Shown here piece by piece: positions 1 through 64,000 of a stretch of 64,000 nt of DNA (position 1 is the first letter of the stretch; each line of letters begins with the position of its first letter). The notes under the pieces are model-generated. The model did no database searches. It had not been told where the DNA came from and was given only the letters and a program-made list of their open reading frames with translations. The stretch is from positions 1-64,000 of the IMG/VR virus record IMGVR_UViG_3300024239_000132. One strand, written 5' to 3'. Made by a program: the position numbers and the translations under genes. The DNA comes from a virus.

Positions 1-1
1 A

Positions 2-511
2 GGATGGGGTATCCGTCTTTACAGCCTGACGGTCGAGCATGCTTTGACGAACGCCACTGTTGCGACCAAGTACATCATCGACAGCGAAGCCAAGCCATTC
101 GTAGGCGACCTCATCAAGGTCCTCGAGGTCCGTGACCATCATGGCTGTGTGCTGCCGCTGAATGACCCTGAATCCTGCCGATCGGTGTTCACACCCCAGC
201 CTGAAGTCATCCAGGTTCCCAGCCCTGTCACTGGCATGCCTTTGGGTGTTGCTTACCAGGCACGGCACATTTCTATTCCGGCAGGCGATGAGACAGCCGA
301 GATCGTCATCCCGAACAGTCTCGAAGAAGCCTTGATGGCTTACATTGCCTACCAGCAGTACCGGGACCTCAACACGCAGGAAAGCACGGCAAAGGCTGCC
401 GAGCACCTCAGTCTCTATGAAGCCATGTGCTCCCAGGTCGAAGCCAGGGATCTCGTGAATGGCTCCTATTCCATGACAAATTCTCGTTTTGCCAAAGGTG
501 GTTGGGTATGA
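2..511 (+). CDS. Head-tail adaptor/virion structural protein (N4 gp67-like), 5'-truncated
   Basis: Frame is open from window start; C-terminal 'IPNSLEEALMAYIAY...SRFAKGGWV'; lies before the tail fibre as in N4 synteny. Confidence 0.65.
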   Translation, partial: GWGIRLYSLTVEHALTNATVATKYIIDSEAKPFVGDLIKVLEVRDHHGCVLPLNDPESCRSVFTPQPEVIQVPSPVTGMPLGVAYQARHISIPAGDETAEIVIPNSLEEALMAYIAYQQYRDLNTQESTAKAAEHLSLYEAMCSQVEARDLVNGSYSMTNSRFAKGGWV

Positions 512-2445
512 TCAGCAATGTAAACGATCCCTGCAACGGGGCTACCGACTACGTTATCCCCGTGCTTGGTGAAGCCTACAACGTGGTCAAGCAGGTTCAA
601 TCGAACCTTGCTGCTATTCAGGCTGCCAGCGAGAACATTCAGGCAGTTATTGATGCCACTCCGGCAGCAGCAGCAGCTCAGGCTTGGGCAGAGGGAACCT
701 TGCCGGGAGGCATTGGAACCAAGAGCTCCAAGGAATGGTCTGCTGAAGCTGCTAGTAATAGCGCCACCGCCGCCGTCCTCGCCTACCTCGCCAGCAATCC
801 CTTTGCCAATACCACGGCTCTGTATGCCTATTCCAACGCTGCCCTTGCAGTAGGGATGAGCACCACGATTGTCGGTGATGGTCGGTATGAGGTGGCATCG
901 CTCGGGCCAGTGGTGTGGACGCGGACGGCAGATGATGGCGCTGGGCGGGCAGAAGCGGCGGCGGCGGACGCGGCGGACGCGGCGACCCAGGTTTCGTCGG
1001 ACTTCCTGAACGATGGCCTCGCCTTCGCCGTGGGCGACGACTACGGCTTCGCGACGATGACGGTTGACACCGCCGGTCAGATGATAGCGACGACGATCGC
1101 CGTGCAGACTGTCGCCACCGCCGAACTGACGCCCACTGGCCCCGATTTGACCATCGCAGGCGACGGCATCGCCATCGTCGACGATTACGGCTTCGTCGTC
1201 GCGCGGATCGATCCGGACGGGGTGGAGACCGCGACCAGCGCAGCCACTCCGGTCGTGCCGCAGAACGACTACGCCCGCCACATCGTCGGCGTCTACGGCC
1301 AGAGCCTGTCCTCGGGCACCGCCGCGCGCCCGCCGATTTCCACCGCGCAGCGCTACGGCAACAAGATGCTGTCAACCGGCGTGCGGGTTAACGGGCTGGC
1401 GGATGCGACGATCAACGCAGCAACGCTGGCCGATCTGATCGAGAGCGACAGCGGCACCGAGGGCGAGACGCCGGTGTCCGGGCACTGCGACGTGGTGCTG
1501 CAACTGCTCGACGCCGAGAACGCAGCCGGGTGGCCGACGCACCAGTTCCGCCTGCTGGGCTTCGACCCCGGCAAGCCTGCCACGGCCATCGCTGGCCTGT
1601 CGAAGACCACGACGCCCTACAACACCGCGAAGACCGCGCTGGCGCGGCTCGTGGCGCTGTCTCCCGACGATCCGGTCGTTCACCTCGCGATGGACTGGGT
1701 GCAGGGCGAGAGCGACATCCAGAACGGCACGGCGCGCGCAACCTACAAGACGGCGCTGAAGACGCTGCGCACCGATTGGGAAGCCGACGCGCAGGCAATC
1801 ACCGGCCAGGCCGAGGGCGTGAAGCTGCTGTCCTACCAAGGCTGCTCGCACAGCGCCTACAACGTCGCGACGCCCGACATCGCGCTAGCGCAGATCGACG
1901 CGGCGACAGAGGACGCGAATATCGTGATCGTCACGCCGGATTACATCTTCCGCCGGGCCGACAACGTTCATCTGATCGCCGCCGATTCCTGGCTGATGGG
2001 CGCTTATTTCGGCGCGGCCTACAAACGCATCTTCCTCGACGGCGGCACGTGGGAAACCGTCCGTCCGGTCAGCAAGACGATCCGGGGCGCGAGCTGCGAC
2101 GTGCGCTTCCGCGTGCCGCACGGCCCGCTGGTGTTCGATACCTCGGCGGTGACCAATCCCGGCAACTACGGCTTCAAGATGGTCGATTCCGGTGGTTCGG
2201 CGCTGACGATCACGGCGGTGACGCTGATGGGGCCGGACTGGGTGCGGATCACCTGTTCGGGCACGATCCCGACCGGGTCGAAGGTGCGCTACGCCTGGGG
2301 CACGTTCTCAGGCGTGACCGCAGCCGGTCCGAGCACCGGCCCGCGCGGCAACCTGCGCGACAGCGCCGGTGGCGCGCTGAAGGTCACCGATCCCACGGGC
2401 CTTGTCCGCCCGCTGCACAACTGGTGCGAACTCTTCGAAATCTGA
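508..2445 (+). CDS. Tail fibre/appendage with SGNH (sialate O-acetylesterase-like) domain
   Basis: ATGA overlap with upstream stop; SGNH blocks GQSLS, WVQGESD, DNVHL; coiled N-terminal anchor. Confidence 0.8.
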   Translation: MISNVNDPCNGATDYVIPVLGEAYNVVKQVQSNLAAIQAASENIQAVIDATPAAAAAQAWAEGTLPGGIGTKSSKEWSAEAASNSATAAVLAYLASNPFANTTALYAYSNAALAVGMSTTIVGDGRYEVASLGPVVWTRTADDGAGRAEAAAADAADAATQVSSDFLNDGLAFAVGDDYGFATMTVDTAGQMIATTIAVQTVATAELTPTGPDLTIAGDGIAIVDDYGFVVARIDPDGVETATSAATPVVPQNDYARHIVGVYGQSLSSGTAARPPISTAQRYGNKMLSTGVRVNGLADATINAATLADLIESDSGTEGETPVSGHCDVVLQLLDAENAAGWPTHQFRLLGFDPGKPATAIAGLSKTTTPYNTAKTALARLVALSPDDPVVHLAMDWVQGESDIQNGTARATYKTALKTLRTDWEADAQAITGQAEGVKLLSYQGCSHSAYNVATPDIALAQIDAATEDANIVIVTPDYIFRRADNVHLIAADSWLMGAYFGAAYKRIFLDGGTWETVRPVSKTIRGASCDVRFRVPHGPLVFDTSAVTNPGNYGFKMVDSGGSALTITAVTLMGPDWVRITCSGTIPTGSKVRYAWGTFSGVTAAGPSTGPRGNLRDSAGGALKVTDPTGLVRPLHNWCELFEI

Positions 2446-2458
2446 TGGAGACCGAGAC

Positions 2459-3187
2459 ATGCTTCTGCTGAAAGACGCAACCGCGAACTACGCCGCCAAC
2501 AACGTTGGCCGTGCGATCCAGTTGACCACCGACCGCGCCAGCCTGATGGGCGAATTTCTTCTGGGCCGCGACGAGGCCACCACCGTGTTCAACTCGGCCT
2601 ACGAGGACGCTCCGGTCGGGACCATGGTCGGTGCGCCGACTTATGGCGATCACCGCATCACCGGCTGCGACCAGACGAAGTACCTGAACACCGGCATCGC
2701 CGACGCGGCGAACATCTCCATCCTCGCGATCTACTCGCCGGGTGGGGCGGTGACGGGTGACGGCGTGTTCGGCACGGGCGGGCTTTCGGGCGCGCAGATC
2801 GCGGGCTTCTCCAACGGAGGCAACCTTCAGTTGCAGTGCGCCACCTCGGGCAACTCCACCACCGGCTTGAGCGTCACCTGCACCGCGCCGGTTACCAACC
2901 TGTCCGACTATCGCGGCCTCGCTGGGCGCATCGGCGGCACCGTCAATCCGACGCTGAAGATCGACGACTTCAAGGACGGCGCGCGCGTCACCGGTGGCAG
3001 CGCCACCGGCAGTGCAACGCGCGGGATCGACACGCGCAACATCCGCATCGGCACCTGGGGTTCATCGACGGGCCTCGTAGACGTGGCCGCTGCGCTGATC
3101 TGGCACCGCCTGCTGACCGACGCCGAGATGCTCGCCGCCTACCAGGAAGTGCGCGCAACGCTGGCTCAGTGGAACCTGGCATGCTGA
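2459..3187 (+). CDS. Tail-associated protein, LamG/concanavalin-like fold
   Basis: GGAG upstream; G/T-rich beta content; C-terminal 'ALIWHRLLTDAEMLAAY' is typical of LamG-like domains. Confidence 0.6.
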   Translation: MLLLKDATANYAANNVGRAIQLTTDRASLMGEFLLGRDEATTVFNSAYEDAPVGTMVGAPTYGDHRITGCDQTKYLNTGIADAANISILAIYSPGGAVTGDGVFGTGGLSGAQIAGFSNGGNLQLQCATSGNSTTGLSVTCTAPVTNLSDYRGLAGRIGGTVNPTLKIDDFKDGARVTGGSATGSATRGIDTRNIRIGTWGSSTGLVDVAAALIWHRLLTDAEMLAAYQEVRATLAQWNLAC

Positions 3188-3333
3188 CGATGAACAAGGA
3201 CAAGATCGCGAAGGAACTGGCCGAACTCGGGCATAGCGACTTTCGCTTGCTGTCGAAACTTGAGGCGCTGATCGGGCGCATCACTGACGTGTCGGCGGCT
3301 TCGGTTGCTCCCAAGGACGGCGGGGGCAAGTAA
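3181..3333 (+). CDS. Small hypothetical protein (50 aa)
   Basis: MLTMNKDKIAKELAELGHS...; overlaps upstream stop; last gene of the GC-rich cassette. Confidence 0.4.
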   Translation: MLTMNKDKIAKELAELGHSDFRLLSKLEALIGRITDVSAASVAPKDGGGK

Positions 3334-3451
3334 TGCTAACGAAAGCGATACCAGACATGAGTTTGGTATCGCTTTCGTTTTGGGCAATATAAACGCAGCA
3401 CAAGAGCAAGGGTTTCCCACTCTCCGTAAGAATTGTTCCCACGGGGGTGAC

Positions 3452-3763
3452 ATGATTTATACCTACTTCGCTCTGGCAGCTTGCGGCGTATCCGGGGCAC
3501 TGATCTACAGCTTCCCGGCCTACATCCGAGCACTGTCTAAGAAGCCTCCTGTTCAGTTCGCTCTGGCCACGCTGATCTTCTCTTTGTTCACTGGTTCCGT
3601 TTCTGCCGTGCTTTTCACCAAGCTTATCGGCTTTCACTGGCCGTGGACTGTTCAGCCTGAGCCTTGGCCGCTGGCTCTCGTCGTTGGTCTGGCAAGCAAT
3701 CCTCTTGTCCCGATCCTGCTGCGCCGCCTGGAAAACTGGGCAGACACTTTCGGAGGTAAGTGA
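3452..3763 (+). CDS. Putative holin (3 TM)
   Basis: Three hydrophobic segments and a charged C-terminus; upstream of the endolysin. Confidence 0.65.
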   Translation: MIYTYFALAACGVSGALIYSFPAYIRALSKKPPVQFALATLIFSLFTGSVSAVLFTKLIGFHWPWTVQPEPWPLALVVGLASNPLVPILLRRLENWADTFGGK

Positions 3764-3765
3764 GG

Positions 3766-4134
3766 ATGTCCTATTCTGCGACCATTATTCTAACGGGTGG
3801 CTGTTTCGTAGTCGGTGGGCTCTTGGCTCTCATGAGACAGAGCCTGCTCGAACCAGCATCAGGGCAATATCCCAAGGCACCATCCTGGCTGCGAAACTAC
3901 ATGTTCGCCTTTGCCAGTCTTCAGGTCTTCGTCGGTCTTCAGACACTCAATGCCCAACGTGATGTAGCTCATTCCATGGTTCTCATGGGCATGGGACTAG
4001 TTCTTTATAACGGCGCCATGCTCTTCAACCTGCTTCGGCAACGCTACCCTGAAGAAGTCTGGAACCGCCTCAACCTCATTAACGATCGCCTGTTCTGTAA
4101 GGATAGTCCGGTCAAACGGTGGATCTCCAAGTGA
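3766..4134 (+). CDS. Membrane protein (holin/antiholin-like, 3 TM)
   Basis: GGAGG at 3752; three hydrophobic helices; inside the lysis cassette. Confidence 0.55.
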   Translation: MSYSATIILTGGCFVVGGLLALMRQSLLEPASGQYPKAPSWLRNYMFAFASLQVFVGLQTLNAQRDVAHSMVLMGMGLVLYNGAMLFNLLRQRYPEEVWNRLNLINDRLFCKDSPVKRWISK

Positions 4135-4856
4135 CCGACCCCCGCAAGCCAGTCTTCGATGCTGTCCGAGCAATCTGCCCCGGCAACGTCTTCAACTCCG
4201 CAGAGAACACCAATGCTCTGCACAATCTGCTGGATGCCTTTAAGGCCAAACGAGAAGTGCCGATGCAGTTCGCTATGCGAGATCCAGCCAAGTTCTTCGG
4301 TGAGCTTCGTAAGACTACAGGGGCTCTGAATCAGACCCAGGTGGATACTGTATCGCTGCTTTTGACTGCTGCATCCCAGTGGTCGGTCGGATGGCTGGCT
4401 TATGCTCTGGCCACGGCATGGCATGAGGCCCGATTCATCTCGCAGTTCGAGAAAGGTGGTCCCGGTTATCTCGCCAAGTACGATACCGGTGAGCTTGCCA
4501 AGCGTCTGGGCAATACGCCACAGGCCGACGGTGATGGCATCAAGTTTGCTGGCCGAGGTCTGGTTCAGCTGACCGGTACCACCAACTATCGCAATGCCGG
4601 CAAGTACCTTGGCATCGATCTGATCGCCAATCCGGACCTTGCTCTCGATCCCGCTATTGCCACCAAGATACTGATCTGGGGCATGCAGACTGGTGCTTTC
4701 ACCGGCCGTAAGCTTGCTGACTACATTGGCGAGCAAGGCAACCTCGAGAGCTTCCGTCAGGCCCGTCGGATCATCAATGGGATGGATCGGGCGGGTGACA
4801 TCGCTGGATATGCAATTGCCTTCCAGCAGGCTGTTCTTCTGGGGAAATGGGGATGA
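4131..4856 (+). CDS. Endolysin, glycoside hydrolase family 19
   Basis: AYALATAWHEA and DGIKFAGRGLVQLTGTTNY GH19 motifs. Confidence 0.9.
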   Translation: MTDPRKPVFDAVRAICPGNVFNSAENTNALHNLLDAFKAKREVPMQFAMRDPAKFFGELRKTTGALNQTQVDTVSLLLTAASQWSVGWLAYALATAWHEARFISQFEKGGPGYLAKYDTGELAKRLGNTPQADGDGIKFAGRGLVQLTGTTNYRNAGKYLGIDLIANPDLALDPAIATKILIWGMQTGAFTGRKLADYIGEQGNLESFRQARRIINGMDRAGDIAGYAIAFQQAVLLGKWG

Positions 4857-5221
4857 GCGGCTACTTGCTCTGGTGGACCAAGCTGCCTTCCCTGGTTCGC
4901 TATGCGATCGGCGTCCTTTCAGCATTCTGTGCTGTTCTGGCTCTGTTTTTGTTCTTCATGTCCAAGCTCAAGGACATGAGAGATGAAGCCTTTGCTCAAG
5001 GCCAAACCCAGGTTCGTGAACAAGCCTCTGCTGCTGTAATCGAAAACGTGGAGACTTCTCATGAGATACGACGGCAATTCGACCTTGAGGCTGCTCGTGG
5101 CAGCAGTGACGTTATCTACGCTAACTGCGTGCGTTCGGCTCGCACCCCCGAGAACTGTCAGCGATTTCTGCCTCGTGGATCAGAGGATCCAGATAGAGCC
5201 GTCCCCAGCCAAGAACGCTGA
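4853..5221 (+). CDS. i-spanin (Rz-like)
   Basis: N-terminal TM followed by a helical periplasmic domain; follows the endolysin. Confidence 0.75.
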   Translation: MSGYLLWWTKLPSLVRYAIGVLSAFCAVLALFLFFMSKLKDMRDEAFAQGQTQVREQASAAVIENVETSHEIRRQFDLEAARGSSDVIYANCVRSARTPENCQRFLPRGSEDPDRAVPSQER

Positions 5222-5309
5222 TGACCTTGGCAATAAGTGGGACAGCGACACAACTGTCATGGATGTCCTAAAGCACAATGCCGTTATAGATAAACTTTGT
5301 GGACACTGA
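5061..5309 (+). CDS. o-spanin lipoprotein (Rz1-like)
   Basis: Lipobox LTAC; overlaps the i-spanin 3' end in another frame. Confidence 0.75.
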   Translation: MRYDGNSTLRLLVAAVTLSTLTACVRLAPPRTVSDFCLVDQRIQIEPSPAKNADDLGNKWDSDTTVMDVLKHNAVIDKLCGH

Positions 5310-5402
5310 ACCCATAGATAAGTTGGGTTTCTAAAAGTGGACACAAAGAATCTTTAGATGCAAAGGGAGAATAACCACACTCAATCTTAGGTTGTTCCGA
5401 AA

Positions 5403-7592
5403 ATGCAGCAACAGCAATTGGCAGTTCTCAATCCGAAGCTGACTGATTGGCAGAATGAGCCAACTCTACAGTTGCTCAAAGCGGATCTAGAAGCTGCAAA
5501 GACAACCCACCAGAGCCAGGTCACGAAGATCTCCATGTGGAACGATCTTCTCAATGTGACCGGCAAGGCCAAGCCTCCCAAGGTCAAGGGCCGATCGAGT
5601 GTGCAGCCCAAGCTTATCCGGCGTCAGGCAGAGTGGCGTTATCCCGCTCTGTCCGAGCCTCTGCTGAGCAGCAAGAAGCCCTTCAGCGTAGAACCTCAGA
5701 CATTCGAGGATGGGCCGGCAGCTAAGCAGAATGAACTGGTTCTCAACTACCAGTTCCGTAACAAGATGAACCGGGTGAAGTTTGTTGACGACTTCATTCG
5801 ATCGGTGGTCGATGAGGGCACCGCGGTAATTCAGGTAGGCTGGGTCCGTCAGACGGTAACGGTCACCGAAGAGGTCCCGGTTTACCAGCATATTGCTCCG
5901 ACCTCCGAAGAGGAAGTGCAGGCATTCCAGCAGGCCATGGAGCTCAAGCAGCAGAATCCTCGTGGGTTCAATGAGCAAGCTTCTCCTGAGATCAAAGCTG
6001 CCCTCGATTTCTACGAGGAGAGCCAGCAGATCTCGGTTGCAGTCCAGATCGGAACTGAATCCCAGAAGATCGAAAAGATCGTACAGAACCATCCCACTGC
6101 TCGTGTGATGAATCCAGCCAATGTGATCATCGATCCTTCCTGTGAAGGCGATATCAACAAGGCCATGTTTGCTGTGGTCCAGTTCGAGACCAACAAGGCC
6201 AGCCTCCTGCTTGAAGGCAAGCGTTACAAGAATCTTGATCAGGTCGATTGGACAGGCGCCGGTCCTATCAACGAACCTGATTACCAGACTTCTACCCCAG
6301 GTGACTTTCAGCTGACAGACACTGCCCGCAAGAAGGTCGTAGCCTATGAGTACTGGGGCTTCTGGGACATCGATGGCACTGGCAAGCTAGAGCCGATCGT
6401 CTGTACCTGGATTGGCAATATCATGATCCGGATGGAGAAAAATCCCTTCCCGGACGGCAAACTTCCCTTCGTTCTGGTTCCATATCTACCGATCAAGCGT
6501 GAGCTGTACGGTGAGCCGGATGCTGAGCTGCTGGAAGATAACCAGCGGATCATGGGTGCCCTGGTTCGTGGTATGATCGACCTTCTGGGTCGCTCTGCAA
6601 ATAGCCAGCAGGGCTTTGCCAAGGGCATGCTCGATCCACTCAACCGCCGTCGGTATGAGAATGGGCAGGATTACGAGTTCAATCCCAACCTTACTCCGGC
6701 TGCTGGTCTGATTCAGCATAGCTACCCTGAGCTGCCTCAATCGGCTCTGCTGATGCTCAATCTCCAGAACCAGGATGCCGAGGCACTCTCTGGCGTAAAG
6801 AGCTTCTCAGGCGGGCTGTCCGGGGAATCCTACGGGGATGTTGCTGCCGGTATCAAGGGAGCACTGGACGCCTCTGCCAAGCGTGAGATGACCATCCTGC
6901 GCCGTGTTGCTCGGGGTATGGTTGAGATTGGCGAGAAGTTTGTCTCGATGAATGCCGAGTTCCTGTCAGAGCAGGAAGTCATTCGGATCACCAACCGTGA
7001 GTTTGTCACGGTCAACCGTGAAGAGCTCAAGGGCAACTTCGATCTGGTGGTCGATATTTCGACCGCCGAAGTCGACAATGCCAAGGCTCAGGATCTGGCG
7101 TTCATGCTCCAGACCTTGGGCAACACTGTTGACCAGACCCTGACGCTAATGATCCTCGCAGAGATCTGCGAGCTCAAGCGTATGCCGGAGCTGGCCGAGC
7201 AGCTTCGTAACTTCAAGCCACAGCCCAACCCGATGCAGGAGCAGCTGCAGCAACTGGAGCTGGCCAAGCTCGAAGCCGAAGTCGAAGAGATCAAGTCTCG
7301 TGCCGAGCTCAACCGAGCCAAGGCCATGGAAGCTGCCGGCAAAGCTCAGCAGCAGGATCTCGATACGATCGAGCAAGAGACCGGCATCAAGCACGAGCGT
7401 GAGAAGGATCTCATGCAGGGTCAGGCTCAGGGCAACAAGGAACTGGCCATTACGAAGGCTCTCACCACTCCCCGAAAGGAGGGCGAACGTGAGCCAGATA
7501 TTGAGGCTGCCGTCGGTTACAACAACTTTAGCGACAGTCGGCCAATACAAAGTCCAACTGTAGCTCCGCTTCCTGTTGACACTTTTGCATAA
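5403..7592 (+). CDS. Portal protein (N4 gp59-like)
   Basis: [10 protein letters not shown]...[18 protein letters not shown] typical of N4-like portals; 729 aa. Confidence 0.93.
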
Positions 7593-7683
7593 AAAGTAGA
7601 GTTAGCTTTCACAGAGTCAGACTTTGTTTGGTGTCTGGCTCATGTGAAAGACCAGGAACTCAAAGTTTAAGGATTTATCCTCA

Positions 7684-8052
7684 ATGTCGACCGTAGCAGA
7701 ACTCGAACAGCAGAAGGTGGACTTCAATGCTGCAATCGAGAAGCGCAAAGTTCTCCAGCGTCTGATGAACAACCGTGACTTCAAGAAGCTCATTCTTGAA
7801 GATTTCTGCGTGCAGGAATGTGCTCGCTATGCTCAGGCATCGGCTGACCCGAACCTCTCTGTCAACGAGCGGGCAGATGCCCTGGCTCTGGCTCAGTCGG
7901 CCGGCCATATCCGTCGGTATCTGAACGTTCTCGACATCATGGGCAATTCTGCCGAGAACCAGATGCAGCGTCTTGACGACGCTATCGAGGATGCTCGGCT
8001 CGACGAAGCCAACGTCGAAACCGCCCCTTACGCTGAAGAAGAGGAAGCGTAA
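7684..8052 (+). CDS. Conserved protein (N4 gp58-like)
   Basis: RLMNNRDFKKLILEDF motif; synteny. Confidence 0.75.
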   Translation: MSTVAELEQQKVDFNAAIEKRKVLQRLMNNRDFKKLILEDFCVQECARYAQASADPNLSVNERADALALAQSAGHIRRYLNVLDIMGNSAENQMQRLDDAIEDARLDEANVETAPYAEEEEA

Positions 8053-8054
8053 GT

Positions 8055-9224
8055 ATGAGCGGGGTCAATCCTCTCGAGCTCTCGGATGAAGAGTTCCTCA
8101 ACATGAATGGCCCCGCTGAGGTTGCTGGGGGTGCTGATGAAAGCACTCCCACTACCCCTGTTGTAGAGGAGCCAGCTGTCGAAGCCGCAGCAACGACCGA
8201 GGCCAGCGAAGCTGCGCCGACCGAAGTTGCGGAAGGCGCAGACAGTGCAGCGACGGCTACAGAGCCTGCTGCACCTGTTACCGAAGAAAAGCCTGGAGAG
8301 GCTGCCCCGGTTGATCCAGCACCTGCTGCTGATCCCACATCTGCCGTTCAGGCGCCTGCTGCTGAAGCTCCTGCCCAGACGAACGCTCAGGCAATCGAAC
8401 CAGACAAGGCAGTCGAGTTTTACCAGCAAGTCATGAAGCCGTTCAAAGCCAACGGCAAGATGATCGAGCTTCGCTCCCCTGAAGAGGTCATCGGCCTCAT
8501 GCAGATGGGAGCCAACTTCACACGCAAAATGCAGGAAATTGCGCCTCACCGCAAAACCCTCATGATGCTTCAGAACAATGGTCTCGATGAGGCCAAACTC
8601 AATTTCCTGATCGACCTCGACAAGGGGGACCCCGAGGCGCTCAAGAAGTTCATCAAGGACCGGAACATCGATCCAATGGATATCGATGTCTCAACTGATC
8701 CTGCTTATCTTGGTGGCAATCACCAGGTCAGTGATGAAGAAGTCGCTTTCCGTACTGTTCTGGAAGACCTTCGGTCGACTCCAGAAGGCACGGCAACGCT
8801 CAAGGACATCAATGACCGTTGGGACAGCGCCAGCAAGGAATTGCTGTGGCAAGAACCTAGCCTTTTGGAAGTGATCCAGGAGCAGCGTGGGAATGGCGTT
8901 TATGACGCTATCGCTGCTGAGATTGATCGCCGCAAGACGCTTGGCACTCTTGGCTCCAACGTCAAGTTCCTCGACGCTTACAAGCTGGTCGGTGATGAGC
9001 TCTTTGCTCCCCGGCAGCCCGTGGACAATGCTCCGGCAGTCCAGACTCCCCAGGTCCTGGCAACTCGCCCTGCAACCCCGAAGCCAGTCGCAGACAACGA
9101 CAAGGTTACCGCAGCAGCTCCGTCAAGAGGCACCGCAACCAAAGCCAAGGAAACTCTCAATCCTCAGTCGATCCTGTCGATGTCGGATGATGAGTTCCTG
9201 AAGCAGATGCAAAATCGGGTCTGA
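8055..9224 (+). CDS. Scaffold/'tape measure'-annotated protein (N4 gp57-like)
   Basis: MSDDEF-like motif at both ends; PFKANGK...LMQMGANFT; directly upstream of MCP. Confidence 0.8.
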   Translation: MSGVNPLELSDEEFLNMNGPAEVAGGADESTPTTPVVEEPAVEAAATTEASEAAPTEVAEGADSAATATEPAAPVTEEKPGEAAPVDPAPAADPTSAVQAPAAEAPAQTNAQAIEPDKAVEFYQQVMKPFKANGKMIELRSPEEVIGLMQMGANFTRKMQEIAPHRKTLMMLQNNGLDEAKLNFLIDLDKGDPEALKKFIKDRNIDPMDIDVSTDPAYLGGNHQVSDEEVAFRTVLEDLRSTPEGTATLKDINDRWDSASKELLWQEPSLLEVIQEQRGNGVYDAIAAEIDRRKTLGTLGSNVKFLDAYKLVGDELFAPRQPVDNAPAVQTPQVLATRPATPKPVADNDKVTAAAPSRGTATKAKETLNPQSILSMSDDEFLKQMQNRV

Positions 9225-9268
9225 CATTTCCCAAAGTTGGGAAGACCCGTGCCTAAGGATTCACGGTA

Positions 9269-10459
9269 ATGCTTAACTACAACGCACCTCCGGGTACCAA
9301 GTCGGACATCGACGTCGGCGGTAACTCGAGCCAGATGAACACCTTCTTCTATCTGAAAAAGGCTCTCATCACTGCTCGCAAGGACCAGTACTTCATGCAG
9401 CTGGCGCCGACGATCAACATGCCGAAGAACTTTGGCAAGACGATCAAGGTGTACGAGTACATCCCGATGCTCGACGACCGCAACATCAACGACATGGGTC
9501 TTGATGCTGCTGGTGCTGTCATCGCCAACGGTAACCTGTACGGCTCGAGCCGTGATATCGGTACGATCACCGGCAAGCTGCCGACTCTGACCGAAAACGG
9601 CGGCCGTGTGAACCGTGTCGGCTTCACGCGTATCCAGCGTGAAGGCTCCCTGTTCAAGTTCGGTTTCTTCACCGAATTTACCCAGGAAGCGATGGACTTC
9701 GATTCCGACGAAGACCTGATGGATCACCTGTCGCGTGAGCTGATGAACGGTGCTGTCCAGCTGACTGAAGCTGTCCTCCAGAAGGACCTTCTGACTGCTG
9801 CCAGCGTCATCGTCTATGCAGGCGCTGCAACCTCGAACGCTACGGTTACGGCCGAAGGCGCTGGCGCTGCCATCGTCAGCTACGCCAACCTGATGCGTCT
9901 CGACCAGATCCTGACGGACAACCGTACCCCGAAGCAGACCACGGTCATCACTGGTTCGCGCCTCGTCGACACCAAGACGATTGCTGCTGCCCGTGTCATG
10001 TACGTCGGCTCGCCGCTGGTTCCGACCCTGCGTGCGATGAAGGACCTGCACAACAATCCGGCCTTCATTCCGGTCCAGCACTACGCTGATGCCGGCAATG
10101 TCCTGAACGGTGAAATCGGTACCATTGATGCTTTCCGCATCATCCTGGTTCCGGAAATGCTTCACTGGGCAGGCGTTGGCGCCAACGTCGGCACCAACCC
10201 GGGCTACCGTGCAACCTCGGGCAAGTACAACGTCTATCCGATGCTCGTCGTCGGTGATGACAGCTTTGCCACCATCGGTTTCCAGACCGACGGCAAGACG
10301 GTGAAGTTCTCGGTCACCACCAAGATGCCGGGCAAGGAAACCGCGGATCGCAACGATCCTTACGGGGAGACCGGCTTCAGCTCGATCAAGTGGTACTATG
10401 GCTTCCTGGCCAAGCGTCCGGAACGTATCGGCATGATCCGCTGCGTAGCACCGCTCTAA
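9269..10459 (+). CDS. Major capsid protein (N4 gp56-like)
   Basis: [42 protein letters not shown]; [16 protein letters not shown]. Confidence 0.96.
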
Positions 10460-10473
10460 GCTGAGCAACGAGA

Positions 10474-10504
10474 ACTGGGAGAGCATTTGGCTCTCCCAGT
10501 TTTT
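10474..10504 (+). terminator. Rho-independent terminator after MCP
   Basis: ACTGGGAGAGC-ATTTG-GCTCTCCCAGT followed by TTTT. Confidence 0.85.
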
Positions 10505-10529
10505 CTTCCCCTGAATTTAGGAATTTTCC

Positions 10530-11183
10530 GTGACTGACCAGACGAACCAGGACCAGGAACAGCAGACTGACGCCGCTGACGAGCTGGCCCTTCTCAAGGC
10601 CCGTGCTACCCAGATGGGCATCAGCTTCTCGAACAACATCAAGGTCGAGACGCTTCGCACCAAGATCCAGGAAAAGCTGAACGCTGAGGATGCCGAGCTT
10701 GCCCAGGATACGGACGAAGACGAGCAGGATGGTCCTGCTGAATCTGTCCAGCCCAACGAAGCTCCCAAGGCTGCACGCAAGAAGACTCTGCGTGAGGAGC
10801 TTCTTGAATCGCAGATGAAGCTCGTGCGTTGCCGTATCTCGAATATGGATCCGAAGAAGCGCGATCTTCCCGGCGAGATTTTCACGATCGCCAACGAGTA
10901 CATCGGTACCGTTCGCAAGTTCGTGCCCTACGGTGAAGCCACCGATGAGGGTTATCACATTCCGTTTTGTATCTACACGGACCTCGAGAGCCGCCGCTTC
11001 CAGAACATTCGTGTGACCCGTGATCGTCGTACCGGTCAGACCAAGACCGAGACTTCGTTCGTCAAGGAGTTCGCCATCGAGATCCTGCCCGATCTGACGG
11101 CCGAAGAACTTGCTGCTCTGGCTCAGGCACAGCAGGCAGCCGGCAGCATCGAGAGCGCCTCGAACACGGACTACATGGTCTGA
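10530..11183 (+). CDS. Conserved protein (N4 gp55-like)
   Basis: LKARATQMGISFSNNI; KLVRCRISNMDPKKRDLPGEIFT. Confidence 0.8.
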   Translation: MTDQTNQDQEQQTDAADELALLKARATQMGISFSNNIKVETLRTKIQEKLNAEDAELAQDTDEDEQDGPAESVQPNEAPKAARKKTLREELLESQMKLVRCRISNMDPKKRDLPGEIFTIANEYIGTVRKFVPYGEATDEGYHIPFCIYTDLESRRFQNIRVTRDRRTGQTKTETSFVKEFAIEILPDLTAEELAALAQAQQAAGSIESASNTDYMV

Positions 11184-11221
11184 TTTCAGACCTGATCTGA
11201 ATTGATCCAAGGATACCATCA

Positions 11222-11887
11222 ATGACCATTATCGGTGACGACCTCGAAATTCGTTTGAGCAACGATGCCCTTACCGAGAAGGTCGTTGATGGTGCCGGGA
11301 TCTTTGACGTTCTCATGAGGAGCGTCTCGGTCCACCTCAGGGCCGAGTATGATGCAAGCCGCATCACTGGAGCCGAGTACTCCAAGACTTATGCCGCCTT
11401 GGTAGAAGCGACACTGGCCAACTCGGTCCAGTTCCTCCTGGGGCGTGACAAGACCTATTGGGAAGCCAAGGCTTCCCGCTATCAGGTCGAAACCCTGTTG
11501 CCTGCCCAGCTGGCTCAGATCACCACCGAAACTGCTCGTGCTTCTGTCGAAAAGGACAAGGCAACCTACGAGCTCACTTACATCCTTCCTGAGCAGAAGA
11601 AGATCGTTAGCGAACAGGCTGAAGCCCAACGAGCTCAGACACTCAATACCCGCTTTGACGGCACAACTGTTGCAGGTGTCCTGGGTCAGCAGAAAGCCCT
11701 CTACACCCAGCAGATCACCTCGTATCAGCGTGATGCCGAGGTCAAGGCAGCCAAACTGTTTACTGATGCCTGGACCGTGCAGAAGACGATCGATGAAGGT
11801 TTGCTGGCTCCGACCAACTTCCAGAATGCTACGGTCGATACCGTGCTCAATGCCATCAAGGCCAACAATGGATTGGCCACTACCTAA
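11222..11887 (+). CDS. Virion structural protein (N4 gp54-like)
   Basis: GAGIFDVLM..HLRAEYDASRITG; QITSYQRDAEVKAAKLFTDAW. Confidence 0.75.
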   Translation: MTIIGDDLEIRLSNDALTEKVVDGAGIFDVLMRSVSVHLRAEYDASRITGAEYSKTYAALVEATLANSVQFLLGRDKTYWEAKASRYQVETLLPAQLAQITTETARASVEKDKATYELTYILPEQKKIVSEQAEAQRAQTLNTRFDGTTVAGVLGQQKALYTQQITSYQRDAEVKAAKLFTDAWTVQKTIDEGLLAPTNFQNATVDTVLNAIKANNGLATT

Positions 11888-14022
11888 TGTCTAGACTTGT
11901 TGGCAGTCTCTCTGGGACCAACCTTGGTAATTCCAAACAGAAGCGCCACAAGTTTCTTCCTTTGGTGGTCCTTTCGCATATTCTTCAGGAGCGAAAGCAG
12001 ACCATCAGTCAAAGCATTGTCGACGCTCTCAAGCTGAGCCCTCTGGTTCAGGCAGAACGGGCTCGGAAGTGGTGGCGGACACCCGGTAATGCAAGCTACC
12101 TTGGTGACGTTTACGAAGCGATAGACCGCAGCCCCGAAATAGTCACATCCGATGGGGTGAGTACGGTACAACTCGACCGTGAAGGCATGACCTTCAATTA
12201 CAACTACCCCATCAGGGTAAGTGCCGAGCTGGAGTGGCTCTGGTTCGATAGCTGGCTTCGTCCCAGACAAGATTTTGTGTGGCGAGAAGGGTACGACTTT
12301 GCTCGCTTTCAGACCGAGCGAGCTGCCAGCAATCTGAGTTCGTTTTACCCCAGAGTGGGACCGGCCGTCTGGACATACTGGGCCAAGACCTATTGGCACG
12401 CTACGACACCAACTGATCCGTTTTCTCGTGAGAAGTCCTGGTACGCTACCTATGATTCCGCAACAGGAACCATCACGCTGACCAGTGACGGGAATTGGAC
12501 TCGATCGTTCAATCCAAGCATCGATATGAATGCCCAGTATCTTTATACCGGGTGGGACCTTGGGTTCTACCCGTACAAAGTGGGCGGCACAGACACGATT
12601 CTGAACCAGATTGTGGATGCATGCACAGCAACGCCTGAACCGGACTATGGTGCTTATCCGTTCATCCCGGTGCGCTTGAACAATGAGGCAGTGAATCAGA
12701 GTGGGCCTGAGATCAGTGCCCAAGCCAAGAAGCTCTTCAAGAAGGCTACCGGAAGCAAGTTGACCAAGCTCCTCGAAACTCTCGAGGATAATCCTGATGT
12801 CGAGGAGATCGACCTTGGGATGATCATGTTTGGCATCGAGGCCAACAATACGAAGGCTTATGCCAAGCGATATATCTACCGGTATTTCCAAGGTCTTCGA
12901 ACCAGAGCAGGAAATCCTAGTGGTGCATTCACGCTCAAGCTTGCCTCAAACGTACCTTACCCAGGTGGTTGGGCCAGTAATGCTGGTTATGCAGTCACAT
13001 TCAAGGGACTGTCCGAAACGACAGGCACAGGTCTCAGGATCCCTGGTTCGCAAGTGGGATCTCTTGTTTGGGAGGTTGTAGGCGAGGTAGCCAAGCTACA
13101 TTGGCAGGTTACCGCGGACGAATGGCGAACCATGTCGATCGACTGTGCCATTGCCCGCTGGATGGGTTTGCCTGGCGACAGTGTTATCAAGCTCTGGGAA
13201 GTAGTACTGACCACCACGGATACAGGGTTCCTGATTCCGTTTCACGCGCCAACACTCAAGGCCATGCGTAAGACTGACGGCATCGAGGTAGCTCAGGAAG
13301 GGCTTAATCTGATGGTTGGTACGTACACCTTGATCGACACATCAAGCATTACAGCCGGCATCATCTTCTTCATTGCTGGCGTGCTGCTTGTGGCTTTCCC
13401 CCCGGGTGCTCCGGGGGCTATTGGTCTGCTCGGTGCCAACGCAGCTGTAGGTGCAGCCATTGGTCTTGCCGGCACAGCTGCTGCTGTTGCCGGTGCAGTC
13501 ATTAATGCTGTTGCAGCAATCATCGTGATGAAGCTGATCCAGAAAGGGGCCATGCTTGTCTTTGGTGAGAAGATTGGAGCAATCATTGGTGCGGTGGTTG
13601 GCTTCGTTGCTGTGACCGTCGGCACGGGTCTCATGAATGGCCAGAGCATTTCCCAGATATGGGGAACCATGGGCTCAGCTCAGAACCTGTTGGCTCTAAC
13701 CAATGCAGTGGGCTCAGGCATATCAGGTTACATCTCAGCATCGATTGCCGATCTTCAGGCCGAAATGCAGGAGTATTCAGATCGCTACACTCAAAAGATG
13801 AGTGAGCTAGACGCTGCCTATGCAAAGGAATTTGCATATGGTAATCGCGTCATTGATCCAATGAGTTTAACCGGTACGCAGTCCGGAAACTTCCTGGAAA
13901 CTCCCTCACAATTTCTCTCCAGGACTCTGCTCACGGGGACGGATATTGCGGACATCTCTACGAGCATGATCAGCAGTTTCACCGATCTCACACTGACGAG
14001 CGAGCTTCCCGGCACTACCTAA
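11887..14022 (+). CDS. Virion protein with C-terminal TM segments (N4 gp53-like)
   Basis: YPFIPVRLNN; G/A-rich hydrophobic helices; ETPSQFLSRTL; synteny. Confidence 0.7.
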   Translation: MSRLVGSLSGTNLGNSKQKRHKFLPLVVLSHILQERKQTISQSIVDALKLSPLVQAERARKWWRTPGNASYLGDVYEAIDRSPEIVTSDGVSTVQLDREGMTFNYNYPIRVSAELEWLWFDSWLRPRQDFVWREGYDFARFQTERAASNLSSFYPRVGPAVWTYWAKTYWHATTPTDPFSREKSWYATYDSATGTITLTSDGNWTRSFNPSIDMNAQYLYTGWDLGFYPYKVGGTDTILNQIVDACTATPEPDYGAYPFIPVRLNNEAVNQSGPEISAQAKKLFKKATGSKLTKLLETLEDNPDVEEIDLGMIMFGIEANNTKAYAKRYIYRYFQGLRTRAGNPSGAFTLKLASNVPYPGGWASNAGYAVTFKGLSETTGTGLRIPGSQVGSLVWEVVGEVAKLHWQVTADEWRTMSIDCAIARWMGLPGDSVIKLWEVVLTTTDTGFLIPFHAPTLKAMRKTDGIEVAQEGLNLMVGTYTLIDTSSITAGIIFFIAGVLLVAFPPGAPGAIGLLGANAAVGAAIGLAGTAAAVAGAVINAVAAIIVMKLIQKGAMLVFGEKIGAIIGAVVGFVAVTVGTGLMNGQSISQIWGTMGSAQNLLALTNAVGSGISGYISASIADLQAEMQEYSDRYTQKMSELDAAYAKEFAYGNRVIDPMSLTGTQSGNFLETPSQFLSRTLLTGTDIADISTSMISSFTDLTLTSELPGTT

Positions 14023-14032
14023 GGAGCCTGCT

Positions 14033-14440
14033 GTGTCCGACTTCAACATTCTTGCTGGGCAGCCTGGGTACACTCAGGCTCTTCGTGCATATACGACCGA
14101 AAACATCCCGAGCTTTTCCGGCACGACCATTGCACCAAATATCGGTATGCCGGGTATTCCCGGTGGAATCGGTTCTCTGGATTTCAGTCAGAAGGTTGGT
14201 CTCGGTCTGCAAGGTCTAGGCACTGTCGCCAATCTCGTGCTTGGTCTCAAGCAGCTCAGCCTCGCCAACAAGCAGTACGGACTCCAGAAGCGAGCATTCG
14301 AGACCAACCTGACCAATCAGGTTCGCTCTTATAATGATGCTTTGGGTGACAGGCTTCGTGCTCGAGCCATGACCGAGACTGGCAATACCAACGGGGTCGA
14401 TCAACAGATCAAGGAACGCAGCCTGACCACGGGCATGTGA
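14033..14440 (+). CDS. Ejection protein (N4 gp52-like)
   Basis: G-rich hydrophobic segment then LANKQYGLQKRAFETNLTNQVRSYN. Confidence 0.65.
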   Translation: MSDFNILAGQPGYTQALRAYTTENIPSFSGTTIAPNIGMPGIPGGIGSLDFSQKVGLGLQGLGTVANLVLGLKQLSLANKQYGLQKRAFETNLTNQVRSYNDALGDRLRARAMTETGNTNGVDQQIKERSLTTGM

Positions 14441-14467
14441 TCTCTCTGGTTCCCGAAAGGATTTATA

Positions 14468-16780
14468 ATGGCACAGCTCCAATGGCGCGATGTAGCCGCA
14501 CCCAATTTCTCCGGAGCCATGGAAGGTGTTGATGCGGCCAGTCGGCTGATCAACAGTGCCTTGAACCAGGCTCAAGGCGGTGTGCGTGAATACCAGAAGA
14601 TCCAGGATGATGCCCTCAACAGCAGGCTCATGGCTCAGCTTGTGGGTATGGATTCCGCTGACGATGCAGCAGCTATTCCTGGCATGATTGCTGGGGTCAA
14701 GGATCCAAGCCGTATCAGCTCGGATGTCTTTTCGCTGATGATGGGCCGAAAAGGTCAACTCACTCAGCAAGAGCTAGGTGATCTGAACTTGCGGGATACC
14801 CGCAATACCTCAGATCGTAACATGGCATTCCAGCACCTGTTGGATGCAGCAACGCCTGAAATCCAGGCTTATAATGCCGCGGTAGCTGCCAACGACCCGA
14901 AGGCCATTGCAGCCACTAGGGCCGCTGTATTCAACAAGGTTCAGGGCGGTCCTGCCGAGAAGTTCCTGGCTCTATCAGGTCAGCTCAGCGGTATGGAGAG
15001 TAGTGCTCTGGGGATCGTTGGGTCTCGTCAGCGTATTGGAATTGACGCTGAGAACCAGGGATGGACCCGGGAAGACCGTGTGTTTGATCAAAAGGCAGCT
15101 GAAATCGCCGGGCAAATTCAGCTTGGCGGTGCTCTCACACGTGATGATTACGAGGCAATGGCCCGCAACATGGGGCTGGACGGCCGACTGTTTGAAGCCG
15201 TTATGCGTCGTGCTCCGCAGTTCTCTGACTTTGGTGGGTATGCTCCACCGGATCTGTTGGGTGGTGGTGGTGCTGACTCGAATGCTCTTCGTGCCATCAC
15301 CGGCGGTGGCGAGGGCAATCTTGGGATTGGCTCTGTACCTGCCAATGTGACCACGCTCGGTCAGGCCGTACAGTTCGGCAAGAGTCTGAACAATCGTGGT
15401 CAGGCTTCCAGTGCCATGGGTCTCTTCCAGATTACCCAGAGCACGATGGAAGAGTTCGCACCAAAAGCATTTGGCGCCAATTGGCAGAATCAACGTTTTG
15501 ACGATCCCCGGGTCCAGGATGCTGTTGCTCGTAAGATCTTCGAGGATGCGATAAGCAAACGCAATCCTGGTGAGGCTCTGCGAGGTCGTTGGGTATCACT
15601 CTCCCCACAGGATGCTGCCCGTGTCGCTCGCATGCCTTGGGAACAGGCACGAGAGATCATTTCTCAGAAGGAGTCCAGCAGCTCTGTCGGTGCTCTGATT
15701 GCACAGGCAGCAGGGCAGGCCGTGGATAATACCCAGCGTCGATCTGCATTCGTGGAAACCAATGCAGGCGACAATCTGGCACTGAACTTTGCCAATCTTG
15801 CAGGCAGCACGGAGACCCCGGCACAGGTAGCTCGTCGTATTGCCAAGGAGCTCCCCGGAGCCAATCCCGCCTGGGTCGAAGAACGGATCATCTCACTTCA
15901 AAGCAAGATTGCCGGTGCCGGCGGTTCACGCCGTAAGGTCAACGCTGCAATGGTGGGTCAGGCTCTGCTCGATAATGCCGGGGCGCAGTCTGCCCGTGAG
16001 GGTTGGTACAATCCCAAGCGTTGGCTGCCGGATTCTTTCCGTGGGAACACCCTCGGAGAAGACATCACGGTCGATATGGATGCAGCCTACAATTCGCTTG
16101 ATGGCTACGCCAAGGGTCGGATGGACGATCGCATTGCTGCGAACACAGCAATGGCTGCAACTGCTGGTGTACAGGCAAATGCTCAGCAGCAGTACCAGGC
16201 TGCCAAAGCTCGGTACGATGCCAAGGTTCGTGCAGCTCAGACAAAGGGTATCAGGAACCCTAATCTGAACCGAGAGCTGGCAGATCTGCGTATCGCAGAG
16301 AGCAACTATATGGGTGCCATGGGTCAGCCCTCAGGAGGTCTGCCAGGACGTGATGAGAGCAGGCAGGCTCCAAGTGCTCCTGCTCCACAAAGGCAAGCAC
16401 AGCGTCCTGCTCCGGCCCCGGCACCCAAGCCTGCTCCAAGGCAGGTTGCCCCACAGGCTCCAAGGCAACAAGTGGCAGAGCGTCCCTGGATCAAGCCGGA
16501 ACAGCGTCGAGCCATGGAAGCTGCTGCAAACCGTGATTCCAAAGATGCAGGTGGCTGGGGTGTTCAGCGTGCTTTTTGGGGCAAAGCCGGTGAAGCTATT
16601 GCCAATGCTTTGACGCCATCGAAGGTGACAAGTCCTCGAGGTGGTAATGGCCAGTCTGGATTGCAGAGGCTGGATAGCATTCTCGACAACGCGTCTTATC
16701 CGGTGGGCACTACTAGAAGTCAGGTTTTGGCCCAGCGAAATGAGTTGGCCAGACAACAAGGTAAGCCTTTAAGGAAGTGA
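14468..16780 (+). CDS. Ejection protein (N4 gp51-like) with lysozyme/transglycosylase-like domain
   Basis: MAQLQWRDVAAP start; SSAMGLFQITQSTM...FDDPRVQDAVA...WVSL lysozyme-like motif; directly upstream of vRNAP. Confidence 0.7.
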   Translation: MAQLQWRDVAAPNFSGAMEGVDAASRLINSALNQAQGGVREYQKIQDDALNSRLMAQLVGMDSADDAAAIPGMIAGVKDPSRISSDVFSLMMGRKGQLTQQELGDLNLRDTRNTSDRNMAFQHLLDAATPEIQAYNAAVAANDPKAIAATRAAVFNKVQGGPAEKFLALSGQLSGMESSALGIVGSRQRIGIDAENQGWTREDRVFDQKAAEIAGQIQLGGALTRDDYEAMARNMGLDGRLFEAVMRRAPQFSDFGGYAPPDLLGGGGADSNALRAITGGGEGNLGIGSVPANVTTLGQAVQFGKSLNNRGQASSAMGLFQITQSTMEEFAPKAFGANWQNQRFDDPRVQDAVARKIFEDAISKRNPGEALRGRWVSLSPQDAARVARMPWEQAREIISQKESSSSVGALIAQAAGQAVDNTQRRSAFVETNAGDNLALNFANLAGSTETPAQVARRIAKELPGANPAWVEERIISLQSKIAGAGGSRRKVNAAMVGQALLDNAGAQSAREGWYNPKRWLPDSFRGNTLGEDITVDMDAAYNSLDGYAKGRMDDRIAANTAMAATAGVQANAQQQYQAAKARYDAKVRAAQTKGIRNPNLNRELADLRIAESNYMGAMGQPSGGLPGRDESRQAPSAPAPQRQAQRPAPAPAPKPAPRQVAPQAPRQQVAERPWIKPEQRRAMEAAANRDSKDAGGWGVQRAFWGKAGEAIANALTPSKVTSPRGGNGQSGLQRLDSILDNASYPVGTTRSQVLAQRNELARQQGKPLRK

Positions 16781-16784
16781 AGTT

Positions 16785-16816
16785 GAAAAGGCCCAGGTGA
16801 TTCTGGGCCTTTTCTC
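16785..16816 (+). terminator. Hairpin terminator (possibly bidirectional)
   Basis: GAAAAGGCCCAG-GTGATT-CTGGGCCTTTTC. Confidence 0.75.
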
Positions 16817-16875
16817 TTCTAATTTTCAAGTCTGGCTGATAACTCACTTGAGACTTTTCAACTCAAGGGGCTGCC

Positions 16876-19800
16876 ATGTCTGGCTACACCGACTTTCTCA
16901 AGCGCTTCACCGTAGCAAACGTAGGCCCTGTCCCTGTTCAGCAACCTAATGCTGACACATTCTATAAGATTGCCGCTGCTCGTCAGAATGGCACTGGCCA
17001 GTCTAATTCAGATCCAGTGGAACAGGATCTCCAGAGCTTGAGCACAAGCGAGATCATCGCCAAGTATGGTCCTGTCGGCCTCACCATGGTTCAACAAAGA
17101 GCCATGGGTGATGCCCGTTATACGCGAGATCGTTACGATCCAGCTGGCAGCACTCTGACCGATACAGCAATGTCTGTCGGTAAGGGCTTTGCCAATAGCG
17201 TCGGCGGTCTGGTCAACCTCGGTGTTGGCCTGGTCAATGATGATGCCGGAGCTTGGACTGCCGAGAAACTCGGAGACTTCAATAGCTGGGTTCAGTCCAA
17301 ACAATCTGATGGCCTGAATGCACATCGGCGTGCAAACAAGGTTACGAACGAAATTTCGTTCGCAGATAATAAGGCTATCTATGAAAACGAGCGCAAGTCC
17401 GAAGGTGATTTTCTTGCAAGCTTGCGCCGTATTGGCCGGGATGCAATGTCTGCCGTCGGTAATGCGAGTTCGGATGGAACCATACTGACAGACGGCATTG
17501 CCGATGCTGGTGGCTCACTGTTGAGTGGTGGCCTGATATCCAAGGGTGCCCGTGTTCTCGGCAGTAAACTGGTACAGGGTCTTTTGGCCAGAGGTGTCCT
17601 GTCCGAAGGTGCTGCACTAAAAGCAGCTGATGTCGGCGGTCGAGTTTCCATGCCTGGTACTATCGGCGGTATGGAAGCCGGTGGAGCTTACCAACAGACC
17701 GTTCAGCAAGTGATGGCCATGAGCCATGATGATCTTGTTGCTGGATCGCCAGAATATGTGAAACTTCTTCAGGAAGGTTGGGATCCGGAGGATGCCCAGG
17801 TAGAACTGGCTACGAGTGCCGGCCTTACAGCAGCTGCTATCCAGTTTCCTGTTGCAGCTGCCGCTGGTACTCTGGTCTCCAAGTTCGAGGCTAATCCATT
17901 CAAGGGTGCTTTCTCTGGTCTGGGTATTGTCAAGAATGGCGCCAACGAAGCCATCGAAGAAGCAGTACAGTCTGGTTTTGGACAGCTCGCCGGAAATGTC
18001 GGTACCCGGGCATTTGCCGATCAGAACCAAGACCTCACAGATGGTGTAGGTGAGCAGGCTGGCCTTGGTGCCCTTTATGGCTTCGGCTCGGCAGCAGCAG
18101 TTCAGGTCCCTGGTTCAGCAGCTTCGGCTGCCATTGCTGGAACTGTTGCAGCTGCCAAGGGAGCTAAGGTTCTAGGCAACAAGGCCGTTGACGCATTCGA
18201 CAAGCGCCTGACTTCGGTGAAGGAAGGCATTGATCAGCTCAATCCTGTCTCCAAGGATAACATCAATACTGCGGTCGAGCAGACCCTTACTGAAGCTCCT
18301 GCTGTTGCTCAGCAGGTTCAGGCTGATGTCGAAGCTGGCACACTGACCCCTGAACAGGGGGATGCAATCAAGCAGCGTCTGGATACGCTCCAGCAATCGA
18401 TCGCATTTGATCCAGTAGAGATCGAGGACCGGAATCTGTCTCCCGCCGTCAAGTCTGTGATTGGTTCGGCTACAAACAAGTTCGATGCATTGCAGAAGGC
18501 TGCTCAGCTGGCAGGCAGCAAGCAAGTCGATGTTCCGAGCAGGATCGAAGCTGCCCTCTACATCAATGACACTTTGAACAAGTTCGGCGCCCAGCTGATC
18601 GGTGATTTCACCAGTGCGATTGATATCGTTCCGGACGATCATGCCAGCCTGCCCAAGCTGCGTGAGTTCGAAGATGTTCTTATAAACTTCCAGCAGAACC
18701 CGGAGCTTCAGCAGGCTCGTCAGGCTGCCCAGCAATACGTAGAACGTATGCAGGCAGAAGCTCTGTCAGAGCAAGCTGTTGCCACCCCTAAAGGTCAGCA
18801 GGCTGTCCGTGGTGTGGTCAGCGTTGCCGAGAGCAACCCTGAATCAGTCAGCGAGGATCTGGCCAACCTGGTTCTCGAGCATGCTCGTATGGGCCGTGTG
18901 AAGCTGACGCCTCAGCAGACCCGAGTTCTGACCAATGCGGCCGTGCTCTCCAAGACGGGCAACACTTACAAGCTGGAAGCCAAGAAGCGTGAGCTGAAGC
19001 CTACTGATATTGTCCGTGCTCAGGTTCTGACTGACGAGATGAAGGCTACCCCTGAAGCCAAAGGTGAAGCTCTGTCCCTGGCTCAACATGTCCGCGGCAT
19101 CAATGATGCTTATCGGGCCAGCAATCTGGAGCTTGCTGCCCAGCGTCTCAAGAGACTGTCGGACTTTGCCCAGCATTTCCAGAACAAGGTAGCTGCACTC
19201 AACACCGCATATGAGACCGGAGCCAACTCCGATCGTAATGCTGTCGAGTTCGAGGGTCTGAGCCTCAAGGGTGCATGGGGAGCCAAGGGTCGAGCATGGA
19301 TTAGTCCCACCAAGGTTGGTTCGATCAAGCTGGCTCAGTCGGTGGCTCTTGAAGCCAAGGCTCTGGCTGACATGGCCAATGGTATGGCCCAGTCCATGCC
19401 TGAGCTTGGCATTGGTCCTGTAACACCTGTCGAGCTCAATCCGGATTTGGTTGGTCCGTCGACCAAGGTTGCCCAGCGTTTCCAGAATGCTCCTGAAAAA
19501 GCTCCTACCAAGCTCATCGAGCTTGAGGAGACAGCGAAGGTCGAGCCGGCACAGGCGGAGCCGAGCAAGGCTCAGACCGAGAGCGTGGCTCCGAAAGCGG
19601 AAGTGACTGAAAATGTCACCCCCTCTCCCACCAAAACTGTTGAGGCTGAGCCTGTCGACAAGCCTGTGGATGAAGTTTCCACAGAGCCTGTTGAAACTTC
19701 TCCGGCAGTCGAACCGGTCGAAGCACCGGAGAGTTCTGATCGCGCCAGCGATCAGGAATCGACAAAGGCTGAGACCCAGACTGAAGAAGCAAAAGCCGAT

Positions 19801-22800
19801 CCAGAACAGGAAGCAAAACCTGTTACAGTAGAGCAGGCATACCCGAATCTGTTCGAGACCGAGAAGGTCAAGAACTGGTTTCGTCGTGCCTACAAGTTCC
19901 CCAAGGAAGTTCGCTCTCGCTTGGTTGGCAAGGACAGTCCGCTATCGTTCATCAACGAAGCGGTGCAGTCGAATGATACTTACTCGAAGCTGCTCGAAGG
20001 CAAGTCGACCAAGACCCTGACGGCTGATGTCGCCAAGGCTTATGCTGACTTTCTGGCCGTTGGCAGTGATGTCTTTGTCGAAATGGACAAGAGCCTCGAG
20101 AAGTTCTTGGACAGTGCCCAGAACAAGAAAGAAGGCACCACTTTCCGTGATGCCCTGACCAATGGTCTGAGCCTTGATAGCGGCAATCAGGTCAATGGCT
20201 TTCCTCGCGGTAAAGCCCTGAACATTGTTGAGCAGAACGAAGATGGTTCGTTCTCTTACAATGAGCAGTTGGCTGAGGCTGCAATCCTCGCCGGCCTTCA
20301 GTGGATGGTCACTGCCAAGGATCGCATGCGTGAGCTCGATGCCGAGGAAATTGCCAAGATCACTGGCCTCACCGAAGCCGAAGCAACCGAGCATGTGAAC
20401 TTCTTTAATGATGGTCTGTGGCGTGTTGCTGCAAAGCGTGATCTCGCCAATCTCATCACACGCTACTGGGGTGTGCAAGGCAACCGTGAAGCTCCTGAGG
20501 GCTATGTCCGTGGTATTGCTGAAGGTGTGGCGTCTGAGGTTCTGCGTGGCTTGCAGGCTTCTGGTATGCTCATTGAGGATGGCCGCAAGATCGATGGTAA
20601 AGATCATGTGCTGTTCCGCTTTACGGACGAAGCCCAAGACCACTTTGACAGGATCGCTGCCTTCCCGTCAGCAATCGAAGAGGCAGTGCTCGTCGAACCG
20701 GAGAACGTGAACTACATTGGTTCGGCTCCGGGTGAGGTCGCAACCAATCAACTGCACGGATCTCCTGTTCCTCTGCTGGATCAGCAGAAGCAAGCACTGG
20801 AAGCTGCCCAGAATACACCATTCACGCTCAACCTGAATATGCTGAGCTTTCTTGAGATGCTCGGTGAGGAAGGTGTGTTGGCTCTGTTCGGAAAGGGTGA
20901 TCCCACTGGCCGTGGTCTCCTCAAGAAGACTGCCGAGACGATCAAAGGCTACAACCAGACAGTGCTGTCCGGCTATAAGCACCTGACCAATCTTGTCCGT
21001 GAGATGGACAACGTGGCCGACACTACCGGAACCAAGGTAGAAGAGCTGCCTGTGTTCTTCCGTTACGGTATCTCGTCGGTTGGCCGTATGCAGATGCAGG
21101 GCCGTGCTTCGCCCCAGGCAAGCAAGCTGGTTCGTGAGGTTCTGCTGCCTACGTGGAGCACCTTGGATCTGAGCCAGGTTGGTTCGGAACAGCATAATGC
21201 TTTCCTGCTGGCTGTGGGCCAACACATTGGGGTCAAGGTTCACAAGCTGAAGCCTGGCCAGGCCATCGAAAAGACCATGGATGAGCTCGGCACTAAGTAT
21301 GCTGGCATCGTCGAAATGATGTCGCAGTGGCTTGCTACCGAAGGCGCCGAAACTTGGGGTCAGGCAGAGATCGACCGGATCAAGTCGGTCTTGGGGAACA
21401 AGGTCGCTCCCGGTGCCGTGCATGCTTTAATGGAGTATGCCCGTTACCTCAACGACCTCGATGGTCGTAAGGCTCTCCGCACTGGCCTGTATCTTGAAGC
21501 TGACGGTGTGACCGATGGTCCAGTCAATGCCCTGATGAATCTGGTGGCTGGCAAGTTCACACCAGGGTGGCTGGATCTCATGAACCGTGGTGGCATGTAC
21601 CTTGGATCTAATCCGGTATCTCTTGCCGATTATGTCACCCGGTCAAAGGACAGCTCTGAGGATCTGTACCAGAAGACCACCAACTTCCTCTACGAGCACC
21701 TGTCTTCGTTGTGGGACAAGCTCTCGTCGAGCTCGCGTGCAAGCGAGATGAGCAACATGATGGGTGATCTGTTCATCGATCTGCTGCCTGATGTTCGGGT
21801 AGAAGATGGTCAGGTCAAGTTCGAGCGCGGCATTGCCAAGAATCCCCTGACCGTGACGGTATATGGTTCTGGTGTCCGCGGTATTGCATCGAAGCTGACC
21901 GCTGGTCTGTTGGAAGAGCTCTACGATAGGCTGTCCACCGGTGAGCAGCTGCTGCCTCAGACAGAGCGTGCTCTGCGTGTTTTGACCACTACCAAGCTGA
22001 CACGCAAGTTCGGCAAGTACAATGCTGTCCGGGTTGAAGGGATCAATCTCAACACCGGTTCTGGTGTCGACTTCGAGCTGACCAAGGACATGATCAAGAT
22101 CCTTGAAGATAACGTGATGCAGCTGTTTGCTCGGCCGCTGACCGGAGCTGTTCGAGAGATCATGGATGACGCTCTTGAGACTGCCACCACGCTACGGATG
22201 GCAACTCAGGCTCAGTCTATTTTCTTCAAGTATGCCTACCGTCAGGCCATCGCTGATGCGATTGCCAACAAGGACGGATCAGATGGCACTCTTGGTTCGG
22301 ACTTCCTGTCCCAGGCTGAACTGGATCAGATATTCAAGGATCTTCAGAAAAAGTTTCCGATGATCAATACCGGTACTCAGATGATCTGGGTAGGTGGCTC
22401 GGCTGAGGCCGATATCGAGCAAGCTGAATTCGGCGGTGCTCTGGATGGCAGTCTGCGTTCGCCGGGCTATACCTATGGTCCAGAGAACTCTGGTGTTTCG
22501 GGTATCCCATTCATTGTCATCTCGACGGGTGATGGTCAGATGATCCTGAATGCACTGACCGGAGAACAAGCGCCTCAAGGCACTCTGCCGGTGTTCGATG
22601 GCATCAACATGAAGCTCGACACGATCAAGTCTGACAGCGAGCAAATCAACAAGGCTGTCTATGATGGCTGGGCCAAGAATCCTGTTCGTGCTGTTCAGCA
22701 GAGCTTTGCCCGGTTCATGGCCAACCTCGATACCAGCAATGTCTCTGATGAGATGAATGCTGAACTTGAGCAGGCTTTCAGGGATGGACCTGATTTCACT

Positions 22801-25800
22801 TACGTCGACCCGGCTTTCCATCTTGGAGAGGTAGCCTATCAACTCGATAAGGCTGCCAATGAGCTAGATGCTCGCAAGGCAGTGTTGGCCAAGGTCAACA
22901 TGTCGGTTGATCACATGGCATCGGCTGCTGCACCGTTCACCAAAAGTGATGGTGTAGGGCTGCCAGCTGATCCGACTGAGGCCGCCAAGGTCCTCAACGA
23001 GATGTATGCTGAGGAACTGGCCAAGGTTACTAAGAAGAAGCCCGAACCAAGGGCAGAAGTGTCCGAAGATATCTCCGCTGCTCTTGGTTCAATCGGTACG
23101 CTCCACTCCAGTGGTGCCAGAATCATTAGCCGGGACGCTATCCGACAAATTGTCGGTGAGCTCAACATCCCTCTGGATCAGCGGGGCCTGTTGCGTTCGT
23201 CGGTCAATGCTCTGGCAACCAAGGGCTGGACAGTGCTCCATGGCACGCCTGAGCAGCTCATCGAGTATGCCCGTGAGAATGGCCTTAAGGTTCCTTACGG
23301 CTTCAACGACAGCAACGGCATGGTCTTGCCAGCAGACAAGGTGATGTTCCTCACCTCTGCCAATAGCGAGACCATGACCCATGAATTCCTGCATGCTGCT
23401 ACCGTGCAGCTGATCCACGCCCACTACTCGGGCAATGGTCAGGTAGCCAAGGCAGTGCCTGATGCTGTTAAGCGTCTCGAACTGCTGATGGCAGACTTCC
23501 TGGCGATCGATCCAAGCACGATTGAAGATCAGGAAACTCGTGCAGAATTTAAATTTGTTAAAGAGCAGATCGACAAGTTCGATGAGAGCTCAATGAGCGA
23601 TGCCAATATCAAAACCGGCAAGCTCTCCGAGTTCATGGCTTGGACCCTTGCGAACCAGAAGCTGTCGGATCTCGCTCGCAAGACCAAGGTCAAGAGCAAA
23701 CTGGCTCTGATTGCTGACAAAGTTCTCGAGACGCTCAAGAAGCTATGGCGCCAGACTGGTCTGGCTCCCACCCCTCGAGATGATATCTACAGCAACGTCC
23801 GTTTCAACACTCTGTTGCTGATGGAGAACAAGCAGAAGTCGGTGCTGGATCCTGCATCGGTCACCAGCATGGCCCAGTTCCAGGCTCGCAACTACGGTGG
23901 CAGTGATCGGCTGATCGAGCTAGAGAAGTCGTTTGCTCGCAAGATGTTGGCTGCGCTTCCTACTGAACCAACACGACGATTCCGTATCGATCAGAAGTAT
24001 GAAGCGATGCACCGCATGGCTGGTCAGGTTCGCAAGACTTTCCAGTCCAATGGCTTTGCCATGAACCAGAAAGAAGCATCGTTCTTCGAGACCTTGGTCA
24101 TGGCTCTGGCCGTCGACAAGTCGCTCAACGCCAATGCTCAGTCTCGGGCTGAAGAAGTCTTCCGTGAGGTTCTGTCGAAGCTCAAGGTCGAAGATTTCAT
24201 GGAAGATCCTGATAGCCAGGATCAGTACGATCGTGATCAAGCGAACCTCAAGTTCAACACCGTGGTGGGCAATGCTTTCGTCGGACGGGATCTGTCTAGC
24301 CGTACCATGCTCATGCCTGCGTTCCTGGCTCTGGCAATGGTACATGAGCCCTTCCGCAATGCCCTTTCCAAGATGGATCTGCCCAAGTTTCAGAAGAGCT
24401 CTGAGGGCACTCTGGATGCATTGCTCAGTAACCTTGGCAATGAAGGTCTCGATCGCCTTGGCCGTACCCTCTCCGGTGAAGGCAAGTCGGATAATGTGCT
24501 CGATGCTGTCGAAGCCCTAACCCGCAAGCTGGCTGAGGTCCAGTCTGAGCGGGAAGCTGTTATCGAGACGCATATCGATGCCGTCGGCAATACGATCGAC
24601 AAGACGAATAACTTCGTGGTCGATCAGATGAATCGCTTGAGCCGTGAAGGGTACGATCGGCTTCAGGATGTTGTTGAAAACTCCGACAACAAGTATGCCC
24701 GGGGTGCAGCTCGTGCAGCAGCTGCCGTGGTGAGCTTCTTCAATGAGGACATCTCCGGCGCCAATGCCGAGTTCGCTCTGAAGCTGTCGGACAAGTCCAC
24801 TGTCTGGAAGCCTTTGCGTGAGCTTCTGGTGGAAGTGATCGGCCGTACTGACGAGAATGCTCCGATCTACGATATGATCAAGGCTGTCCGGTCCTACATC
24901 CAGCAGACCCGTCAGATCTATCGTGAGCGTCTGCCCAAGTTTCTGTCGGAGAAGTTTTCGAGGAAGCTCTCGAAGCAGGAATGGTCTGGCATGTACCATG
25001 TCATGGCCAAGACTGATCTGGCTGCCGTTGCTTCCCTTGGTTCAAAGCGTGTTCTGGATATGCTCCGGGATGCTGGCAAGCTGCGTCAGGAGACTGCTGC
25101 TCTGGAGCGTCAGATTGACAAGCTGGATTCGGTGCATTCGACCAAACTCAAGACTAAAGCCCGAGAGCTGGCTGAATACATGATGCTGCGTAAGGTAAGC
25201 AGCAATTTGCTGACCAATGCTGAAAGTGTGGCCAACCTTTATGGTGAGCTCACGGCTCAGCAGCGCAATAGCCGTGGTGTACCTAAGAAGGCTCTGATCC
25301 AGGCAGTCGATCAGCTGGCTACGCTGTACGCTCTGGATCTTAGCGGAGCCAAGAATCGTCAGGTTGTGGCTGAGCTTGCTGCCAAGGAAACCGGCGGCGT
25401 GGAGTTCATGTTGAATTACCTGAAGGGTCAGCGTCAGAATGAACAGGGCAAGGCTCGTAGTGGCCGGGCACAGGTCAACCACATCAAGGGCTACGTCCCG
25501 ACGGAAATCCGTTCAGGTGCAAGCCTGATTGTCGCTCCGGATTTGCAGCACAACGATCTGGCGGCTCGTGGTTATACCCGGGTTGCTCCTTACAAGGGCT
25601 CGGCTGCCGAGGGTCCTTCTGGTTCGCAGAGCTATTATTTTGCTCCGCTGTCTGCCCGGGCACAGTTCAATCAGGGCATTGCCCAGAACGTTCGCTCGAC
25701 CTTTTCTGGCGTTGATCCGGCATCGGGCTTCAGCATTGAAAATTATGGCCTTGGTCGAATTACGAACCAGGAAGCTGTTCGCAAGATCACTAGCCGCATT

Positions 25801-27234
25801 CGGATGAACCGCGGATCTGAGGCTCTCATACCCATTCGTGACGAGTTCGGTGATGTTGTGGCTTACGAACGCACGCTGGATCCTGCTCAGCTGGCCAAGC
25901 TGGAACGTGAAGAAGATCTGTCCAAAGTTTTGGGTATCTGGCGTGGTAGGCAGCTGGAAGAAGCTTCTGCTGACCAGTTCAATCAGATTCTGGTCGAGCG
26001 TCTTCACGATATGTGGGACAAGCGCTCGGTCGGTGACGAGGAAGCGTTCGTCGACTTGTTCGATCCCAAGTCCCACAAGGATCCGGTGGTAAGTGATGCC
26101 GTGAAGCTGTTCACTCCCCAGATGCGTCGACACATCGAGAACGCTTTTGGTGGTGAAGGCTTCATGGTTCGCAAGAGCATGATCAACGATGTCGTCGGGT
26201 ATCGCTCGGCTTCGATCGGTGATCTGTGGACTGGTGTGACGAGGGTACCGCCTGAGACTGCCAAGGTGGCTGCCAATGTACTGACCGCGGTAATGGGCAA
26301 GGATGCCTACAAGTACCTCGTTACTGGCGAGAAGCTATGGCAGAACTTTGTGTCTGATGCTCGTACTACGATCGTGGTTCGCTCGGTAATCGTTCCTGCC
26401 TCGAACATCATCAGCAACGTCTATCAGCTGGCTTCTCGAGGTGTACCGCTCAAGGATATTCTTCGTGGCATGCCCAAGAAGCTTGCTGAGATTCAGGCAT
26501 ATCACGAGAACCACCAGAAGGAGATCAAGCTGGAAGCAGAGCTCCTCTCGGTGCAGAATGATCCTACCAAGAGCCGCGCTCTGAAAGCTCAGATCCAGTC
26601 CCTCAAAGATGGACACCGGCGCCTGAGCATTTGGCCTCTGATTGCCGCCGGTGAGTTCTCGTCGGTTTCGGAAGCTACCGTGATGCGGGAAGAGTCGACG
26701 TTGTTTGAAGGCAAGGTGACCCAGTACATGGAGAGCCTGGTCGACAAGCTGCCTGACTTGGTTCGCACTGCTGGACGTTATGCGATTATCTCGCGGGATA
26801 CTGCCCTGTTCCAGGGTCTCCAGCGTGCTGTCGAGTACGGGGACTTCCTGGCCAAGGCAGTTCTCTATGATGATCTGACCAAGCGTCAGGGCTTGGATAA
26901 GGACAAGGCTCGAGCCAAGGTTAGTGAAGAGTTCGTGAACTACGATCGTCTGCCTGGCCGTTTCCGCGGTACCTTGGAAAATATGGGTCTGATCTGGTTC
27001 TGGCACTTCAAGCTTCGGGCCATCAAGATTGCCATGTCGACGCTCCGGAACAATCCGTTGCATTTCCTCATGGCAGCTGCTGTCCCGGCTCCTGACTTCT
27101 TCGGATCGGTGGGTCTGCCGGTTACGGATAACGCTCTGGCAGTGGCAGCTGAGGGCAAGCTGAACTATTCCATCGGACCATTGCAGGGCCTTCATGCCCA
27201 TGCACTTAATCCTTGGATGAATCTGTTGGGATAA
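16876..27234 (+). CDS. Virion-encapsidated RNA polymerase (N4 gp50-like)
   Basis: 3452 aa; T7-family motifs SSVGRMQM, LEADGVTDGP, RGIAKNPLTVTVYG, VFDG; no Cys seen in the translation, as in N4 vRNAP. Confidence 0.97.
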   Translation: MSGYTDFLKRFTVANVGPVPVQQPNADTFYKIAAARQNGTGQSNSDPVEQDLQSLSTSEIIAKYGPVGLTMVQQRAMGDARYTRDRYDPAGSTLTDTAMSVGKGFANSVGGLVNLGVGLVNDDAGAWTAEKLGDFNSWVQSKQSDGLNAHRRANKVTNEISFADNKAIYENERKSEGDFLASLRRIGRDAMSAVGNASSDGTILTDGIADAGGSLLSGGLISKGARVLGSKLVQGLLARGVLSEGAALKAADVGGRVSMPGTIGGMEAGGAYQQTVQQVMAMSHDDLVAGSPEYVKLLQEGWDPEDAQVELATSAGLTAAAIQFPVAAAAGTLVSKFEANPFKGAFSGLGIVKNGANEAIEEAVQSGFGQLAGNVGTRAFADQNQDLTDGVGEQAGLGALYGFGSAAAVQVPGSAASAAIAGTVAAAKGAKVLGNKAVDAFDKRLTSVKEGIDQLNPVSKDNINTAVEQTLTEAPAVAQQVQADVEAGTLTPEQGDAIKQRLDTLQQSIAFDPVEIEDRNLSPAVKSVIGSATNKFDALQKAAQLAGSKQVDVPSRIEAALYINDTLNKFGAQLIGDFTSAIDIVPDDHASLPKLREFEDVLINFQQNPELQQARQAAQQYVERMQAEALSEQAVATPKGQQAVRGVVSVAESNPESVSEDLANLVLEHARMGRVKLTPQQTRVLTNAAVLSKTGNTYKLEAKKRELKPTDIVRAQVLTDEMKATPEAKGEALSLAQHVRGINDAYRASNLELAAQRLKRLSDFAQHFQNKVAALNTAYETGANSDRNAVEFEGLSLKGAWGAKGRAWISPTKVGSIKLAQSVALEAKALADMANGMAQSMPELGIGPVTPVELNPDLVGPSTKVAQRFQNAPEKAPTKLIELEETAKVEPAQAEPSKAQTESVAPKAEVTENVTPSPTKTVEAEPVDKPVDEVSTEPVETSPAVEPVEAPESSDRASDQESTKAETQTEEAKADPEQEAKPVTVEQAYPNLFETEKVKNWFRRAYKFPKEVRSRLVGKDSPLSFINEAVQSNDTYSKLLEGKSTKTLTADVAKAYADFLAVGSDVFVEMDKSLEKFLDSAQNKKEGTTFRDALTNGLSLDSGNQVNGFPRGKALNIVEQNEDGSFSYNEQLAEAAILAGLQWMVTAKDRMRELDAEEIAKITGLTEAEATEHVNFFNDGLWRVAAKRDLANLITRYWGVQGNREAPEGYVRGIAEGVASEVLRGLQASGMLIEDGRKIDGKDHVLFRFTDEAQDHFDRIAAFPSAIEEAVLVEPENVNYIGSAPGEVATNQLHGSPVPLLDQQKQALEAAQNTPFTLNLNMLSFLEMLGEEGVLALFGKGDPTGRGLLKKTAETIKGYNQTVLSGYKHLTNLVREMDNVADTTGTKVEELPVFFRYGISSVGRMQMQGRASPQASKLVREVLLPTWSTLDLSQVGSEQHNAFLLAVGQHIGVKVHKLKPGQAIEKTMDELGTKYAGIVEMMSQWLATEGAETWGQAEIDRIKSVLGNKVAPGAVHALMEYARYLNDLDGRKALRTGLYLEADGVTDGPVNALMNLVAGKFTPGWLDLMNRGGMYLGSNPVSLADYVTRSKDSSEDLYQKTTNFLYEHLSSLWDKLSSSSRASEMSNMMGDLFIDLLPDVRVEDGQVKFERGIAKNPLTVTVYGSGVRGIASKLTAGLLEELYDRLSTGEQLLPQTERALRVLTTTKLTRKFGKYNAVRVEGINLNTGSGVDFELTKDMIKILEDNVMQLFARPLTGAVREIMDDALETATTLRMATQAQSIFFKYAYRQAIADAIANKDGSDGTLGSDFLSQAELDQIFKDLQKKFPMINTGTQMIWVGGSAEADIEQAEFGGALDGSLRSPGYTYGPENSGVSGIPFIVISTGDGQMILNALTGEQAPQGTLPVFDGINMKLDTIKSDSEQINKAVYDGWAKNPVRAVQQSFARFMANLDTSNVSDEMNAELEQAFRDGPDFTYVDPAFHLGEVAYQLDKAANELDARKAVLAKVNMSVDHMASAAAPFTKSDGVGLPADPTEAAKVLNEMYAEELAKVTKKKPEPRAEVSEDISAALGSIGTLHSSGARIISRDAIRQIVGELNIPLDQRGLLRSSVNALATKGWTVLHGTPEQLIEYARENGLKVPYGFNDSNGMVLPADKVMFLTSANSETMTHEFLHAATVQLIHAHYSGNGQVAKAVPDAVKRLELLMADFLAIDPSTIEDQETRAEFKFVKEQIDKFDESSMSDANIKTGKLSEFMAWTLANQKLSDLARKTKVKSKLALIADKVLETLKKLWRQTGLAPTPRDDIYSNVRFNTLLLMENKQKSVLDPASVTSMAQFQARNYGGSDRLIELEKSFARKMLAALPTEPTRRFRIDQKYEAMHRMAGQVRKTFQSNGFAMNQKEASFFETLVMALAVDKSLNANAQSRAEEVFREVLSKLKVEDFMEDPDSQDQYDRDQANLKFNTVVGNAFVGRDLSSRTMLMPAFLALAMVHEPFRNALSKMDLPKFQKSSEGTLDALLSNLGNEGLDRLGRTLSGEGKSDNVLDAVEALTRKLAEVQSEREAVIETHIDAVGNTIDKTNNFVVDQMNRLSREGYDRLQDVVENSDNKYARGAARAAAAVVSFFNEDISGANAEFALKLSDKSTVWKPLRELLVEVIGRTDENAPIYDMIKAVRSYIQQTRQIYRERLPKFLSEKFSRKLSKQEWSGMYHVMAKTDLAAVASLGSKRVLDMLRDAGKLRQETAALERQIDKLDSVHSTKLKTKARELAEYMMLRKVSSNLLTNAESVANLYGELTAQQRNSRGVPKKALIQAVDQLATLYALDLSGAKNRQVVAELAAKETGGVEFMLNYLKGQRQNEQGKARSGRAQVNHIKGYVPTEIRSGASLIVAPDLQHNDLAARGYTRVAPYKGSAAEGPSGSQSYYFAPLSARAQFNQGIAQNVRSTFSGVDPASGFSIENYGLGRITNQEAVRKITSRIRMNRGSEALIPIRDEFGDVVAYERTLDPAQLAKLEREEDLSKVLGIWRGRQLEEASADQFNQILVERLHDMWDKRSVGDEEAFVDLFDPKSHKDPVVSDAVKLFTPQMRRHIENAFGGEGFMVRKSMINDVVGYRSASIGDLWTGVTRVPPETAKVAANVLTAVMGKDAYKYLVTGEKLWQNFVSDARTTIVVRSVIVPASNIISNVYQLASRGVPLKDILRGMPKKLAEIQAYHENHQKEIKLEAELLSVQNDPTKSRALKAQIQSLKDGHRRLSIWPLIAAGEFSSVSEATVMREESTLFEGKVTQYMESLVDKLPDLVRTAGRYAIISRDTALFQGLQRAVEYGDFLAKAVLYDDLTKRQGLDKDKARAKVSEEFVNYDRLPGRFRGTLENMGLIWFWHFKLRAIKIAMSTLRNNPLHFLMAAAVPAPDFFGSVGLPVTDNALAVAAEGKLNYSIGPLQGLHAHALNPWMNLLG

Positions 27235-27272
27235 TAAAAAAGACCCCTACCAGGGCAAGTGGTAGGGGTCTT
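27235..27272 (-). terminator. Terminator at the late/middle convergence
   Basis: AAGACCCCTACC...GGTAGGGGTCTT preceded by an A-run on + (U-tail on -). Confidence 0.8.
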
Positions 27273-27285
27273 CGTTCCTCTTGAC

Positions 27286-27443
27286 GGCGGGGCCCGACTC
27301 ATCTGGCAGGGAGCTTTCCTGACCGGAGCTTTCCGAGCAAGTCGATTACCGGCTACTTGACTTGCAAGTTTGATCCCGTCTCGTGGGATCAGGCCGCTGG
27401 TTCCTCCACATTCGGATGCCGTTGCAGGGACCAGAAACCCGCC
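27286..27443. ncRNA. Candidate multi-stem structured RNA
   Basis: Closing stem GGCGGG/CCCGCC plus four internal hairpins; no credible ORF. Confidence 0.45.
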
Positions 27444-27449
27444 CAGCAT

Positions 27450-27614
27450 TCAGTCTGGCTGTTTATCCATCCAGTGCATCAGCCATTTGCCAATGAGCCA
27501 GAGCACAATGATGGCAGCCAAATAAGGTGCTGCGAATGCAATAGCGGCTCCCAGTAGGGATACCGTGGCAAGAGCCAGGATCCCTACCAGAAGGATCCTG
27601 GCCAGGTATATCAC
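27450..27614 (-). CDS. Small 2-TM membrane protein (54 aa; not in ORF track)
   Basis: GTG start overlapping upstream stop; VIYLARILLVGILALATVSLLGAAIAFAAPYLAAIIVLWLIGKWLMHWMDKQPD. Confidence 0.7.
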   Translation of the reverse strand: MIYLARILLVGILALATVSLLGAAIAFAAPYLAAIIVLWLIGKWLMHWMDKQPD

Positions 27615-28138
27615 GCCGCTTCAGGCTTCGCATTTACCGGCTTGCTGAGACCACCGAAGATCTTCTTCACAGCCGGCTTGGGATCGGCATCGAACGGAAC
27701 ATTGTCCTGTCCTTCAGCTGCCTGCACTTCCGGTTCCTTGACCGAATCAGCCTTCTTGCCGAAGACTGCACGCAGAGGCTTGGTTGCCGGAGCTTCTTCA
27801 GCAACAGGCTCATCTGCTACTGGTTCAGCCTCAGGCTCTGTCTCTGCCACTTCGACGACAGGCTCCTCGACCTTAACTTCAGCTTTGGGGGCTTCTGCCT
27901 TGGTCTCGGTCTTCTCAGCCTTGATGGCTGCCTTCACTTCCGCCTTGCTGACTTCCTCAGGCTTACCGCCCTTGGGTCCATCTTGCGGAGTGATGTCGAT
28001 GACAGCCGTAAAGCCTTCGGTGCCACGGGTGGCCTTGAGATCGATATCGACCCGCATATTTTCCCGCACTGCAATGAGTGCAAGAACGTGGTTGCGGATA
28101 GCCGTTTCGATCTCGGTCTGAGTGATGGTGATCTGCAT
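27611..28138 (-). CDS. Conserved N4-like hypothetical protein
   Basis: MQITITQTEIETAI N-terminus with A/E/P/K-rich tail. Confidence 0.75.
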   Translation of the reverse strand: MQITITQTEIETAIRNHVLALIAVRENMRVDIDLKATRGTEGFTAVIDITPQDGPKGGKPEEVSKAEVKAAIKAEKTETKAEAPKAEVKVEEPVVEVAETEPEAEPVADEPVAEEAPATKPLRAVFGKKADSVKEPEVQAAEGQDNVPFDADPKPAVKKIFGGLSKPVNAKPEAA

Positions 28139-28141
28139 CTG

Positions 28142-28699
28142 CTAAATCCCTGTAAAGAGTCTCATGAGGTTCTGGAACATTGGCGTCCTTACCCCAGCAT
28201 GGATTGCTCCTATGGCATCTGCCATATGTTCTGCCTTCTCGGCACTGAGCTTTCCATGATGGTATGGAAAGTTTGCCTCCGGATACCAGGACATTGCACT
28301 CTGAATCATTTGGTTCTTTGTGGCACTCTTGGTTCCTGCCAATGCGAGTTTGACCTCGATCGGTGTCACCTCGATCAGAGGAATTCCCTCTGATCTTATT
28401 ACCCCCAATATACCAACACACATGCCATAGCTAGCCATTGCACGCGCAGATTGAGATCCAACCGGCACTTCGACAAAAACTACCTTAGCTTTCCTGGCCT
28501 CTTCCAGAGCAATCTTGGACAATTGCTCCGCTTGCTCGAGGTCCTTGGAATTCTGTCTGACCTGTTTTGAAACAGTCTTGACCGGAGTGACGGTCTGTAA
28601 ATGCGGTGTGTCAAGCACCCCCGCAGTCAGATCAAGAATTCCTGAGGCGATGCCCCAGTTGGACATGCTCGGATCCATTCCGACTACGGGGATACGCAT
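28142..28699 (-). CDS. RuvC-like Holliday junction resolvase
   Basis: VGMDPSMSNWG, VFVEVP, EHMADAIGA acidic motifs. Confidence 0.85.
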   Translation of the reverse strand: MRIPVVGMDPSMSNWGIASGILDLTAGVLDTPHLQTVTPVKTVSKQVRQNSKDLEQAEQLSKIALEEARKAKVVFVEVPVGSQSARAMASYGMCVGILGVIRSEGIPLIEVTPIEVKLALAGTKSATKNQMIQSAMSWYPEANFPYHHGKLSAEKAEHMADAIGAIHAGVRTPMFQNLMRLFTGI

Positions 28700-28715
28700 G
28701 AGACTCTACGCTCCC

Positions 28716-29471
28716 TTAGGCCGCGTTCTTGTTGCCGAAGAGACGCTTGGTCTCGGGCTTGGCGCCAGCCTGTGGAGCTGCACCCGAACCAGGACGGCCG
28801 GACTTGCCTGCCTGATTGTCATTCTTGGCAGTCTTGTCACGGGTCTGGCCCTTGTTGCGTTCGGTCCAGGCATCGATGAACACGCCGGTCTCGAGACCCT
28901 TACGGGCTTCTGCGACAGTCAGCTTCGAGTCGAGGTCATAGACCTTCTCGATGGTGTTCTCGTCACGGGTCTTGCCCGTCGGGATGTAGTTGCCGGCATC
29001 GTCCTTCTTGCTGACGTCGACGGTCGACTTGACGATGGCCACACCGACTTCCTTGCCGATGAGCTCGACGAGAACATGGGCTGCCTTGGGCAGTTCCTTC
29101 TTCTCTTCGTAATCCCACTGCTTGACGAGCTTTTCCTCGGTGGGCTGGTTCTCGAGCGATTCCCCAGTTGCCACGAGGCAGAGGTCATCGATCGTGGTGA
29201 AGCCTGGCAGAGGGACTTTCTTGGTCTTGTCTTCCTTGTTCAGGAAGTAGTTCTCACCCTTCTTGTTGGTGATGTAGATCGTCTCGCTGTAGTCAGCGCC
29301 ATTGATCTTGCCCTGAACGGTCACGTTGCGAGCACCGCCTGCCGACTGGCCGGCATATGCCATGGTGATCTTCATGGTATAAACGTCGGTATCCAGTGCC
29401 GGAGTGCCGCCGCCCAGACGATCTTCCGATTCCTCGAGACCGTCGCTGTTCAGATTTTTGAAAATGCTCAT
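28716..29471 (-). CDS. ssDNA-binding protein (N4 gp45-like)
   Basis: LEESEDRLGGG..ETIYITNKKGENY..LPGFTTIDDLCL; synteny. Confidence 0.85.
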   Translation of the reverse strand: MSIFKNLNSDGLEESEDRLGGGTPALDTDVYTMKITMAYAGQSAGGARNVTVQGKINGADYSETIYITNKKGENYFLNKEDKTKKVPLPGFTTIDDLCLVATGESLENQPTEEKLVKQWDYEEKKELPKAAHVLVELIGKEVGVAIVKSTVDVSKKDDAGNYIPTGKTRDENTIEKVYDLDSKLTVAEARKGLETGVFIDAWTERNKGQTRDKTAKNDNQAGKSGRPGSGAAPQAGAKPETKRLFGNKNAA

Positions 29472-29557
29472 TGTACTCTTTGTCTTTCTTTTTGTGCTGT
29501 CTTGACGATCAGTTGCCGTAGAAGGCAGCGAGGTGATCCAGCAGAAGCTGGACATCG

Positions 29558-30016
29558 TTATGCGGCGCGATAAATTCTGTTTATCGTTGAGATACTCACA
29601 CCATACTCGGATGCAAGATATCGCGTCTTTTCACCGCTCTGTTTCCGGCGAATTATTTCGTCTGCTTGTGCAGTTGTGATTTTCAGTTTGCAAGTGATCC
29701 TGCCACTGGATCTTCCAACAACAGCAATCATGTTTGCACGCCGAGTTACCACTAAGCATGTATCAGGCGAGTAAAGCTTGCTGCCAGGGACCTTGATGTC
29801 CTTGTCAACTTGCATTCCCGGCTTCCACCCCTGGGCTAAGCACCAGTTGATGTAGGCTACGGGATCTTCTCGCCATTCATCACAGACGGTGACACCTTTG
29901 GCGCCGTACCAAGGGTATCGGCTATCGCTGGGCACATGGCACCTACGCACCATGTCCTGCCAGCGGCTGTACAGGGGATGCTTTGACATCCCATGTTCAA
30001 CTCGTTGCTTACGCAC
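29558..30016 (-). CDS. HNH-type homing endonuclease with C-terminal HTH
   Basis: LYSRWQDMVRRC..YGAKGVTVCDEW..VDKD..YSPDTCLVVTRRAN; LASEYGVSISTINRI. Confidence 0.8.
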   Translation of the reverse strand: MRKQRVEHGMSKHPLYSRWQDMVRRCHVPSDSRYPWYGAKGVTVCDEWREDPVAYINWCLAQGWKPGMQVDKDIKVPGSKLYSPDTCLVVTRRANMIAVVGRSSGRITCKLKITTAQADEIIRRKQSGEKTRYLASEYGVSISTINRIYRAA

Positions 30017-30755
30017 GGTAGAACTCGGTCAAGTGATCGAGCAGCAGCTGTACGCAGTTGTCCATGTAGGTCTGGCTCTTGGAGAACATTCCCATCGGAG
30101 AACGAATACGGGTTCCGATTGTCTTTTCAGTCAACCGGGTCTGGAAGACGTACTTGAACCCAAGATCCTGCTCATCTTCGGAGACATGAAGCAGTGTTTC
30201 GTCGTACTTGGGCAGATCTTTTACAGGGATCTTCGTAGCTTCCACCACGGTGGAGAAGTAAGCTTCCACACCCTGGTTCTTGAGGGCACCCTTGATAGGT
30301 ACCGAACGCTTCATTTCCATGGCTTTTTCATCATACACATCGAGAACGTGTGCAATGATGACCACAGGCTTGCCGAACTTGACCAGCTTGACCTGGATCA
30401 GTTCTTTCCAGAACTGGGCGTAGTTGCTCCAGCCCTTCATGGTGTCAGCAGTGCCGAGAACGTACTGGCTCTCGAACATGTCCATCATGAAGGTCGAGCT
30501 ATCGATGATGATGCCATCGAGATCATCTCGGTTCTCGATGGCTTGGTCCACGTACTCATGAACTTGCCATGGGTCGGTGATCCGAACATTCATGAAGCTG
30601 TTCCGGAAAGGCAGACGCTTGCCTGCCTCAGTATTGATGTAGAGCCAGCGATCCTGGTTCCGGATGTTGCGGAGCGATGCCGACTTACCTGCACCTGATA
30701 CTCCGCCAACCAGTACCAGCTGATCGTTGACTTCAATGTCCTGTTCGTCGCTCAT
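30009..30755 (-). CDS. Sak4-like AAA ATPase (N4 gp44-like)
   Basis: Walker A GVSGAGKS; IIIDS; IRSPMGMF. Confidence 0.85.
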   Translation of the reverse strand: MSDEQDIEVNDQLVLVGGVSGAGKSASLRNIRNQDRWLYINTEAGKRLPFRNSFMNVRITDPWQVHEYVDQAIENRDDLDGIIIDSSTFMMDMFESQYVLGTADTMKGWSNYAQFWKELIQVKLVKFGKPVVIIAHVLDVYDEKAMEMKRSVPIKGALKNQGVEAYFSTVVEATKIPVKDLPKYDETLLHVSEDEQDLGFKYVFQTRLTEKTIGTRIRSPMGMFSKSQTYMDNCVQLLLDHLTEFYRA

Positions 30756-30846
30756 GGCGATTGTAATTCCTTAATTTGCGACAGCTTCGGCCAGCATTCC
30801 TGAACCCCAAGAAAGGGCTGACCGAAGCTGTTGCGGGGGTGACCGG

Positions 30847-33039
30847 TTAGGCCGCTGCCTTCGAATACCGCTTGGCCACGGTGACCATGACGGTGCTGTC
30901 CAGTTCCTCTTCCGTCAGGGGAGTGTTCAGCTTGGCATTGAAGGCATGCACTTGCTTCTGGACCGTGATGAGGTCCATGCCGCTATCAACCAGAGCCAAG
31001 GCGAACTTGATCATCTGGTTGTTGCGGTTGCCTTGAGCGATGCTCTGGGCGAACCAGCGCTCAAGGTTATCGAGGCTTCCCAGCTCCTGGTTCTTCTTGA
31101 GGTACTCCTCATTCCCCTTTGTCTTGGGAATGAAGGGCAGAGCATCGAGGAGCTTGCCATCATTGTAGTGATAGGCACAGTTGGGATTGGTAAGCCACTT
31201 CTTCGAACGCTGCTTGGCAGCTTCGTCCGTCTTGAATGGCAACCATTCGAGCACGGAATCCATGAATTCCTTGTACTCGGTCTTGTCCATTTCGAGCCGG
31301 TAGTTGATCGGCAATACGAGACGGAAGCGATCGACAGCAGGCGTAGGATTGCCATCCTTGTCCTTGCCGGCGATCTGGTGACGCTTCGTGGTATAGGTGA
31401 AGAACTTGTAGTCCTTCAGCAGGTCGTGGACCATTGCCATGGTGATCCCGTCCTCACCGTCGCAATCAACGACGATGGTATCGAAGCCGGGAATGACGTT
31501 ATCATCGGAACGGTGACCACCCTTGAAGTGGTGGTTGGCCCAATGCATATCATCCTGCTGAGCCAGGATGTGAAGCTTGTCGAACGGTGCTCTCTCGGCC
31601 TCATAGCCATAGGCAAAGTTGTCCGAGTAGCTGACCGTGAGGCTGTCGATATCAGTTTCCTTGAGGGTCTCCCCCTTGAAGAACTCGATACCGTCGACGA
31701 ACGTCTTCTTGATGATGATGTGGTTCTTGTGTCCCCATGCTGTTGCCAGCGTCATCATCTCATTCCGTCGGGCATTGGAGCCAGAATAGAACGGAAGCGT
31801 CTCCACGAGATCCGACTGTGTGACCTCAGTGCCTACCTCGGCAATGTACCGAGCCAGGCGAACATAGGACTTCTCACGGTTGAGAATTCGCTGGAAGCCT
31901 CTGCCAGACTCCTCGACCAGAAGAATGGCCGAAAGCAGATGCTCCATCTCGACTTCACTGGATTCATCGACGAACGCCAGAGCCCCAGCAATCTTGAGCA
32001 CCTTGAAATAGCGGTGGCTCATCTCTGCCTTACGGATTTCGTCGTGCTGACCCATCTTCTCAGCTTCACGTTCGCACTGAAGCTTGTAGGTGATCAGCTT
32101 GATGGCAACGTCATCCTCGACGGTCATTCGCCAGGCAAACTTGGCTGGATCAGCCAGCTTGTGGAAATGGGCTGACCACTTGTTGATGGAAGCGTCGTTA
32201 GAGGGCTGGATCAGCTTGGCATAGATCAGTGCCGGATCTGTCTCTTCTGTTGCAGTGGCACGGCTTTCACCATGGCCGAACAGGCAGCGACGAGCATAAC
32301 CGGTCTCCATGAATGACCAGAATTGGTCCTCGGTGGAGCCACCGTCGAGCAGCTTTGAAGGGGCGCCGAACAGCAGCATGTTGGCTGGCGTCTTGCCATC
32401 CACATCTTCGCCACGCTGGTTCTCAGCGTTCTGCTTGGTGAGCTTGAGCTTGGTCTTGCCCTGATCGAACAGTTCCAGGAACACGGTCAGGACCTCGGTC
32501 GAGTTAATCAGGTTGAGTCCGATCTCATCGACTTGGAAGTTGATGGCCCCTGCACCGCTCATAAGCAGCTTCTGACGCAGCTGCTTGACGGCCGGAGTTG
32601 TGCCGGAGTCGAACGTGAACGGATAAGGCCCCAGTCCCTGATAGGACTTCTCAGCCTTATTGAACTCTTCCTGTGGATCAGTTCCATTGTGGCCGGCACG
32701 GCGATTGGCAATCTTCCACAGCTCGTTTTCCGTGATGTGAGGAAGCGTGTTATCCATGAACCGACGGCGGAATGGGGCGAGGAATTCCTCTTCCATGATG
32801 CCGATCGAATGACCCTTGCCGAAGCCTGAGGTGGCCAGCAGTAGAGCATAGAGATTGACCGGGATTTCACCGCGGTCTTTCGTAGCGATGACAGCCCGCA
32901 TCGAGGCAGCCATCTTGGCAAGGAAATAGGCGACCTCAACACGAAAGAAGCTGAGGTCCTTGTTCTGGGTCTTGTTTGCGAGGACTTCTGAAATTTCCTC
33001 AATGGCCGGGTGATGGGTCACCCCCGTTAAATCGATCAT
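30847..33039 (-). CDS. DNA primase (N4 gp43-like)
   Basis: SGFGKGHS P-loop; YTTKRH..RFRLVLP; C-terminal PriCT-like GNRNNQM. Confidence 0.9.
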   Translation of the reverse strand: MIDLTGVTHHPAIEEISEVLANKTQNKDLSFFRVEVAYFLAKMAASMRAVIATKDRGEIPVNLYALLLATSGFGKGHSIGIMEEEFLAPFRRRFMDNTLPHITENELWKIANRRAGHNGTDPQEEFNKAEKSYQGLGPYPFTFDSGTTPAVKQLRQKLLMSGAGAINFQVDEIGLNLINSTEVLTVFLELFDQGKTKLKLTKQNAENQRGEDVDGKTPANMLLFGAPSKLLDGGSTEDQFWSFMETGYARRCLFGHGESRATATEETDPALIYAKLIQPSNDASINKWSAHFHKLADPAKFAWRMTVEDDVAIKLITYKLQCEREAEKMGQHDEIRKAEMSHRYFKVLKIAGALAFVDESSEVEMEHLLSAILLVEESGRGFQRILNREKSYVRLARYIAEVGTEVTQSDLVETLPFYSGSNARRNEMMTLATAWGHKNHIIIKKTFVDGIEFFKGETLKETDIDSLTVSYSDNFAYGYEAERAPFDKLHILAQQDDMHWANHHFKGGHRSDDNVIPGFDTIVVDCDGEDGITMAMVHDLLKDYKFFTYTTKRHQIAGKDKDGNPTPAVDRFRLVLPINYRLEMDKTEYKEFMDSVLEWLPFKTDEAAKQRSKKWLTNPNCAYHYNDGKLLDALPFIPKTKGNEEYLKKNQELGSLDNLERWFAQSIAQGNRNNQMIKFALALVDSGMDLITVQKQVHAFNAKLNTPLTEEELDSTVMVTVAKRYSKAAA

Positions 33040-33108
33040 GCTCACCCCCGTGAGATGTTGATGGGAAAGCAGCTGGGAGTATTTCATCCCAGCCACCAAT
33101 GGCTCAGA

Positions 33109-34152
33109 TCAGGAGCTGAAGATGGCACCCAGCAAATCGTTGCTGAGTTCCGTTGCTCCTGGTTCAAGACCGAGCCTGTCTTTCTGCGTGCAAGCGTGAA
33201 AAGCGGGGCAATAAGCACACGCCTTGGGCTCACCTGGAACGGTGACGATCACGCCCTTACCGCCCTTTTCGGCCTGGAACTTGCGAGCCTCGTTGAGATC
33301 ATCGAAGTTCTTGGTCGAACGGGCATTGGGATCCTTGGCTTTCGCTGGATCGGAGAAGAACTTGAATTTGGGCAATGAGCGCCAGAGTTCTTCGTCTGTG
33401 CATTCCGGTATCTCGGATTCCGGTGCATCCTTGTAGCGTTCGATCAGGAGCAGCCGGCTACGAATCCAGCTCTCTGTCTCCTTCTCGGAAGTTAGAGGAA
33501 TGTCCTTGTACTCTACACGCTTCTGAGGATAGGCCGGGTTCGTCTTCACCATAGACTTCTGCCAGTCAGTGAAGATGAAATTGATCCGGATGTAATCCTC
33601 TTCGATCTTGTCCTTGTGGAGCCAGCGGTAGATGCTTCCCTGACGGGAATAATCATCATCTTTGGTTCCCTTGATCCAGGACCAGACAGAGGTAGACTTG
33701 AAGTCCTGAACGATGCCTTCGGCAACCATGTCGAACTTGCCACCGATGGTGTAGGTGGTGCCGTTCACATCAACTTCCCGGAAACCTCGTTGCTCGAAGT
33801 AAACCGGGATGATGTCGTTGCTGGCTCGAAGCTGTTCAGGAGACGGATTGACGACGATCCGCTCGATGATCTCCTTGGAATACCCCAGGAGCTTGAGCGG
33901 TGTTTCCTTGCCGTTGACCCAGGCATGCTCAATAGCCGTGTGGATGGCATGTCCCAGTGCCCGAGCAATATACTCGGACACATCTGGAGCCTGCTTTTCC
34001 TTGGGTACCCGCTTTGACAGGATGAGCTGTCGAACAGGTTTCATCAGCGAGGTAGCCGAGACGTAGTTCGGCTTGTCGACGTAATCGTATTCGTCGTGCA
34101 GAAGCCAAACTGCGATCGGCAAGCTGATGTCAAGATTATTGGAGACTCTCAT
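33109..34152 (-). CDS. Cas4-like PD-(D/E)XK exonuclease (N4 gp42-like)
   Basis: SATSLMKP, GGKFD..VQDFKST, C-terminal CAYCPAFHAC. Confidence 0.85.
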   Translation of the reverse strand: MRVSNNLDISLPIAVWLLHDEYDYVDKPNYVSATSLMKPVRQLILSKRVPKEKQAPDVSEYIARALGHAIHTAIEHAWVNGKETPLKLLGYSKEIIERIVVNPSPEQLRASNDIIPVYFEQRGFREVDVNGTTYTIGGKFDMVAEGIVQDFKSTSVWSWIKGTKDDDYSRQGSIYRWLHKDKIEEDYIRINFIFTDWQKSMVKTNPAYPQKRVEYKDIPLTSEKETESWIRSRLLLIERYKDAPESEIPECTDEELWRSLPKFKFFSDPAKAKDPNARSTKNFDDLNEARKFQAEKGGKGVIVTVPGEPKACAYCPAFHACTQKDRLGLEPGATELSNDLLGAIFSS

Positions 34153-34580
34153 TTGAGTTTGGCTCCTCTCCAGACGACACGCTGACCTTCGATGAGTTCC
34201 TTTGCCGACTGTTGGAGCTCTTCGAGAAGCTCGGGGTCGGTGAGAATGGTAGCTCCAGTTGACGGGAGTCCTCCTGTCGGGAGACCGGGGAGTGATTGTG
34301 ATTCATGTTCCTGATCCTTCAGGATCCGGTCAGCCACGAGTTTGGTGTAGCCAACAATGTCGTGCCAGCTGTCGTGGTAGTTTGGATCCCCATTGAGGAT
34401 GCGGCCCATCTTGTGAGCCAGCATTCCCAGGGATTCCTTCATATCGTCTGCGAGAGAATCCCAGTTGCGACCAAGCATCATCGCACGCTTGATAGCCTGC
34501 GTGATCTTTGCATGGTCGGTGAACTCACCGTAACGGGTTCCCCGTTCAGCGAGAGTGGCGTCAATATCAGCCGGCTGCAT
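34149..34580 (-). CDS. DUF6378-like protein
   Basis: LAERGTRYGEF..HKMGRILNGDPNYHDSWHDIVGY. Confidence 0.7.
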   Translation of the reverse strand: MQPADIDATLAERGTRYGEFTDHAKITQAIKRAMMLGRNWDSLADDMKESLGMLAHKMGRILNGDPNYHDSWHDIVGYTKLVADRILKDQEHESQSLPGLPTGGLPSTGATILTDPELLEELQQSAKELIEGQRVVWRGAKLK

Positions 34581-34872
34581 TCTGGAGTTCCCCAACGCCT
34601 TCCATGAACTTGGCCTGGGTCATGACACCAAGGTAGCTCACCGAGATGATGAAGACATCGTGGACCTGGGTGTTGGGGTTGCCGATACGCTCGAACAGAC
34701 GCATCTGGATACCCTGCTGAGCCATGCCGATGTGCTTGGCCGTGACGTTGCGACCATCACCAGTAAGCGTGGTGTTGATGTTCATCTGCTCGATCTCTTC
34801 GGATCCCTCACGGGTGAAGATGACCATGCCCGACACCAGATGATAGTGCTGGGGCTTGTTTGTTTTGGACAT
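34567..34872 (-). CDS. Hypothetical protein
   Basis: AGGAG SD; in operon. Confidence 0.7.
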   Translation of the reverse strand: MSKTNKPQHYHLVSGMVIFTREGSEEIEQMNINTTLTGDGRNVTAKHIGMAQQGIQMRLFERIGNPNTQVHDVFIISVSYLGVMTQAKFMEGVGELQNAAG

Positions 34873-34958
34873 GCATGTCTCCTGTGCCGGAAGACAGAGG
34901 TCAACCGGGGTATTGGAACCAGAAAAAGGAATGACAGTGGGTGGCTGCTAACCTTAGG

Positions 34959-37688
34959 TCAGGCAGCCAATCCCGTCTGCTTGGTTACGTGGTCTTCGAT
35001 GACATTGAGAATGTCTGCCTCTGTTGCTCCGTTGGGGAGCGTTATCTCTGTCGTCCAGTTGGGGTAGAAGAGACCCAAACTTCCCCCGAGTTTCACCTGT
35101 GGGTGGTAAATCTCAGGATGGTTTTGCCATTTGACGGCATCAACTAGATGAGTGTTGGCATAGACAATAACTTTAATGTCGTCCTTCATCAAGAAATATC
35201 CTGCGTCATGAATTTGAGCACAGGGTTTTATCGACAGTCTGTGAACACTCTTTCGAACTTTGCCCATAAACTCTGAGCCAGCACGGGAATTGAGCAGACA
35301 CCAGCTTTGTCCAAGGGCATTGCCAGCAGTCCTCCCCTCAGCTTCAGCAGCTTGTGGGGTGGCCTTGGCTCCACGGATAACCTGAGCCAGCAGAGGTGTG
35401 CGAAGTCTCAGACCAAAAGCGATGGTGATGTATCCATCCTTGGTGGCCTGATCGAGCTTGTCCGAGACCCATTGATCACTGACTGCGTAAAGCTCGTGAT
35501 ACCTCGCCTCGATGGTTTTGGCCTTTTCTTCCGAGAAACCACAATTCTTGACGAGTGTGGACCACGTTCCCTGATAGGTCAGGGCAAAGGTTGGTGCCTT
35601 TGAATCCTGACGTTCAGCAGGATATTTGGATGCGATCGAGTTGACGCTTTCGACAGAGTTAGGGTCGATACCCGTCATGCTCTCACCGAAGTAGGATAAA
35701 GCACGAAGGCAATGGCCGTCGAACCCGTCAGTATAGACACGTAATTTGGCAGGATCCTTGGTGGTCAGGGCCGAGATACGATCCTCAAGAGAATCGAAAT
35801 CGAGTCCTGCAAAGATCCAGCCATCGGGTGCCTCGAAACAGCTCTTGATGAGCTTGCCCAGGCTGAGCTTGTTGCCTTTCATGTATGGCGCCAGAACGGT
35901 TCCATAGAGCTTCATGAGGTACTCGGAGATGACCATCATTACATTGGCCGGCAAGTTCTGGAGATTGGGTCCAGACGAGCTTAGACGGCCACTCTTAGTT
36001 CCCCCAAGATTGAAGTTACCAAAGAGGTAATGCCAACCATCTCTTCCCTGTTGAGCATTCTTCAGGGATGGGATGAAGTCGGTGATGATCTTGTTGACCG
36101 CCTTGAAGTCGATCAGTGCTCCAAGGAATTCCAAGGTATCTGCGTCTTTGGTGTGGTTCCTCAGATTCTTCAGGGTGTCGCCGTCTGTCGACGGCTGCCC
36201 CGCATCGGTCAGACCCAGGACAGGCAATTCCAGCACCTCGAACAAGAGTTCTTGTAGCTGGGGGTTGGAGTTCGGATTGAACTCTACGGCCTGGGTCTCA
36301 TCATCCTCGAAAGAGATCTGCTTCTTTTTCAGAGCCTCGTTACGCTTGGCTACGTGCTTGTGGCGCAGCAGATGGTTGTAGTGCTGGATGACCTTGGAAT
36401 GACCCAAGGTCTGGAGTGCTGAACCCTCGATGGCATTGAGGATCTGTTCGACCTTCAGGACCTGGTTCATGTTCACCGGCATGCCAGTGAGCTGCATCTG
36501 GATGATATCCACCATGGCAGGCTGAAACAGGTCCCGGTAAACCGGGAGCTGCTGGTCTGCTACGAGAGTGTCCCAGTGCTTTTCATAGACGTGCCAGGTG
36601 CATAGGCTGTCGACTAGATTGTACTTGAGCAGCTCAGGTTGCGGAATCCGACGGATGTCCTTGATTTCATCCTGAGCATAGTTGCCCGCAAAGTCCTGAG
36701 CCTGATCTTTCAGGCTCAGCTTATTGCCAGCACATGAGTTGGTTGCGAGGTAGGTTATGAGCTTGGTGCAATCCCAGCCACCACTCTCGCCCAACATGAT
36801 GTCCATGCCATAGAGCAGACCTTCCTGATCCAGGAGATGCTCCATAAAAAGCTGATAGATCAGGACGTAAACGTCATAGCCGATGTTGTGCCACTTGAAC
36901 TCAATGCCGAGCTCACGGGCCACGATGAAGAATTCCTTCAACATTGCCCGACGGTAAGCATGGGGGACCTGAATGCCGTATAGGCCCAGCCCATTCTTCT
37001 GGTTCGGATCAGCGGGATCGATCGGCAAATAATCTACCGGAAAAGCAATGCCTTCATGCTTGGACCAGGCAAACGAGATGGTGCCGATGCCAGCATCATA
37101 GTGCTTGAGGCTGAATGCCTCGATATCCGCGGTCAGGGGCTTGCCCTGTTCTAACAGCTTGCGAAGCCACTGTTCGATGCCTTTGTCTGTAGTGGGGTAG
37201 GCAGCGAACTTGATGATGTTCTGGCCAGGTACCTTGTAACCACCGGCAATGTGATCGATCAGGGCATTCATTCCTGCGGCGATCTTGGCTGTCCCTGCCT
37301 CGGGATCATAGAATACCGCGGCATAGTTGGGCACATAGACAACCTTGAAGTCACCCAGAGCACAATCCACGACGTAGCCGAGATTGGCTTCCACTTTGGG
37401 AAGCTTGGTTAGGACCTTGAAATAGTCAGCGTCTGCAACCAGCAGGTATTTGGTGCCCAGATCCGTCAGGGTTGGTTCGAGCTCTTCGGCAAACCATGCC
37501 TTGATTTCTCCGGCCGACGGCTTCTTTTTACCTTCGGACTTGAAGGTCTCCACCACGAGAAGGTCATTCTCATTAAATGGGTATGGATCGGTGTAGTGCT
37601 TGCGAATGTCGTCCTTGCGAATCTTGGGAACCAGTAGGACCACAGGATAGTGGGTGAGTTCGGGATCTGCGAACGACAGGTAACGCAT
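34959..37688 (-). CDS. DNA polymerase, family A (N4 gp39-like)
   Basis: Exo DIEAFS; GTKSGRLSSSGPNLQN; DFDSLEDRI; RQDSKAPTFALTY; QIHDA. Confidence 0.96.
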   Translation of the reverse strand: MRYLSFADPELTHYPVVLLVPKIRKDDIRKHYTDPYPFNENDLLVVETFKSEGKKKPSAGEIKAWFAEELEPTLTDLGTKYLLVADADYFKVLTKLPKVEANLGYVVDCALGDFKVVYVPNYAAVFYDPEAGTAKIAAGMNALIDHIAGGYKVPGQNIIKFAAYPTTDKGIEQWLRKLLEQGKPLTADIEAFSLKHYDAGIGTISFAWSKHEGIAFPVDYLPIDPADPNQKNGLGLYGIQVPHAYRRAMLKEFFIVARELGIEFKWHNIGYDVYVLIYQLFMEHLLDQEGLLYGMDIMLGESGGWDCTKLITYLATNSCAGNKLSLKDQAQDFAGNYAQDEIKDIRRIPQPELLKYNLVDSLCTWHVYEKHWDTLVADQQLPVYRDLFQPAMVDIIQMQLTGMPVNMNQVLKVEQILNAIEGSALQTLGHSKVIQHYNHLLRHKHVAKRNEALKKKQISFEDDETQAVEFNPNSNPQLQELLFEVLELPVLGLTDAGQPSTDGDTLKNLRNHTKDADTLEFLGALIDFKAVNKIITDFIPSLKNAQQGRDGWHYLFGNFNLGGTKSGRLSSSGPNLQNLPANVMMVISEYLMKLYGTVLAPYMKGNKLSLGKLIKSCFEAPDGWIFAGLDFDSLEDRISALTTKDPAKLRVYTDGFDGHCLRALSYFGESMTGIDPNSVESVNSIASKYPAERQDSKAPTFALTYQGTWSTLVKNCGFSEEKAKTIEARYHELYAVSDQWVSDKLDQATKDGYITIAFGLRLRTPLLAQVIRGAKATPQAAEAEGRTAGNALGQSWCLLNSRAGSEFMGKVRKSVHRLSIKPCAQIHDAGYFLMKDDIKVIVYANTHLVDAVKWQNHPEIYHPQVKLGGSLGLFYPNWTTEITLPNGATEADILNVIEDHVTKQTGLAA

Positions 37689-38023
37689 CAGTCTTGGGCC
37701 TTTTTAATGCGATCAATTACGAGGGCAGCTTCAAACAACGCAGTATCTAAAGCTATCAGGTGACGGTCTTTGCCGTGCTCTAAAAAGTTAACGGCAGCCG
37801 TGTGTAATGCCTCTAACAGTGCGATTAGAACTGGAGCCTCAGCCATCATTGCTGCGAGTTTTTGAGGATCGTACCCAGCACTTATGCAGCCGTGAAAATT
37901 GGTGATTGCCACACACATTGTGGGCTGGGTTTCAGGTACACGGGCGGAAGCACCAACAGCCCAGTCCCACCTTCCATGAGCTACATCCCCATATTTGTAG
38001 GGGAAGAGTGGCTTCTGCTTCAT
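37688..38023 (-). CDS. Hypothetical protein
   Basis: Translationally coupled between neighbours. Confidence 0.65.
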   Translation of the reverse strand: MKQKPLFPYKYGDVAHGRWDWAVGASARVPETQPTMCVAITNFHGCISAGYDPQKLAAMMAEAPVLIALLEALHTAAVNFLEHGKDRHLIALDTALFEAALVIDRIKKAQD

Positions 38024-38505
38024 CAGTAAATCAGCCTTACTGCTGTGAAGAATTCCAGCTTGGGAATGATCTTCAGATATTGGCGGTATGCCCTGCTTCC
38101 TGGTTCGATATTCCAGGCTTCAGGGCGAGTTCTTGGCAGCTTGATCCAATCATAATCGACACATTGGATCAGGCATTCTGGCAGGGCGTCTCTCAGGTCT
38201 TGAGTGGTCTGACTGTTCTGAACCAGTGGCAGGAGACCCTGCTTGATCAGTTGAATGTCATCAGACACCTGCTTGTGGCTGAGCCTGAGGGCCTCACCTT
38301 CCTCTTCGAGTGAGGGGTCCAAGGCAGGCCAGAGACTTCTTTTGGGTGCCTGAGAGTGCTTGAGCAGATATCCTCTGTGCAGCACTCCCAGAGCAGTGTT
38401 GTTGGCAGTCTTTTGGTTGAGGATAACCAAACGATCTATCGCGGCTTGAATCCTTCGGGCTTCGCCTCGAGAAATGGATTCGAGCATGGCATCGAGAAGA
38501 ACCAT
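38023..38505 (-). CDS. Conserved N4-like protein (between helicase and polymerase)
   Basis: TTQDLRDALPE motif; synteny. Confidence 0.65.
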   Translation of the reverse strand: MVLLDAMLESISRGEARRIQAAIDRLVILNQKTANNTALGVLHRGYLLKHSQAPKRSLWPALDPSLEEEGEALRLSHKQVSDDIQLIKQGLLPLVQNSQTTQDLRDALPECLIQCVDYDWIKLPRTRPEAWNIEPGSRAYRQYLKIIPKLEFFTAVRLIY

Positions 38506-38514
38506 GACGGTCTC

Positions 38515-39810
38515 CTAAAAGTGAAGACCTCCGTATTTGTCAGCGAGATGCCCGTAGAGGAATATACGATGTCTTGGCCGGCTGAGAGCCACGTACAACA
38601 TACGGGCTACCATGTTCGGATTGGGGCATGTGCTGATGTTTCCGAGATCCACAAACACGGAATCGTAGGTAGAACCTTGCGACTTGTGGACCGTGCTGGA
38701 ATCCAGTGGGCGGAGATCGGGGAATGTCCCCTTGAGGTTGAAATATTCGGGCCACTGCTTCTTGCGCTGATAGTGCTTGACCAGCTTGTTGAAGTGGTCC
38801 CGGTCGACAGGGATAGGAACTTTTTCGACGTAACCACCACTGCTCATACCGAGTGTGGCATAAACAACTTCGAGTTTGGTTCCTGCCGTATCGACTTCGA
38901 TGAAGGTTGACCTGGGTGCCAGCTCAATGACCTCGAGCTCTTGCTCGATCGAGATCCTTTTCTTGCCGATGTTGACCATGGAGTTGCTGACCAGCAGCTC
39001 TCCGACGGTGTACTCATCGGGCAGGTGACGCAGGCTACGAATGTGATCGTTGAACTGGTTCACCCGGGCGTTGGTATATGAAAGGATCTTGGACGCCTTG
39101 GTTTGCTGGGCAAAGGTCTGATCGATCATGCTCTGCATCTGATCATCGTCGAGCCAGTCGATGACACCAGGCTTGATCTCGATCGGATAGAATTCGTGGT
39201 TCTCAACCTGATACCGGAGCTGTTCGTGCAGAGCCTTGAACTCAGGAACACTGGTTCGCATCTGTTCGGTCAGCTCATAGGTGCGGATATTGAGCTTATC
39301 GACTGGACAGATAGCTTCGGTGACCGGGCTGAGCTGGCAATGATCTCCGACGTAGATAATCTTGCAGTCGATGGCAGCATCACGGACAGCATTGAGCATG
39401 CCGGTATCCATCATGGTGTACTCGTCGACGAAGATGATCTTCTTCTCGTGAGGCTTCCAGTCGTTGCGACGGGTAAGCTTGGTTTCGCCCGTGCTGTAAT
39501 CTTCTGTGACCTTGAGACACAGCAGAGAAGCGAGAGTCGAGGTAGGACGTTGAGTAGCAATAGCCAGTACCTCGGCTGCCTTGTTGGTTGTGGCAGTCAT
39601 GTGGACGCCATCGTACTTGGGCTCGATGCCCATGATGCCACAGAGCTCGAAGTACCGCGGCATGATCTTATCGATCATGTTGCTCATGAGATGGGTCTTA
39701 CCGGTGCCACCGGGACCCGAGACTTTCATCTCTCTCTCATTGTCAGCCAGCAGGAATTCCAGAAACCCTTCAGCCGCAGCGGTTTGTCCCTGGTTCAGGG
39801 TTGATGTCAT
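38515..39810 (-). CDS. Dda/RecD-like SF1 DNA helicase
   Basis: GPGGTGKT, VDEY, VGDHCQL, TVHKSQGSTY, LYVALSR. Confidence 0.93.
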   Translation of the reverse strand: MTSTLNQGQTAAAEGFLEFLLADNEREMKVSGPGGTGKTHLMSNMIDKIMPRYFELCGIMGIEPKYDGVHMTATTNKAAEVLAIATQRPTSTLASLLCLKVTEDYSTGETKLTRRNDWKPHEKKIIFVDEYTMMDTGMLNAVRDAAIDCKIIYVGDHCQLSPVTEAICPVDKLNIRTYELTEQMRTSVPEFKALHEQLRYQVENHEFYPIEIKPGVIDWLDDDQMQSMIDQTFAQQTKASKILSYTNARVNQFNDHIRSLRHLPDEYTVGELLVSNSMVNIGKKRISIEQELEVIELAPRSTFIEVDTAGTKLEVVYATLGMSSGGYVEKVPIPVDRDHFNKLVKHYQRKKQWPEYFNLKGTFPDLRPLDSSTVHKSQGSTYDSVFVDLGNISTCPNPNMVARMLYVALSRPRHRIFLYGHLADKYGGLHF

Positions 39811-39876
39811 TTAGATTTCCTCAGGGATGGTTGTGGGAGCCAGGGAAAGAAGGAGGACTTTCCCTGGCTCGACCAC

Positions 39877-40326
39877 TCAAACGAACGGTGTCAGGTCAGG
39901 CGGGGAATAGTCTTTCCCCTTGCCGATCTTGCCGTTCGGAAGCAGGACGGGCTTGCCGTCTTCGAACTTGGAGTAGTTGGAGCGATTGACCTCGGCCAGA
40001 CCACCGGGAGCATCCATGCCAGCAAGGACAGCAGTACCGGTAGCCGTCACGAGCTGATCGCAGATGGCATCGAAGAACTGAGGACGATCATTCTCATGCA
40101 GAATGAGGAACGGCTCAGCGCCCTTGTTCTTGAAGTGATTGGCAAGGTTGGTGATTGCCGATCGAGCAGCTTCCTTGAGACGATCGCCAGTGTAATTGAC
40201 GGGCGTGAGCTCATCGATCATTTCACCAACTTCTTCGAAGTGTACACCCATCTGGACGTAGAAGTTGGCCAGGGTAGGCTCAGGCTTGGCAGCCTTGAAC
40301 CAGTTGGCGGTGTCTTCAAGCGGCAA
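39877..40326 (-). CDS. MazG/PRA-PH-like NTP pyrophosphohydrolase
   Basis: EEVGEM..DAICD..EVNRSNYSKF..GKIGKGKDY. Confidence 0.85.
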   Translation of the reverse strand: MPLEDTANWFKAAKPEPTLANFYVQMGVHFEEVGEMIDELTPVNYTGDRLKEAARSAITNLANHFKNKGAEPFLILHENDRPQFFDAICDQLVTATGTAVLAGMDAPGGLAEVNRSNYSKFEDGKPVLLPNGKIGKGKDYSPPDLTPFV

Positions 40327-40636
40327 GGGACTTCTCCTGTTCAGCGAGGTATCGCTCCATCAAGAGATTCTTGATGTAGGTTTTGATGGGAGTGTGGGCA
40401 CCTAGCTGGGATTCCAACCAGGTCTTTTGGTCTTGGCTCATGGACAGATAAATATCTTCCATAAAAGCCCGCCGAGTGTCAGCAGGTTGAACACCAAGGG
40501 CATGAAGCCTCTGGGTAACCGTAGAAGTGTGGCAGCCAAGTGTCTCAGCAATGGTGGCGAGTGACAGTCCGACGCTGTTCAAACGAACCAAGTCGGAATC
40601 TGTCACCCTTCTGTTTGAACGGTAAACGTCAGTCAT
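40316..40636 (-). CDS. HTH DNA-binding protein (conserved in N4-like phages)
   Basis: LNSVGLSLATIAETLGCHTSTVTQRL..DTRRAFME. Confidence 0.8.
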   Translation of the reverse strand: MTDVYRSNRRVTDSDLVRLNSVGLSLATIAETLGCHTSTVTQRLHALGVQPADTRRAFMEDIYLSMSQDQKTWLESQLGAHTPIKTYIKNLLMERYLAEQEKSLAA

Positions 40637-40707
40637 GCGATAAACCCTGTGCAATTATCAACTCTGTCTTAGTTGAGTTTGCACAGAATGCCTAGAGTTT
40701 TGAAGAT

Positions 40708-41268
40708 TCACCCGGCAAAGTTATCGATGACCCGACGAACCACATGAACTGATACCCCGAGTTGCCGAGCAATCTCGGCTTTGGAGTGACCCAGACCGCG
40801 GAGTCTTGCGACCTCAAGGTCACGGCTCTTACGGATCTTGTCAGCATCTGAGATAGTCTCTGCAAAGCTGCTGGCCTTGTCTGCGTGCAGCATCTTGGAC
40901 AGGCTCTGGGCCTTGCGTGAGACCTTCACTTTGGGCTCATCACCGATGATGTCGAGCATCATGCGGACTTCAGCTTGGGATACGCCAAGGACTTCCCAGC
41001 TGACCTTGTGCTTTTTCTTGAGCGCACGAAGATCATAGGCGGCAGTTCGGCGGATATCGCCGGGAGTTTCAAGACCCATCAGATCATTGCAGATCTCACG
41101 GGCTTGCTCCTTGCGGGTGGGAACGACATAGGGGTTCAGCACAGGCTTGGTTTCCTCAGCTGGTTCAGCGGGAGCTACTTCGAGCTCTGGTTCAATGGTT
41201 GGTTGTGGGGCTGGCAGGCGCCTTGAAAGCAAGCGCATGAAATTGGGTAGTCTGTGGCGGAATCGCAT
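40708..41268 (-). CDS. Protein with C-terminal HTH
   Basis: LRGLGHSKAEIARQLGVSVHVVRRVI. Confidence 0.65.
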   Translation of the reverse strand: MRFRHRLPNFMRLLSRRLPAPQPTIEPELEVAPAEPAEETKPVLNPYVVPTRKEQAREICNDLMGLETPGDIRRTAAYDLRALKKKHKVSWEVLGVSQAEVRMMLDIIGDEPKVKVSRKAQSLSKMLHADKASSFAETISDADKIRKSRDLEVARLRGLGHSKAEIARQLGVSVHVVRRVIDNFAG

Positions 41269-41356
41269 TTGAATTTCCTTCAGCAAGACCGCAGCACAGA
41301 GCCCAAGGAAAACCGTAGGTTTTCCTGACAGGCTCGGATGTGCGTAGGTCTTGCGG

Positions 41357-41617
41357 TTATGCTGCCTTGGGCGTGGTAACAGGAACCATGGAAGGGTCTT
41401 CGATGGTCACCTTGAAAGTGCGGCCGTCGGCAAAGATGATGTCACGTTCGATGGCACGAACACACTTGTCTTCGATAAGGTCGGCAACCAGACCGAGCAT
41501 GACCTGATCGGTCACCTCAGCGACCTTGCGGAAACGCTGGCCAGGCTTCTTGATAACGATCCAGAACGTACCGTCCTTGGGGTCGATCTGGACGGTGAAC
41601 TGCTTGCTGGGATTCAT
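41357..41617 (-). CDS. Hypothetical protein
   Basis: In operon; plausible composition. Confidence 0.65.
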   Translation of the reverse strand: MNPSKQFTVQIDPKDGTFWIVIKKPGQRFRKVAEVTDQVMLGLVADLIEDKCVRAIERDIIFADGRTFKVTIEDPSMVPVTTPKAA

Positions 41618-41672
41618 GGGAGGATTTCTCTCTAATGGTCAGGAACGAAGCCAAGAAAAAGCTTAGCTTTCC

Positions 41673-42008
41673 TCAGATGCCTCGGACGTTCTGGAGATGA
41701 TCGTGCTGCTCTCTGAAGCAACGATAGGACCCGTTCCAGCGATGCCGGCCCACGATCCGGTAGATCTGTGTGGTAGGGTCCTGAGATTTTTTGCGACCAT
41801 CGAGACGGATGTCGAAACCACATTCGTACTCAAGGCGTTGCATATACTTCAGGAGTGTCTGTTGGTCTGGGATAAGCTGCTGTTGAATGGCAACCGAGGC
41901 TGATAACCCACGGGGAGCCAGAGCAAGCAGAACTAGCCTTCTTGCTCTGGTTCCCTTAGGTGGACTGACGAATCCATATCTAACGATATAGTGCCGACGA
42001 TCTCTCAT
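41673..42008 (-). CDS. Hypothetical protein
   Basis: ATGA overlap with thyX stop. Confidence 0.55.
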   Translation of the reverse strand: MRDRRHYIVRYGFVSPPKGTRARRLVLLALAPRGLSASVAIQQQLIPDQQTLLKYMQRLEYECGFDIRLDGRKKSQDPTTQIYRIVGRHRWNGSYRCFREQHDHLQNVRGI

Positions 42009-42913
42009 CCGGCGACGAACTCGTTAGGCAATTGCTTACGAAGCTGTCGCCAGCCTACGAGGTTGCCGTGCTCTTCAGGATACATCCAAGATGAATCTCC
42101 TCGTGGGTCTGAGGTAGACCAATCTGGTGTTGCCTGATGCTCGGCAGGGCTAGCATGGAGAGGCTGGCTGACGACGAGCTTCTCATAGAGAGCAATGTCC
42201 TCCTCGACAGTGGTCTGCCGGCCATCATGGGTCAGGTAGCTGACACGAGCACAACGAGCGACGGAGACCTTCTTAATGGGCTCTACCAGTTCATCATACA
42301 TGGGCTCATCACGAGTGATGCGGCCCTTCTTGGCCAGATAACGAGCAGTGCTCCAATCTTCCTTGGTGATGTAGGGCAGATGCCACTCACCGGGTTGCAG
42401 GAAGTGGGGATCACTCTGAGCCATGGCAGCCATCATGGCTTCTGCCAATACCTTGATCTCCGGCTGTGCATCAGGGTGAGCACGAAGAGCGAAGAAGTTC
42501 GCCCATTCGGTTCCGGAACACACGACATTGATGTGTGCCCACGGCTCAAGAATGCGATTGGCAATTTGCTTGTGCAAGCCATTGCTGACCAACCATTCAG
42601 CCTTACTGATCATCTGTTCCATGGCGTCGAGCCAGATGGACTGGCAGACGCCGATGGCTTCTGGATCAAGCTCTGCTCCGGCCTGCATACCAGGCTTATT
42701 GGAGCCCCAGTAAACTGGCATTGCTGGATCACGGCGAAGATCTGCGATCATCCGTTCCACCGGTATTGCACGGGAGCTGGAAGCGTTTCGGCTGAAGACC
42801 CTATGGGTCATAAATTCCGAATGCACCATACGAGGATAGCGCAATTGAAATGTGGTGAGGCGCTTTCCCTCAGGGGAAACGCTGTCTGCGATCACGATTG
42901 CTGAGATTGTCAT
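42005..42913 (-). CDS. thyX: Flavin-dependent thymidylate synthase
   Basis: EFMTHRVFSRNASSSRAIP; HKQIANRILEP; SVARCARVSY; HASPAEH. Confidence 0.92.
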   Translation of the reverse strand: MTISAIVIADSVSPEGKRLTTFQLRYPRMVHSEFMTHRVFSRNASSSRAIPVERMIADLRRDPAMPVYWGSNKPGMQAGAELDPEAIGVCQSIWLDAMEQMISKAEWLVSNGLHKQIANRILEPWAHINVVCSGTEWANFFALRAHPDAQPEIKVLAEAMMAAMAQSDPHFLQPGEWHLPYITKEDWSTARYLAKKGRITRDEPMYDELVEPIKKVSVARCARVSYLTHDGRQTTVEEDIALYEKLVVSQPLHASPAEHQATPDWSTSDPRGDSSWMYPEEHGNLVGWRQLRKQLPNEFVAG

Positions 42914-43026
42914 GTCTGTTCCATACGAAGAGACCGGAGAGTCGCCTCCCCGGTCTGATATTTTCAAACAAATGTCTAGTCTGTTTGAGGTGAGCTCCCA
43001 CAATCTTTGAGATTGTCAGGCTTGAG

Positions 43027-43323
43027 CTACCACTTATATCCCAGACACTCGAACTCTGTCTCGCTGTATGGGCGATCACAGAGCACCCTGCCAACGTAAT
43101 TTACCGTGGCAAAGCCTGGGACGATGTAGAGCTTTCCTTCACAGTCCACGACTGTCCAGACATAGCGGGGATCAACGTCTGAACCGATCGTGCTGTGATC
43201 ACGGATGATGGACCCGTCGGGTGCGGAGATAGGTTTGTAGCGTCTCTCGAAGACAAAATAGCCGCCGGCTCTGGACCGCTTGCGAATGCGGATAGGCGCC
43301 TTGATGACCTTAGGCTGCTGCAT
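43027..43323 (-). CDS. Hypothetical protein
   Basis: DPRYVWTVVDCEGKLYIVPG; coupled to glutaredoxin. Confidence 0.65.
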   Translation of the reverse strand: MQQPKVIKAPIRIRKRSRAGGYFVFERRYKPISAPDGSIIRDHSTIGSDVDPRYVWTVVDCEGKLYIVPGFATVNYVGRVLCDRPYSETEFECLGYKW

Positions 43324-43534
43324 TGCTCAGATCCTGATTCAGTTCATCAAAGCCACCGACCACCTTGAGAACCAAGGGAAGCGTCTGGCGTCCGATCGAT
43401 GCAGGTAGGGCACCGAGCTCAGGCACATTCATGATGTTGTGCTCGGCATAAGTCAGTCCCTTCTGGTTCAGAAGTTCCTTGGCCTTGTCGCAATAAGGAC
43501 AGTTGTCCATAGTAACGATGATGTAGTCTTTCAC
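43310..43534 (-). CDS. Glutaredoxin
   Basis: CPYC..AKELL..TLP..VGGFDEL; GTG start with GGAG. Confidence 0.88.
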   Translation of the reverse strand: MKDYIIVTMDNCPYCDKAKELLNQKGLTYAEHNIMNVPELGALPASIGRQTLPLVLKVVGGFDELNQDLSNAAA

Positions 43535-43614
43535 TCGTGAACTCCGTGATAAGTCTGTGTGGAGAGATTTAAGCTTTATATGTAGGAAGTCTCCAAACTT
43601 CTGGAGATTCCCCC

Positions 43615-43887
43615 ATGTCAAGTGCAAAAGTCAGGGTAGCTGTTCCAGCTGTTTGGACTGATATCTCAGGTGCGGCTGCCAATGTGGCCGGTATGTCGTG
43701 GTATAACGACCCACGTTTCAGCTTCGGTCCAGTTGCTTTGGCATTTCAGGCCAGCAGTCCTGTCGCTGGTGATCCTTTTGTCACGCTTCAGCGTGGGGAT
43801 TCCTGGTATGACAAGGCTGGGTCAGCAAAGATCTGGGCGATGAAGCTCAGCGATCAGCCTGTTCTTCTCACTGGCATGGCGGACTGA
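43615..43887 (+). CDS. Small beta-rich virion/adaptor-like protein
   Basis: Co-oriented directly upstream of the spike gene. Confidence 0.55.
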   Translation: MSSAKVRVAVPAVWTDISGAAANVAGMSWYNDPRFSFGPVALAFQASSPVAGDPFVTLQRGDSWYDKAGSAKIWAMKLSDQPVLLTGMAD

Positions 43888-43892
43888 ACCAA

Positions 43893-46454
43893 ATGGGCCA
43901 CTCTCGCACGCTCAATCGACCCGTGACAGGTGACGGTGGCCTGTTTTCATATGGCTTTGCAGGCGCTCGTGGTAGAGTTGGAGGTGGTACTCCTACGCCT
44001 ACCCCGACGCCTACGCCTACTCCCGATCCGTCATGGGCGATCGGACTAGCCCGCACACCCGCGTATGTGCCTTCTTGGACGCGACCAGCCTCGTTTATAC
44101 AGGGGACGATCACTGGCAGCATTCCGGTCGATGCGATTGATTACGCAACTGGAAATGGCGGCGGAGCATTCTCCGACCTGTTCGCATGGATCGATGCCTG
44201 CAACGCGGCCAACAAACCCGGCGCGCTCGGGCAGGACATCACGATCACCACGACGGAAGCATCGCTTGGTCGGCGCTATCTCTATCGTGGCATTTACGGC
44301 TACGGAGCGGCAAATCCGAAGATCACATGGACAGGCCGCACGACCGGTTCGGGTTCGCAAAAGGCGCTGTTCCACGCCTATCTTGAAGACATCACCATTC
44401 GCGGCGTCGAGTTTGTGGATTGGGGTTGTGTTCTGGCCGTTGGTCAAAAGACGCTTCCACTGATCGAAACCGCCACCTTCACCGCTTCGTTCAGCGGCAC
44501 GGCGATGACTGTTTCGTCGGGCAGCGTCAGCACTGGCATGAGCATTTATGTTCCGGGATCGGTGCCTTACGGGACAACTGTTGTTAGTGGCTCAGCTCCG
44601 AATTGGGTCATCTCTGCCAACGTCGGCACGGTTGCGTCCACCACGGTAAACGTTGTCGATCCACAGCCTTACCACACCAGCACGCAGCCACTTACCCGCA
44701 TTGCCGATCCCGTTGTCGGTTCTGCTTCGGGCCTGCACTGCCCGCGCCTTGGCAAGATCGTCACATCGGGCACGTTCAATATCAGCCAGATCGCCATCAA
44801 GCGGCAGATCGAAGGCACTACCGCGATGGGGCAAGCCAGCGGCGGGGCAAACAACAACTATTATTTCAGCGATGCGGCATGGGCTGCGGTGCTTGAAACG
44901 GTCAATCTCTTCACCGGGGCGAGCTGCACAACGAATGCCCAGATTGTTTCGGCCATCAATGCCAACACTACGGCGGGCTTTGCGCACGGCTATGCAGCCG
45001 TCCTGTCCCTGTCTGGCGACGTGCTGATTACGGCAAACACGGTCAACACCAAGTCGTTTGTCGATATGGTCATCACACAGACCGGCACGGCGGCGACGTT
45101 CGATGTCAAGACGCCAGCGGTCACGATCACGCATTGCACCTTTACAGACTGCAACATGACCTACGCCGCCTTGCTCGATGTTTCGGAGCTTGGTGCGGTC
45201 GAGTTCCACAAGAACAGCCTGCCGGGTACTTGGTCCGCCATTTATGCGCAGGTCACGCGATGGGGGCATCTGCGCGCGGCAAACAACGAATGGTATGATT
45301 GCCTTCGGCTTCGCCATAGTCTGCGCCGTGCGCAAACTGGCCGAGGCCATACTGCGGACAGTGGGGCAACCACTACCTACGCGGGAATGCCCGCTGGTTC
45401 CTCCCTATCGGAGTTCAACACTTTCATTTATGCGGGCACCGATAGCCCGCTGATGATGCGCTACATGACGGCCGGAACAACCTGCCTGATCGAAAACAAC
45501 TATGCCCACGATGTCGAGAGCTACAACTCCACCAACACCGTGAACGCCGCTGTCTTTGCTGATATCCGCAACTGCTGGCAGCGCACGTCCAACGGCAAGG
45601 TCAACCGGATTGCCTACAACCGGATTGTCTCGGTCAAGGGCGTGCGCGGGGCCGAGGATGCCAACGCGTTCTATGCTAAGCCTCGCGGGCTCGATGTGAT
45701 CGCGAACTATATCGAGGACGTTGGCGCGGCATATTACGGGCCTATCTCACAAGATGGCTCCGAGTTCAGCAACGGGTTCAAGAACCCCGGCCCATGGAAC
45801 CAGGAATACACCTCCACCTGGGGAACCAACGAAATCGGGGAGCCGTTCCGCTTCCTCGGCAACGAGCTTGTCAACATGCCTCCCGGCATCCCGCCCTTCA
45901 AGATCGATGAGGTTTACACCTCTGGCACGATCATCGAAGACAACATCATTCGGAACTGGCGGAACTACAAGAATGGCGTCGAGCAAACGTCCGGATCTGT
46001 GGCGGGCGGCTTCCGTATCACGGATGGCCATCGCTTCGTATCGTTCAAGCGCAACCGCTTCATCAACTGCGATCCGGGACCGACCGATCCCGGCCTTTTG
46101 ATAAATCTGCACAACATAAAAGAGGCCAACAACACGACCTTTACGACGGCTGATTTCCAGATCGACAACAACTCAATCCACAACGATGGCAGCGCTCATG
46201 CTGATGGCAGCTACCCGGTATATGGTGCGAACACGATTTTGGTCCGCTTTGACTTCGGATCAAACAACCCTGCGACGGGCTTTGCTGCCGGATTGGCAAC
46301 TGGCTCCAATCGCATCTTGACGGCGTTGGGAGCAGACAGCGGCTATCGGTTTGTCATGAACCACACCGATCGCACAGAAACCAGTGTTGGGACTAACGCA
46401 GTGCCACAGGCGTCGGTGGTCAACTACCTGTCGAGCTATGGGGCTAATTTGTGA
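43893..46454 (+). CDS. Second tailspike/receptor-binding protein with right-handed beta-helix
   Basis: N-terminal (PT)n linker; repeated I-x-x-N beta-helix strands (ITHCTFTDC, LIENNYAHD, VIANYIED, IIEDNIIRN). Confidence 0.7.
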   Translation: MGHSRTLNRPVTGDGGLFSYGFAGARGRVGGGTPTPTPTPTPTPDPSWAIGLARTPAYVPSWTRPASFIQGTITGSIPVDAIDYATGNGGGAFSDLFAWIDACNAANKPGALGQDITITTTEASLGRRYLYRGIYGYGAANPKITWTGRTTGSGSQKALFHAYLEDITIRGVEFVDWGCVLAVGQKTLPLIETATFTASFSGTAMTVSSGSVSTGMSIYVPGSVPYGTTVVSGSAPNWVISANVGTVASTTVNVVDPQPYHTSTQPLTRIADPVVGSASGLHCPRLGKIVTSGTFNISQIAIKRQIEGTTAMGQASGGANNNYYFSDAAWAAVLETVNLFTGASCTTNAQIVSAINANTTAGFAHGYAAVLSLSGDVLITANTVNTKSFVDMVITQTGTAATFDVKTPAVTITHCTFTDCNMTYAALLDVSELGAVEFHKNSLPGTWSAIYAQVTRWGHLRAANNEWYDCLRLRHSLRRAQTGRGHTADSGATTTYAGMPAGSSLSEFNTFIYAGTDSPLMMRYMTAGTTCLIENNYAHDVESYNSTNTVNAAVFADIRNCWQRTSNGKVNRIAYNRIVSVKGVRGAEDANAFYAKPRGLDVIANYIEDVGAAYYGPISQDGSEFSNGFKNPGPWNQEYTSTWGTNEIGEPFRFLGNELVNMPPGIPPFKIDEVYTSGTIIEDNIIRNWRNYKNGVEQTSGSVAGGFRITDGHRFVSFKRNRFINCDPGPTDPGLLINLHNIKEANNTTFTTADFQIDNNSIHNDGSAHADGSYPVYGANTILVRFDFGSNNPATGFAAGLATGSNRILTALGADSGYRFVMNHTDRTETSVGTNAVPQASVVNYLSSYGANL

Positions 46455-46573
46455 GAGAGTTTATCCTCTTGATTGGCCCTTTGGTGCTGGCTTGGATCAG
46501 TGGCTACCTCTTTGGCTTCCATGAGGCTAAGAGGAAGATCACTGGCATTATAGTGAGGCATTTTCGCTTGTAA
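46451..46573 (+). CDS. Small single-TM protein (40 aa; not in ORF track)
   Basis: GTGA overlap; VREFILLIGPLVLAWISGYLFGFHEAKRKITGIIVRHFRL. Confidence 0.5.
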   Translation: MREFILLIGPLVLAWISGYLFGFHEAKRKITGIIVRHFRL

Positions 46574-46645
46574 CGGCCAAGGATAGCGCGGGCGGCAATC
46601 GTTGAGAGGCCGTTCCCGCGCAAATCTGGTGAACGAGGTGGTGTA

Positions 46646-46769
46646 GCTGCGGGCCGGATTGTTTACCGGCTCAGTTTACTAAGCAGTTGCGCACTGCTGT
46701 TCTCGTCTCGTCGCGCACCCTCTTTTTTCGGAGGGGTCCTTGCCGTGTGTCCATCCACACCGCCGCAGC
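46646..46769 (-). ncRNA. tRNA-like RNA (acceptor, D and T arms; ~76-nt insert replacing the anticodon arm)
   Basis: GCTGCGG/CCGCAGC 7-bp stem; GTGT-GGATGG-ACAC D arm; GCCGG-TAAACAAT-CCGGC T arm abutting the acceptor 3' strand. Confidence 0.6.
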
Positions 46770-46996
46770 CCGCACACTCTATCACATTCCAGCGCTATGT
46801 GAATCCCTGAAACGACTAAGGGCGGCGCGACCGGGAACCCCCAATCCTTCGCCGCCCTCGAATGCTCGCACTACGCATGGCAGCCGAGACTAAGCCCGAA
46901 TATCGTTGCTGCGGCCCCCGGCTCTTGATCCACGCATAAAGCGCTGCCACCCGTCGGCAACCCAGAGTTGTTCCGGCGCTTGCCGCAGCCCATCCC

Positions 46997-47356
46997 CTAT
47001 ACCACAGGCGGGGGTGAAGGGGAATCCCCTGTTTCGAGTGCGGCCAGTTCTGACAATGCCTGCGACCTTGCAACACGTCGCGCCTCTGCCTGCTCCGCCA
47101 TTGCTGGTGAATAGAACGGGTCTGCACTTTCCGGCACTTGGCCCATCGGACGGCGGATTGCGTCATGCAGGGCAATCGTGATGGCCTTCACCCGCCCCTC
47201 TGCCTCTGCAAGCGAGGTTTCGAGGGCCTGGATGCGGGCGGCGGCGCGATTGATCCGAACGCTGGCAAGGCTGAATTGAGCGTCGTCTTGACCATTGGTG
47301 GCTTTGACGGTGCGAAGGAACTCTGCGCTTTCCCTGAGGGCCACCAGATCATCCAT
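46997..47356 (-). CDS. Hypothetical protein (island)
   Basis: MDDLVALRESAEF..LHDAIRRPMGQVP. Confidence 0.6.
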   Translation of the reverse strand: MDDLVALRESAEFLRTVKATNGQDDAQFSLASVRINRAAARIQALETSLAEAEGRVKAITIALHDAIRRPMGQVPESADPFYSPAMAEQAEARRVARSQALSELAALETGDSPSPPPVV

Positions 47357-47492
47357 CACCGTTCTCCCTAGCCTTGCGGCAGGCACTGAAGCCGTCGCGG
47401 TGTCCCTGCCAGTAGCCTTTGCTGAAACCGATTATTGCGCCGGTGATCAAGGGCAATCCAAATAGAGCTGCAATGCCGAGGAGGTCGCTCAT
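47349..47492 (-). CDS. Small membrane protein (island)
   Basis: MSDLLGIAALFGLPLITGAIIGF..GYWQG. Confidence 0.55.
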   Translation of the reverse strand: MSDLLGIAALFGLPLITGAIIGFSKGYWQGHRDGFSACRKARENGDG

Positions 47493-47857
47493 TGCTTCCC
47501 CCTTACCGCGTCCAAGGCGGCGATTGCTGCGGTGGCTTGGTCCCATGCTAGCGCAACGTGCGGATTGTCCCGACGCTCAATTGCCCAATCCCTCACAAAG
47601 CAAGCGCCGTTCATCACCATGATAGCCCGCGCCACCGCCTCCACCTCATCCTCGCTCGGCTGCGCGCGTGGGCATCCGTGTTCCGCGCAATAGCCACAGT
47701 CGCTGGATGATGGGCACGTCTCACTCGGCACAGCATGGATAAGCTGGCCGGTGCGGTAGGCATCGAATAGCGCGTTCACGAAAGCCGCGTATTCCTCAGG
47801 CCCCTGCGTTGCCTTCTTGCTCAACGCCTCAAGCGCTTCTGGTGTTATCTCAGTCAT
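47489..47857 (-). CDS. Hypothetical protein (island)
   Basis: LEALSKKATQGP; EVEAVARAI..ATAAIAAL, typical temperate-phage accessory motifs. Confidence 0.65.
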   Translation of the reverse strand: MTEITPEALEALSKKATQGPEEYAAFVNALFDAYRTGQLIHAVPSETCPSSSDCGYCAEHGCPRAQPSEDEVEAVARAIMVMNGACFVRDWAIERRDNPHVALAWDQATAAIAALDAVRGKQ

Positions 47858-48317
47858 GGGTGGCCTCGGGTTTGTAGGCGATGATCTGGTCGCACTCAGG
47901 CACTCTATTATCCCAAATCAGGGATGCGGCAGTCCCGAGTTGGCTCCGGTCGATCACGCCATCTCGCATCATGTAGATCGGCCTGCTGTCTAGCGGTACC
48001 GGACACGGCCCGCCATCATGCTCGATCCACCCTTCCGCCTTCATCGCTTCATTGAGCATCGGGGTCTCCTTGAGGGATTGGCGTGCGAAGTAACAGGCCC
48101 TGCACTTTTCGACACACCATCCGTGTCGGGTTTCAATCCCCTTCAGCGCCTCCCGCAGCTTCCGCTCCCGTTCCTCGAAAGCGCGTTGGATCAGGACTGC
48201 GGCATGGCCACAGCCGTAGTTTCCGAGAACAATCGTGCTGGCGAGGCTAAATGCCCAATCCGGCGCTCCTTCGATGTCGGCTTCGGTCACCGCCCACTGT
48301 TCCGGTTCAGTCTGCAT
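47850..48317 (-). CDS. Hypothetical protein (island; possible two-gene fusion)
   Basis: C-terminal GWIEHDGGPCPV..IIAY module; internal SD+ATG at 48059. Confidence 0.6.
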   Translation of the reverse strand: MQTEPEQWAVTEADIEGAPDWAFSLASTIVLGNYGCGHAAVLIQRAFEERERKLREALKGIETRHGWCVEKCRACYFARQSLKETPMLNEAMKAEGWIEHDGGPCPVPLDSRPIYMMRDGVIDRSQLGTAASLIWDNRVPECDQIIAYKPEATHD

Positions 48318-48540
48318 GGCTGCTTCCTTCAACAATAGAGCGGACCTGCATTCCAATGGCGGTTGCCCATGAGGGGATCATTGAGGATGTTGCCAAGCCC
48401 TTCTTGTGCAATCCCGGCAACGCGCGCCATAAATTGCCGTGATACGGGAAGCTAAGTTCTCCGCTGATCGTCTTCTGTGCTGCTAGCATCATCTGCTTCT
48501 GCGCAGGCGTCAGTCCCGCCGCTATCTCTTCCGCAGTCAT
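48307..48540 (-). CDS. Small winged-helix-like protein (island)
   Basis: LTPAQKQMM..LHKKGLA..TAIGMQVR. Confidence 0.55.
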   Translation of the reverse strand: MTAEEIAAGLTPAQKQMMLAAQKTISGELSFPYHGNLWRALPGLHKKGLATSSMIPSWATAIGMQVRSIVEGSSHAD

Positions 48541-48812
48541 GGATACGGCCTCCCCCAAGGATTGACTGTCGCGCGCAAACCGCAAGTGCATGGCGCATGG
48601 TCAAGTGGATCTAGGTCATTCGCCTTGCAGGTGACGGAGTGCTCAGGATCATCGAACATGGCAGGCGGGGCTGTCTCCGGAATACTGCCGTCGCTTAAGC
48701 GGCAATCAGGCTCGTCGTCCCGCATCCACCACTTGCCAGAGGGGCCGTATCCACCATTCCACATATCGCGTTCAAAGTCGGTCATTCCGCGCATTTCACC
48801 AAAGCCGCTCAT
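48537..48812 (-). CDS. Hypothetical protein (island)
   Basis: HSVTC..CTCGL metal-binding motif. Confidence 0.55.
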   Translation of the reverse strand: MSGFGEMRGMTDFERDMWNGGYGPSGKWWMRDDEPDCRLSDGSIPETAPPAMFDDPEHSVTCKANDLDPLDHAPCTCGLRATVNPWGRPYP

Positions 48813-49552
48813 TATCCTGCCTCCGGTGGTGTGGTTGGCCGCCATGCGGTCGGTTGCAGGCTCATGGCCTCATTTTCATTTGAGGCCCAGCAAGCTCCAC
48901 CAGACCAGCACGGCGGATGTTCGCCGTCGATCTCTGCCTGCCATTGGTCGCAAGTCTCATCGAGCGAGGACATCGAGGCATCGGGCAAAAGGCGAGCAAG
49001 GAAGGTCATGCTTCCGACCTTGACCTCAACCGGCGTGTCATACGGAGCCGTCTCTATCGGCCTCCAAGCCTCGGCAGGTGGTGCGGGGAGGGTGGTGCGC
49101 CGCACGTCTGTGAGGATAGCACCGCCATTGATAAGGCGCAGAAGCTCATCGACGCTTTCGATTGTCTTGGTCTGGCGGCGAATACCTACAGTCGCGGTGA
49201 ATGCAGTTGCCACCGGTGGTGTGGGGAGGGCGTAGAGGGGCATTGTCGCCATGCCCGATGGACGGGAATGCAGCACAATTCCGTTCGCTTCGAACTCGCT
49301 CTTGCGGTTCAACATCTCCGGAATGATGTAGCCCACCACCTCCCCGCGCTCGGCAGACTGGCGGTGACGGGCGAAGGCTTGGACAAGATAGTGATCGTCA
49401 TACTTTCCCGCCCGCACCTCACCGATAAAGAGGGCTGGTTCCTCATCCTTTCTCACATAGAGGTGGCACAGTATTGGAAGCGCCGCATCGCGATCCGCCT
49501 GAGTGACCGTCACTTCCGCTTCCCGCGCCTCTTGGCTTACTGTGGTGGTCAT
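48812..49552 (-). CDS. Hypothetical protein with DUF551-like C-terminus (island)
   Basis: VTQADRDAA..VQAFARHR; WRPIETAP..PTAWRP. Confidence 0.65.
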   Translation of the reverse strand: MTTTVSQEAREAEVTVTQADRDAALPILCHLYVRKDEEPALFIGEVRAGKYDDHYLVQAFARHRQSAERGEVVGYIIPEMLNRKSEFEANGIVLHSRPSGMATMPLYALPTPPVATAFTATVGIRRQTKTIESVDELLRLINGGAILTDVRRTTLPAPPAEAWRPIETAPYDTPVEVKVGSMTFLARLLPDASMSSLDETCDQWQAEIDGEHPPCWSGGACWASNENEAMSLQPTAWRPTTPPEAG

Positions 49553-49749
49553 CGGGTGGGTTCCTTGGGTTCACAACGCCAATACGTGGTGGTGGTCACT
49601 TCCATGGCGAATATCTTGTCGCATGCCTCGCAGGCGTATTCGATCAGGTCTTCATTGTAGAAGAAGCCCCCATCGTGCTGATGGACGTGGCCGCAGTATG
49701 GACATTCCGGCGCGGCATCACTGAGCGTAGTTCCACAGGTCTTATCCAC
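49549..49749 (-). CDS. Zn-ribbon protein (island)
   Basis: CPYCG..CEACD. Confidence 0.6.
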   Translation of the reverse strand: MDKTCGTTLSDAAPECPYCGHVHQHDGGFFYNEDLIEYACEACDKIFAMEVTTTTYWRCEPKEPTR

Positions 49750-49969
49750 GGCTTGGTTCCTTGGGTTGGTGGGCCGCGACGATCTCCTTCACCACGTCCA
49801 CAATGATTGCGTCCTGCTCGGTGTTGATACCGCAGGGCATTCTGCTGGTTGCCTTGCAGACAGGGCACTTGCCTGGGGAAAAGGTGTGATCCCTGCGGAT
49901 CGGGCACTTCAGAAGCGCTGCCTTGCGGGCATTCAGTGCCTCAGCGAGTTGGCTGACGGTCTTATCCAC
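49742..49969 (-). CDS. Cys-rich hypothetical protein (island)
   Basis: GTG start; CPVC..PCG. Confidence 0.55.
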   Translation of the reverse strand: MDKTVSQLAEALNARKAALLKCPIRRDHTFSPGKCPVCKATSRMPCGINTEQDAIIVDVVKEIVAAHQPKEPSRG

Positions 49970-50147
49970 GGCCTGCCTCCTCAATAGCATCGGCAGCTTC
50001 AATCTCGGTGTGGTGCAGTGACTGGACGACGCACTTGCAACCACCATCGACGCGCTTGCTTGGATCTATCGCGATGACGGCAAATCTTTCTCCGTTGACG
50101 CCCTTATAGGCTTCATCAAGAGTGGCTATTGCGAGGTAAGGCTTCAT
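49962..50147 (-). CDS. Hypothetical protein (island)
   Basis: Coupled; GGAGG SD. Confidence 0.55.
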   Translation of the reverse strand: MKPYLAIATLDEAYKGVNGERFAVIAIDPSKRVDGGCKCVVQSLHHTEIEAADAIEEAGRG

Positions 50148-50344
50148 CGGCCTGCCTCCGGTCCATACAGCGGGTCTGGTTCGCTACCGTCTTCCGCAAT
50201 CCAATGTTCTGCGCTGCGGTCTCCATCATCACAGAGATTGCACTTGTCGTGCTCAATGCGGGCGACCCAATCGGGCACGTCGGGGAAACTGGAGCGCTGA
50301 AACTCAACAGACCGTTTACACTTGCGGCAATGTAGGGAGATCAT
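50144..50344 (-). CDS. Zn-binding hypothetical protein (island)
   Basis: CRKC..CNLC. Confidence 0.55.
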   Translation of the reverse strand: MISLHCRKCKRSVEFQRSSFPDVPDWVARIEHDKCNLCDDGDRSAEHWIAEDGSEPDPLYGPEAGR

Positions 50345-50715
50345 CGGCCTGCCTCCTTGAGTGCTGCGAGAAGGTCGCGGGCGCGTTCAAAGTCCTCGTA
50401 TGAGAACCAGTCCTGCACCCTGTCGCGGTAGATCATTTCCCAGACGGCTTGCGTGTCTTTCGGGTCATCCTCGCCGACGAACGCAAACGCCTCCAGCGCC
50501 TCAACAAGCCGGTGATGGCTGTTCACTGCATGGACGATGAAGGCGGCGTTGGCTTCGACACGCGAGTATTCACCGGCGTCAATTTCGGTCGGCCAAGGCA
50601 GTGCTGCGCAAACAAGCCCGCCAAGGTTACTGCCAACAATATACACGCCGGGGTCATTTTCGGTTTCCAGCACCTGCGCTTCCCAAGGCAAAGGCGTATG
50701 TGCAGTCTCAGTCAT
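50341..50715 (-). CDS. Hypothetical protein (HTPxPW..ANA phage family)
   Basis: MTETAHTPLPW..EANAAFIVHAVNSH..LVEALE. Confidence 0.65.
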   Translation of the reverse strand: MTETAHTPLPWEAQVLETENDPGVYIVGSNLGGLVCAALPWPTEIDAGEYSRVEANAAFIVHAVNSHHRLVEALEAFAFVGEDDPKDTQAVWEMIYRDRVQDWFSYEDFERARDLLAALKEAGR

Positions 50716-51058
50716 GGCGGGCATCCCCAAAGCAAATCTCACCGGCCCGTGAAATGTCCTTGCCGCAGACCTTGCATCGCAGCGTGTGCAGTTCGCCGTT
50801 GCGGGCTTTGATCTCGGGCGGGCAGTCTGGATCACCCGGCCCCCACGAGACGTGCTTGCGGCTGATGGCGCGGTCAAAGGCTTCCGCGATCTGCACAGCC
50901 AGCCATGCAATGCGCGGTTCCTCGGTGTTGCTTTCCAGCCAAAGCGCGATGTGGCCCGCGTTGGTGATGTCGAGTTCGGCACAGTAGCGCTCGACTGCAT
51001 TGCTTGCCTTTTCCATCGCCTCGGGGGTGAATGGTGATTGCTTCTGGTTCTCACTCAT
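50708..51058 (-). CDS. Hypothetical protein (island)
   Basis: DCPPEIKARNGELHTLRCKVCG. Confidence 0.6.
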   Translation of the reverse strand: MSENQKQSPFTPEAMEKASNAVERYCAELDITNAGHIALWLESNTEEPRIAWLAVQIAEAFDRAISRKHVSWGPGDPDCPPEIKARNGELHTLRCKVCGKDISRAGEICFGDARHD

Positions 51059-51201
51059 TTCGCTTCACTCCAATGCGGCACACCCCGCCCCGCCAGCGTG
51101 AATTGATCCATCATCTTGTTCCATTGAATCCTGGCCCAGATCGCTAGTCCAACCAGACAAAGAAAGACGAACGTGGCAGGAATCATTATGACAAAGAGCA
51201 T
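51055..51201 (-). CDS. Small membrane protein (island)
   Basis: MLFVIMIPATFVFLCLVGLAIWAR. Confidence 0.5.
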   Translation of the reverse strand: MLFVIMIPATFVFLCLVGLAIWARIQWNKMMDQFTLAGRGVPHWSEAK

Positions 51202-51252
51202 GCTGTGTTCCCTTTCTGGTTCGCAGCTAGCGGAGCCGGGTGTAATTGCCAA

Positions 51253-51484
51253 TCCATACAAAGCCCATACAGTAGCTTTTTAAGATGAGCATTTTATCAC
51301 ATAAATTTAGTATCTTAGTGGAATTCGCCTTGTCCCTTCACACGGGTGGGGTCACAGGTTCAATCCCTGTCGCGCCCACCACTTAAACCCCTGAAATTAC
51401 TAGGTTTTAAGTGGCTTGGTTGACCGAACCAAGAAAGCCAAAATACGGCAAAACACGTCAAATTTCATACAAATCCATACAAAA
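51253..51484. other. attP site: tRNA-Val core with arm-type repeats
   Basis: Core 51334-51381; CATACA(AA) pairs at 51253-51272 and 51464-51484; AT-rich spacer. Confidence 0.8.
51334..51381 (+). tRNA. 3' half of tRNA-Val(CAC) (att core, not an intact gene)
   Basis: CCC-TTCACAC-GGGTG GGGTC ACAGG-TTCAATC-CCTGT CGCGCCC A CCA; 5' half absent. Confidence 0.88.
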
Positions 51485-51579
51485 CGCATGCAGAGCCCAG
51501 ACGGTGCAGCAGATAACTTCAGCACTAGGCGTTGCATGATTCGTTTGGCATAAGCCTCTCACACTTATGAGGAATGCTT

Positions 51580-51900
51580 ATGCGGACGATGATTGTGTTG
51601 GGTCTGAGCCTGGCTTTGGGAGCATGCTCTTCGACAATGACCCAGGAACAGGCCATGGCTCGATACGGTACTACTGATCCTGCTACGATCGCTGCGATTC
51701 AGCAGAGGAATTACAACCAGACCATGAACAATCTGACTGCCATGAACAGCCAGATGCAACAGAACGTAGCCACGGGATGGGTTACCTTGAGCCAAGGGCA
51801 ACAGCCCCCAGCTGTAGGCAATTACCAGTACCAGGGATCCGATGGATCATGGATCTACTGTGTTCGTGTAAGCGCCAGTGTCGTTAACTGCCGCCAATGA
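51580..51900 (+). CDS. Lipoprotein (moron-like)
   Basis: MRTMIVLGLSLALGAC lipobox; opposite strand to neighbours. Confidence 0.75.
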   Translation: MRTMIVLGLSLALGACSSTMTQEQAMARYGTTDPATIAAIQQRNYNQTMNNLTAMNSQMQQNVATGWVTLSQGQQPPAVGNYQYQGSDGSWIYCVRVSASVVNCRQ

Positions 51901-52119
51901 GTTGTGGGCAATCTCAGGATAGAGGGCGTCCGACCAGGGTTTCCCGGAAGCAACCCAACCAGCATAGAAAGCTGGGAGGTCAGCTTCCGGGAGAGATGCT
52001 TCCAAGGCTGCATTCTCATAGGTTCCCGCGGTGAACAGAAGACCTGTCACCTCCAGCTCTGGATGGGCAACAGCAACTTCATCGAAGTCTTCGAGTAGGA
52101 TGCTTTTAAGGGATTGCAT
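51847..52119 (-). CDS. Hypothetical protein
   Basis: GGAG SD; follows integrase. Confidence 0.55.
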   Translation of the reverse strand: MQSLKSILLEDFDEVAVAHPELEVTGLLFTAGTYENAALEASLPEADLPAFYAGWVASGKPWSDALYPEIAHNSLAAVNDTGAYTNTVDP

Positions 52120-52166
52120 GGCAAGGCTCCGTGAAAATTTACACGTTGAGTCTTGCTACCCTCAAG

Positions 52167-53273
52167 TCAAGCCTTCCTCAGTTTGATCTTGGTCTTGGCC
52201 TCGGCTCTAGCAATGCCTGCGAGCTGGGCTTCATGGACCTTGTTGGCGATCTCTTCTGCGTGGGTGTAGGTACGCTTCATCAAATTGACGTCAGCCCACC
52301 CACCAAAGGCAGCAGCTGCCTTCTCGTCGATAGAGTGCCTGACGTTCAGTTCCTGACCGAAGCCATGTCTGCCGGCGGCATGGAACGGGATGAATTCTAT
52401 CTTGGCTTTCTCGATAGCCTTGTTCCAAGCCTTGCGAGGAGAAGATCTTTCGGCATAGCCGAATAGGCGCCGGTTACGATCGGTATGTTCCCAGCCTCTG
52501 GGATAGAGTTCAGGTGGCAGCTCTCTGAGTTCGGCCGCCAGCCATTCAGGGATATCGAGCCAGCGATCTCCCATTCCCTTGGCTCCAGGAATGCACAGCC
52601 TTGATCCGGCAGAATCGAAATGGCTGGGGTGCATTTCCATAGCCTGAGAAATTCGAGCACCGGTAGCGAACATGGTCAGAGCCAGAGCTCTCACTCTTGG
52701 TTCGGCATGCTCGCAGAATTGGAGGATCCATTCCCATGAGCCAGGAGGATAATGCTTTCGGCCAGATGAGCCTCGTCTCTTGTCCTGCCTGGTTCGCTCC
52801 TGACGATCATAGCCCTTGATTTTAATGGGGGCACATTTGCCCAGATCATGGGCATTGTTGATGACAGATCGGACAGGAGTCAGAACCTGACGGGTCCATG
52901 TGACGGTACCAGCATCAGGGTAGATTTCTCGAGCGAGTTCTCTCACCATTTTGGGGGTGATCTCGATCAGAGGCTTTTCACCCCATTCCTCGAGTATCGG
53001 TATAAGATAGCCGGCAGTCTTGGCATTGGCCTCGTACAGCAGACAGGCTTCGGCAAAGGTGAATGCCTTTTCCTCTTCCTTGTCTGCTGTTTCAGGACCA
53101 AGCAGAAAGCGTCGGACTATCCTTGCTTCTTCCTGCCTGCACCACTCCCACGCACCTTGCTCTGATAGAGCTCCAGTGCTTTTCTGGTAGTAGTCTGAGA
53201 TGGGCCGGCCTTCGTGCGTGACTCGACCTTTGGCCCACCATTTGGTGCCTCTGAGGTACGGTTCGAGCGGCAC
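52167..53273 (-). CDS. int: Tyrosine recombinase (phage integrase)
   Basis: TGARISQ (R), GAKG (K), FHAAGRH (H..R), GGW (W), RTYTH (Y); N-terminal arm-binding-like region. Confidence 0.92.
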   Translation of the reverse strand: MPLEPYLRGTKWWAKGRVTHEGRPISDYYQKSTGALSEQGAWEWCRQEEARIVRRFLLGPETADKEEEKAFTFAEACLLYEANAKTAGYLIPILEEWGEKPLIEITPKMVRELAREIYPDAGTVTWTRQVLTPVRSVINNAHDLGKCAPIKIKGYDRQERTRQDKRRGSSGRKHYPPGSWEWILQFCEHAEPRVRALALTMFATGARISQAMEMHPSHFDSAGSRLCIPGAKGMGDRWLDIPEWLAAELRELPPELYPRGWEHTDRNRRLFGYAERSSPRKAWNKAIEKAKIEFIPFHAAGRHGFGQELNVRHSIDEKAAAAFGGWADVNLMKRTYTHAEEIANKVHEAQLAGIARAEAKTKIKLRKA

Positions 53274-53512
53274 TTCTCACCTTCCTTGAGTATCAGTTCC
53301 ATGTGACCCACGGTGATCAGCATGGTTCGTCCGAGCTTTATCCGAGCACCGAGCTTGTTGGCCTTCTCTCTGAGACTCCGTTCAGAGATGGTAATGCCCT
53401 TCTCGGCCAGCAACTCCACCCATTCGGATGGTTGCTTTCCGTGTTCGATGACATGGGGAACAGACGGGTTCAAGGGAATGAAAGAGCGACCGATGAAGTC
53501 ATGCACAGCCAT
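53117..53512 (-). CDS. Excisionase-like winged-HTH protein
   Basis: ISERSLREKANKLGARIKLGRTMLIT; overlaps the int 5' end. Confidence 0.6.
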   Translation of the reverse strand: MAVHDFIGRSFIPLNPSVPHVIEHGKQPSEWVELLAEKGITISERSLREKANKLGARIKLGRTMLITVGHMELILKEGEKCRSNRTSEAPNGGPKVESRTKAGPSQTTTRKALELYQSKVRGSGAGRKKQG

Positions 53513-53523
53513 GGGTCAGCCTT

Positions 53524-54042
53524 TCACTCAAAGATCGATGCCACCGGCTCGTCAGCTTGGTTGGCGTACTTGCCAGTGTAAGCAGCTGGATGAGCGATCT
53601 GGTGGAATATCACTTGTGCGATTCCCGAACCAGCAGGGACGTGAATGAGTTCCGGCCCATTGAAGGTCAGTTCCAGGGTCAAGTGGCCCGACCATCCCGG
53701 TTCAAGGTTGGTAGTCCTACTGGCGTCGAGACCTACCCTCGCCCAGGTGGATTTGTTGAGCACATGGCCCATCAGGTCATTGGGAAGGTCGAAGCATTCT
53801 AGAGATGATGCCAGAACGAATGAACCGTAGGTTCTCGGACCATCATCTACACGATACATCGGTGGTCGATGCATTTCCCCGCTGAAGTGATACAGTGGGG
53901 GGTAGAATGTGACGCTCTGCTTGATCCGAATATCGTAGCCACATTCCGTCAGGCCATGGCTAACGCCATTATGTTTGACCTTGCGAGCGAGCATGTCCTT
54001 GATCGGAGCTGCCTTGAGCAAGCTGGGTCCGTTGATGACCAT
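53524..54042 (-). CDS. dcd: dCTP deaminase
   Basis: GYDIR, NKSTWARVG, LEPGWSGHLTLE, GIAQVIF, YTGKYANQ. Confidence 0.92.
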   Translation of the reverse strand: MVINGPSLLKAAPIKDMLARKVKHNGVSHGLTECGYDIRIKQSVTFYPPLYHFSGEMHRPPMYRVDDGPRTYGSFVLASSLECFDLPNDLMGHVLNKSTWARVGLDASRTTNLEPGWSGHLTLELTFNGPELIHVPAGSGIAQVIFHQIAHPAAYTGKYANQADEPVASIFE

Positions 54043-54209
54043 TAGATCACTCCTGTGAGTACGGACAGCAGCCGGGTATGTTCGAAATCGAGCCTACCCT
54101 GTGCCTTGTTCCGCTCATTTGCATCACGGTGCCCGGCACTTACATGTTCACGGACAGCGTATTCGAAGTCAGCGATCAGCTTGAAAGCTGCACGCTTGGA
54201 AGTGGCCAT
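54042..54209 (-). CDS. Small hypothetical protein (55 aa; not in ORF track)
   Basis: MATSKRAAFKLIADFEYAVRE..; start and stop coupled to both neighbours. Confidence 0.6.
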   Translation of the reverse strand: MATSKRAAFKLIADFEYAVREHVSAGHRDANERNKAQGRLDFEHTRLLSVLTGVI

Positions 54210-54628
54210 CAGCCTCGATCCTCCCGAAGCATCTCACCGATGCGGCAGCCGATAGCGTTGTAGATCCGTTCGATCTCACGCTGGTCTGCATCTTCGATGA
54301 GCCAGTTCTGGATGTACTCGACAGTCAGGATCTTGCTGAGCTGAGGCGTCATCGGAGCAGGCTTGGGATCAGCCCTCACTTCTTCCACTGGTTCAGCCGG
54401 AATGCTGTCCGACAGGTCGACCGCGGTATCCGTGACCTCGATGTTCTCAGGCGCCTGAGGCTGGCTGTTAAGCAGTTCGTCGAGCATCTGCTGGACCCAT
54501 GCCATGAGACCAGACTTGTCGGTCGGGATATCGATCTGGGAATAGTCCTTGTTGACCTTCCCTGCATCAGCCTGGGTACCAAGTATCCTGGTATGGCCCG
54601 CTACATCGACGGCGAGATAGAAAATCAT
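54209..54628 (-). CDS. Hypothetical protein
   Basis: In operon. Confidence 0.65.
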   Translation of the reverse strand: MIFYLAVDVAGHTRILGTQADAGKVNKDYSQIDIPTDKSGLMAWVQQMLDELLNSQPQAPENIEVTDTAVDLSDSIPAEPVEEVRADPKPAPMTPQLSKILTVEYIQNWLIEDADQREIERIYNAIGCRIGEMLREDRG

Positions 54629-54670
54629 CTAAATCTCTTTCTTTTTGATTGACAATGTGAAGTATAGTCG

Positions 54671-54694
54671 CAATAACGGCTACGCCGTTATTGG
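54671..54694 (+). promoter_or_regulatory. N4 vRNAP-type hairpin promoter candidate (template = minus strand, +1 at 54693)
   Basis: Template reads CC-AATA-ACGGC-GTA-GCCGT, the N4 CC-N4-stem-GC-GNA-GC spacing. Confidence 0.55.
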
Positions 54695-54724
54695 CGACAC
54701 TCCAACATTATTGAGGAAATACTA

Positions 54725-54787
54725 ATGGAACTCAGCACTATTGCTTGGATAGCACTGGACGTTGCCATCTGGTTGTTCGGAGACTGA
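54725..54787 (+). CDS. 20-aa hydrophobic peptide
   Basis: GAGG SD; MELSTIAWIALDVAIWLFGD; has its own terminator. Confidence 0.55.
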   Translation: MELSTIAWIALDVAIWLFGD

Positions 54788-54794
54788 CTCAACC

Positions 54795-54821
54795 ACCCCC
54801 GGAGTGATCCGGGGGTTTTTT
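54795..54821 (+). terminator. Rho-independent terminator
   Basis: ACCCCCGGA-GTGA-TCCGGGGGT followed by TTTTT. Confidence 0.85.
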
Positions 54822-56014
54822 CATGCGTTGATGCAAATGAGCTGGCCAAACGGAACCTTGGCTTCTCTGCCATTGATGGCGATCCAGATGGTGGGACACT
54901 TGGGTCCCGGCTGCATCGGTGTGACGTACATATCGGAGAAGATGATGGCTGCCGTCGGATTGACATCCATCATGTGCTGACGGATTTCCTTGAAGCAGGT
55001 GCCACCACGACCTTGAACATCGATCCCATCGAAGGGATCATCTTCGGTCAGCTCGACAATCTTCTGAATCTTGGTGTCAAACATGACGATGGTCATCTTC
55101 TCAGGATTGTACTTGGTCTTGATGGCCTTCACTTCGGAGTTCATCCGGTCGGTGACTGGTCCTCTGGTGGAACCAGAAACGTCCCAGTAGAATGCCAGAT
55201 GAGTAAGGCGTTCATCGCTTTCCAGGGAGGGCATGTAGATGTCCGGATACCGACGGTTTGGACGCCGGTAGGTATAGTCATCCGAGCACCTCTCATCGAG
55301 AAAGCGATCGAGCAGCACATCCCAAGCAACCTTAGGGGTAAGGAACTTGTTGATGTGCTCAACAACAGATCCAGGAACAGCGCCAGGCTTGCCGGCCGCT
55401 ACTGCTGTGTGAGCAGCCTGGATCACATTGTTGATGGCCCTCTGGGTATCTTCCATGGACATTTGAGGAGCCATATCCTGCCCATTGGTTCCACCTGTAG
55501 GCATATTCCCTTGTGGACCAGACGATGGATCTCCATCAGCTGAACCAGGACCACGAGGGGCACATGGGGGGTCTGGCAGATCGGCATAGATATCTTCTAC
55601 TGCCCATCCCCGGTACTTTTCGTCCCAAATGAAGTAAGGACTCTCAACGGCATAGCCGTCTTTCTTGAGGTTGTTGTTGATGTCGATATCGCAGGCGATG
55701 TTCCATTTCTTCGGATCCCTGTCGCCCATACGAGCGAAGTGAAGATTGGCGGGATGCCAGATCTCGTGAAGCAGAGTGGATTTCCTGAGCTCAGGGGTGA
55801 GCTCAAGGAAATCATTGGGATTCCACCAGACATGGATGCCGTCAGTCGCAGCTGTCTGCACATCCAATGTCCAGATGAATTCCATACCGCACATCAGGGG
55901 ACCCAGGAATGCTCCATTGTCCCCCAGAAATGCTGCTGTCTTGGCTCGATCGAACTCCTGATTAAGGGAGTCCATATCGAAGCCAGAATCGCTGGAAAGC
56001 GGTCGGAAGCTCAT
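54821..56014 (-). CDS. Metallopeptidase-vWA protein (N4 gp25-like)
   Basis: TAATDG, HEIWH, WNIACD; vWA DVSGS, GRGGT. Confidence 0.88.
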   Translation of the reverse strand: MSFRPLSSDSGFDMDSLNQEFDRAKTAAFLGDNGAFLGPLMCGMEFIWTLDVQTAATDGIHVWWNPNDFLELTPELRKSTLLHEIWHPANLHFARMGDRDPKKWNIACDIDINNNLKKDGYAVESPYFIWDEKYRGWAVEDIYADLPDPPCAPRGPGSADGDPSSGPQGNMPTGGTNGQDMAPQMSMEDTQRAINNVIQAAHTAVAAGKPGAVPGSVVEHINKFLTPKVAWDVLLDRFLDERCSDDYTYRRPNRRYPDIYMPSLESDERLTHLAFYWDVSGSTRGPVTDRMNSEVKAIKTKYNPEKMTIVMFDTKIQKIVELTEDDPFDGIDVQGRGGTCFKEIRQHMMDVNPTAAIIFSDMYVTPMQPGPKCPTIWIAINGREAKVPFGQLICINA

Positions 56015-56172
56015 CGATCCCACCTTTTGAAAGTAAGCCGGTGTGCCCATTCCCTTCCTAGATCGTAAGCGTAATCCAGATGGGTGTATGGGCACTCTTC
56101 GGTGCGGTTGGGGTCAGCCCAGGTAAAGCCCAAGCGAAACTCGAACATGCCCAGTAGAAAGGCTCGAAGCAT
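56011..56172 (-). CDS. Small conserved-type phage protein (53 aa; not in ORF track)
   Basis: MLRAFLLGMFEFRLGFT..AYDLGREWAHRLTFKRWDR; ATGA overlap. Confidence 0.65.
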   Translation of the reverse strand: MLRAFLLGMFEFRLGFTWADPNRTEECPYTHLDYAYDLGREWAHRLTFKRWDR

Positions 56173-56187
56173 AATTGCCTCCCTGGT

Positions 56188-57267
56188 TCAGGCAGCGTTC
56201 TTGAGCTGGCGATCCTGAGGATTAAGATACTGCGACAGTGCCACCATTGCCTTGATGAAAGTCGGATGGCTGTGCAGCTTAGCGTTGCCGGCAATCGCAG
56301 TGCGATAGAACAGGATACGGTTCTCGATACCGAAGCGGTCCATGTACTGAGCCAGAGGACCAAAGGTCTTGTCGTCAGCTTCAGTGGCCAGCTTCATCGT
56401 CACTGCCCAACGGGTAGCCGTATCCCCAGGGATGTTGGCTGACATTGGGTCATTGATGATGGCCCGGATATCCGGAAGCGAAGCGTAGACCTTGGTGAAC
56501 TGCACGAAGTCGACAGCTACGCCTGGGCTGATGGTGCCGACATAGAGAGGAGTCTTGGCATCAGTGATCTCCTGATCTTTGATTAAGCGATTCATGAACT
56601 CCCAGGTACGTTGGCAGCAGAACGTATCGTTCTTGTGATCCGGCTTGAAGTCGTTGAGCGAGCTGGGCTTCCAGTTGAGGTAAGCAATGATCCGCGGATC
56701 ATACTTCTGGGGCGTAGCTACGTCTTCGAGCCACTCCTTGAAGTCCGTCCGCATCTTGATGTGAACCACACGGCTCTGGAGTGCAGTGCCGATACGGGTA
56801 GTGATGGCGCCGTCGGTATCATGGTTGCCGGCCATGGTTGGGGCAACGAATTCATGCAGACGGTGCTGGCCTACCATGCGATCGAGAATCAGCTTGTAGG
56901 AAGCTGCCTGGACTGCCTTGGTGGCCGAGTTGGCCTCATCAAGGAATAGCATCCAGCCCTGCTTGTTCTTGGGCAGAGGAATGCCTTCCAGTGGGAAGAG
57001 CTCCTCGAATGGCATGAAGGCAGCCTTACCATCTTCAGTGAAGCGGGGCAGACCATTCATGTCCGTCGGTTCAGAGGTGCTGAGACGATGATCGATCAGC
57101 TGGAGTTCCAGCTTGTCAGCGACCTGACGCATGATCGAGCTCTTGCCCATCCCGGGCGAGCTTTTCACGAAAGGAACCAGACCAGCATAGATACAGTCTT
57201 CGACGAACTGTGCGGTCTGGCGGGGAGTGCATTCGTAAATGGAATCGAGAGTTGCCTGGTTCGACAT
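56188..57267 (-). CDS. MoxR-like AAA+ ATPase (N4 gp24-like)
   Basis: SSPGMGKS, LFLDEAN, AGN, ALQSR, RTWE. Confidence 0.9.
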   Translation of the reverse strand: MSNQATLDSIYECTPRQTAQFVEDCIYAGLVPFVKSSPGMGKSSIMRQVADKLELQLIDHRLSTSEPTDMNGLPRFTEDGKAAFMPFEELFPLEGIPLPKNKQGWMLFLDEANSATKAVQAASYKLILDRMVGQHRLHEFVAPTMAGNHDTDGAITTRIGTALQSRVVHIKMRTDFKEWLEDVATPQKYDPRIIAYLNWKPSSLNDFKPDHKNDTFCCQRTWEFMNRLIKDQEITDAKTPLYVGTISPGVAVDFVQFTKVYASLPDIRAIINDPMSANIPGDTATRWAVTMKLATEADDKTFGPLAQYMDRFGIENRILFYRTAIAGNAKLHSHPTFIKAMVALSQYLNPQDRQLKNAA

Positions 57268-57289
57268 GGGGTATTCCTCTATTGAGAGC

Positions 57290-57736
57290 TTAAAAAGGGA
57301 AGATTGGTTCGATGCTGTCACCTAAAGGAACCGCATCTAAGTTGATCTCTGGAGTCGGAACAGTAAGTAAACAGCTGTCGTCTGCCGAGGTACGACGTTC
57401 CACGTCGCCATCTTCTTCTCCGCAGCGATAGAACTCGTAAGAGAGATCGAATGCCTCTTCAGCCGTTTCTAGGAGCTGGTTCCATGCTCTGACGCAAGTG
57501 TAGTCGTCGTACCACTTCCATCCGGATACTTCTAATTCCAGCATACCGAATACGGTCGGCAGATACTGTTCAGCCTTGGCGTCCCAAGTTTTGGTTTCGA
57601 AGAGATAGCGCTTTAGGGCGCCATCAAACTCCTTGAGACCCATGTCTTCTCCGGAGAGCTGCTTTGAAGCAAGCAGAGCAGTGATCTTGTCATTGTCGCC
57701 ATAAATGATTGAGCGGACGTTTGAGCGGTAGCCCAT
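57290..57736 (-). CDS. Hypothetical protein
   Basis: MGYRSNV..WKWYDDY..RCGEEDGD. Confidence 0.7.
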   Translation of the reverse strand: MGYRSNVRSIIYGDNDKITALLASKQLSGEDMGLKEFDGALKRYLFETKTWDAKAEQYLPTVFGMLELEVSGWKWYDDYTCVRAWNQLLETAEEAFDLSYEFYRCGEEDGDVERRTSADDSCLLTVPTPEINLDAVPLGDSIEPIFPF

Positions 57737-57762
57737 GGTTTTCCTCGGTGAGTTGATGGGTC

Positions 57763-58194
57763 TCAGAGAGCCAAGAAAGGTCTCTCAGTATCGGGGATTG
57801 GGAGAGCGTCGCTATCTAGTTCATAGCGAAGTCTAAGCATGTTCAGATTTCTCTCGGACCGGTGAGATATGATTTTACCTCTGCCGGTTTCAGGATTGAA
57901 TTCAAGATGCTCATATTGGAGCAAGAATAATTGGTCACAATGAACTAGGAAGTCTTTCCAAAGGGAGCCATTCCATGGAACTTGGCTGTCGAAAAGATCA
58001 TGAACATTTAAATCGATGACGCCAAGGTTGTCCTCCTTTCCTGAAGTGTAGGTAGGTAATGAGAGCCTGTAACGCTTCAGGTAAGGAGTGATGTGGTCGA
58101 ACAGCCCATTGCCTTTGATCAACTGCCATGATGCTATCGCAGCAGTGATCGTATCATCAGGGCCATAAATTAGACCCTTGATCCGGAAACTCAT
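57763..58194 (-). CDS. Hypothetical protein, diverged paralog of 57290-57736
   Basis: IYGPDDTITAAIASWQL vs IYGDNDKITALLASKQL. Confidence 0.6.
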   Translation of the reverse strand: MSFRIKGLIYGPDDTITAAIASWQLIKGNGLFDHITPYLKRYRLSLPTYTSGKEDNLGVIDLNVHDLFDSQVPWNGSLWKDFLVHCDQLFLLQYEHLEFNPETGRGKIISHRSERNLNMLRLRYELDSDALPIPDTERPFLAL

Positions 58195-58445
58195 TTTTGC
58201 AGGGTCTTGGAAAATTGCCGATTGAAGTACCCGGTCATCCACTCTGCCTGGATCAGGAGAGCTCGCTGTACTGGTGTTGGCTCGATGAACTGGATGACGG
58301 GGATAGCTTCTTGCTCCTGTCTATCAGGAGCATTGGGACATTCATTGCCCAGAGCAAAGCGGATCTCGGTGTCGAGAGCCTTGCAGTGCTTGCACTGTAA
58401 GTGAAAGCCCTCGACCTCCGACGGCACCATTTCGTGGTCTGCCAT
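58191..58445 (-). CDS. Hypothetical protein
   Basis: CKHC..EC; coupled. Confidence 0.55.
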   Translation of the reverse strand: MADHEMVPSEVEGFHLQCKHCKALDTEIRFALGNECPNAPDRQEQEAIPVIQFIEPTPVQRALLIQAEWMTGYFNRQFSKTLQK

Positions 58446-58447
58446 GG

Positions 58448-58681
58448 TCAGTCCTCCGGATCATCAACTTCGGAGGATTCGATGGTCCATCCGGTGGCTT
58501 CATTGATCGCACTGGTGGCGCCTTCTTCGGATTGAACCGTGTTCCAGGCTTCGACTTCATCTTCCTCAGGGCTGAGGCTGATCGATACGTAATCCTGAGC
58601 TGCCTGAAGTGCTTCGGATTCCGAATCAGCTTCGACGATTACGGAGATTGAGGCTGTGATGCCTACGGTGAAATTCGCCAT
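58448..58681 (-). CDS. Acidic hypothetical protein
   Basis: AGGAG SD; VEADSESEALQAA motif. Confidence 0.65.
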   Translation of the reverse strand: MANFTVGITASISVIVEADSESEALQAAQDYVSISLSPEEDEVEAWNTVQSEEGATSAINEATGWTIESSEVDDPED

Positions 58682-58742
58682 TGTGGTGCTCCTAGAGCTG
58701 TAGTTTTCCTCTTGGTTCCCGGATTCGTTGACCGAAAGCCGA

Positions 58743-58776
58743 GAAAAAAGAGGACCACCCCTTGTGAGGGTGGTCC
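58743..58776 (-). terminator. Terminator after RNAP II subunit 2
   Basis: GGACCACCCT-CACA-AGGGGTGGTCC-type stem followed by TCTTTTTT on -. Confidence 0.8.
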
Positions 58777-58887
58777 GATAGTCAAGGGAGAGTGCCTGAA
58801 GGCATTTTCTGTTTAGCCAGACGCAAAGTTTGCGCAAGCTATTTTTGGGATTGTTCCGTCATTAGACGTAGAAACCCGCAGATTGTA

Positions 58888-60093
58888 TCAGGAAAGTGAG
58901 TAGTTGGACGCCGCAATGTCCGCGGCAAGCGTCGGATCGAGCTTACCAATCTGGACTTTGCGTCCAATCAGCTGGCTGATGATGCTGGAGAGCAGCTCTG
59001 ATTCTGCAATCATCTGGAGCTGGAGATTGTACTGCCGGCGCAGATCGTTGGCGTAGTGGGGCAGACAGCGGAAGCAGTCATGGATGGGCATGACGCTGAA
59101 CGGCTTGTTCGGGAGGCTGTTGAGCAGCTTGCGAATTACCGCGGCATCGACATGACCAAGGTTGTCCTCATTGAGGTGATCCAGGATGCGAGCCGAGAGG
59201 TATCCCGTTTCGAGGTAGTTGGTCCACAAGGTGCAGACCATCTTGTCATCCTTGGTTCGGTTGAATGTGCCACGAGGCCCTGAGTGAATGGCATCAGCGA
59301 TCATGTCGACCTTACGCTGGTCATAAGAGCAGCGACGGACGATCTCACGCACGATCATGCCATCAATGGAGTGAACCATGTTGGCGCCGAGAGCCCTGCC
59401 CTCTGGCATGGGCTGGTTCACCTTGTAGCTGATCTCGATCGGCTGCTCGTCGAAGTGAATCGTCTCATAGACGGTATCCATGACCTTGGTTCGAACGTGG
59501 AAATTGTCCGGGAGAACCCAGTCATGGCTAAGTGTTGTGGGATTCCACAGATCTCGCATGGTCTCATTGAGTTCCCAGGCAGCTGGGCAGAATTCCTTGA
59601 GGATATCGTAGAAGAGCTCGAGGAGCTCACCTTCTCCGAAGATCTTCTTGGGCATGGCAGTGGAGCTATAGAGCGAGGTCATAATCGCTTGCTTGGTATC
59701 GCTCCGCTTGATCTTGGCATTGCCACCTGAGCGCTGGAGCATCAGGTCATAGATATTGGTGTAAGCGTCCTCACGGTGGCCAGTGTCGACGACATTGCAG
59801 AGCTCGGCAGCTGAGCGATCACCGGTAAGGCAAGCAAGAATCTGAAGCCCACTGGAAGTGGCATCGAGACCCACGCAGTAGCCAATAGGCAGACCCTTCT
59901 GAACCTCCCTGTACGCCTTTACAGCGGCGAAATAGAGGGCAGGTTCTTCTGCCTGGGTCATCAGGCTCTCGAGGTGAGGCTCATTGGCCTCGAACCAGGC
60001 AAGGCGATCGTCCCAGTCGAGCTTGTCGTGGCCCATGTGGTTGGCGATATCGATCTGAAGGTACTGCTTTCCGGTGAAGAGTTGCATGGTCAT
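58888..60093 (-). CDS. RNA polymerase II subunit 2 (N4 gp16-like)
   Basis: YLQIDIAN..DKL; GLDATSSGLQI; ANMVHSIDG; IHDCF. Confidence 0.95.
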   Translation of the reverse strand: MTMQLFTGKQYLQIDIANHMGHDKLDWDDRLAWFEANEPHLESLMTQAEEPALYFAAVKAYREVQKGLPIGYCVGLDATSSGLQILACLTGDRSAAELCNVVDTGHREDAYTNIYDLMLQRSGGNAKIKRSDTKQAIMTSLYSSTAMPKKIFGEGELLELFYDILKEFCPAAWELNETMRDLWNPTTLSHDWVLPDNFHVRTKVMDTVYETIHFDEQPIEISYKVNQPMPEGRALGANMVHSIDGMIVREIVRRCSYDQRKVDMIADAIHSGPRGTFNRTKDDKMVCTLWTNYLETGYLSARILDHLNEDNLGHVDAAVIRKLLNSLPNKPFSVMPIHDCFRCLPHYANDLRRQYNLQLQMIAESELLSSIISQLIGRKVQIGKLDPTLAADIAASNYSLS

Positions 60094-60106
60094 GGTTCGG
60101 TTTCCT

Positions 60107-60298
60107 TCAGTGTTCGACTTCAGCAGATATAAAAGAGGTGACGCCAGCTGGCGGCTGTATTCCGAGACCTCGAATGAGATGGTATCCGCTGCCCTGATGC
60201 TTGAGCACGATGCCGTACCTGTCCCAGACACCTGGGAAGACGACACGCTGACCCGGTTGGGCAGTGGTGCGGAGCTGGTAGAGAAATCCGTGAGCCAA
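60107..60298 (-). CDS. Hypothetical protein
   Basis: AGGAG SD followed by TTG start. Confidence 0.55.
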   Translation of the reverse strand: MAHGFLYQLRTTAQPGQRVVFPGVWDRYGIVLKHQGSGYHLIRGLGIQPPAGVTSFISAEVEH

Positions 60299-60318
60299 GG
60301 TGGACTCCTGTTGGCAAT

Positions 60319-60352
60319 AAAAAGCCGACCGTCAGGGGGACTGGCGGCCGGC
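60319..60352 (-). terminator. Rho-independent terminator
   Basis: GCCGGCCGCCAG..CTGACGGTCGGC followed by TTTTT on -. Confidence 0.75.
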
Positions 60353-60434
60353 GTGTGTGGCTATGATGTGTGGTTTGATTAACGCATGATCAGTCTCCTG
60401 GGTTTGAGCGAGTGCCGAACCAAGAAAAGGACTA

Positions 60435-60683
60435 TCACTGAACCTCGGGCAATTCGTCGGTCCACCAAGCTAAGAGATGAGGTCCTTTCAGAATGACATC
60501 CAGAGGTGGTACAGCAGGTATGTGGAATATCCTTTCGGGAATTCTGTCCGCTTCTTCCTCGATGTCATCTATTACCCAGTCAGCTTGCTTCCATAAGTAC
60601 GCAGCCTCATTCGGAGTATTGGCCCAGACTAGGCCATCGTAGTTTTCCCGCCCTACTTGTTTCATTACAATGTAAAGGTTCAT
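60435..60683 (-). CDS. Hypothetical protein
   Basis: Coupled early-type gene. Confidence 0.6.
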   Translation of the reverse strand: MNLYIVMKQVGRENYDGLVWANTPNEAAYLWKQADWVIDDIEEEADRIPERIFHIPAVPPLDVILKGPHLLAWWTDELPEVQ

Positions 60684-60904
60684 CAGCTGTCCTTGCGTCC
60701 GAGGATCTCATAGACATGATCCCACAGGGCTCGATCGACGATCCGTCGGTCCCCGAAGAACCAGACTGAGACAACATCCTGGCGCCATATGCCATCATCT
60801 CCCATTACGAGAGCAGGAGCTCCCGGAACACCGAATACGGGCTCGGAGATGATGTGACCTTCACAGGTCAAGGGCGAGTCATTGGTGTTGAGTTGAGTAG
60901 CCAT
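60683..60904 (-). CDS. Hypothetical protein
   Basis: Coupled. Confidence 0.6.
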   Translation of the reverse strand: MATQLNTNDSPLTCEGHIISEPVFGVPGAPALVMGDDGIWRQDVVSVWFFGDRRIVDRALWDHVYEILGRKDS

Positions 60905-60906
60905 GA

Positions 60907-61155
60907 TTAATCTCGCTTAGGTGGGAGATAGCTGATCAGATTCTCGATCTGATCCAGGCGAGTACGCAGCATTTGCAGGTTCTCAGGGGTGGCTTCACCC
61001 AAAGGAACCAGGGCCTCTACAGAGTCACCATTCATGTGTTTGATTGAGAGCTGTCGATCAGCGTCGACGACGAGGTAGCTGGCTTGCCTACCCTTCAGAA
61101 AGAATCTGAAGGAGGCTGAACCAGGCTCCTGCTTGAGGAGTCGGAGAGCGACCAT
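60907..61155 (-). CDS. Hypothetical protein
   Basis: In operon. Confidence 0.55.
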   Translation of the reverse strand: MVALRLLKQEPGSASFRFFLKGRQASYLVVDADRQLSIKHMNGDSVEALVPLGEATPENLQMLRTRLDQIENLISYLPPKRD

Positions 61156-61158
61156 AAT

Positions 61159-61329
61159 TCATGCTCGGTGTCTGGTATTCATGGGTATGGGCTTCGGTTG
61201 AGCCCTGATTGGTCTGGCCCTTAGGGCATCAGACTTGAACTTTGAAGGTTTAATTCTCCTTTGTGATCCTGCTCCACGTTCAGTGAGTATGATCTGAACC
61301 AGAAAGTGAAGCAGGATATCGGTGGTCAA
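61159..61329 (-). CDS. Small basic hypothetical protein (56 aa; not in ORF track)
   Basis: CAGGAG SD followed by TTG; fills the gap after RNAP subunit 1. Confidence 0.4.
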   Translation of the reverse strand: MTTDILLHFLVQIILTERGAGSQRRIKPSKFKSDALRARPIRAQPKPIPMNTRHRA

Positions 61330-61359
61330 GGTGGATCACTCCTGAGAATTGTCAGGAGT

Positions 61360-62205
61360 TTATTCCACTAGCTCCTTGTCAGCAAGCTGGACTACGGCCT
61401 TGTTCCAGCTCGTGCCCATGTACGAAATGAAATAGCCCTGACAGTACGTCCGACCTCGCTTGTCGTACTTGTGGGTGAGGTAGAAGCTGTTGCCTAAGGA
61501 CAGGATCTTGCCGATCACTTCCTTGGCTCCGCGGTCGTATTTTTCAAACGCACGGACACGCTTTTGGAAGTCGGTCTTGGACTCGCCTTCCTTGGGCTTG
61601 TCGAGGTTACGCCACTCATTGCGAACCAGGAATGCCGTACCCTCGTCGATCGAGAAGCGGATCTTGTTCATGCGATTGATGTGGTCGAGGCACACATCGT
61701 CATCATGATGGTTCTGCTTCAGGATGATCGAGCCACGGGCAGTGAGGTAGCCGGTCTCACGGTTGTTGGTTACCGGCTCTGGTTCGATGACCATAGGCAG
61801 TGGGAACTGGTACTTGGCAATCTCTTCGTGGACTTCAGGCCCTACGTCGAACTCCATGATGAACTTGCCGGTGATCTCGTCATAAGTGACCAGATCAACC
61901 TCGGCACACTTGTAGAGCATGTCAGCAGCCAGCTGGCTGGCATTGTGAAGAGGCTCGAAGTGCTTACGCAGGATGCCCACCAGAGTGCTGACATCAGCAC
62001 GCTTGTGCAGGACCATCTGAACCAGAAGTTCGATACCGAACTCTGGCAGGATCGAGTGCTCCTTCATGTGGGCTACGAAATCTTCCTCCTCGCACTCAAG
62101 GAATTCCTTGCGAATGCGTGGGAGGAGCTGGTTCTTCGAATAAAGGTGCTCCAGCTCCATCTGGAGATCCAGACGAGCAGCGTCGATGTCGGTTCTAGCG
62201 AGCAA
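61360..62205 (-). CDS. RNA polymerase II subunit 1 (N4 gp15-like)
   Basis: YQFPLPMVIEP..GYLT..GSIIL; YLTHKYDKRGRTYCQGY. Confidence 0.95.
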   Translation of the reverse strand: MLARTDIDAARLDLQMELEHLYSKNQLLPRIRKEFLECEEEDFVAHMKEHSILPEFGIELLVQMVLHKRADVSTLVGILRKHFEPLHNASQLAADMLYKCAEVDLVTYDEITGKFIMEFDVGPEVHEEIAKYQFPLPMVIEPEPVTNNRETGYLTARGSIILKQNHHDDDVCLDHINRMNKIRFSIDEGTAFLVRNEWRNLDKPKEGESKTDFQKRVRAFEKYDRGAKEVIGKILSLGNSFYLTHKYDKRGRTYCQGYFISYMGTSWNKAVVQLADKELVE

Positions 62206-62437
62206 TGATACTCTCCTTCAGCTTATCTCGTAGGGATGCTTTGAGGTAGCGACGCTTGAAACCCATGAGTTCACGGGTGGCATCTGCTGCATCGATGGCT
62301 TCTTTGGTCTCAGCTGAGCCAAATTCGCCTATCATCATTTTTCGATGACTGACCCGTCTCTCGAAATCCTCGATAGACACATGCTCCCAAGCGACCTCCT
62401 CGACAGTCTTCGAGGCCATGTCTGATCGGACGGTCAT
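62195..62437 (-). CDS. Hypothetical protein
   Basis: Coupled early gene. Confidence 0.55.
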   Translation of the reverse strand: MTVRSDMASKTVEEVAWEHVSIEDFERRVSHRKMMIGEFGSAETKEAIDAADATRELMGFKRRYLKASLRDKLKESIIAR

Positions 62438-62736
62438 GGATCTGTCCCTTCAGCGTACATGTTGAACCCTGCCCAGTAGCCTTCTGGTTCTCCTTTCGAA
62501 TATGAAATGGACACAACATCTCGGTGAGCTCTGGCAAGTTTGCCGGCTCTGCTGATGATGTCTTTGGTCTTGTTGTTGAGCGGTCGATCCCCGATCCATA
62601 AATGGATGTTCACACCGTCAGGACCTGCAAGCTCAGTATCGTAGGGGATTGGATCTTCCCCTTTGAGCCAGATGGTTCCTTCAGCTTTGGTGTTGGGATT
62701 GGGGATCTGGATGGGACTGCGAGAAGCCCGTCTCAT
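62434..62736 (-). CDS. Hypothetical protein
   Basis: ATGA overlaps at both ends. Confidence 0.55.
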   Translation of the reverse strand: MRRASRSPIQIPNPNTKAEGTIWLKGEDPIPYDTELAGPDGVNIHLWIGDRPLNNKTKDIISRAGKLARAHRDVVSISYSKGEPEGYWAGFNMYAEGTDP

Positions 62737-62918
62737 GCTGCATGTCCGCGGATAAGGGCATCGACGATCAGCTGTCGACGGCGCTTCTCTGCTGCCACTT
62801 TGGAGATGAGACCAGGATTGCATTGAACCAGGTAGGGATAGCTCCCTTGGGTCGTGTGTCCTGCTTTCAGGGTGATGAGGTCATCACTGCGAAAGGTGAA
62901 TGGAAAGATGTTGGTCAT
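62733..62918 (-). CDS. Hypothetical protein
   Basis: Coupled. Confidence 0.55.
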   Translation of the reverse strand: MTNIFPFTFRSDDLITLKAGHTTQGSYPYLVQCNPGLISKVAAEKRRRQLIVDALIRGHAA

Positions 62919-63106
62919 GCTTCACCTGATTCGACTACGTCGACCCACTCAATACGGCATTCTCCGTCATGAGCTTCGCAGTAACTGCCTTTGTCGAAGG
63001 TAGTGGAAAGTTCCCATTGATTGGTCTCGAGGTTCCAGGATGCATAAGCATCAGCGAGTACCTCATCGCTCCCACACGAGGAGCATACAGGTTTTTGTTT
63101 GGTCAT
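62915..63106 (-). CDS. Zn-ribbon hypothetical protein
   Basis: CSSCGS..ADAYASWN..WEL..YCEAH. Confidence 0.65.
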   Translation of the reverse strand: MTKQKPVCSSCGSDEVLADAYASWNLETNQWELSTTFDKGSYCEAHDGECRIEWVDVVESGEA

Positions 63107-63128
63107 GATCTTATCCTTGGTTCAGAGC

Positions 63129-63147
63129 CCAAGAGGCGCGAAGCGCC
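63129..63147 (-). promoter_or_regulatory. N4 vRNAP hairpin promoter (template = plus strand, +1 at 63130)
   Basis: CC-AAGA-GGCGC-GAA-GCGCC matches N4 early promoter geometry (G-8, C-9, GAA loop); intergenic, upstream of the RNAP II operon. Confidence 0.8.
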
Positions 63148-63153
63148 AGGGCA

Positions 63154-63348
63154 TTAGGGAACCAGAAGCCGAACTGTATCGATCGCTCTGCCTAAGGCAT
63201 CGAACACGGCATCTTCAGGAAAGCGTCTGAGCATCTCCTGAAACATGTTCCATCTTATATCCTGGGCTGCCCTGTTATCCAGCCAGTCGGGGAACAGGTA
63301 GGGATAATGCTCGTATTCCAGAGCGAGTTCATCGAGGCTTTTGGTCAT
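63154..63348 (-). CDS. Early small protein, paralog family member 4
   Basis: MTKSLDELALEY.. Confidence 0.6.
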   Translation of the reverse strand: MTKSLDELALEYEHYPYLFPDWLDNRAAQDIRWNMFQEMLRRFPEDAVFDALGRAIDTVRLLVP

Positions 63349-63539
63349 TGACCCATCAAGGCTTTGATCTCGTACCATCGCTCGATCGCTCTCTTGGTGG
63401 CCTTCTTCCCATGAAGCCGGATCATCTTAAGATAGATCTGGTCACGGGTGTTGTGGCTTTCCAACCATTTCCAGTCGGCCACTGGTTTTGTGAATACGAA
63501 GCGTTTCGCCAAGAGCTCAAGGTCTTTGTTGGCTTTCAT
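63345..63539 (-). CDS. Early small protein, paralog family member 3
   Basis: DLELLAKRF..MIRLHG..RAIER..LMG. Confidence 0.6.
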   Translation of the reverse strand: MKANKDLELLAKRFVFTKPVADWKWLESHNTRDQIYLKMIRLHGKKATKRAIERWYEIKALMGQ

Positions 63540-63700
63540 AGTCCCATCAGCTTTCTGATTACTTGAGCTCTACGAATGGCGTCTGCGGCTGCTTGGCTGC
63601 CATAAAGGACATCCATTCTTTGGCGTCGGTTCCATTTTTCAGTGACGCTCTTGGAGCAGCAATATTCAGCAGCCAGTTGATCAAGATCAGGCTTGCTCAT
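63536..63700 (-). CDS. Early small protein, paralog family member 2
   Basis: DLDQLAAEY..MDVLYG..DAIRR..LMG. Confidence 0.6.
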   Translation of the reverse strand: MSKPDLDQLAAEYCCSKSVTEKWNRRQRMDVLYGSQAAADAIRRAQVIRKLMGL

Positions 63701-63879
63701 TGCTTGGCTCCGATGAGCTCGAAAACATGACGCATCCTTCTGATGGCCCTGTCTGTCTCGACACCACCGAATACACCGCACATCTGTGCATAGAGGGTGA
63801 TACTATGGTGTACCGAGATCGATGGATCGAGGTACTTGGCAGCCAGTTCTTCGAGGGATTCTCGCTTAGCTTTTGCCAT
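63697..63879 (-). CDS. Early small protein, paralog family member 1
   Basis: SLEELAAKY..MCGVFG..RAIRR..LIG. Confidence 0.6.
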   Translation of the reverse strand: MAKAKRESLEELAAKYLDPSISVHHSITLYAQMCGVFGGVETDRAIRRMRHVFELIGAKQ

Positions 63880-64000
63880 GGTGAGATAACCTTGCCATCA
63901 GCTGCCGACCGCTCTCGCTACGCTTCGCGATCTGGCAGCTTGAATGCCTGGTGAAGAGGGATGTGTAGTAGGCAACAGTTTTGCCTGTCACATCCTTCCT

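What the first reader, a model, noticed from the sequence alone, without database searches (positions are those of the whole stretch)
54649..54821. Antisense mini-operon: N4-type hairpin promoter, 20-aa hydrophobic peptide, terminator
Seen: within a minus-strand operon, a plus-strand unit has a perfect inverted repeat whose template strand reads CC-AATA-ACGGC-GTA-GCCGT, then a GAGG SD, MELSTIAWIALDVAIWLFGD and a strong U-tailed terminator. A TTGACA lies at 54649. Established: N4 vRNAP promoters are template hairpins CC-N4-stem-GC-GNA-GC, located in the early region, with a purine preferred at the loop centre (here T). Inference: a separately controlled membrane micropeptide about 1.2 kb from xis/int; it could be a type I toxin-like maintenance factor, an exclusion peptide, or a vRNAP-sensing response of a lysogen to superinfection by N4-like phages.
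Basis: partly seen in the sequence, partly recalled or inferred. Interest (0 to 1): 0.8.

Follow-up and report, generated by a model that had tools for sequence, protein, structure and literature searches.

The report
Backward-facing 20-residue peptide gene

Summary
All the described elements are at the stated coordinates: TTGACA, a perfect 10-bp/3-nt-loop palindrome, GAGGA, a 20-codon ORF and a T-tailed terminator. The unit is real. A relative with only 47% identity in the neighbouring vWFA gene (L073) has the same antisense cassette in the same place. Its 20-codon ORF is conserved in that frame alone.

Both phages have the order vWFA, cassette, ORF, dCTP deaminase, xis, int.

The N4-promoter reading is not supported as the driver, although the resemblance is real. 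The loose pattern matches 4 times in the genome against 0.043 per shuffle. The other three matches are the phage's own early promoters, on the other strand. Against it:
- the loop centre is T;
- the stem buries +1;
- the loop is flipped in the nearest relative;
- L073 has no such loop.

My best reading is a moron-like micro-gene read by host RNA polymerase, back-to-back with the integration-side operon. The peptide's function is unknown. No transcript data exist. This scan has noted similar antisense micropeptide cassettes in other phages.

The parts
54649..54654 (+). TTGACA hexamer. It is kept in the close variants and absent at the equivalent place in L073. Its role is doubtful.
   Evidence: It lies 8 nt from TATAGT, or 17 nt from AATAAC (54672-54677). 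No promoter is reported here by the consensus scan.
54660..54668 (.). Conserved AAGTATAG(T) motif. On + it reads TATAGT (54663-54668), a -10-like hexamer for the micro-gene. On - it reads TATACT (54666-54661), a -10-like hexamer toward the 139-aa / dcd / xis / int genes. I infer a back-to-back promoter core.
   Evidence: AAGTATAG is identical in the window and L073. L002 and X2 have AAGCATAG. AGTATAG occurs only 3 times on + and never on - in the genome. Promoter function is inferred, not shown.
54667..54698 (.). Palindrome. The core is 10 bp + 3-nt loop + 10 bp (54671-54693). An outer stem GTCG / CGAC with a bulged G54694 extends it. On the minus strand it reads like the phage's early promoters; on the plus-strand RNA it would be a 5' stem-loop.
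   Evidence: The outer stem and the following GGCGAC-ACTCC align by eye with L073's ATCGCC..GGCGAT-AACTCC, with the outermost pair changed G-C to A-T. The loop is flipped in L002 and X2.
54699..54724 (+). 5' leader with ACTCCAACA and the Shine-Dalgarno GAGGA (54713-54717), 7 nt before the ATG.
   Evidence: L073 has AACTCCCAAAACA and GAGGA, also 7 nt before its ATG. There are no differences here in L002 or X5.
54725..54787 (+). 20-codon ORF plus stop: MELSTIAWIALDVAIWLFGD.
   Evidence: The L073 homologue MEPTTIWWIIYNVAKYMISE is also 20 codons. Only this frame of six is conserved: BLOSUM62 score 40 against <=12 for the others. Permutation p = 1.5e-4, and identities at codon positions 1/2/3 are 13/12/8 of 20. 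The only change in L002, X2 and X5 is synonymous, TTG to CTG at 54773.
54795..54822 (+). Intrinsic terminator for the plus strand: stem ACCCCCGGA / TCCGGGGGT, loop GTGA, then a T run. It abuts the stop codon of the minus-strand vWFA gene (54821-54823).
   Evidence: The spacing, stem starting 10 nt after the first base of the stop codon, is the same in L002 and L073. The loop is flipped in L002 and X2. In L073 the hairpin has T-rich tails on both strands.

Best explanation
This is an autonomous, moron-like micro-gene on the late (plus) strand of an integrase-carrying N4-like phage.

Shown:
- A compact unit of leader hairpin, GAGGA ribosome site, 20-codon ORF and intrinsic terminator sits antisense between the vWFA gene and the operon that ends in xis and int.
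- The unit and its reading frame are kept in a distant relative with the same gene order.

Inferred:
1. It is transcribed by the host RNA polymerase from a weak -10-type promoter in the conserved AAGTATAG(T) motif. That motif, read on the other strand (TATACT), may also start the integration-side operon, so the two units would be back to back.
2. The RNA, about 150 nt, begins in or at the palindrome, which gives it a 5' stem-loop, and ends at the terminator.
3. It is translated into an acidic, aromatic-rich helical peptide. The peptide acts on its own, at the membrane interface or on a protein partner, in lysogens and/or late in infection.

What the peptide does is not known. An accessory or lysogen-expressed role such as exclusion or host modulation is my guess, not a result.
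For: 1. Anatomy.

2. Conservation of the whole unit in L073 (vWFA 47% identical). It is antisense, directly 3' of vWFA, with AAGTATAG, a hairpin, GAGGA + 7 nt, 20 codons, and a terminator starting 10 nt after the stop codon begins.

3. Coding signature.
- 8 of 20 residues are identical, and 5 of those have different third bases.
- The other five frames score <=12 against 40 and carry stops.
- The long sense-strand ORFs of the two phages lie in different frames.

4. Low divergence among close variants.
- In L002, the hairpin-to-stop stretch shows 2 events in 119 nt, against 29 in 419 nt for the neighbouring gene (p = 0.026).
- In the X5 contig there is 1 difference in 157 nt against 9 in 97 nt (p = 0.0009).

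5. Indel character.
- The strict scan found the unit in 2 of the 80 IMG/VR loci taken with the vWFA profile, L002 and L073.
- Directly 3' of vWFA it was found only in L073. In L002 a 557-bp inserted gene separates it from vWFA.
- The relaxed scan of 240 loci found nothing else like it.
- Four IMG/VR pattern scans found only those same two records.
- GC is 47% against 54.5% for the genome.
- The junction beside the terminator carries different genes in L002 and in an X5 contig.

6. Precedent. In N4-like phage LUZ7, all genes on the opposite strand, even those inserted in early cassettes, are strictly late. Most late promoters there resemble sigma-70 promoters (section 3.2.1 of PMC9163698).

7. 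In L073 the int-side module is bounded by terminators, so a promoter must lie inside this gap.
Against: - There are no transcript or translation data: no RNA holder was listed, and the phage is uncultured.
- The consensus scan calls no sigma-70-type promoter at the cassette in the window or in L073.
- No good -35 is conserved.
- The plus-strand hexamer is CATAGT in L002 and TATAGA in L073, which lacks the final T. The minus-strand reading (TATACT, TATGCT, TATACT) fits the -10 rules better, so the motif may serve only the other operon.
- Only two independent lineages carry the cassette, which leaves conservation statistics thin.
- Low divergence among the close variants could reflect recent recombination rather than selection.
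- The palindrome's match to the phage's own early promoters is unlikely by chance, and this reading does not explain it.
- Five of 14 cassette-less relatives also carry an integrase, so the unit is not a required part of lysogeny.
Confidence: 0.55

Rival explanations
1. The palindrome is a working DNA-hairpin promoter for a phage polymerase (the virion RNAP, or RNAPII as at LUZ7 middle promoters). The strand carrying the G-N-A loop sets the direction: toward the micro-gene in this genome and X5, and toward the 139-aa / dcd / xis / int operon in L002 and X2.
For: - The pattern CC-N4-N3GC-GNA-GCN3 (complementary) occurs 4 times in the genome against a mean of 0.043 in 300 Markov shuffles. Three copies are GAA-loop hairpins in front of small early ORFs, with the plus strand as template (63129, 65621, 67316). 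The fourth is this one, on the minus strand.
- It also shares -10G, -8G, -9C, +1C and the A at -1 and -4 with those three (requirements from passages of PMC4496689).
- GCGTAGC forms a stable DNA mini-hairpin, Tm 70 C against 76 C for GCGAAGC (passages of PMC13037366).
- LUZ7 middle promoters are hairpins with stem >=6 and loop 3-4 (PMC9163698).
- Because the arms are palindromic out to +1, either loop orientation gives a promoter-like hairpin.
- A second long intergenic hairpin, at 41306-41326, has a GTA loop here and GCA in G2, on the template strand of the minus genes.
Against: - Position -11 is T, whereas vRNAP recognises A/G there. All three of the phage's own early promoters have A.
- The double- to single-strand junction should lie between -5 and -4, with at most 2 bp melted in the solved complex. 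Here 5 or more further pairs cover -4 to +1.
- The review states that vRNAP promoters are constrained to the genome end that is injected first. This one is 8.4 kb or more away and in the opposite orientation.
- The loop orientation is not kept between close relatives that keep every other part of the cassette.
- L073's hairpin (ATCGCC GA GGCGAT) has no triloop on either strand and does not resemble that phage's own GAA-loop hairpins.
- The terminator loop flipped in the same lineage, which is what neutral palindrome inversion would give.
Confidence: 0.12
2. The working product is the RNA, or the act of transcription, and the peptide is incidental. A convergent small transcript would act as an antisense or insulator element separating the replication-gene operon from the integration-side operon. 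Alternatively it is a small regulatory RNA.
For: - Nucleotide-level conservation exceeds that of the flanking coding DNA, including the untranslated leader.
- Both versions fold strongly: z = -4.62 and z = -4.13.
- The position is exactly at an operon boundary.
- In L073 the terminator reads as bidirectional.
- Any read-through of the minus-strand operon is fully complementary to this RNA, which follows from the geometry.
Against: - The six-frame test and the third-position pattern point to selection on the peptide.
- A strong SD at the same 7-nt spacing, the exact 20-codon length and the stop-to-terminator spacing are all kept.
- The internal RNA structure predicted for the window is not predicted for L073.
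- Rfam gives only a sub-threshold match at the terminator: NsiR1, 17.9 bits against a gathering score of 39.
Confidence: 0.12
3. It is a type I toxin-like module. The small hydrophobic peptide would damage the membrane, and the complementary operon read-through, or an unseen antisense RNA, would hold it in check.
For: - The window's peptide is short and hydrophobic: GRAVY 1.25, mean Eisenberg hydrophobicity 0.57.
- The predicted fold partly pairs the SD in the window.
- The unit is antisense within an operon.
- Very short hydrophobic toxins of about 19 residues are known in E. coli (Ibs/Sib; recalled, not checked here).
Against: - No dedicated antisense gene is visible. No promoter-like or terminator-like site lies on the minus strand within 54629-54820.
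- SD sequestration is not predicted in L073.
- The peptides are acidic (net -3 and -1) with a polar residue at position 12. The L073 version is only weakly hydrophobic, GRAVY 0.26.
- There were no Pfam hits.
Confidence: 0.08
4. The ORF is a chance reading frame between two structural elements, a palindrome and a terminator, that serve the neighbouring minus-strand genes.
For: - The ORF is only 20 codons.
- No protein family match was found, and there was no match in cultured phages.
- No expression data exist.
Against: - The same length, start, SD spacing and stop-to-terminator spacing occur in a relative whose surrounding non-coding sequence is otherwise unalignable, and only this frame is conserved.
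- In the window the terminator has a T tail on the plus strand only, so there it cannot serve the minus-strand genes.
Confidence: 0.05

Closest known systems
Phage 'morons': independent promoter-gene-terminator units inserted between genes of a phage operon, with HK97 gene 15 as prototype (PMC3594210; abstract and one passage seen)
   Same: - It looks like an addition present in few relatives.
- It has its own terminator.
- Its GC is lower than that of its surroundings.
- It sits in a phage that carries an integrase.
- A variable gene junction lies beside it.
   Different: - The promoter is not demonstrated.
- The product has only 20 residues.
- The unit is antisense to the surrounding operon.
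- The host phage is N4-like, where prophage expression has not been studied.
- It is kept at one position in two diverged lineages rather than scattered.
Opposite-strand genes inserted in early cassettes of N4-like phage LUZ7 (orf34, orf35), transcribed strictly late by host RNAP from sigma-70-like promoters (PMC9163698, section 3.2.1 read)
   Same: - It is a gene on the late strand embedded among early/middle genes of an N4-like phage.
- It would be expected to depend on host polymerase.
   Different: - No sequence relation was tested.
- Here the gene is a 20-codon ORF with its own terminator.
- It lies next to an integration module, which LUZ7 lacks as far as I know (recalled).
N4 virion-RNAP early promoters (template-strand hairpin with 3-nt G-R-A loop; PMC4496689, passages read)
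   Same: - G-C closing pair.
- 5' G and 3' A of the loop.
- -10G, -8G and +1C.
- Spacing to +1.
- Close likeness to this phage's own three early promoters.
   Different: - T at -11.
- 10-14 bp stem that pairs -4 to +1.
- Wrong strand and wrong region.
- Loop orientation not conserved.
- Absent from the homologous cassette of L073.
Short type I toxins with antisense RNA (for example Ibs/Sib of E. coli; recalled, not consulted here)
   Same: - Very short hydrophobic peptide.
- Structured leader.
- Its own terminator.
- Complementary transcription possible.
   Different: - No dedicated antitoxin RNA gene was found.
- The peptide is acidic.
- SD sequestration is not conserved.
- Toxicity is untested.
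Antisense micropeptide cassettes noted earlier by this scan in other phages (e1-5727715 and e1-4041281; AI notes, not evidence)
   Same: A backward-facing mini-gene with its own start signal, ribosome site and terminator, kept as a translated very short peptide.
   Different: - Different phage groups and positions.
- No sequence relation is known.
- Not checked by me.

Membership tests
N4-type vRNAP hairpin promoter | Template-strand hairpin with a 3-nt loop, a G-C closing pair, and 5' G and 3' A in the loop | tested here: inconclusive
   Met on the minus strand of this genome and X5 (GC-GTA-GC). In L002 and X2 the same loop lies on the other strand. In L073 there is no triloop.
N4-type vRNAP hairpin promoter | Purine at the loop centre (-11) | tested here: not met
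   T at 54682 on the template strand. The requirement -11 A/G comes from PMC4496689. The phage's own three early promoters all have A.
N4-type vRNAP hairpin promoter | -10G, -8G and +1C | tested here: met
   The template reads CC-AATA-ACGGC-GTA-GCCGT.
N4-type vRNAP hairpin promoter | Stem of 5-7 bp, with -4 to +1 single-stranded (junction between -5 and -4) | tested here: not met
   There are 10 perfect pairs, 14 with a bulge, covering -4 to +1. The rule comes from PMC4496689.
N4-type vRNAP hairpin promoter | Located at the genome end injected first, and co-oriented with the early genes | tested here: not met
   The early-type hairpins have loop centres at 63141, 65633 and 67328, with the plus strand as template. 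This one is at 54682 on the other strand. The constraint is stated in PMC4496689.
N4-type vRNAP hairpin promoter | Transcription by vRNAP from the predicted +1 | not testable with these tools
   No RNA data (see Tried and rejected).
LUZ7-type hairpin middle promoter (RNAPII) | Hairpin with stem >=6 bp and loop 3-4 nt, about 15 bp upstream of a G start | tested here: inconclusive
   The geometry is compatible in the window (G at 54693, 54694 and 54696) and with L073's hairpin (5-6 bp stem, 4-nt loop). No TSS data exist, and no family of such hairpins precedes the other middle genes; only 41306-41326 was seen.
Phage moron | Extra DNA absent at the same place in related phages | tested here: met
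   The cassette was found in L002 and L073 only, among the 80 IMG/VR loci taken with the vWFA profile. Nothing else like it turned up among 240 loci under relaxed criteria.
Phage moron | Own terminator | tested here: met
Phage moron | Own promoter active in the repressed prophage | tested here: inconclusive
   Only a conserved -10-like motif is present, and the consensus scan reports nothing. Expression is not testable here.
Phage moron | GC content different from the surroundings | tested here: inconclusive
   47.4% against 54.5% for the genome. However, the unit is short and largely non-coding.
Type I toxin-antitoxin | Small hydrophobic membrane peptide | tested here: inconclusive
   The window's peptide is hydrophobic (GRAVY 1.25) and L073's only weakly so (0.26). 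Both are acidic.
Type I toxin-antitoxin | Dedicated antisense RNA gene | tested here: not met
   There is no promoter-like or terminator-like site on the minus strand inside 54629-54820. Only operon read-through could be complementary.
Type I toxin-antitoxin | Leader fold that hides the ribosome site | tested here: not met
   The SD is partly paired in the window's predicted fold and unpaired in L073's.
Type I toxin-antitoxin | Toxicity on expression | not testable with these tools
   Needs an experiment.

The most novel reading that the evidence does not exclude
The palindrome is a two-faced DNA-hairpin promoter for a phage RNA polymerase, and its direction is set by which strand carries the G-N-A loop. 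Inversion of the 3-nt loop, seen between natural variants, would then switch early or middle transcription. One state would feed the integration-side operon (139-aa, dcd, xis, int; L002-type) and the other the micro-gene (this genome, X5). That would be a minimal invertible promoter affecting the lysogeny module of a phage with no recognisable repressor switch.
Probability: 0.06. Interest if true: 0.85.

Novelty: new member of a known kind. Interest (0 to 1): 0.4.

Why it matters
Integrase-carrying N4-like phages were reported only recently (PMC10654107, passages read), and how they control lysogeny is unknown.
- This 192-bp gap is the only obvious independent control region next to the integration-side genes in two diverged lineages. 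It holds a translated 20-residue gene that standard annotation cannot see.
- If host polymerase reads the micro-gene, it is a candidate for the few functions an otherwise silent N4-like prophage expresses.
- The palindrome is a natural test case for what separates a working virion-polymerase promoter from a look-alike: the loop-centre base and the stem length.
- The paired loop inversions show that such palindromes rearrange quickly.

Tried and rejected
**Closer relatives**
- The JGI metagenome and GTDB genome scans gave nothing closer than 44%, apart from one 1-kb fragment.

**Peptide searches**
- Pfam gave no hit for either peptide at E <= 1. PHROGs was not run on the peptides.
- tblastn against 50,697 phage records found no match.
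- blastn of the window region and of the L073 region hit only the vWFA gene of cultured N4-like phages.

**Expression**
- No RNA holder was listed by the look-up of sequencing runs, so nothing can be said about expression.

**Rfam**
- Only a sub-threshold NsiR1 match at the terminator.

**Ideas dropped**
- *T7-like promoter ending in TATAG, read by RNAPII.* AGTATAG never occurs on the minus strand, where the middle genes lie.
- *A shared late-promoter motif upstream of plus-strand genes.* No clear motif emerged.
- *Duplication of an early promoter-RBS module.* Only a 14-nt RBS match (AGGAAATACT.ATG) to the gene behind the 65633 promoter was found, and no wider similarity.
- *The cassette marks integrase-free relatives.* One search found no integrase in G001, but that was a false negative. 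Pfam, PHROGs and PF00589 find one, unrelated by BLASTP to the window's.

**Calls that gave nothing usable**
- fold_alignment misaligned the two hairpins of different length, so its covariation table was not used.
- One search was a mis-specified alignment and gave nothing.
- timed out and was rewritten.

Supplementary files of the papers were not consulted. The LUZ7 TSS tables might bear on promoter geometry.
Full report
**Setting**

The window is bases 1-64000 of a 73,249-bp virus record. It is an N4-like phage.
- A 3452-aa ORF (16876-27234, +) is the virion RNA polymerase size class.
- Structural genes lie on the + strand, and replication and early genes on the - strand.
- Around the finding, the minus strand carries in order:
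  - an AAA ATPase (56188-57321; phrog_1297);
  - a vWFA/metallopeptidase-type protein (54821-56095; phrog_1314);
  - a 139-aa ORF (54209-54628) and a 55-aa ORF;
  - dCTP deaminase (53524-54042);
  - a 131-aa HTH protein (53117-53512);
  - a tyrosine integrase (52167-53273).
- The finding fills the 192-bp gap between the vWFA gene and the 139-aa ORF.

**Observation**

- The palindrome is the longest perfect 3-nt-loop hairpin in the genome. It is the only one with 10 pairs among 40 with stem >=6. It extends to 14 pairs with one bulge.
- The plus-strand RNA from 54669 to 54822 folds far better than shuffles: z = -4.62, 0 of 200 as good.
- A strict scan for ATG + SD + 14-32 codons + strong terminator over 80 related loci found three units. 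Two of them are this cassette.

**Is it conserved?**

*Close variants.*
- A near relative, L002 (92-96% DNA identity), keeps the unit.
- Contigs of two public runs add two more looks. X2, from the same study as the probable source, is L002-like. X5, from another study, is window-like.
- From the hairpin to the stop codon, L002 differs by one synonymous change (54773, TTG to CTG) and a loop inversion. X5 differs by the same synonymous change only.
- The adjacent 139-aa gene differs at 29 of 419 positions in L002. The X5 contig has 9 differences in the 97 nt before the cassette (Fisher p = 0.026 and 0.0009).
- These variants are not independent lineages, and recent recombination could give the same picture.

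*The decisive relative.* L073 is a complete 67.4-kb record with terminal repeats, and its vWFA protein is 47% identical. Directly after its vWFA stop codon, on the opposite strand, it has:
- AAGTATAG;
- a hairpin (ATCGCC GA GGCGAT);
- AACTCCCAAAACA;
- GAGGA, then 7 nt, then ATG;
- exactly 20 codons (MEPTTIWWIIYNVAKYMISE);
- a CCCCGGAGC / GCTCCGGGG terminator beginning 10 nt after the first base of the stop codon, the same spacing as in the window.

*Comparison of the two peptides.*
- They share 8 of 20 residues. Five of those eight use different third bases.
- Identities by codon position are 13, 12 and 8 of 20.
- The ungapped BLOSUM62 score is 39 over the 20 residues, permutation p = 1.5e-4; counted with the stop codon it is 40.
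- Of the six frames only this one is conserved: 40 against <=12.
- The longer sense-strand ORFs that cross the cassette lie in different frames in the two phages.

I take this as good evidence that the ORF is translated and that the peptide sequence matters.

*Spread.*
- No other locus has the unit, among 240 scanned under relaxed criteria.
- Four pattern scans of IMG/VR found only these two records. Records of the window's own genome may be left out by the tool.

**Context is conserved too**

L073 has the same order: vWFA, cassette, a 110-aa ORF, dCTP deaminase, an HTH_17 excisionase-like protein and an integrase.
- The two integrases are not similar by BLASTP. My first integrase search of that record was therefore a false negative.
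- The cassette is not a required part of lysogeny. Five of 14 cassette-less relatives also carry PF00589 (L079, L008, L009, L017, L018). L079 has no gap at all between vWFA and its integrase region. Scans of the others found nothing like the cassette.

**The hairpin-promoter question**

- CCAAGA-GGCGC-GAA-GCGCC;
- CCAAAA-GACGC-GAA-GCGTC;
- CCATGA-GATGC-GAA-GCATC.

Their loop centres are at 63141, 65633 and 67328, and each is followed by GG and a small ORF with an SD. The loose pattern CC-N4-N3GC-GNA-GCN3 matches only these three and the palindrome of the finding (minus strand, CCAATA-ACGGC-GTA-GCCGT). The mean in 300 shuffles is 0.043. The likeness is therefore real and unlikely to be chance.

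*Against.*
1. The review of the N4 polymerases states that vRNAP recognises -11 A/G, -10G, -8G and +1C. It also states that the double/single-strand junction lies between -5 and -4, and that the promoters are confined to the end injected first (passages). Here -11 is T, the stem pairs -4 to +1, and the site is 8.4 kb or more from the early promoters on the other strand.
2. In L002 and X2 the loop reads GTA on the plus strand, so the hairpin faces the other way. The leader, SD, ORF and terminator are unchanged.
3. L073's hairpin has no triloop and does not resemble that phage's own GAA-loop hairpins near its left end.

*How the two hairpins relate.* By eye, the outer stem and what follows it in the window (GTCGC...G-GCGAC-ACTCC) align with L073's ATCGCC..GGCGAT-AACTCC. 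The outermost pair has changed G-C to A-T. The window lineage has an extra 21-nt perfect palindrome in the position of L073's loop. So a hairpin at this place is ancestral, and the promoter-like top is a lineage-specific addition.

*The terminator loop.* It is also inverted in L002 and X2. Of 13 perfect hairpins (stem >=7) shared by the two genomes, only these two flipped. Most of the others lie in coding sequence, where a flip would cost an amino-acid change. I read this as neutral inversion of non-coding palindromes, and I cannot exclude a switch.

**What probably drives it**

- AAGTATAG is the left edge of what the two lineages share. The genes beyond it differ: a 139-aa ORF here and an unrelated 110-aa ORF in L073.
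- On the plus strand the motif gives TATAGT (CATAGT in L002, TATAGA in L073).
- On the minus strand it gives TATACT (TATGCT, TATACT), which keeps the A at position 2 and T at position 6 in all three.
- In L073 the integration-side module is bounded by terminators, so a promoter must lie in this gap.
- In LUZ7, all opposite-strand genes, including those inserted in early cassettes, are strictly late. Late promoters there resemble sigma-70 promoters.

I therefore favour host-polymerase transcription from a weak -10-type core that may work in both directions. The palindrome would form the 5' stem-loop of the small RNA. It may also be a protein-binding site over the -35 position of the opposite promoter. 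None of this is shown. The consensus scans call no promoter here, and no -35 is conserved.

**The peptide**

- Both versions are acidic (net -3 and -1) and rich in Trp/Tyr.
- Both keep polar residues at positions 2, 5, 12, 19 and 20.
- The hydrophobic moment is low: 0.15 and 0.24.
- Only the window's version is strongly hydrophobic.
- A membrane-interface or protein-binding helix is as likely as a membrane-spanning toxin.
- No family matched.

**Type I toxin test**
- There is no dedicated antisense gene on the minus strand.
- SD pairing is predicted in the window but not in L073.
- Toxicity is untested.

**Comparison with the known**

- The unit fits the description of a moron: an obvious addition, with its own terminator and different GC (passage of PMC3594210). 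The promoter remains unproven.
- Integrase-carrying N4-like viruses are in print (PMC10654107, passages). That paper's main text contains none of the terms 'antisense', 'small ORF' or 'hairpin'.
- I did not find this peptide or cassette described. The searches behind that statement were made, none of which targeted it specifically.
- Earlier notes of this scan describe similar backward-facing micropeptide cassettes in other phages. They are leads only.

**Verdict**

- The unit is a real, conserved micro-gene next to the integration-side operon of a small clade of N4-like phages.
- The N4-promoter mechanism is not supported, though the look-alike hairpin and its inversion remain unexplained.
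- The peptide's function is unknown.

Noticed in passing
window 63129-63153; also G000 65621-65645 and 67316-67340 (outside the window): Three N4-type early promoters with the plus strand as template: 5-bp stems, GAA loops and CC at +1/+2. Each is followed on the minus strand by GG and a small ORF with an SD. They place the early region at about 63-68 kb of the record, so the record is circularly permuted relative to the usual N4 map.
   Followed up: partly
window 54681-54683 and 54804-54807, against L002 and run X2: Both non-coding hairpin loops of the cassette are exactly inverted (TAC/GTA and GTGA/TCAC) in one lineage. None of the 11 other perfect hairpins (stem >=7) shared by the two genomes is flipped.
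   Followed up: partly
window 41306-41326: A second long intergenic palindrome, AGGAAAACC GTA GGTTTTCCT, lies between two minus-strand genes. The relative G2 has GCA in the loop, so G and A are kept on the plus strand. It may be a hairpin signal for a phage polymerase.
   Followed up: no
window 42999-43017 and G000 68400-68418 (outside the window): The same 17-nt hairpin, ACAATCT TTG AGATTGT, occurs twice. One copy lies between two minus-strand genes and the other near the end of the early region.
   Followed up: no
L002 5279-5833 (between the vWFA gene and the cassette terminator); window junction 54821/54822: L002, X2 and X3 carry an extra 184-aa gene here with an Nmad5-like C-terminus (PF18757, 3.1e-9). 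One X5 contig continues with yet another sequence at the same junction. The terminator marks a gene-insertion hot spot.
   Followed up: partly
window 52167-53512 against L073 6196-7364: The xis/int pairs of the two cassette-bearing lineages sit at the same position but are not detectably similar to each other. This looks like module replacement or very fast divergence.
   Followed up: partly
window 5270-5345: Two copies of ATAGATAA, each followed at unequal distance by GTGGACAC, lie upstream of the 729-aa plus-strand gene at 5403. This is a possible late-promoter or regulator site.
   Followed up: no
L073 5140-5160: In L073 the cassette terminator has T-rich tails on both strands and is called on both. 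There it may also end vWFA-operon transcripts. In the window only the plus strand has the tail.
   Followed up: no
window 54714-54727 and G000 about 65560-65573 (minus strand): The 14-nt ribosome-site stretch AGGAAATACT.ATG is shared between the micro-gene and the first early gene behind the 65633 promoter. GGAAATACT occurs only at these two places in the genome.
   Followed up: partly
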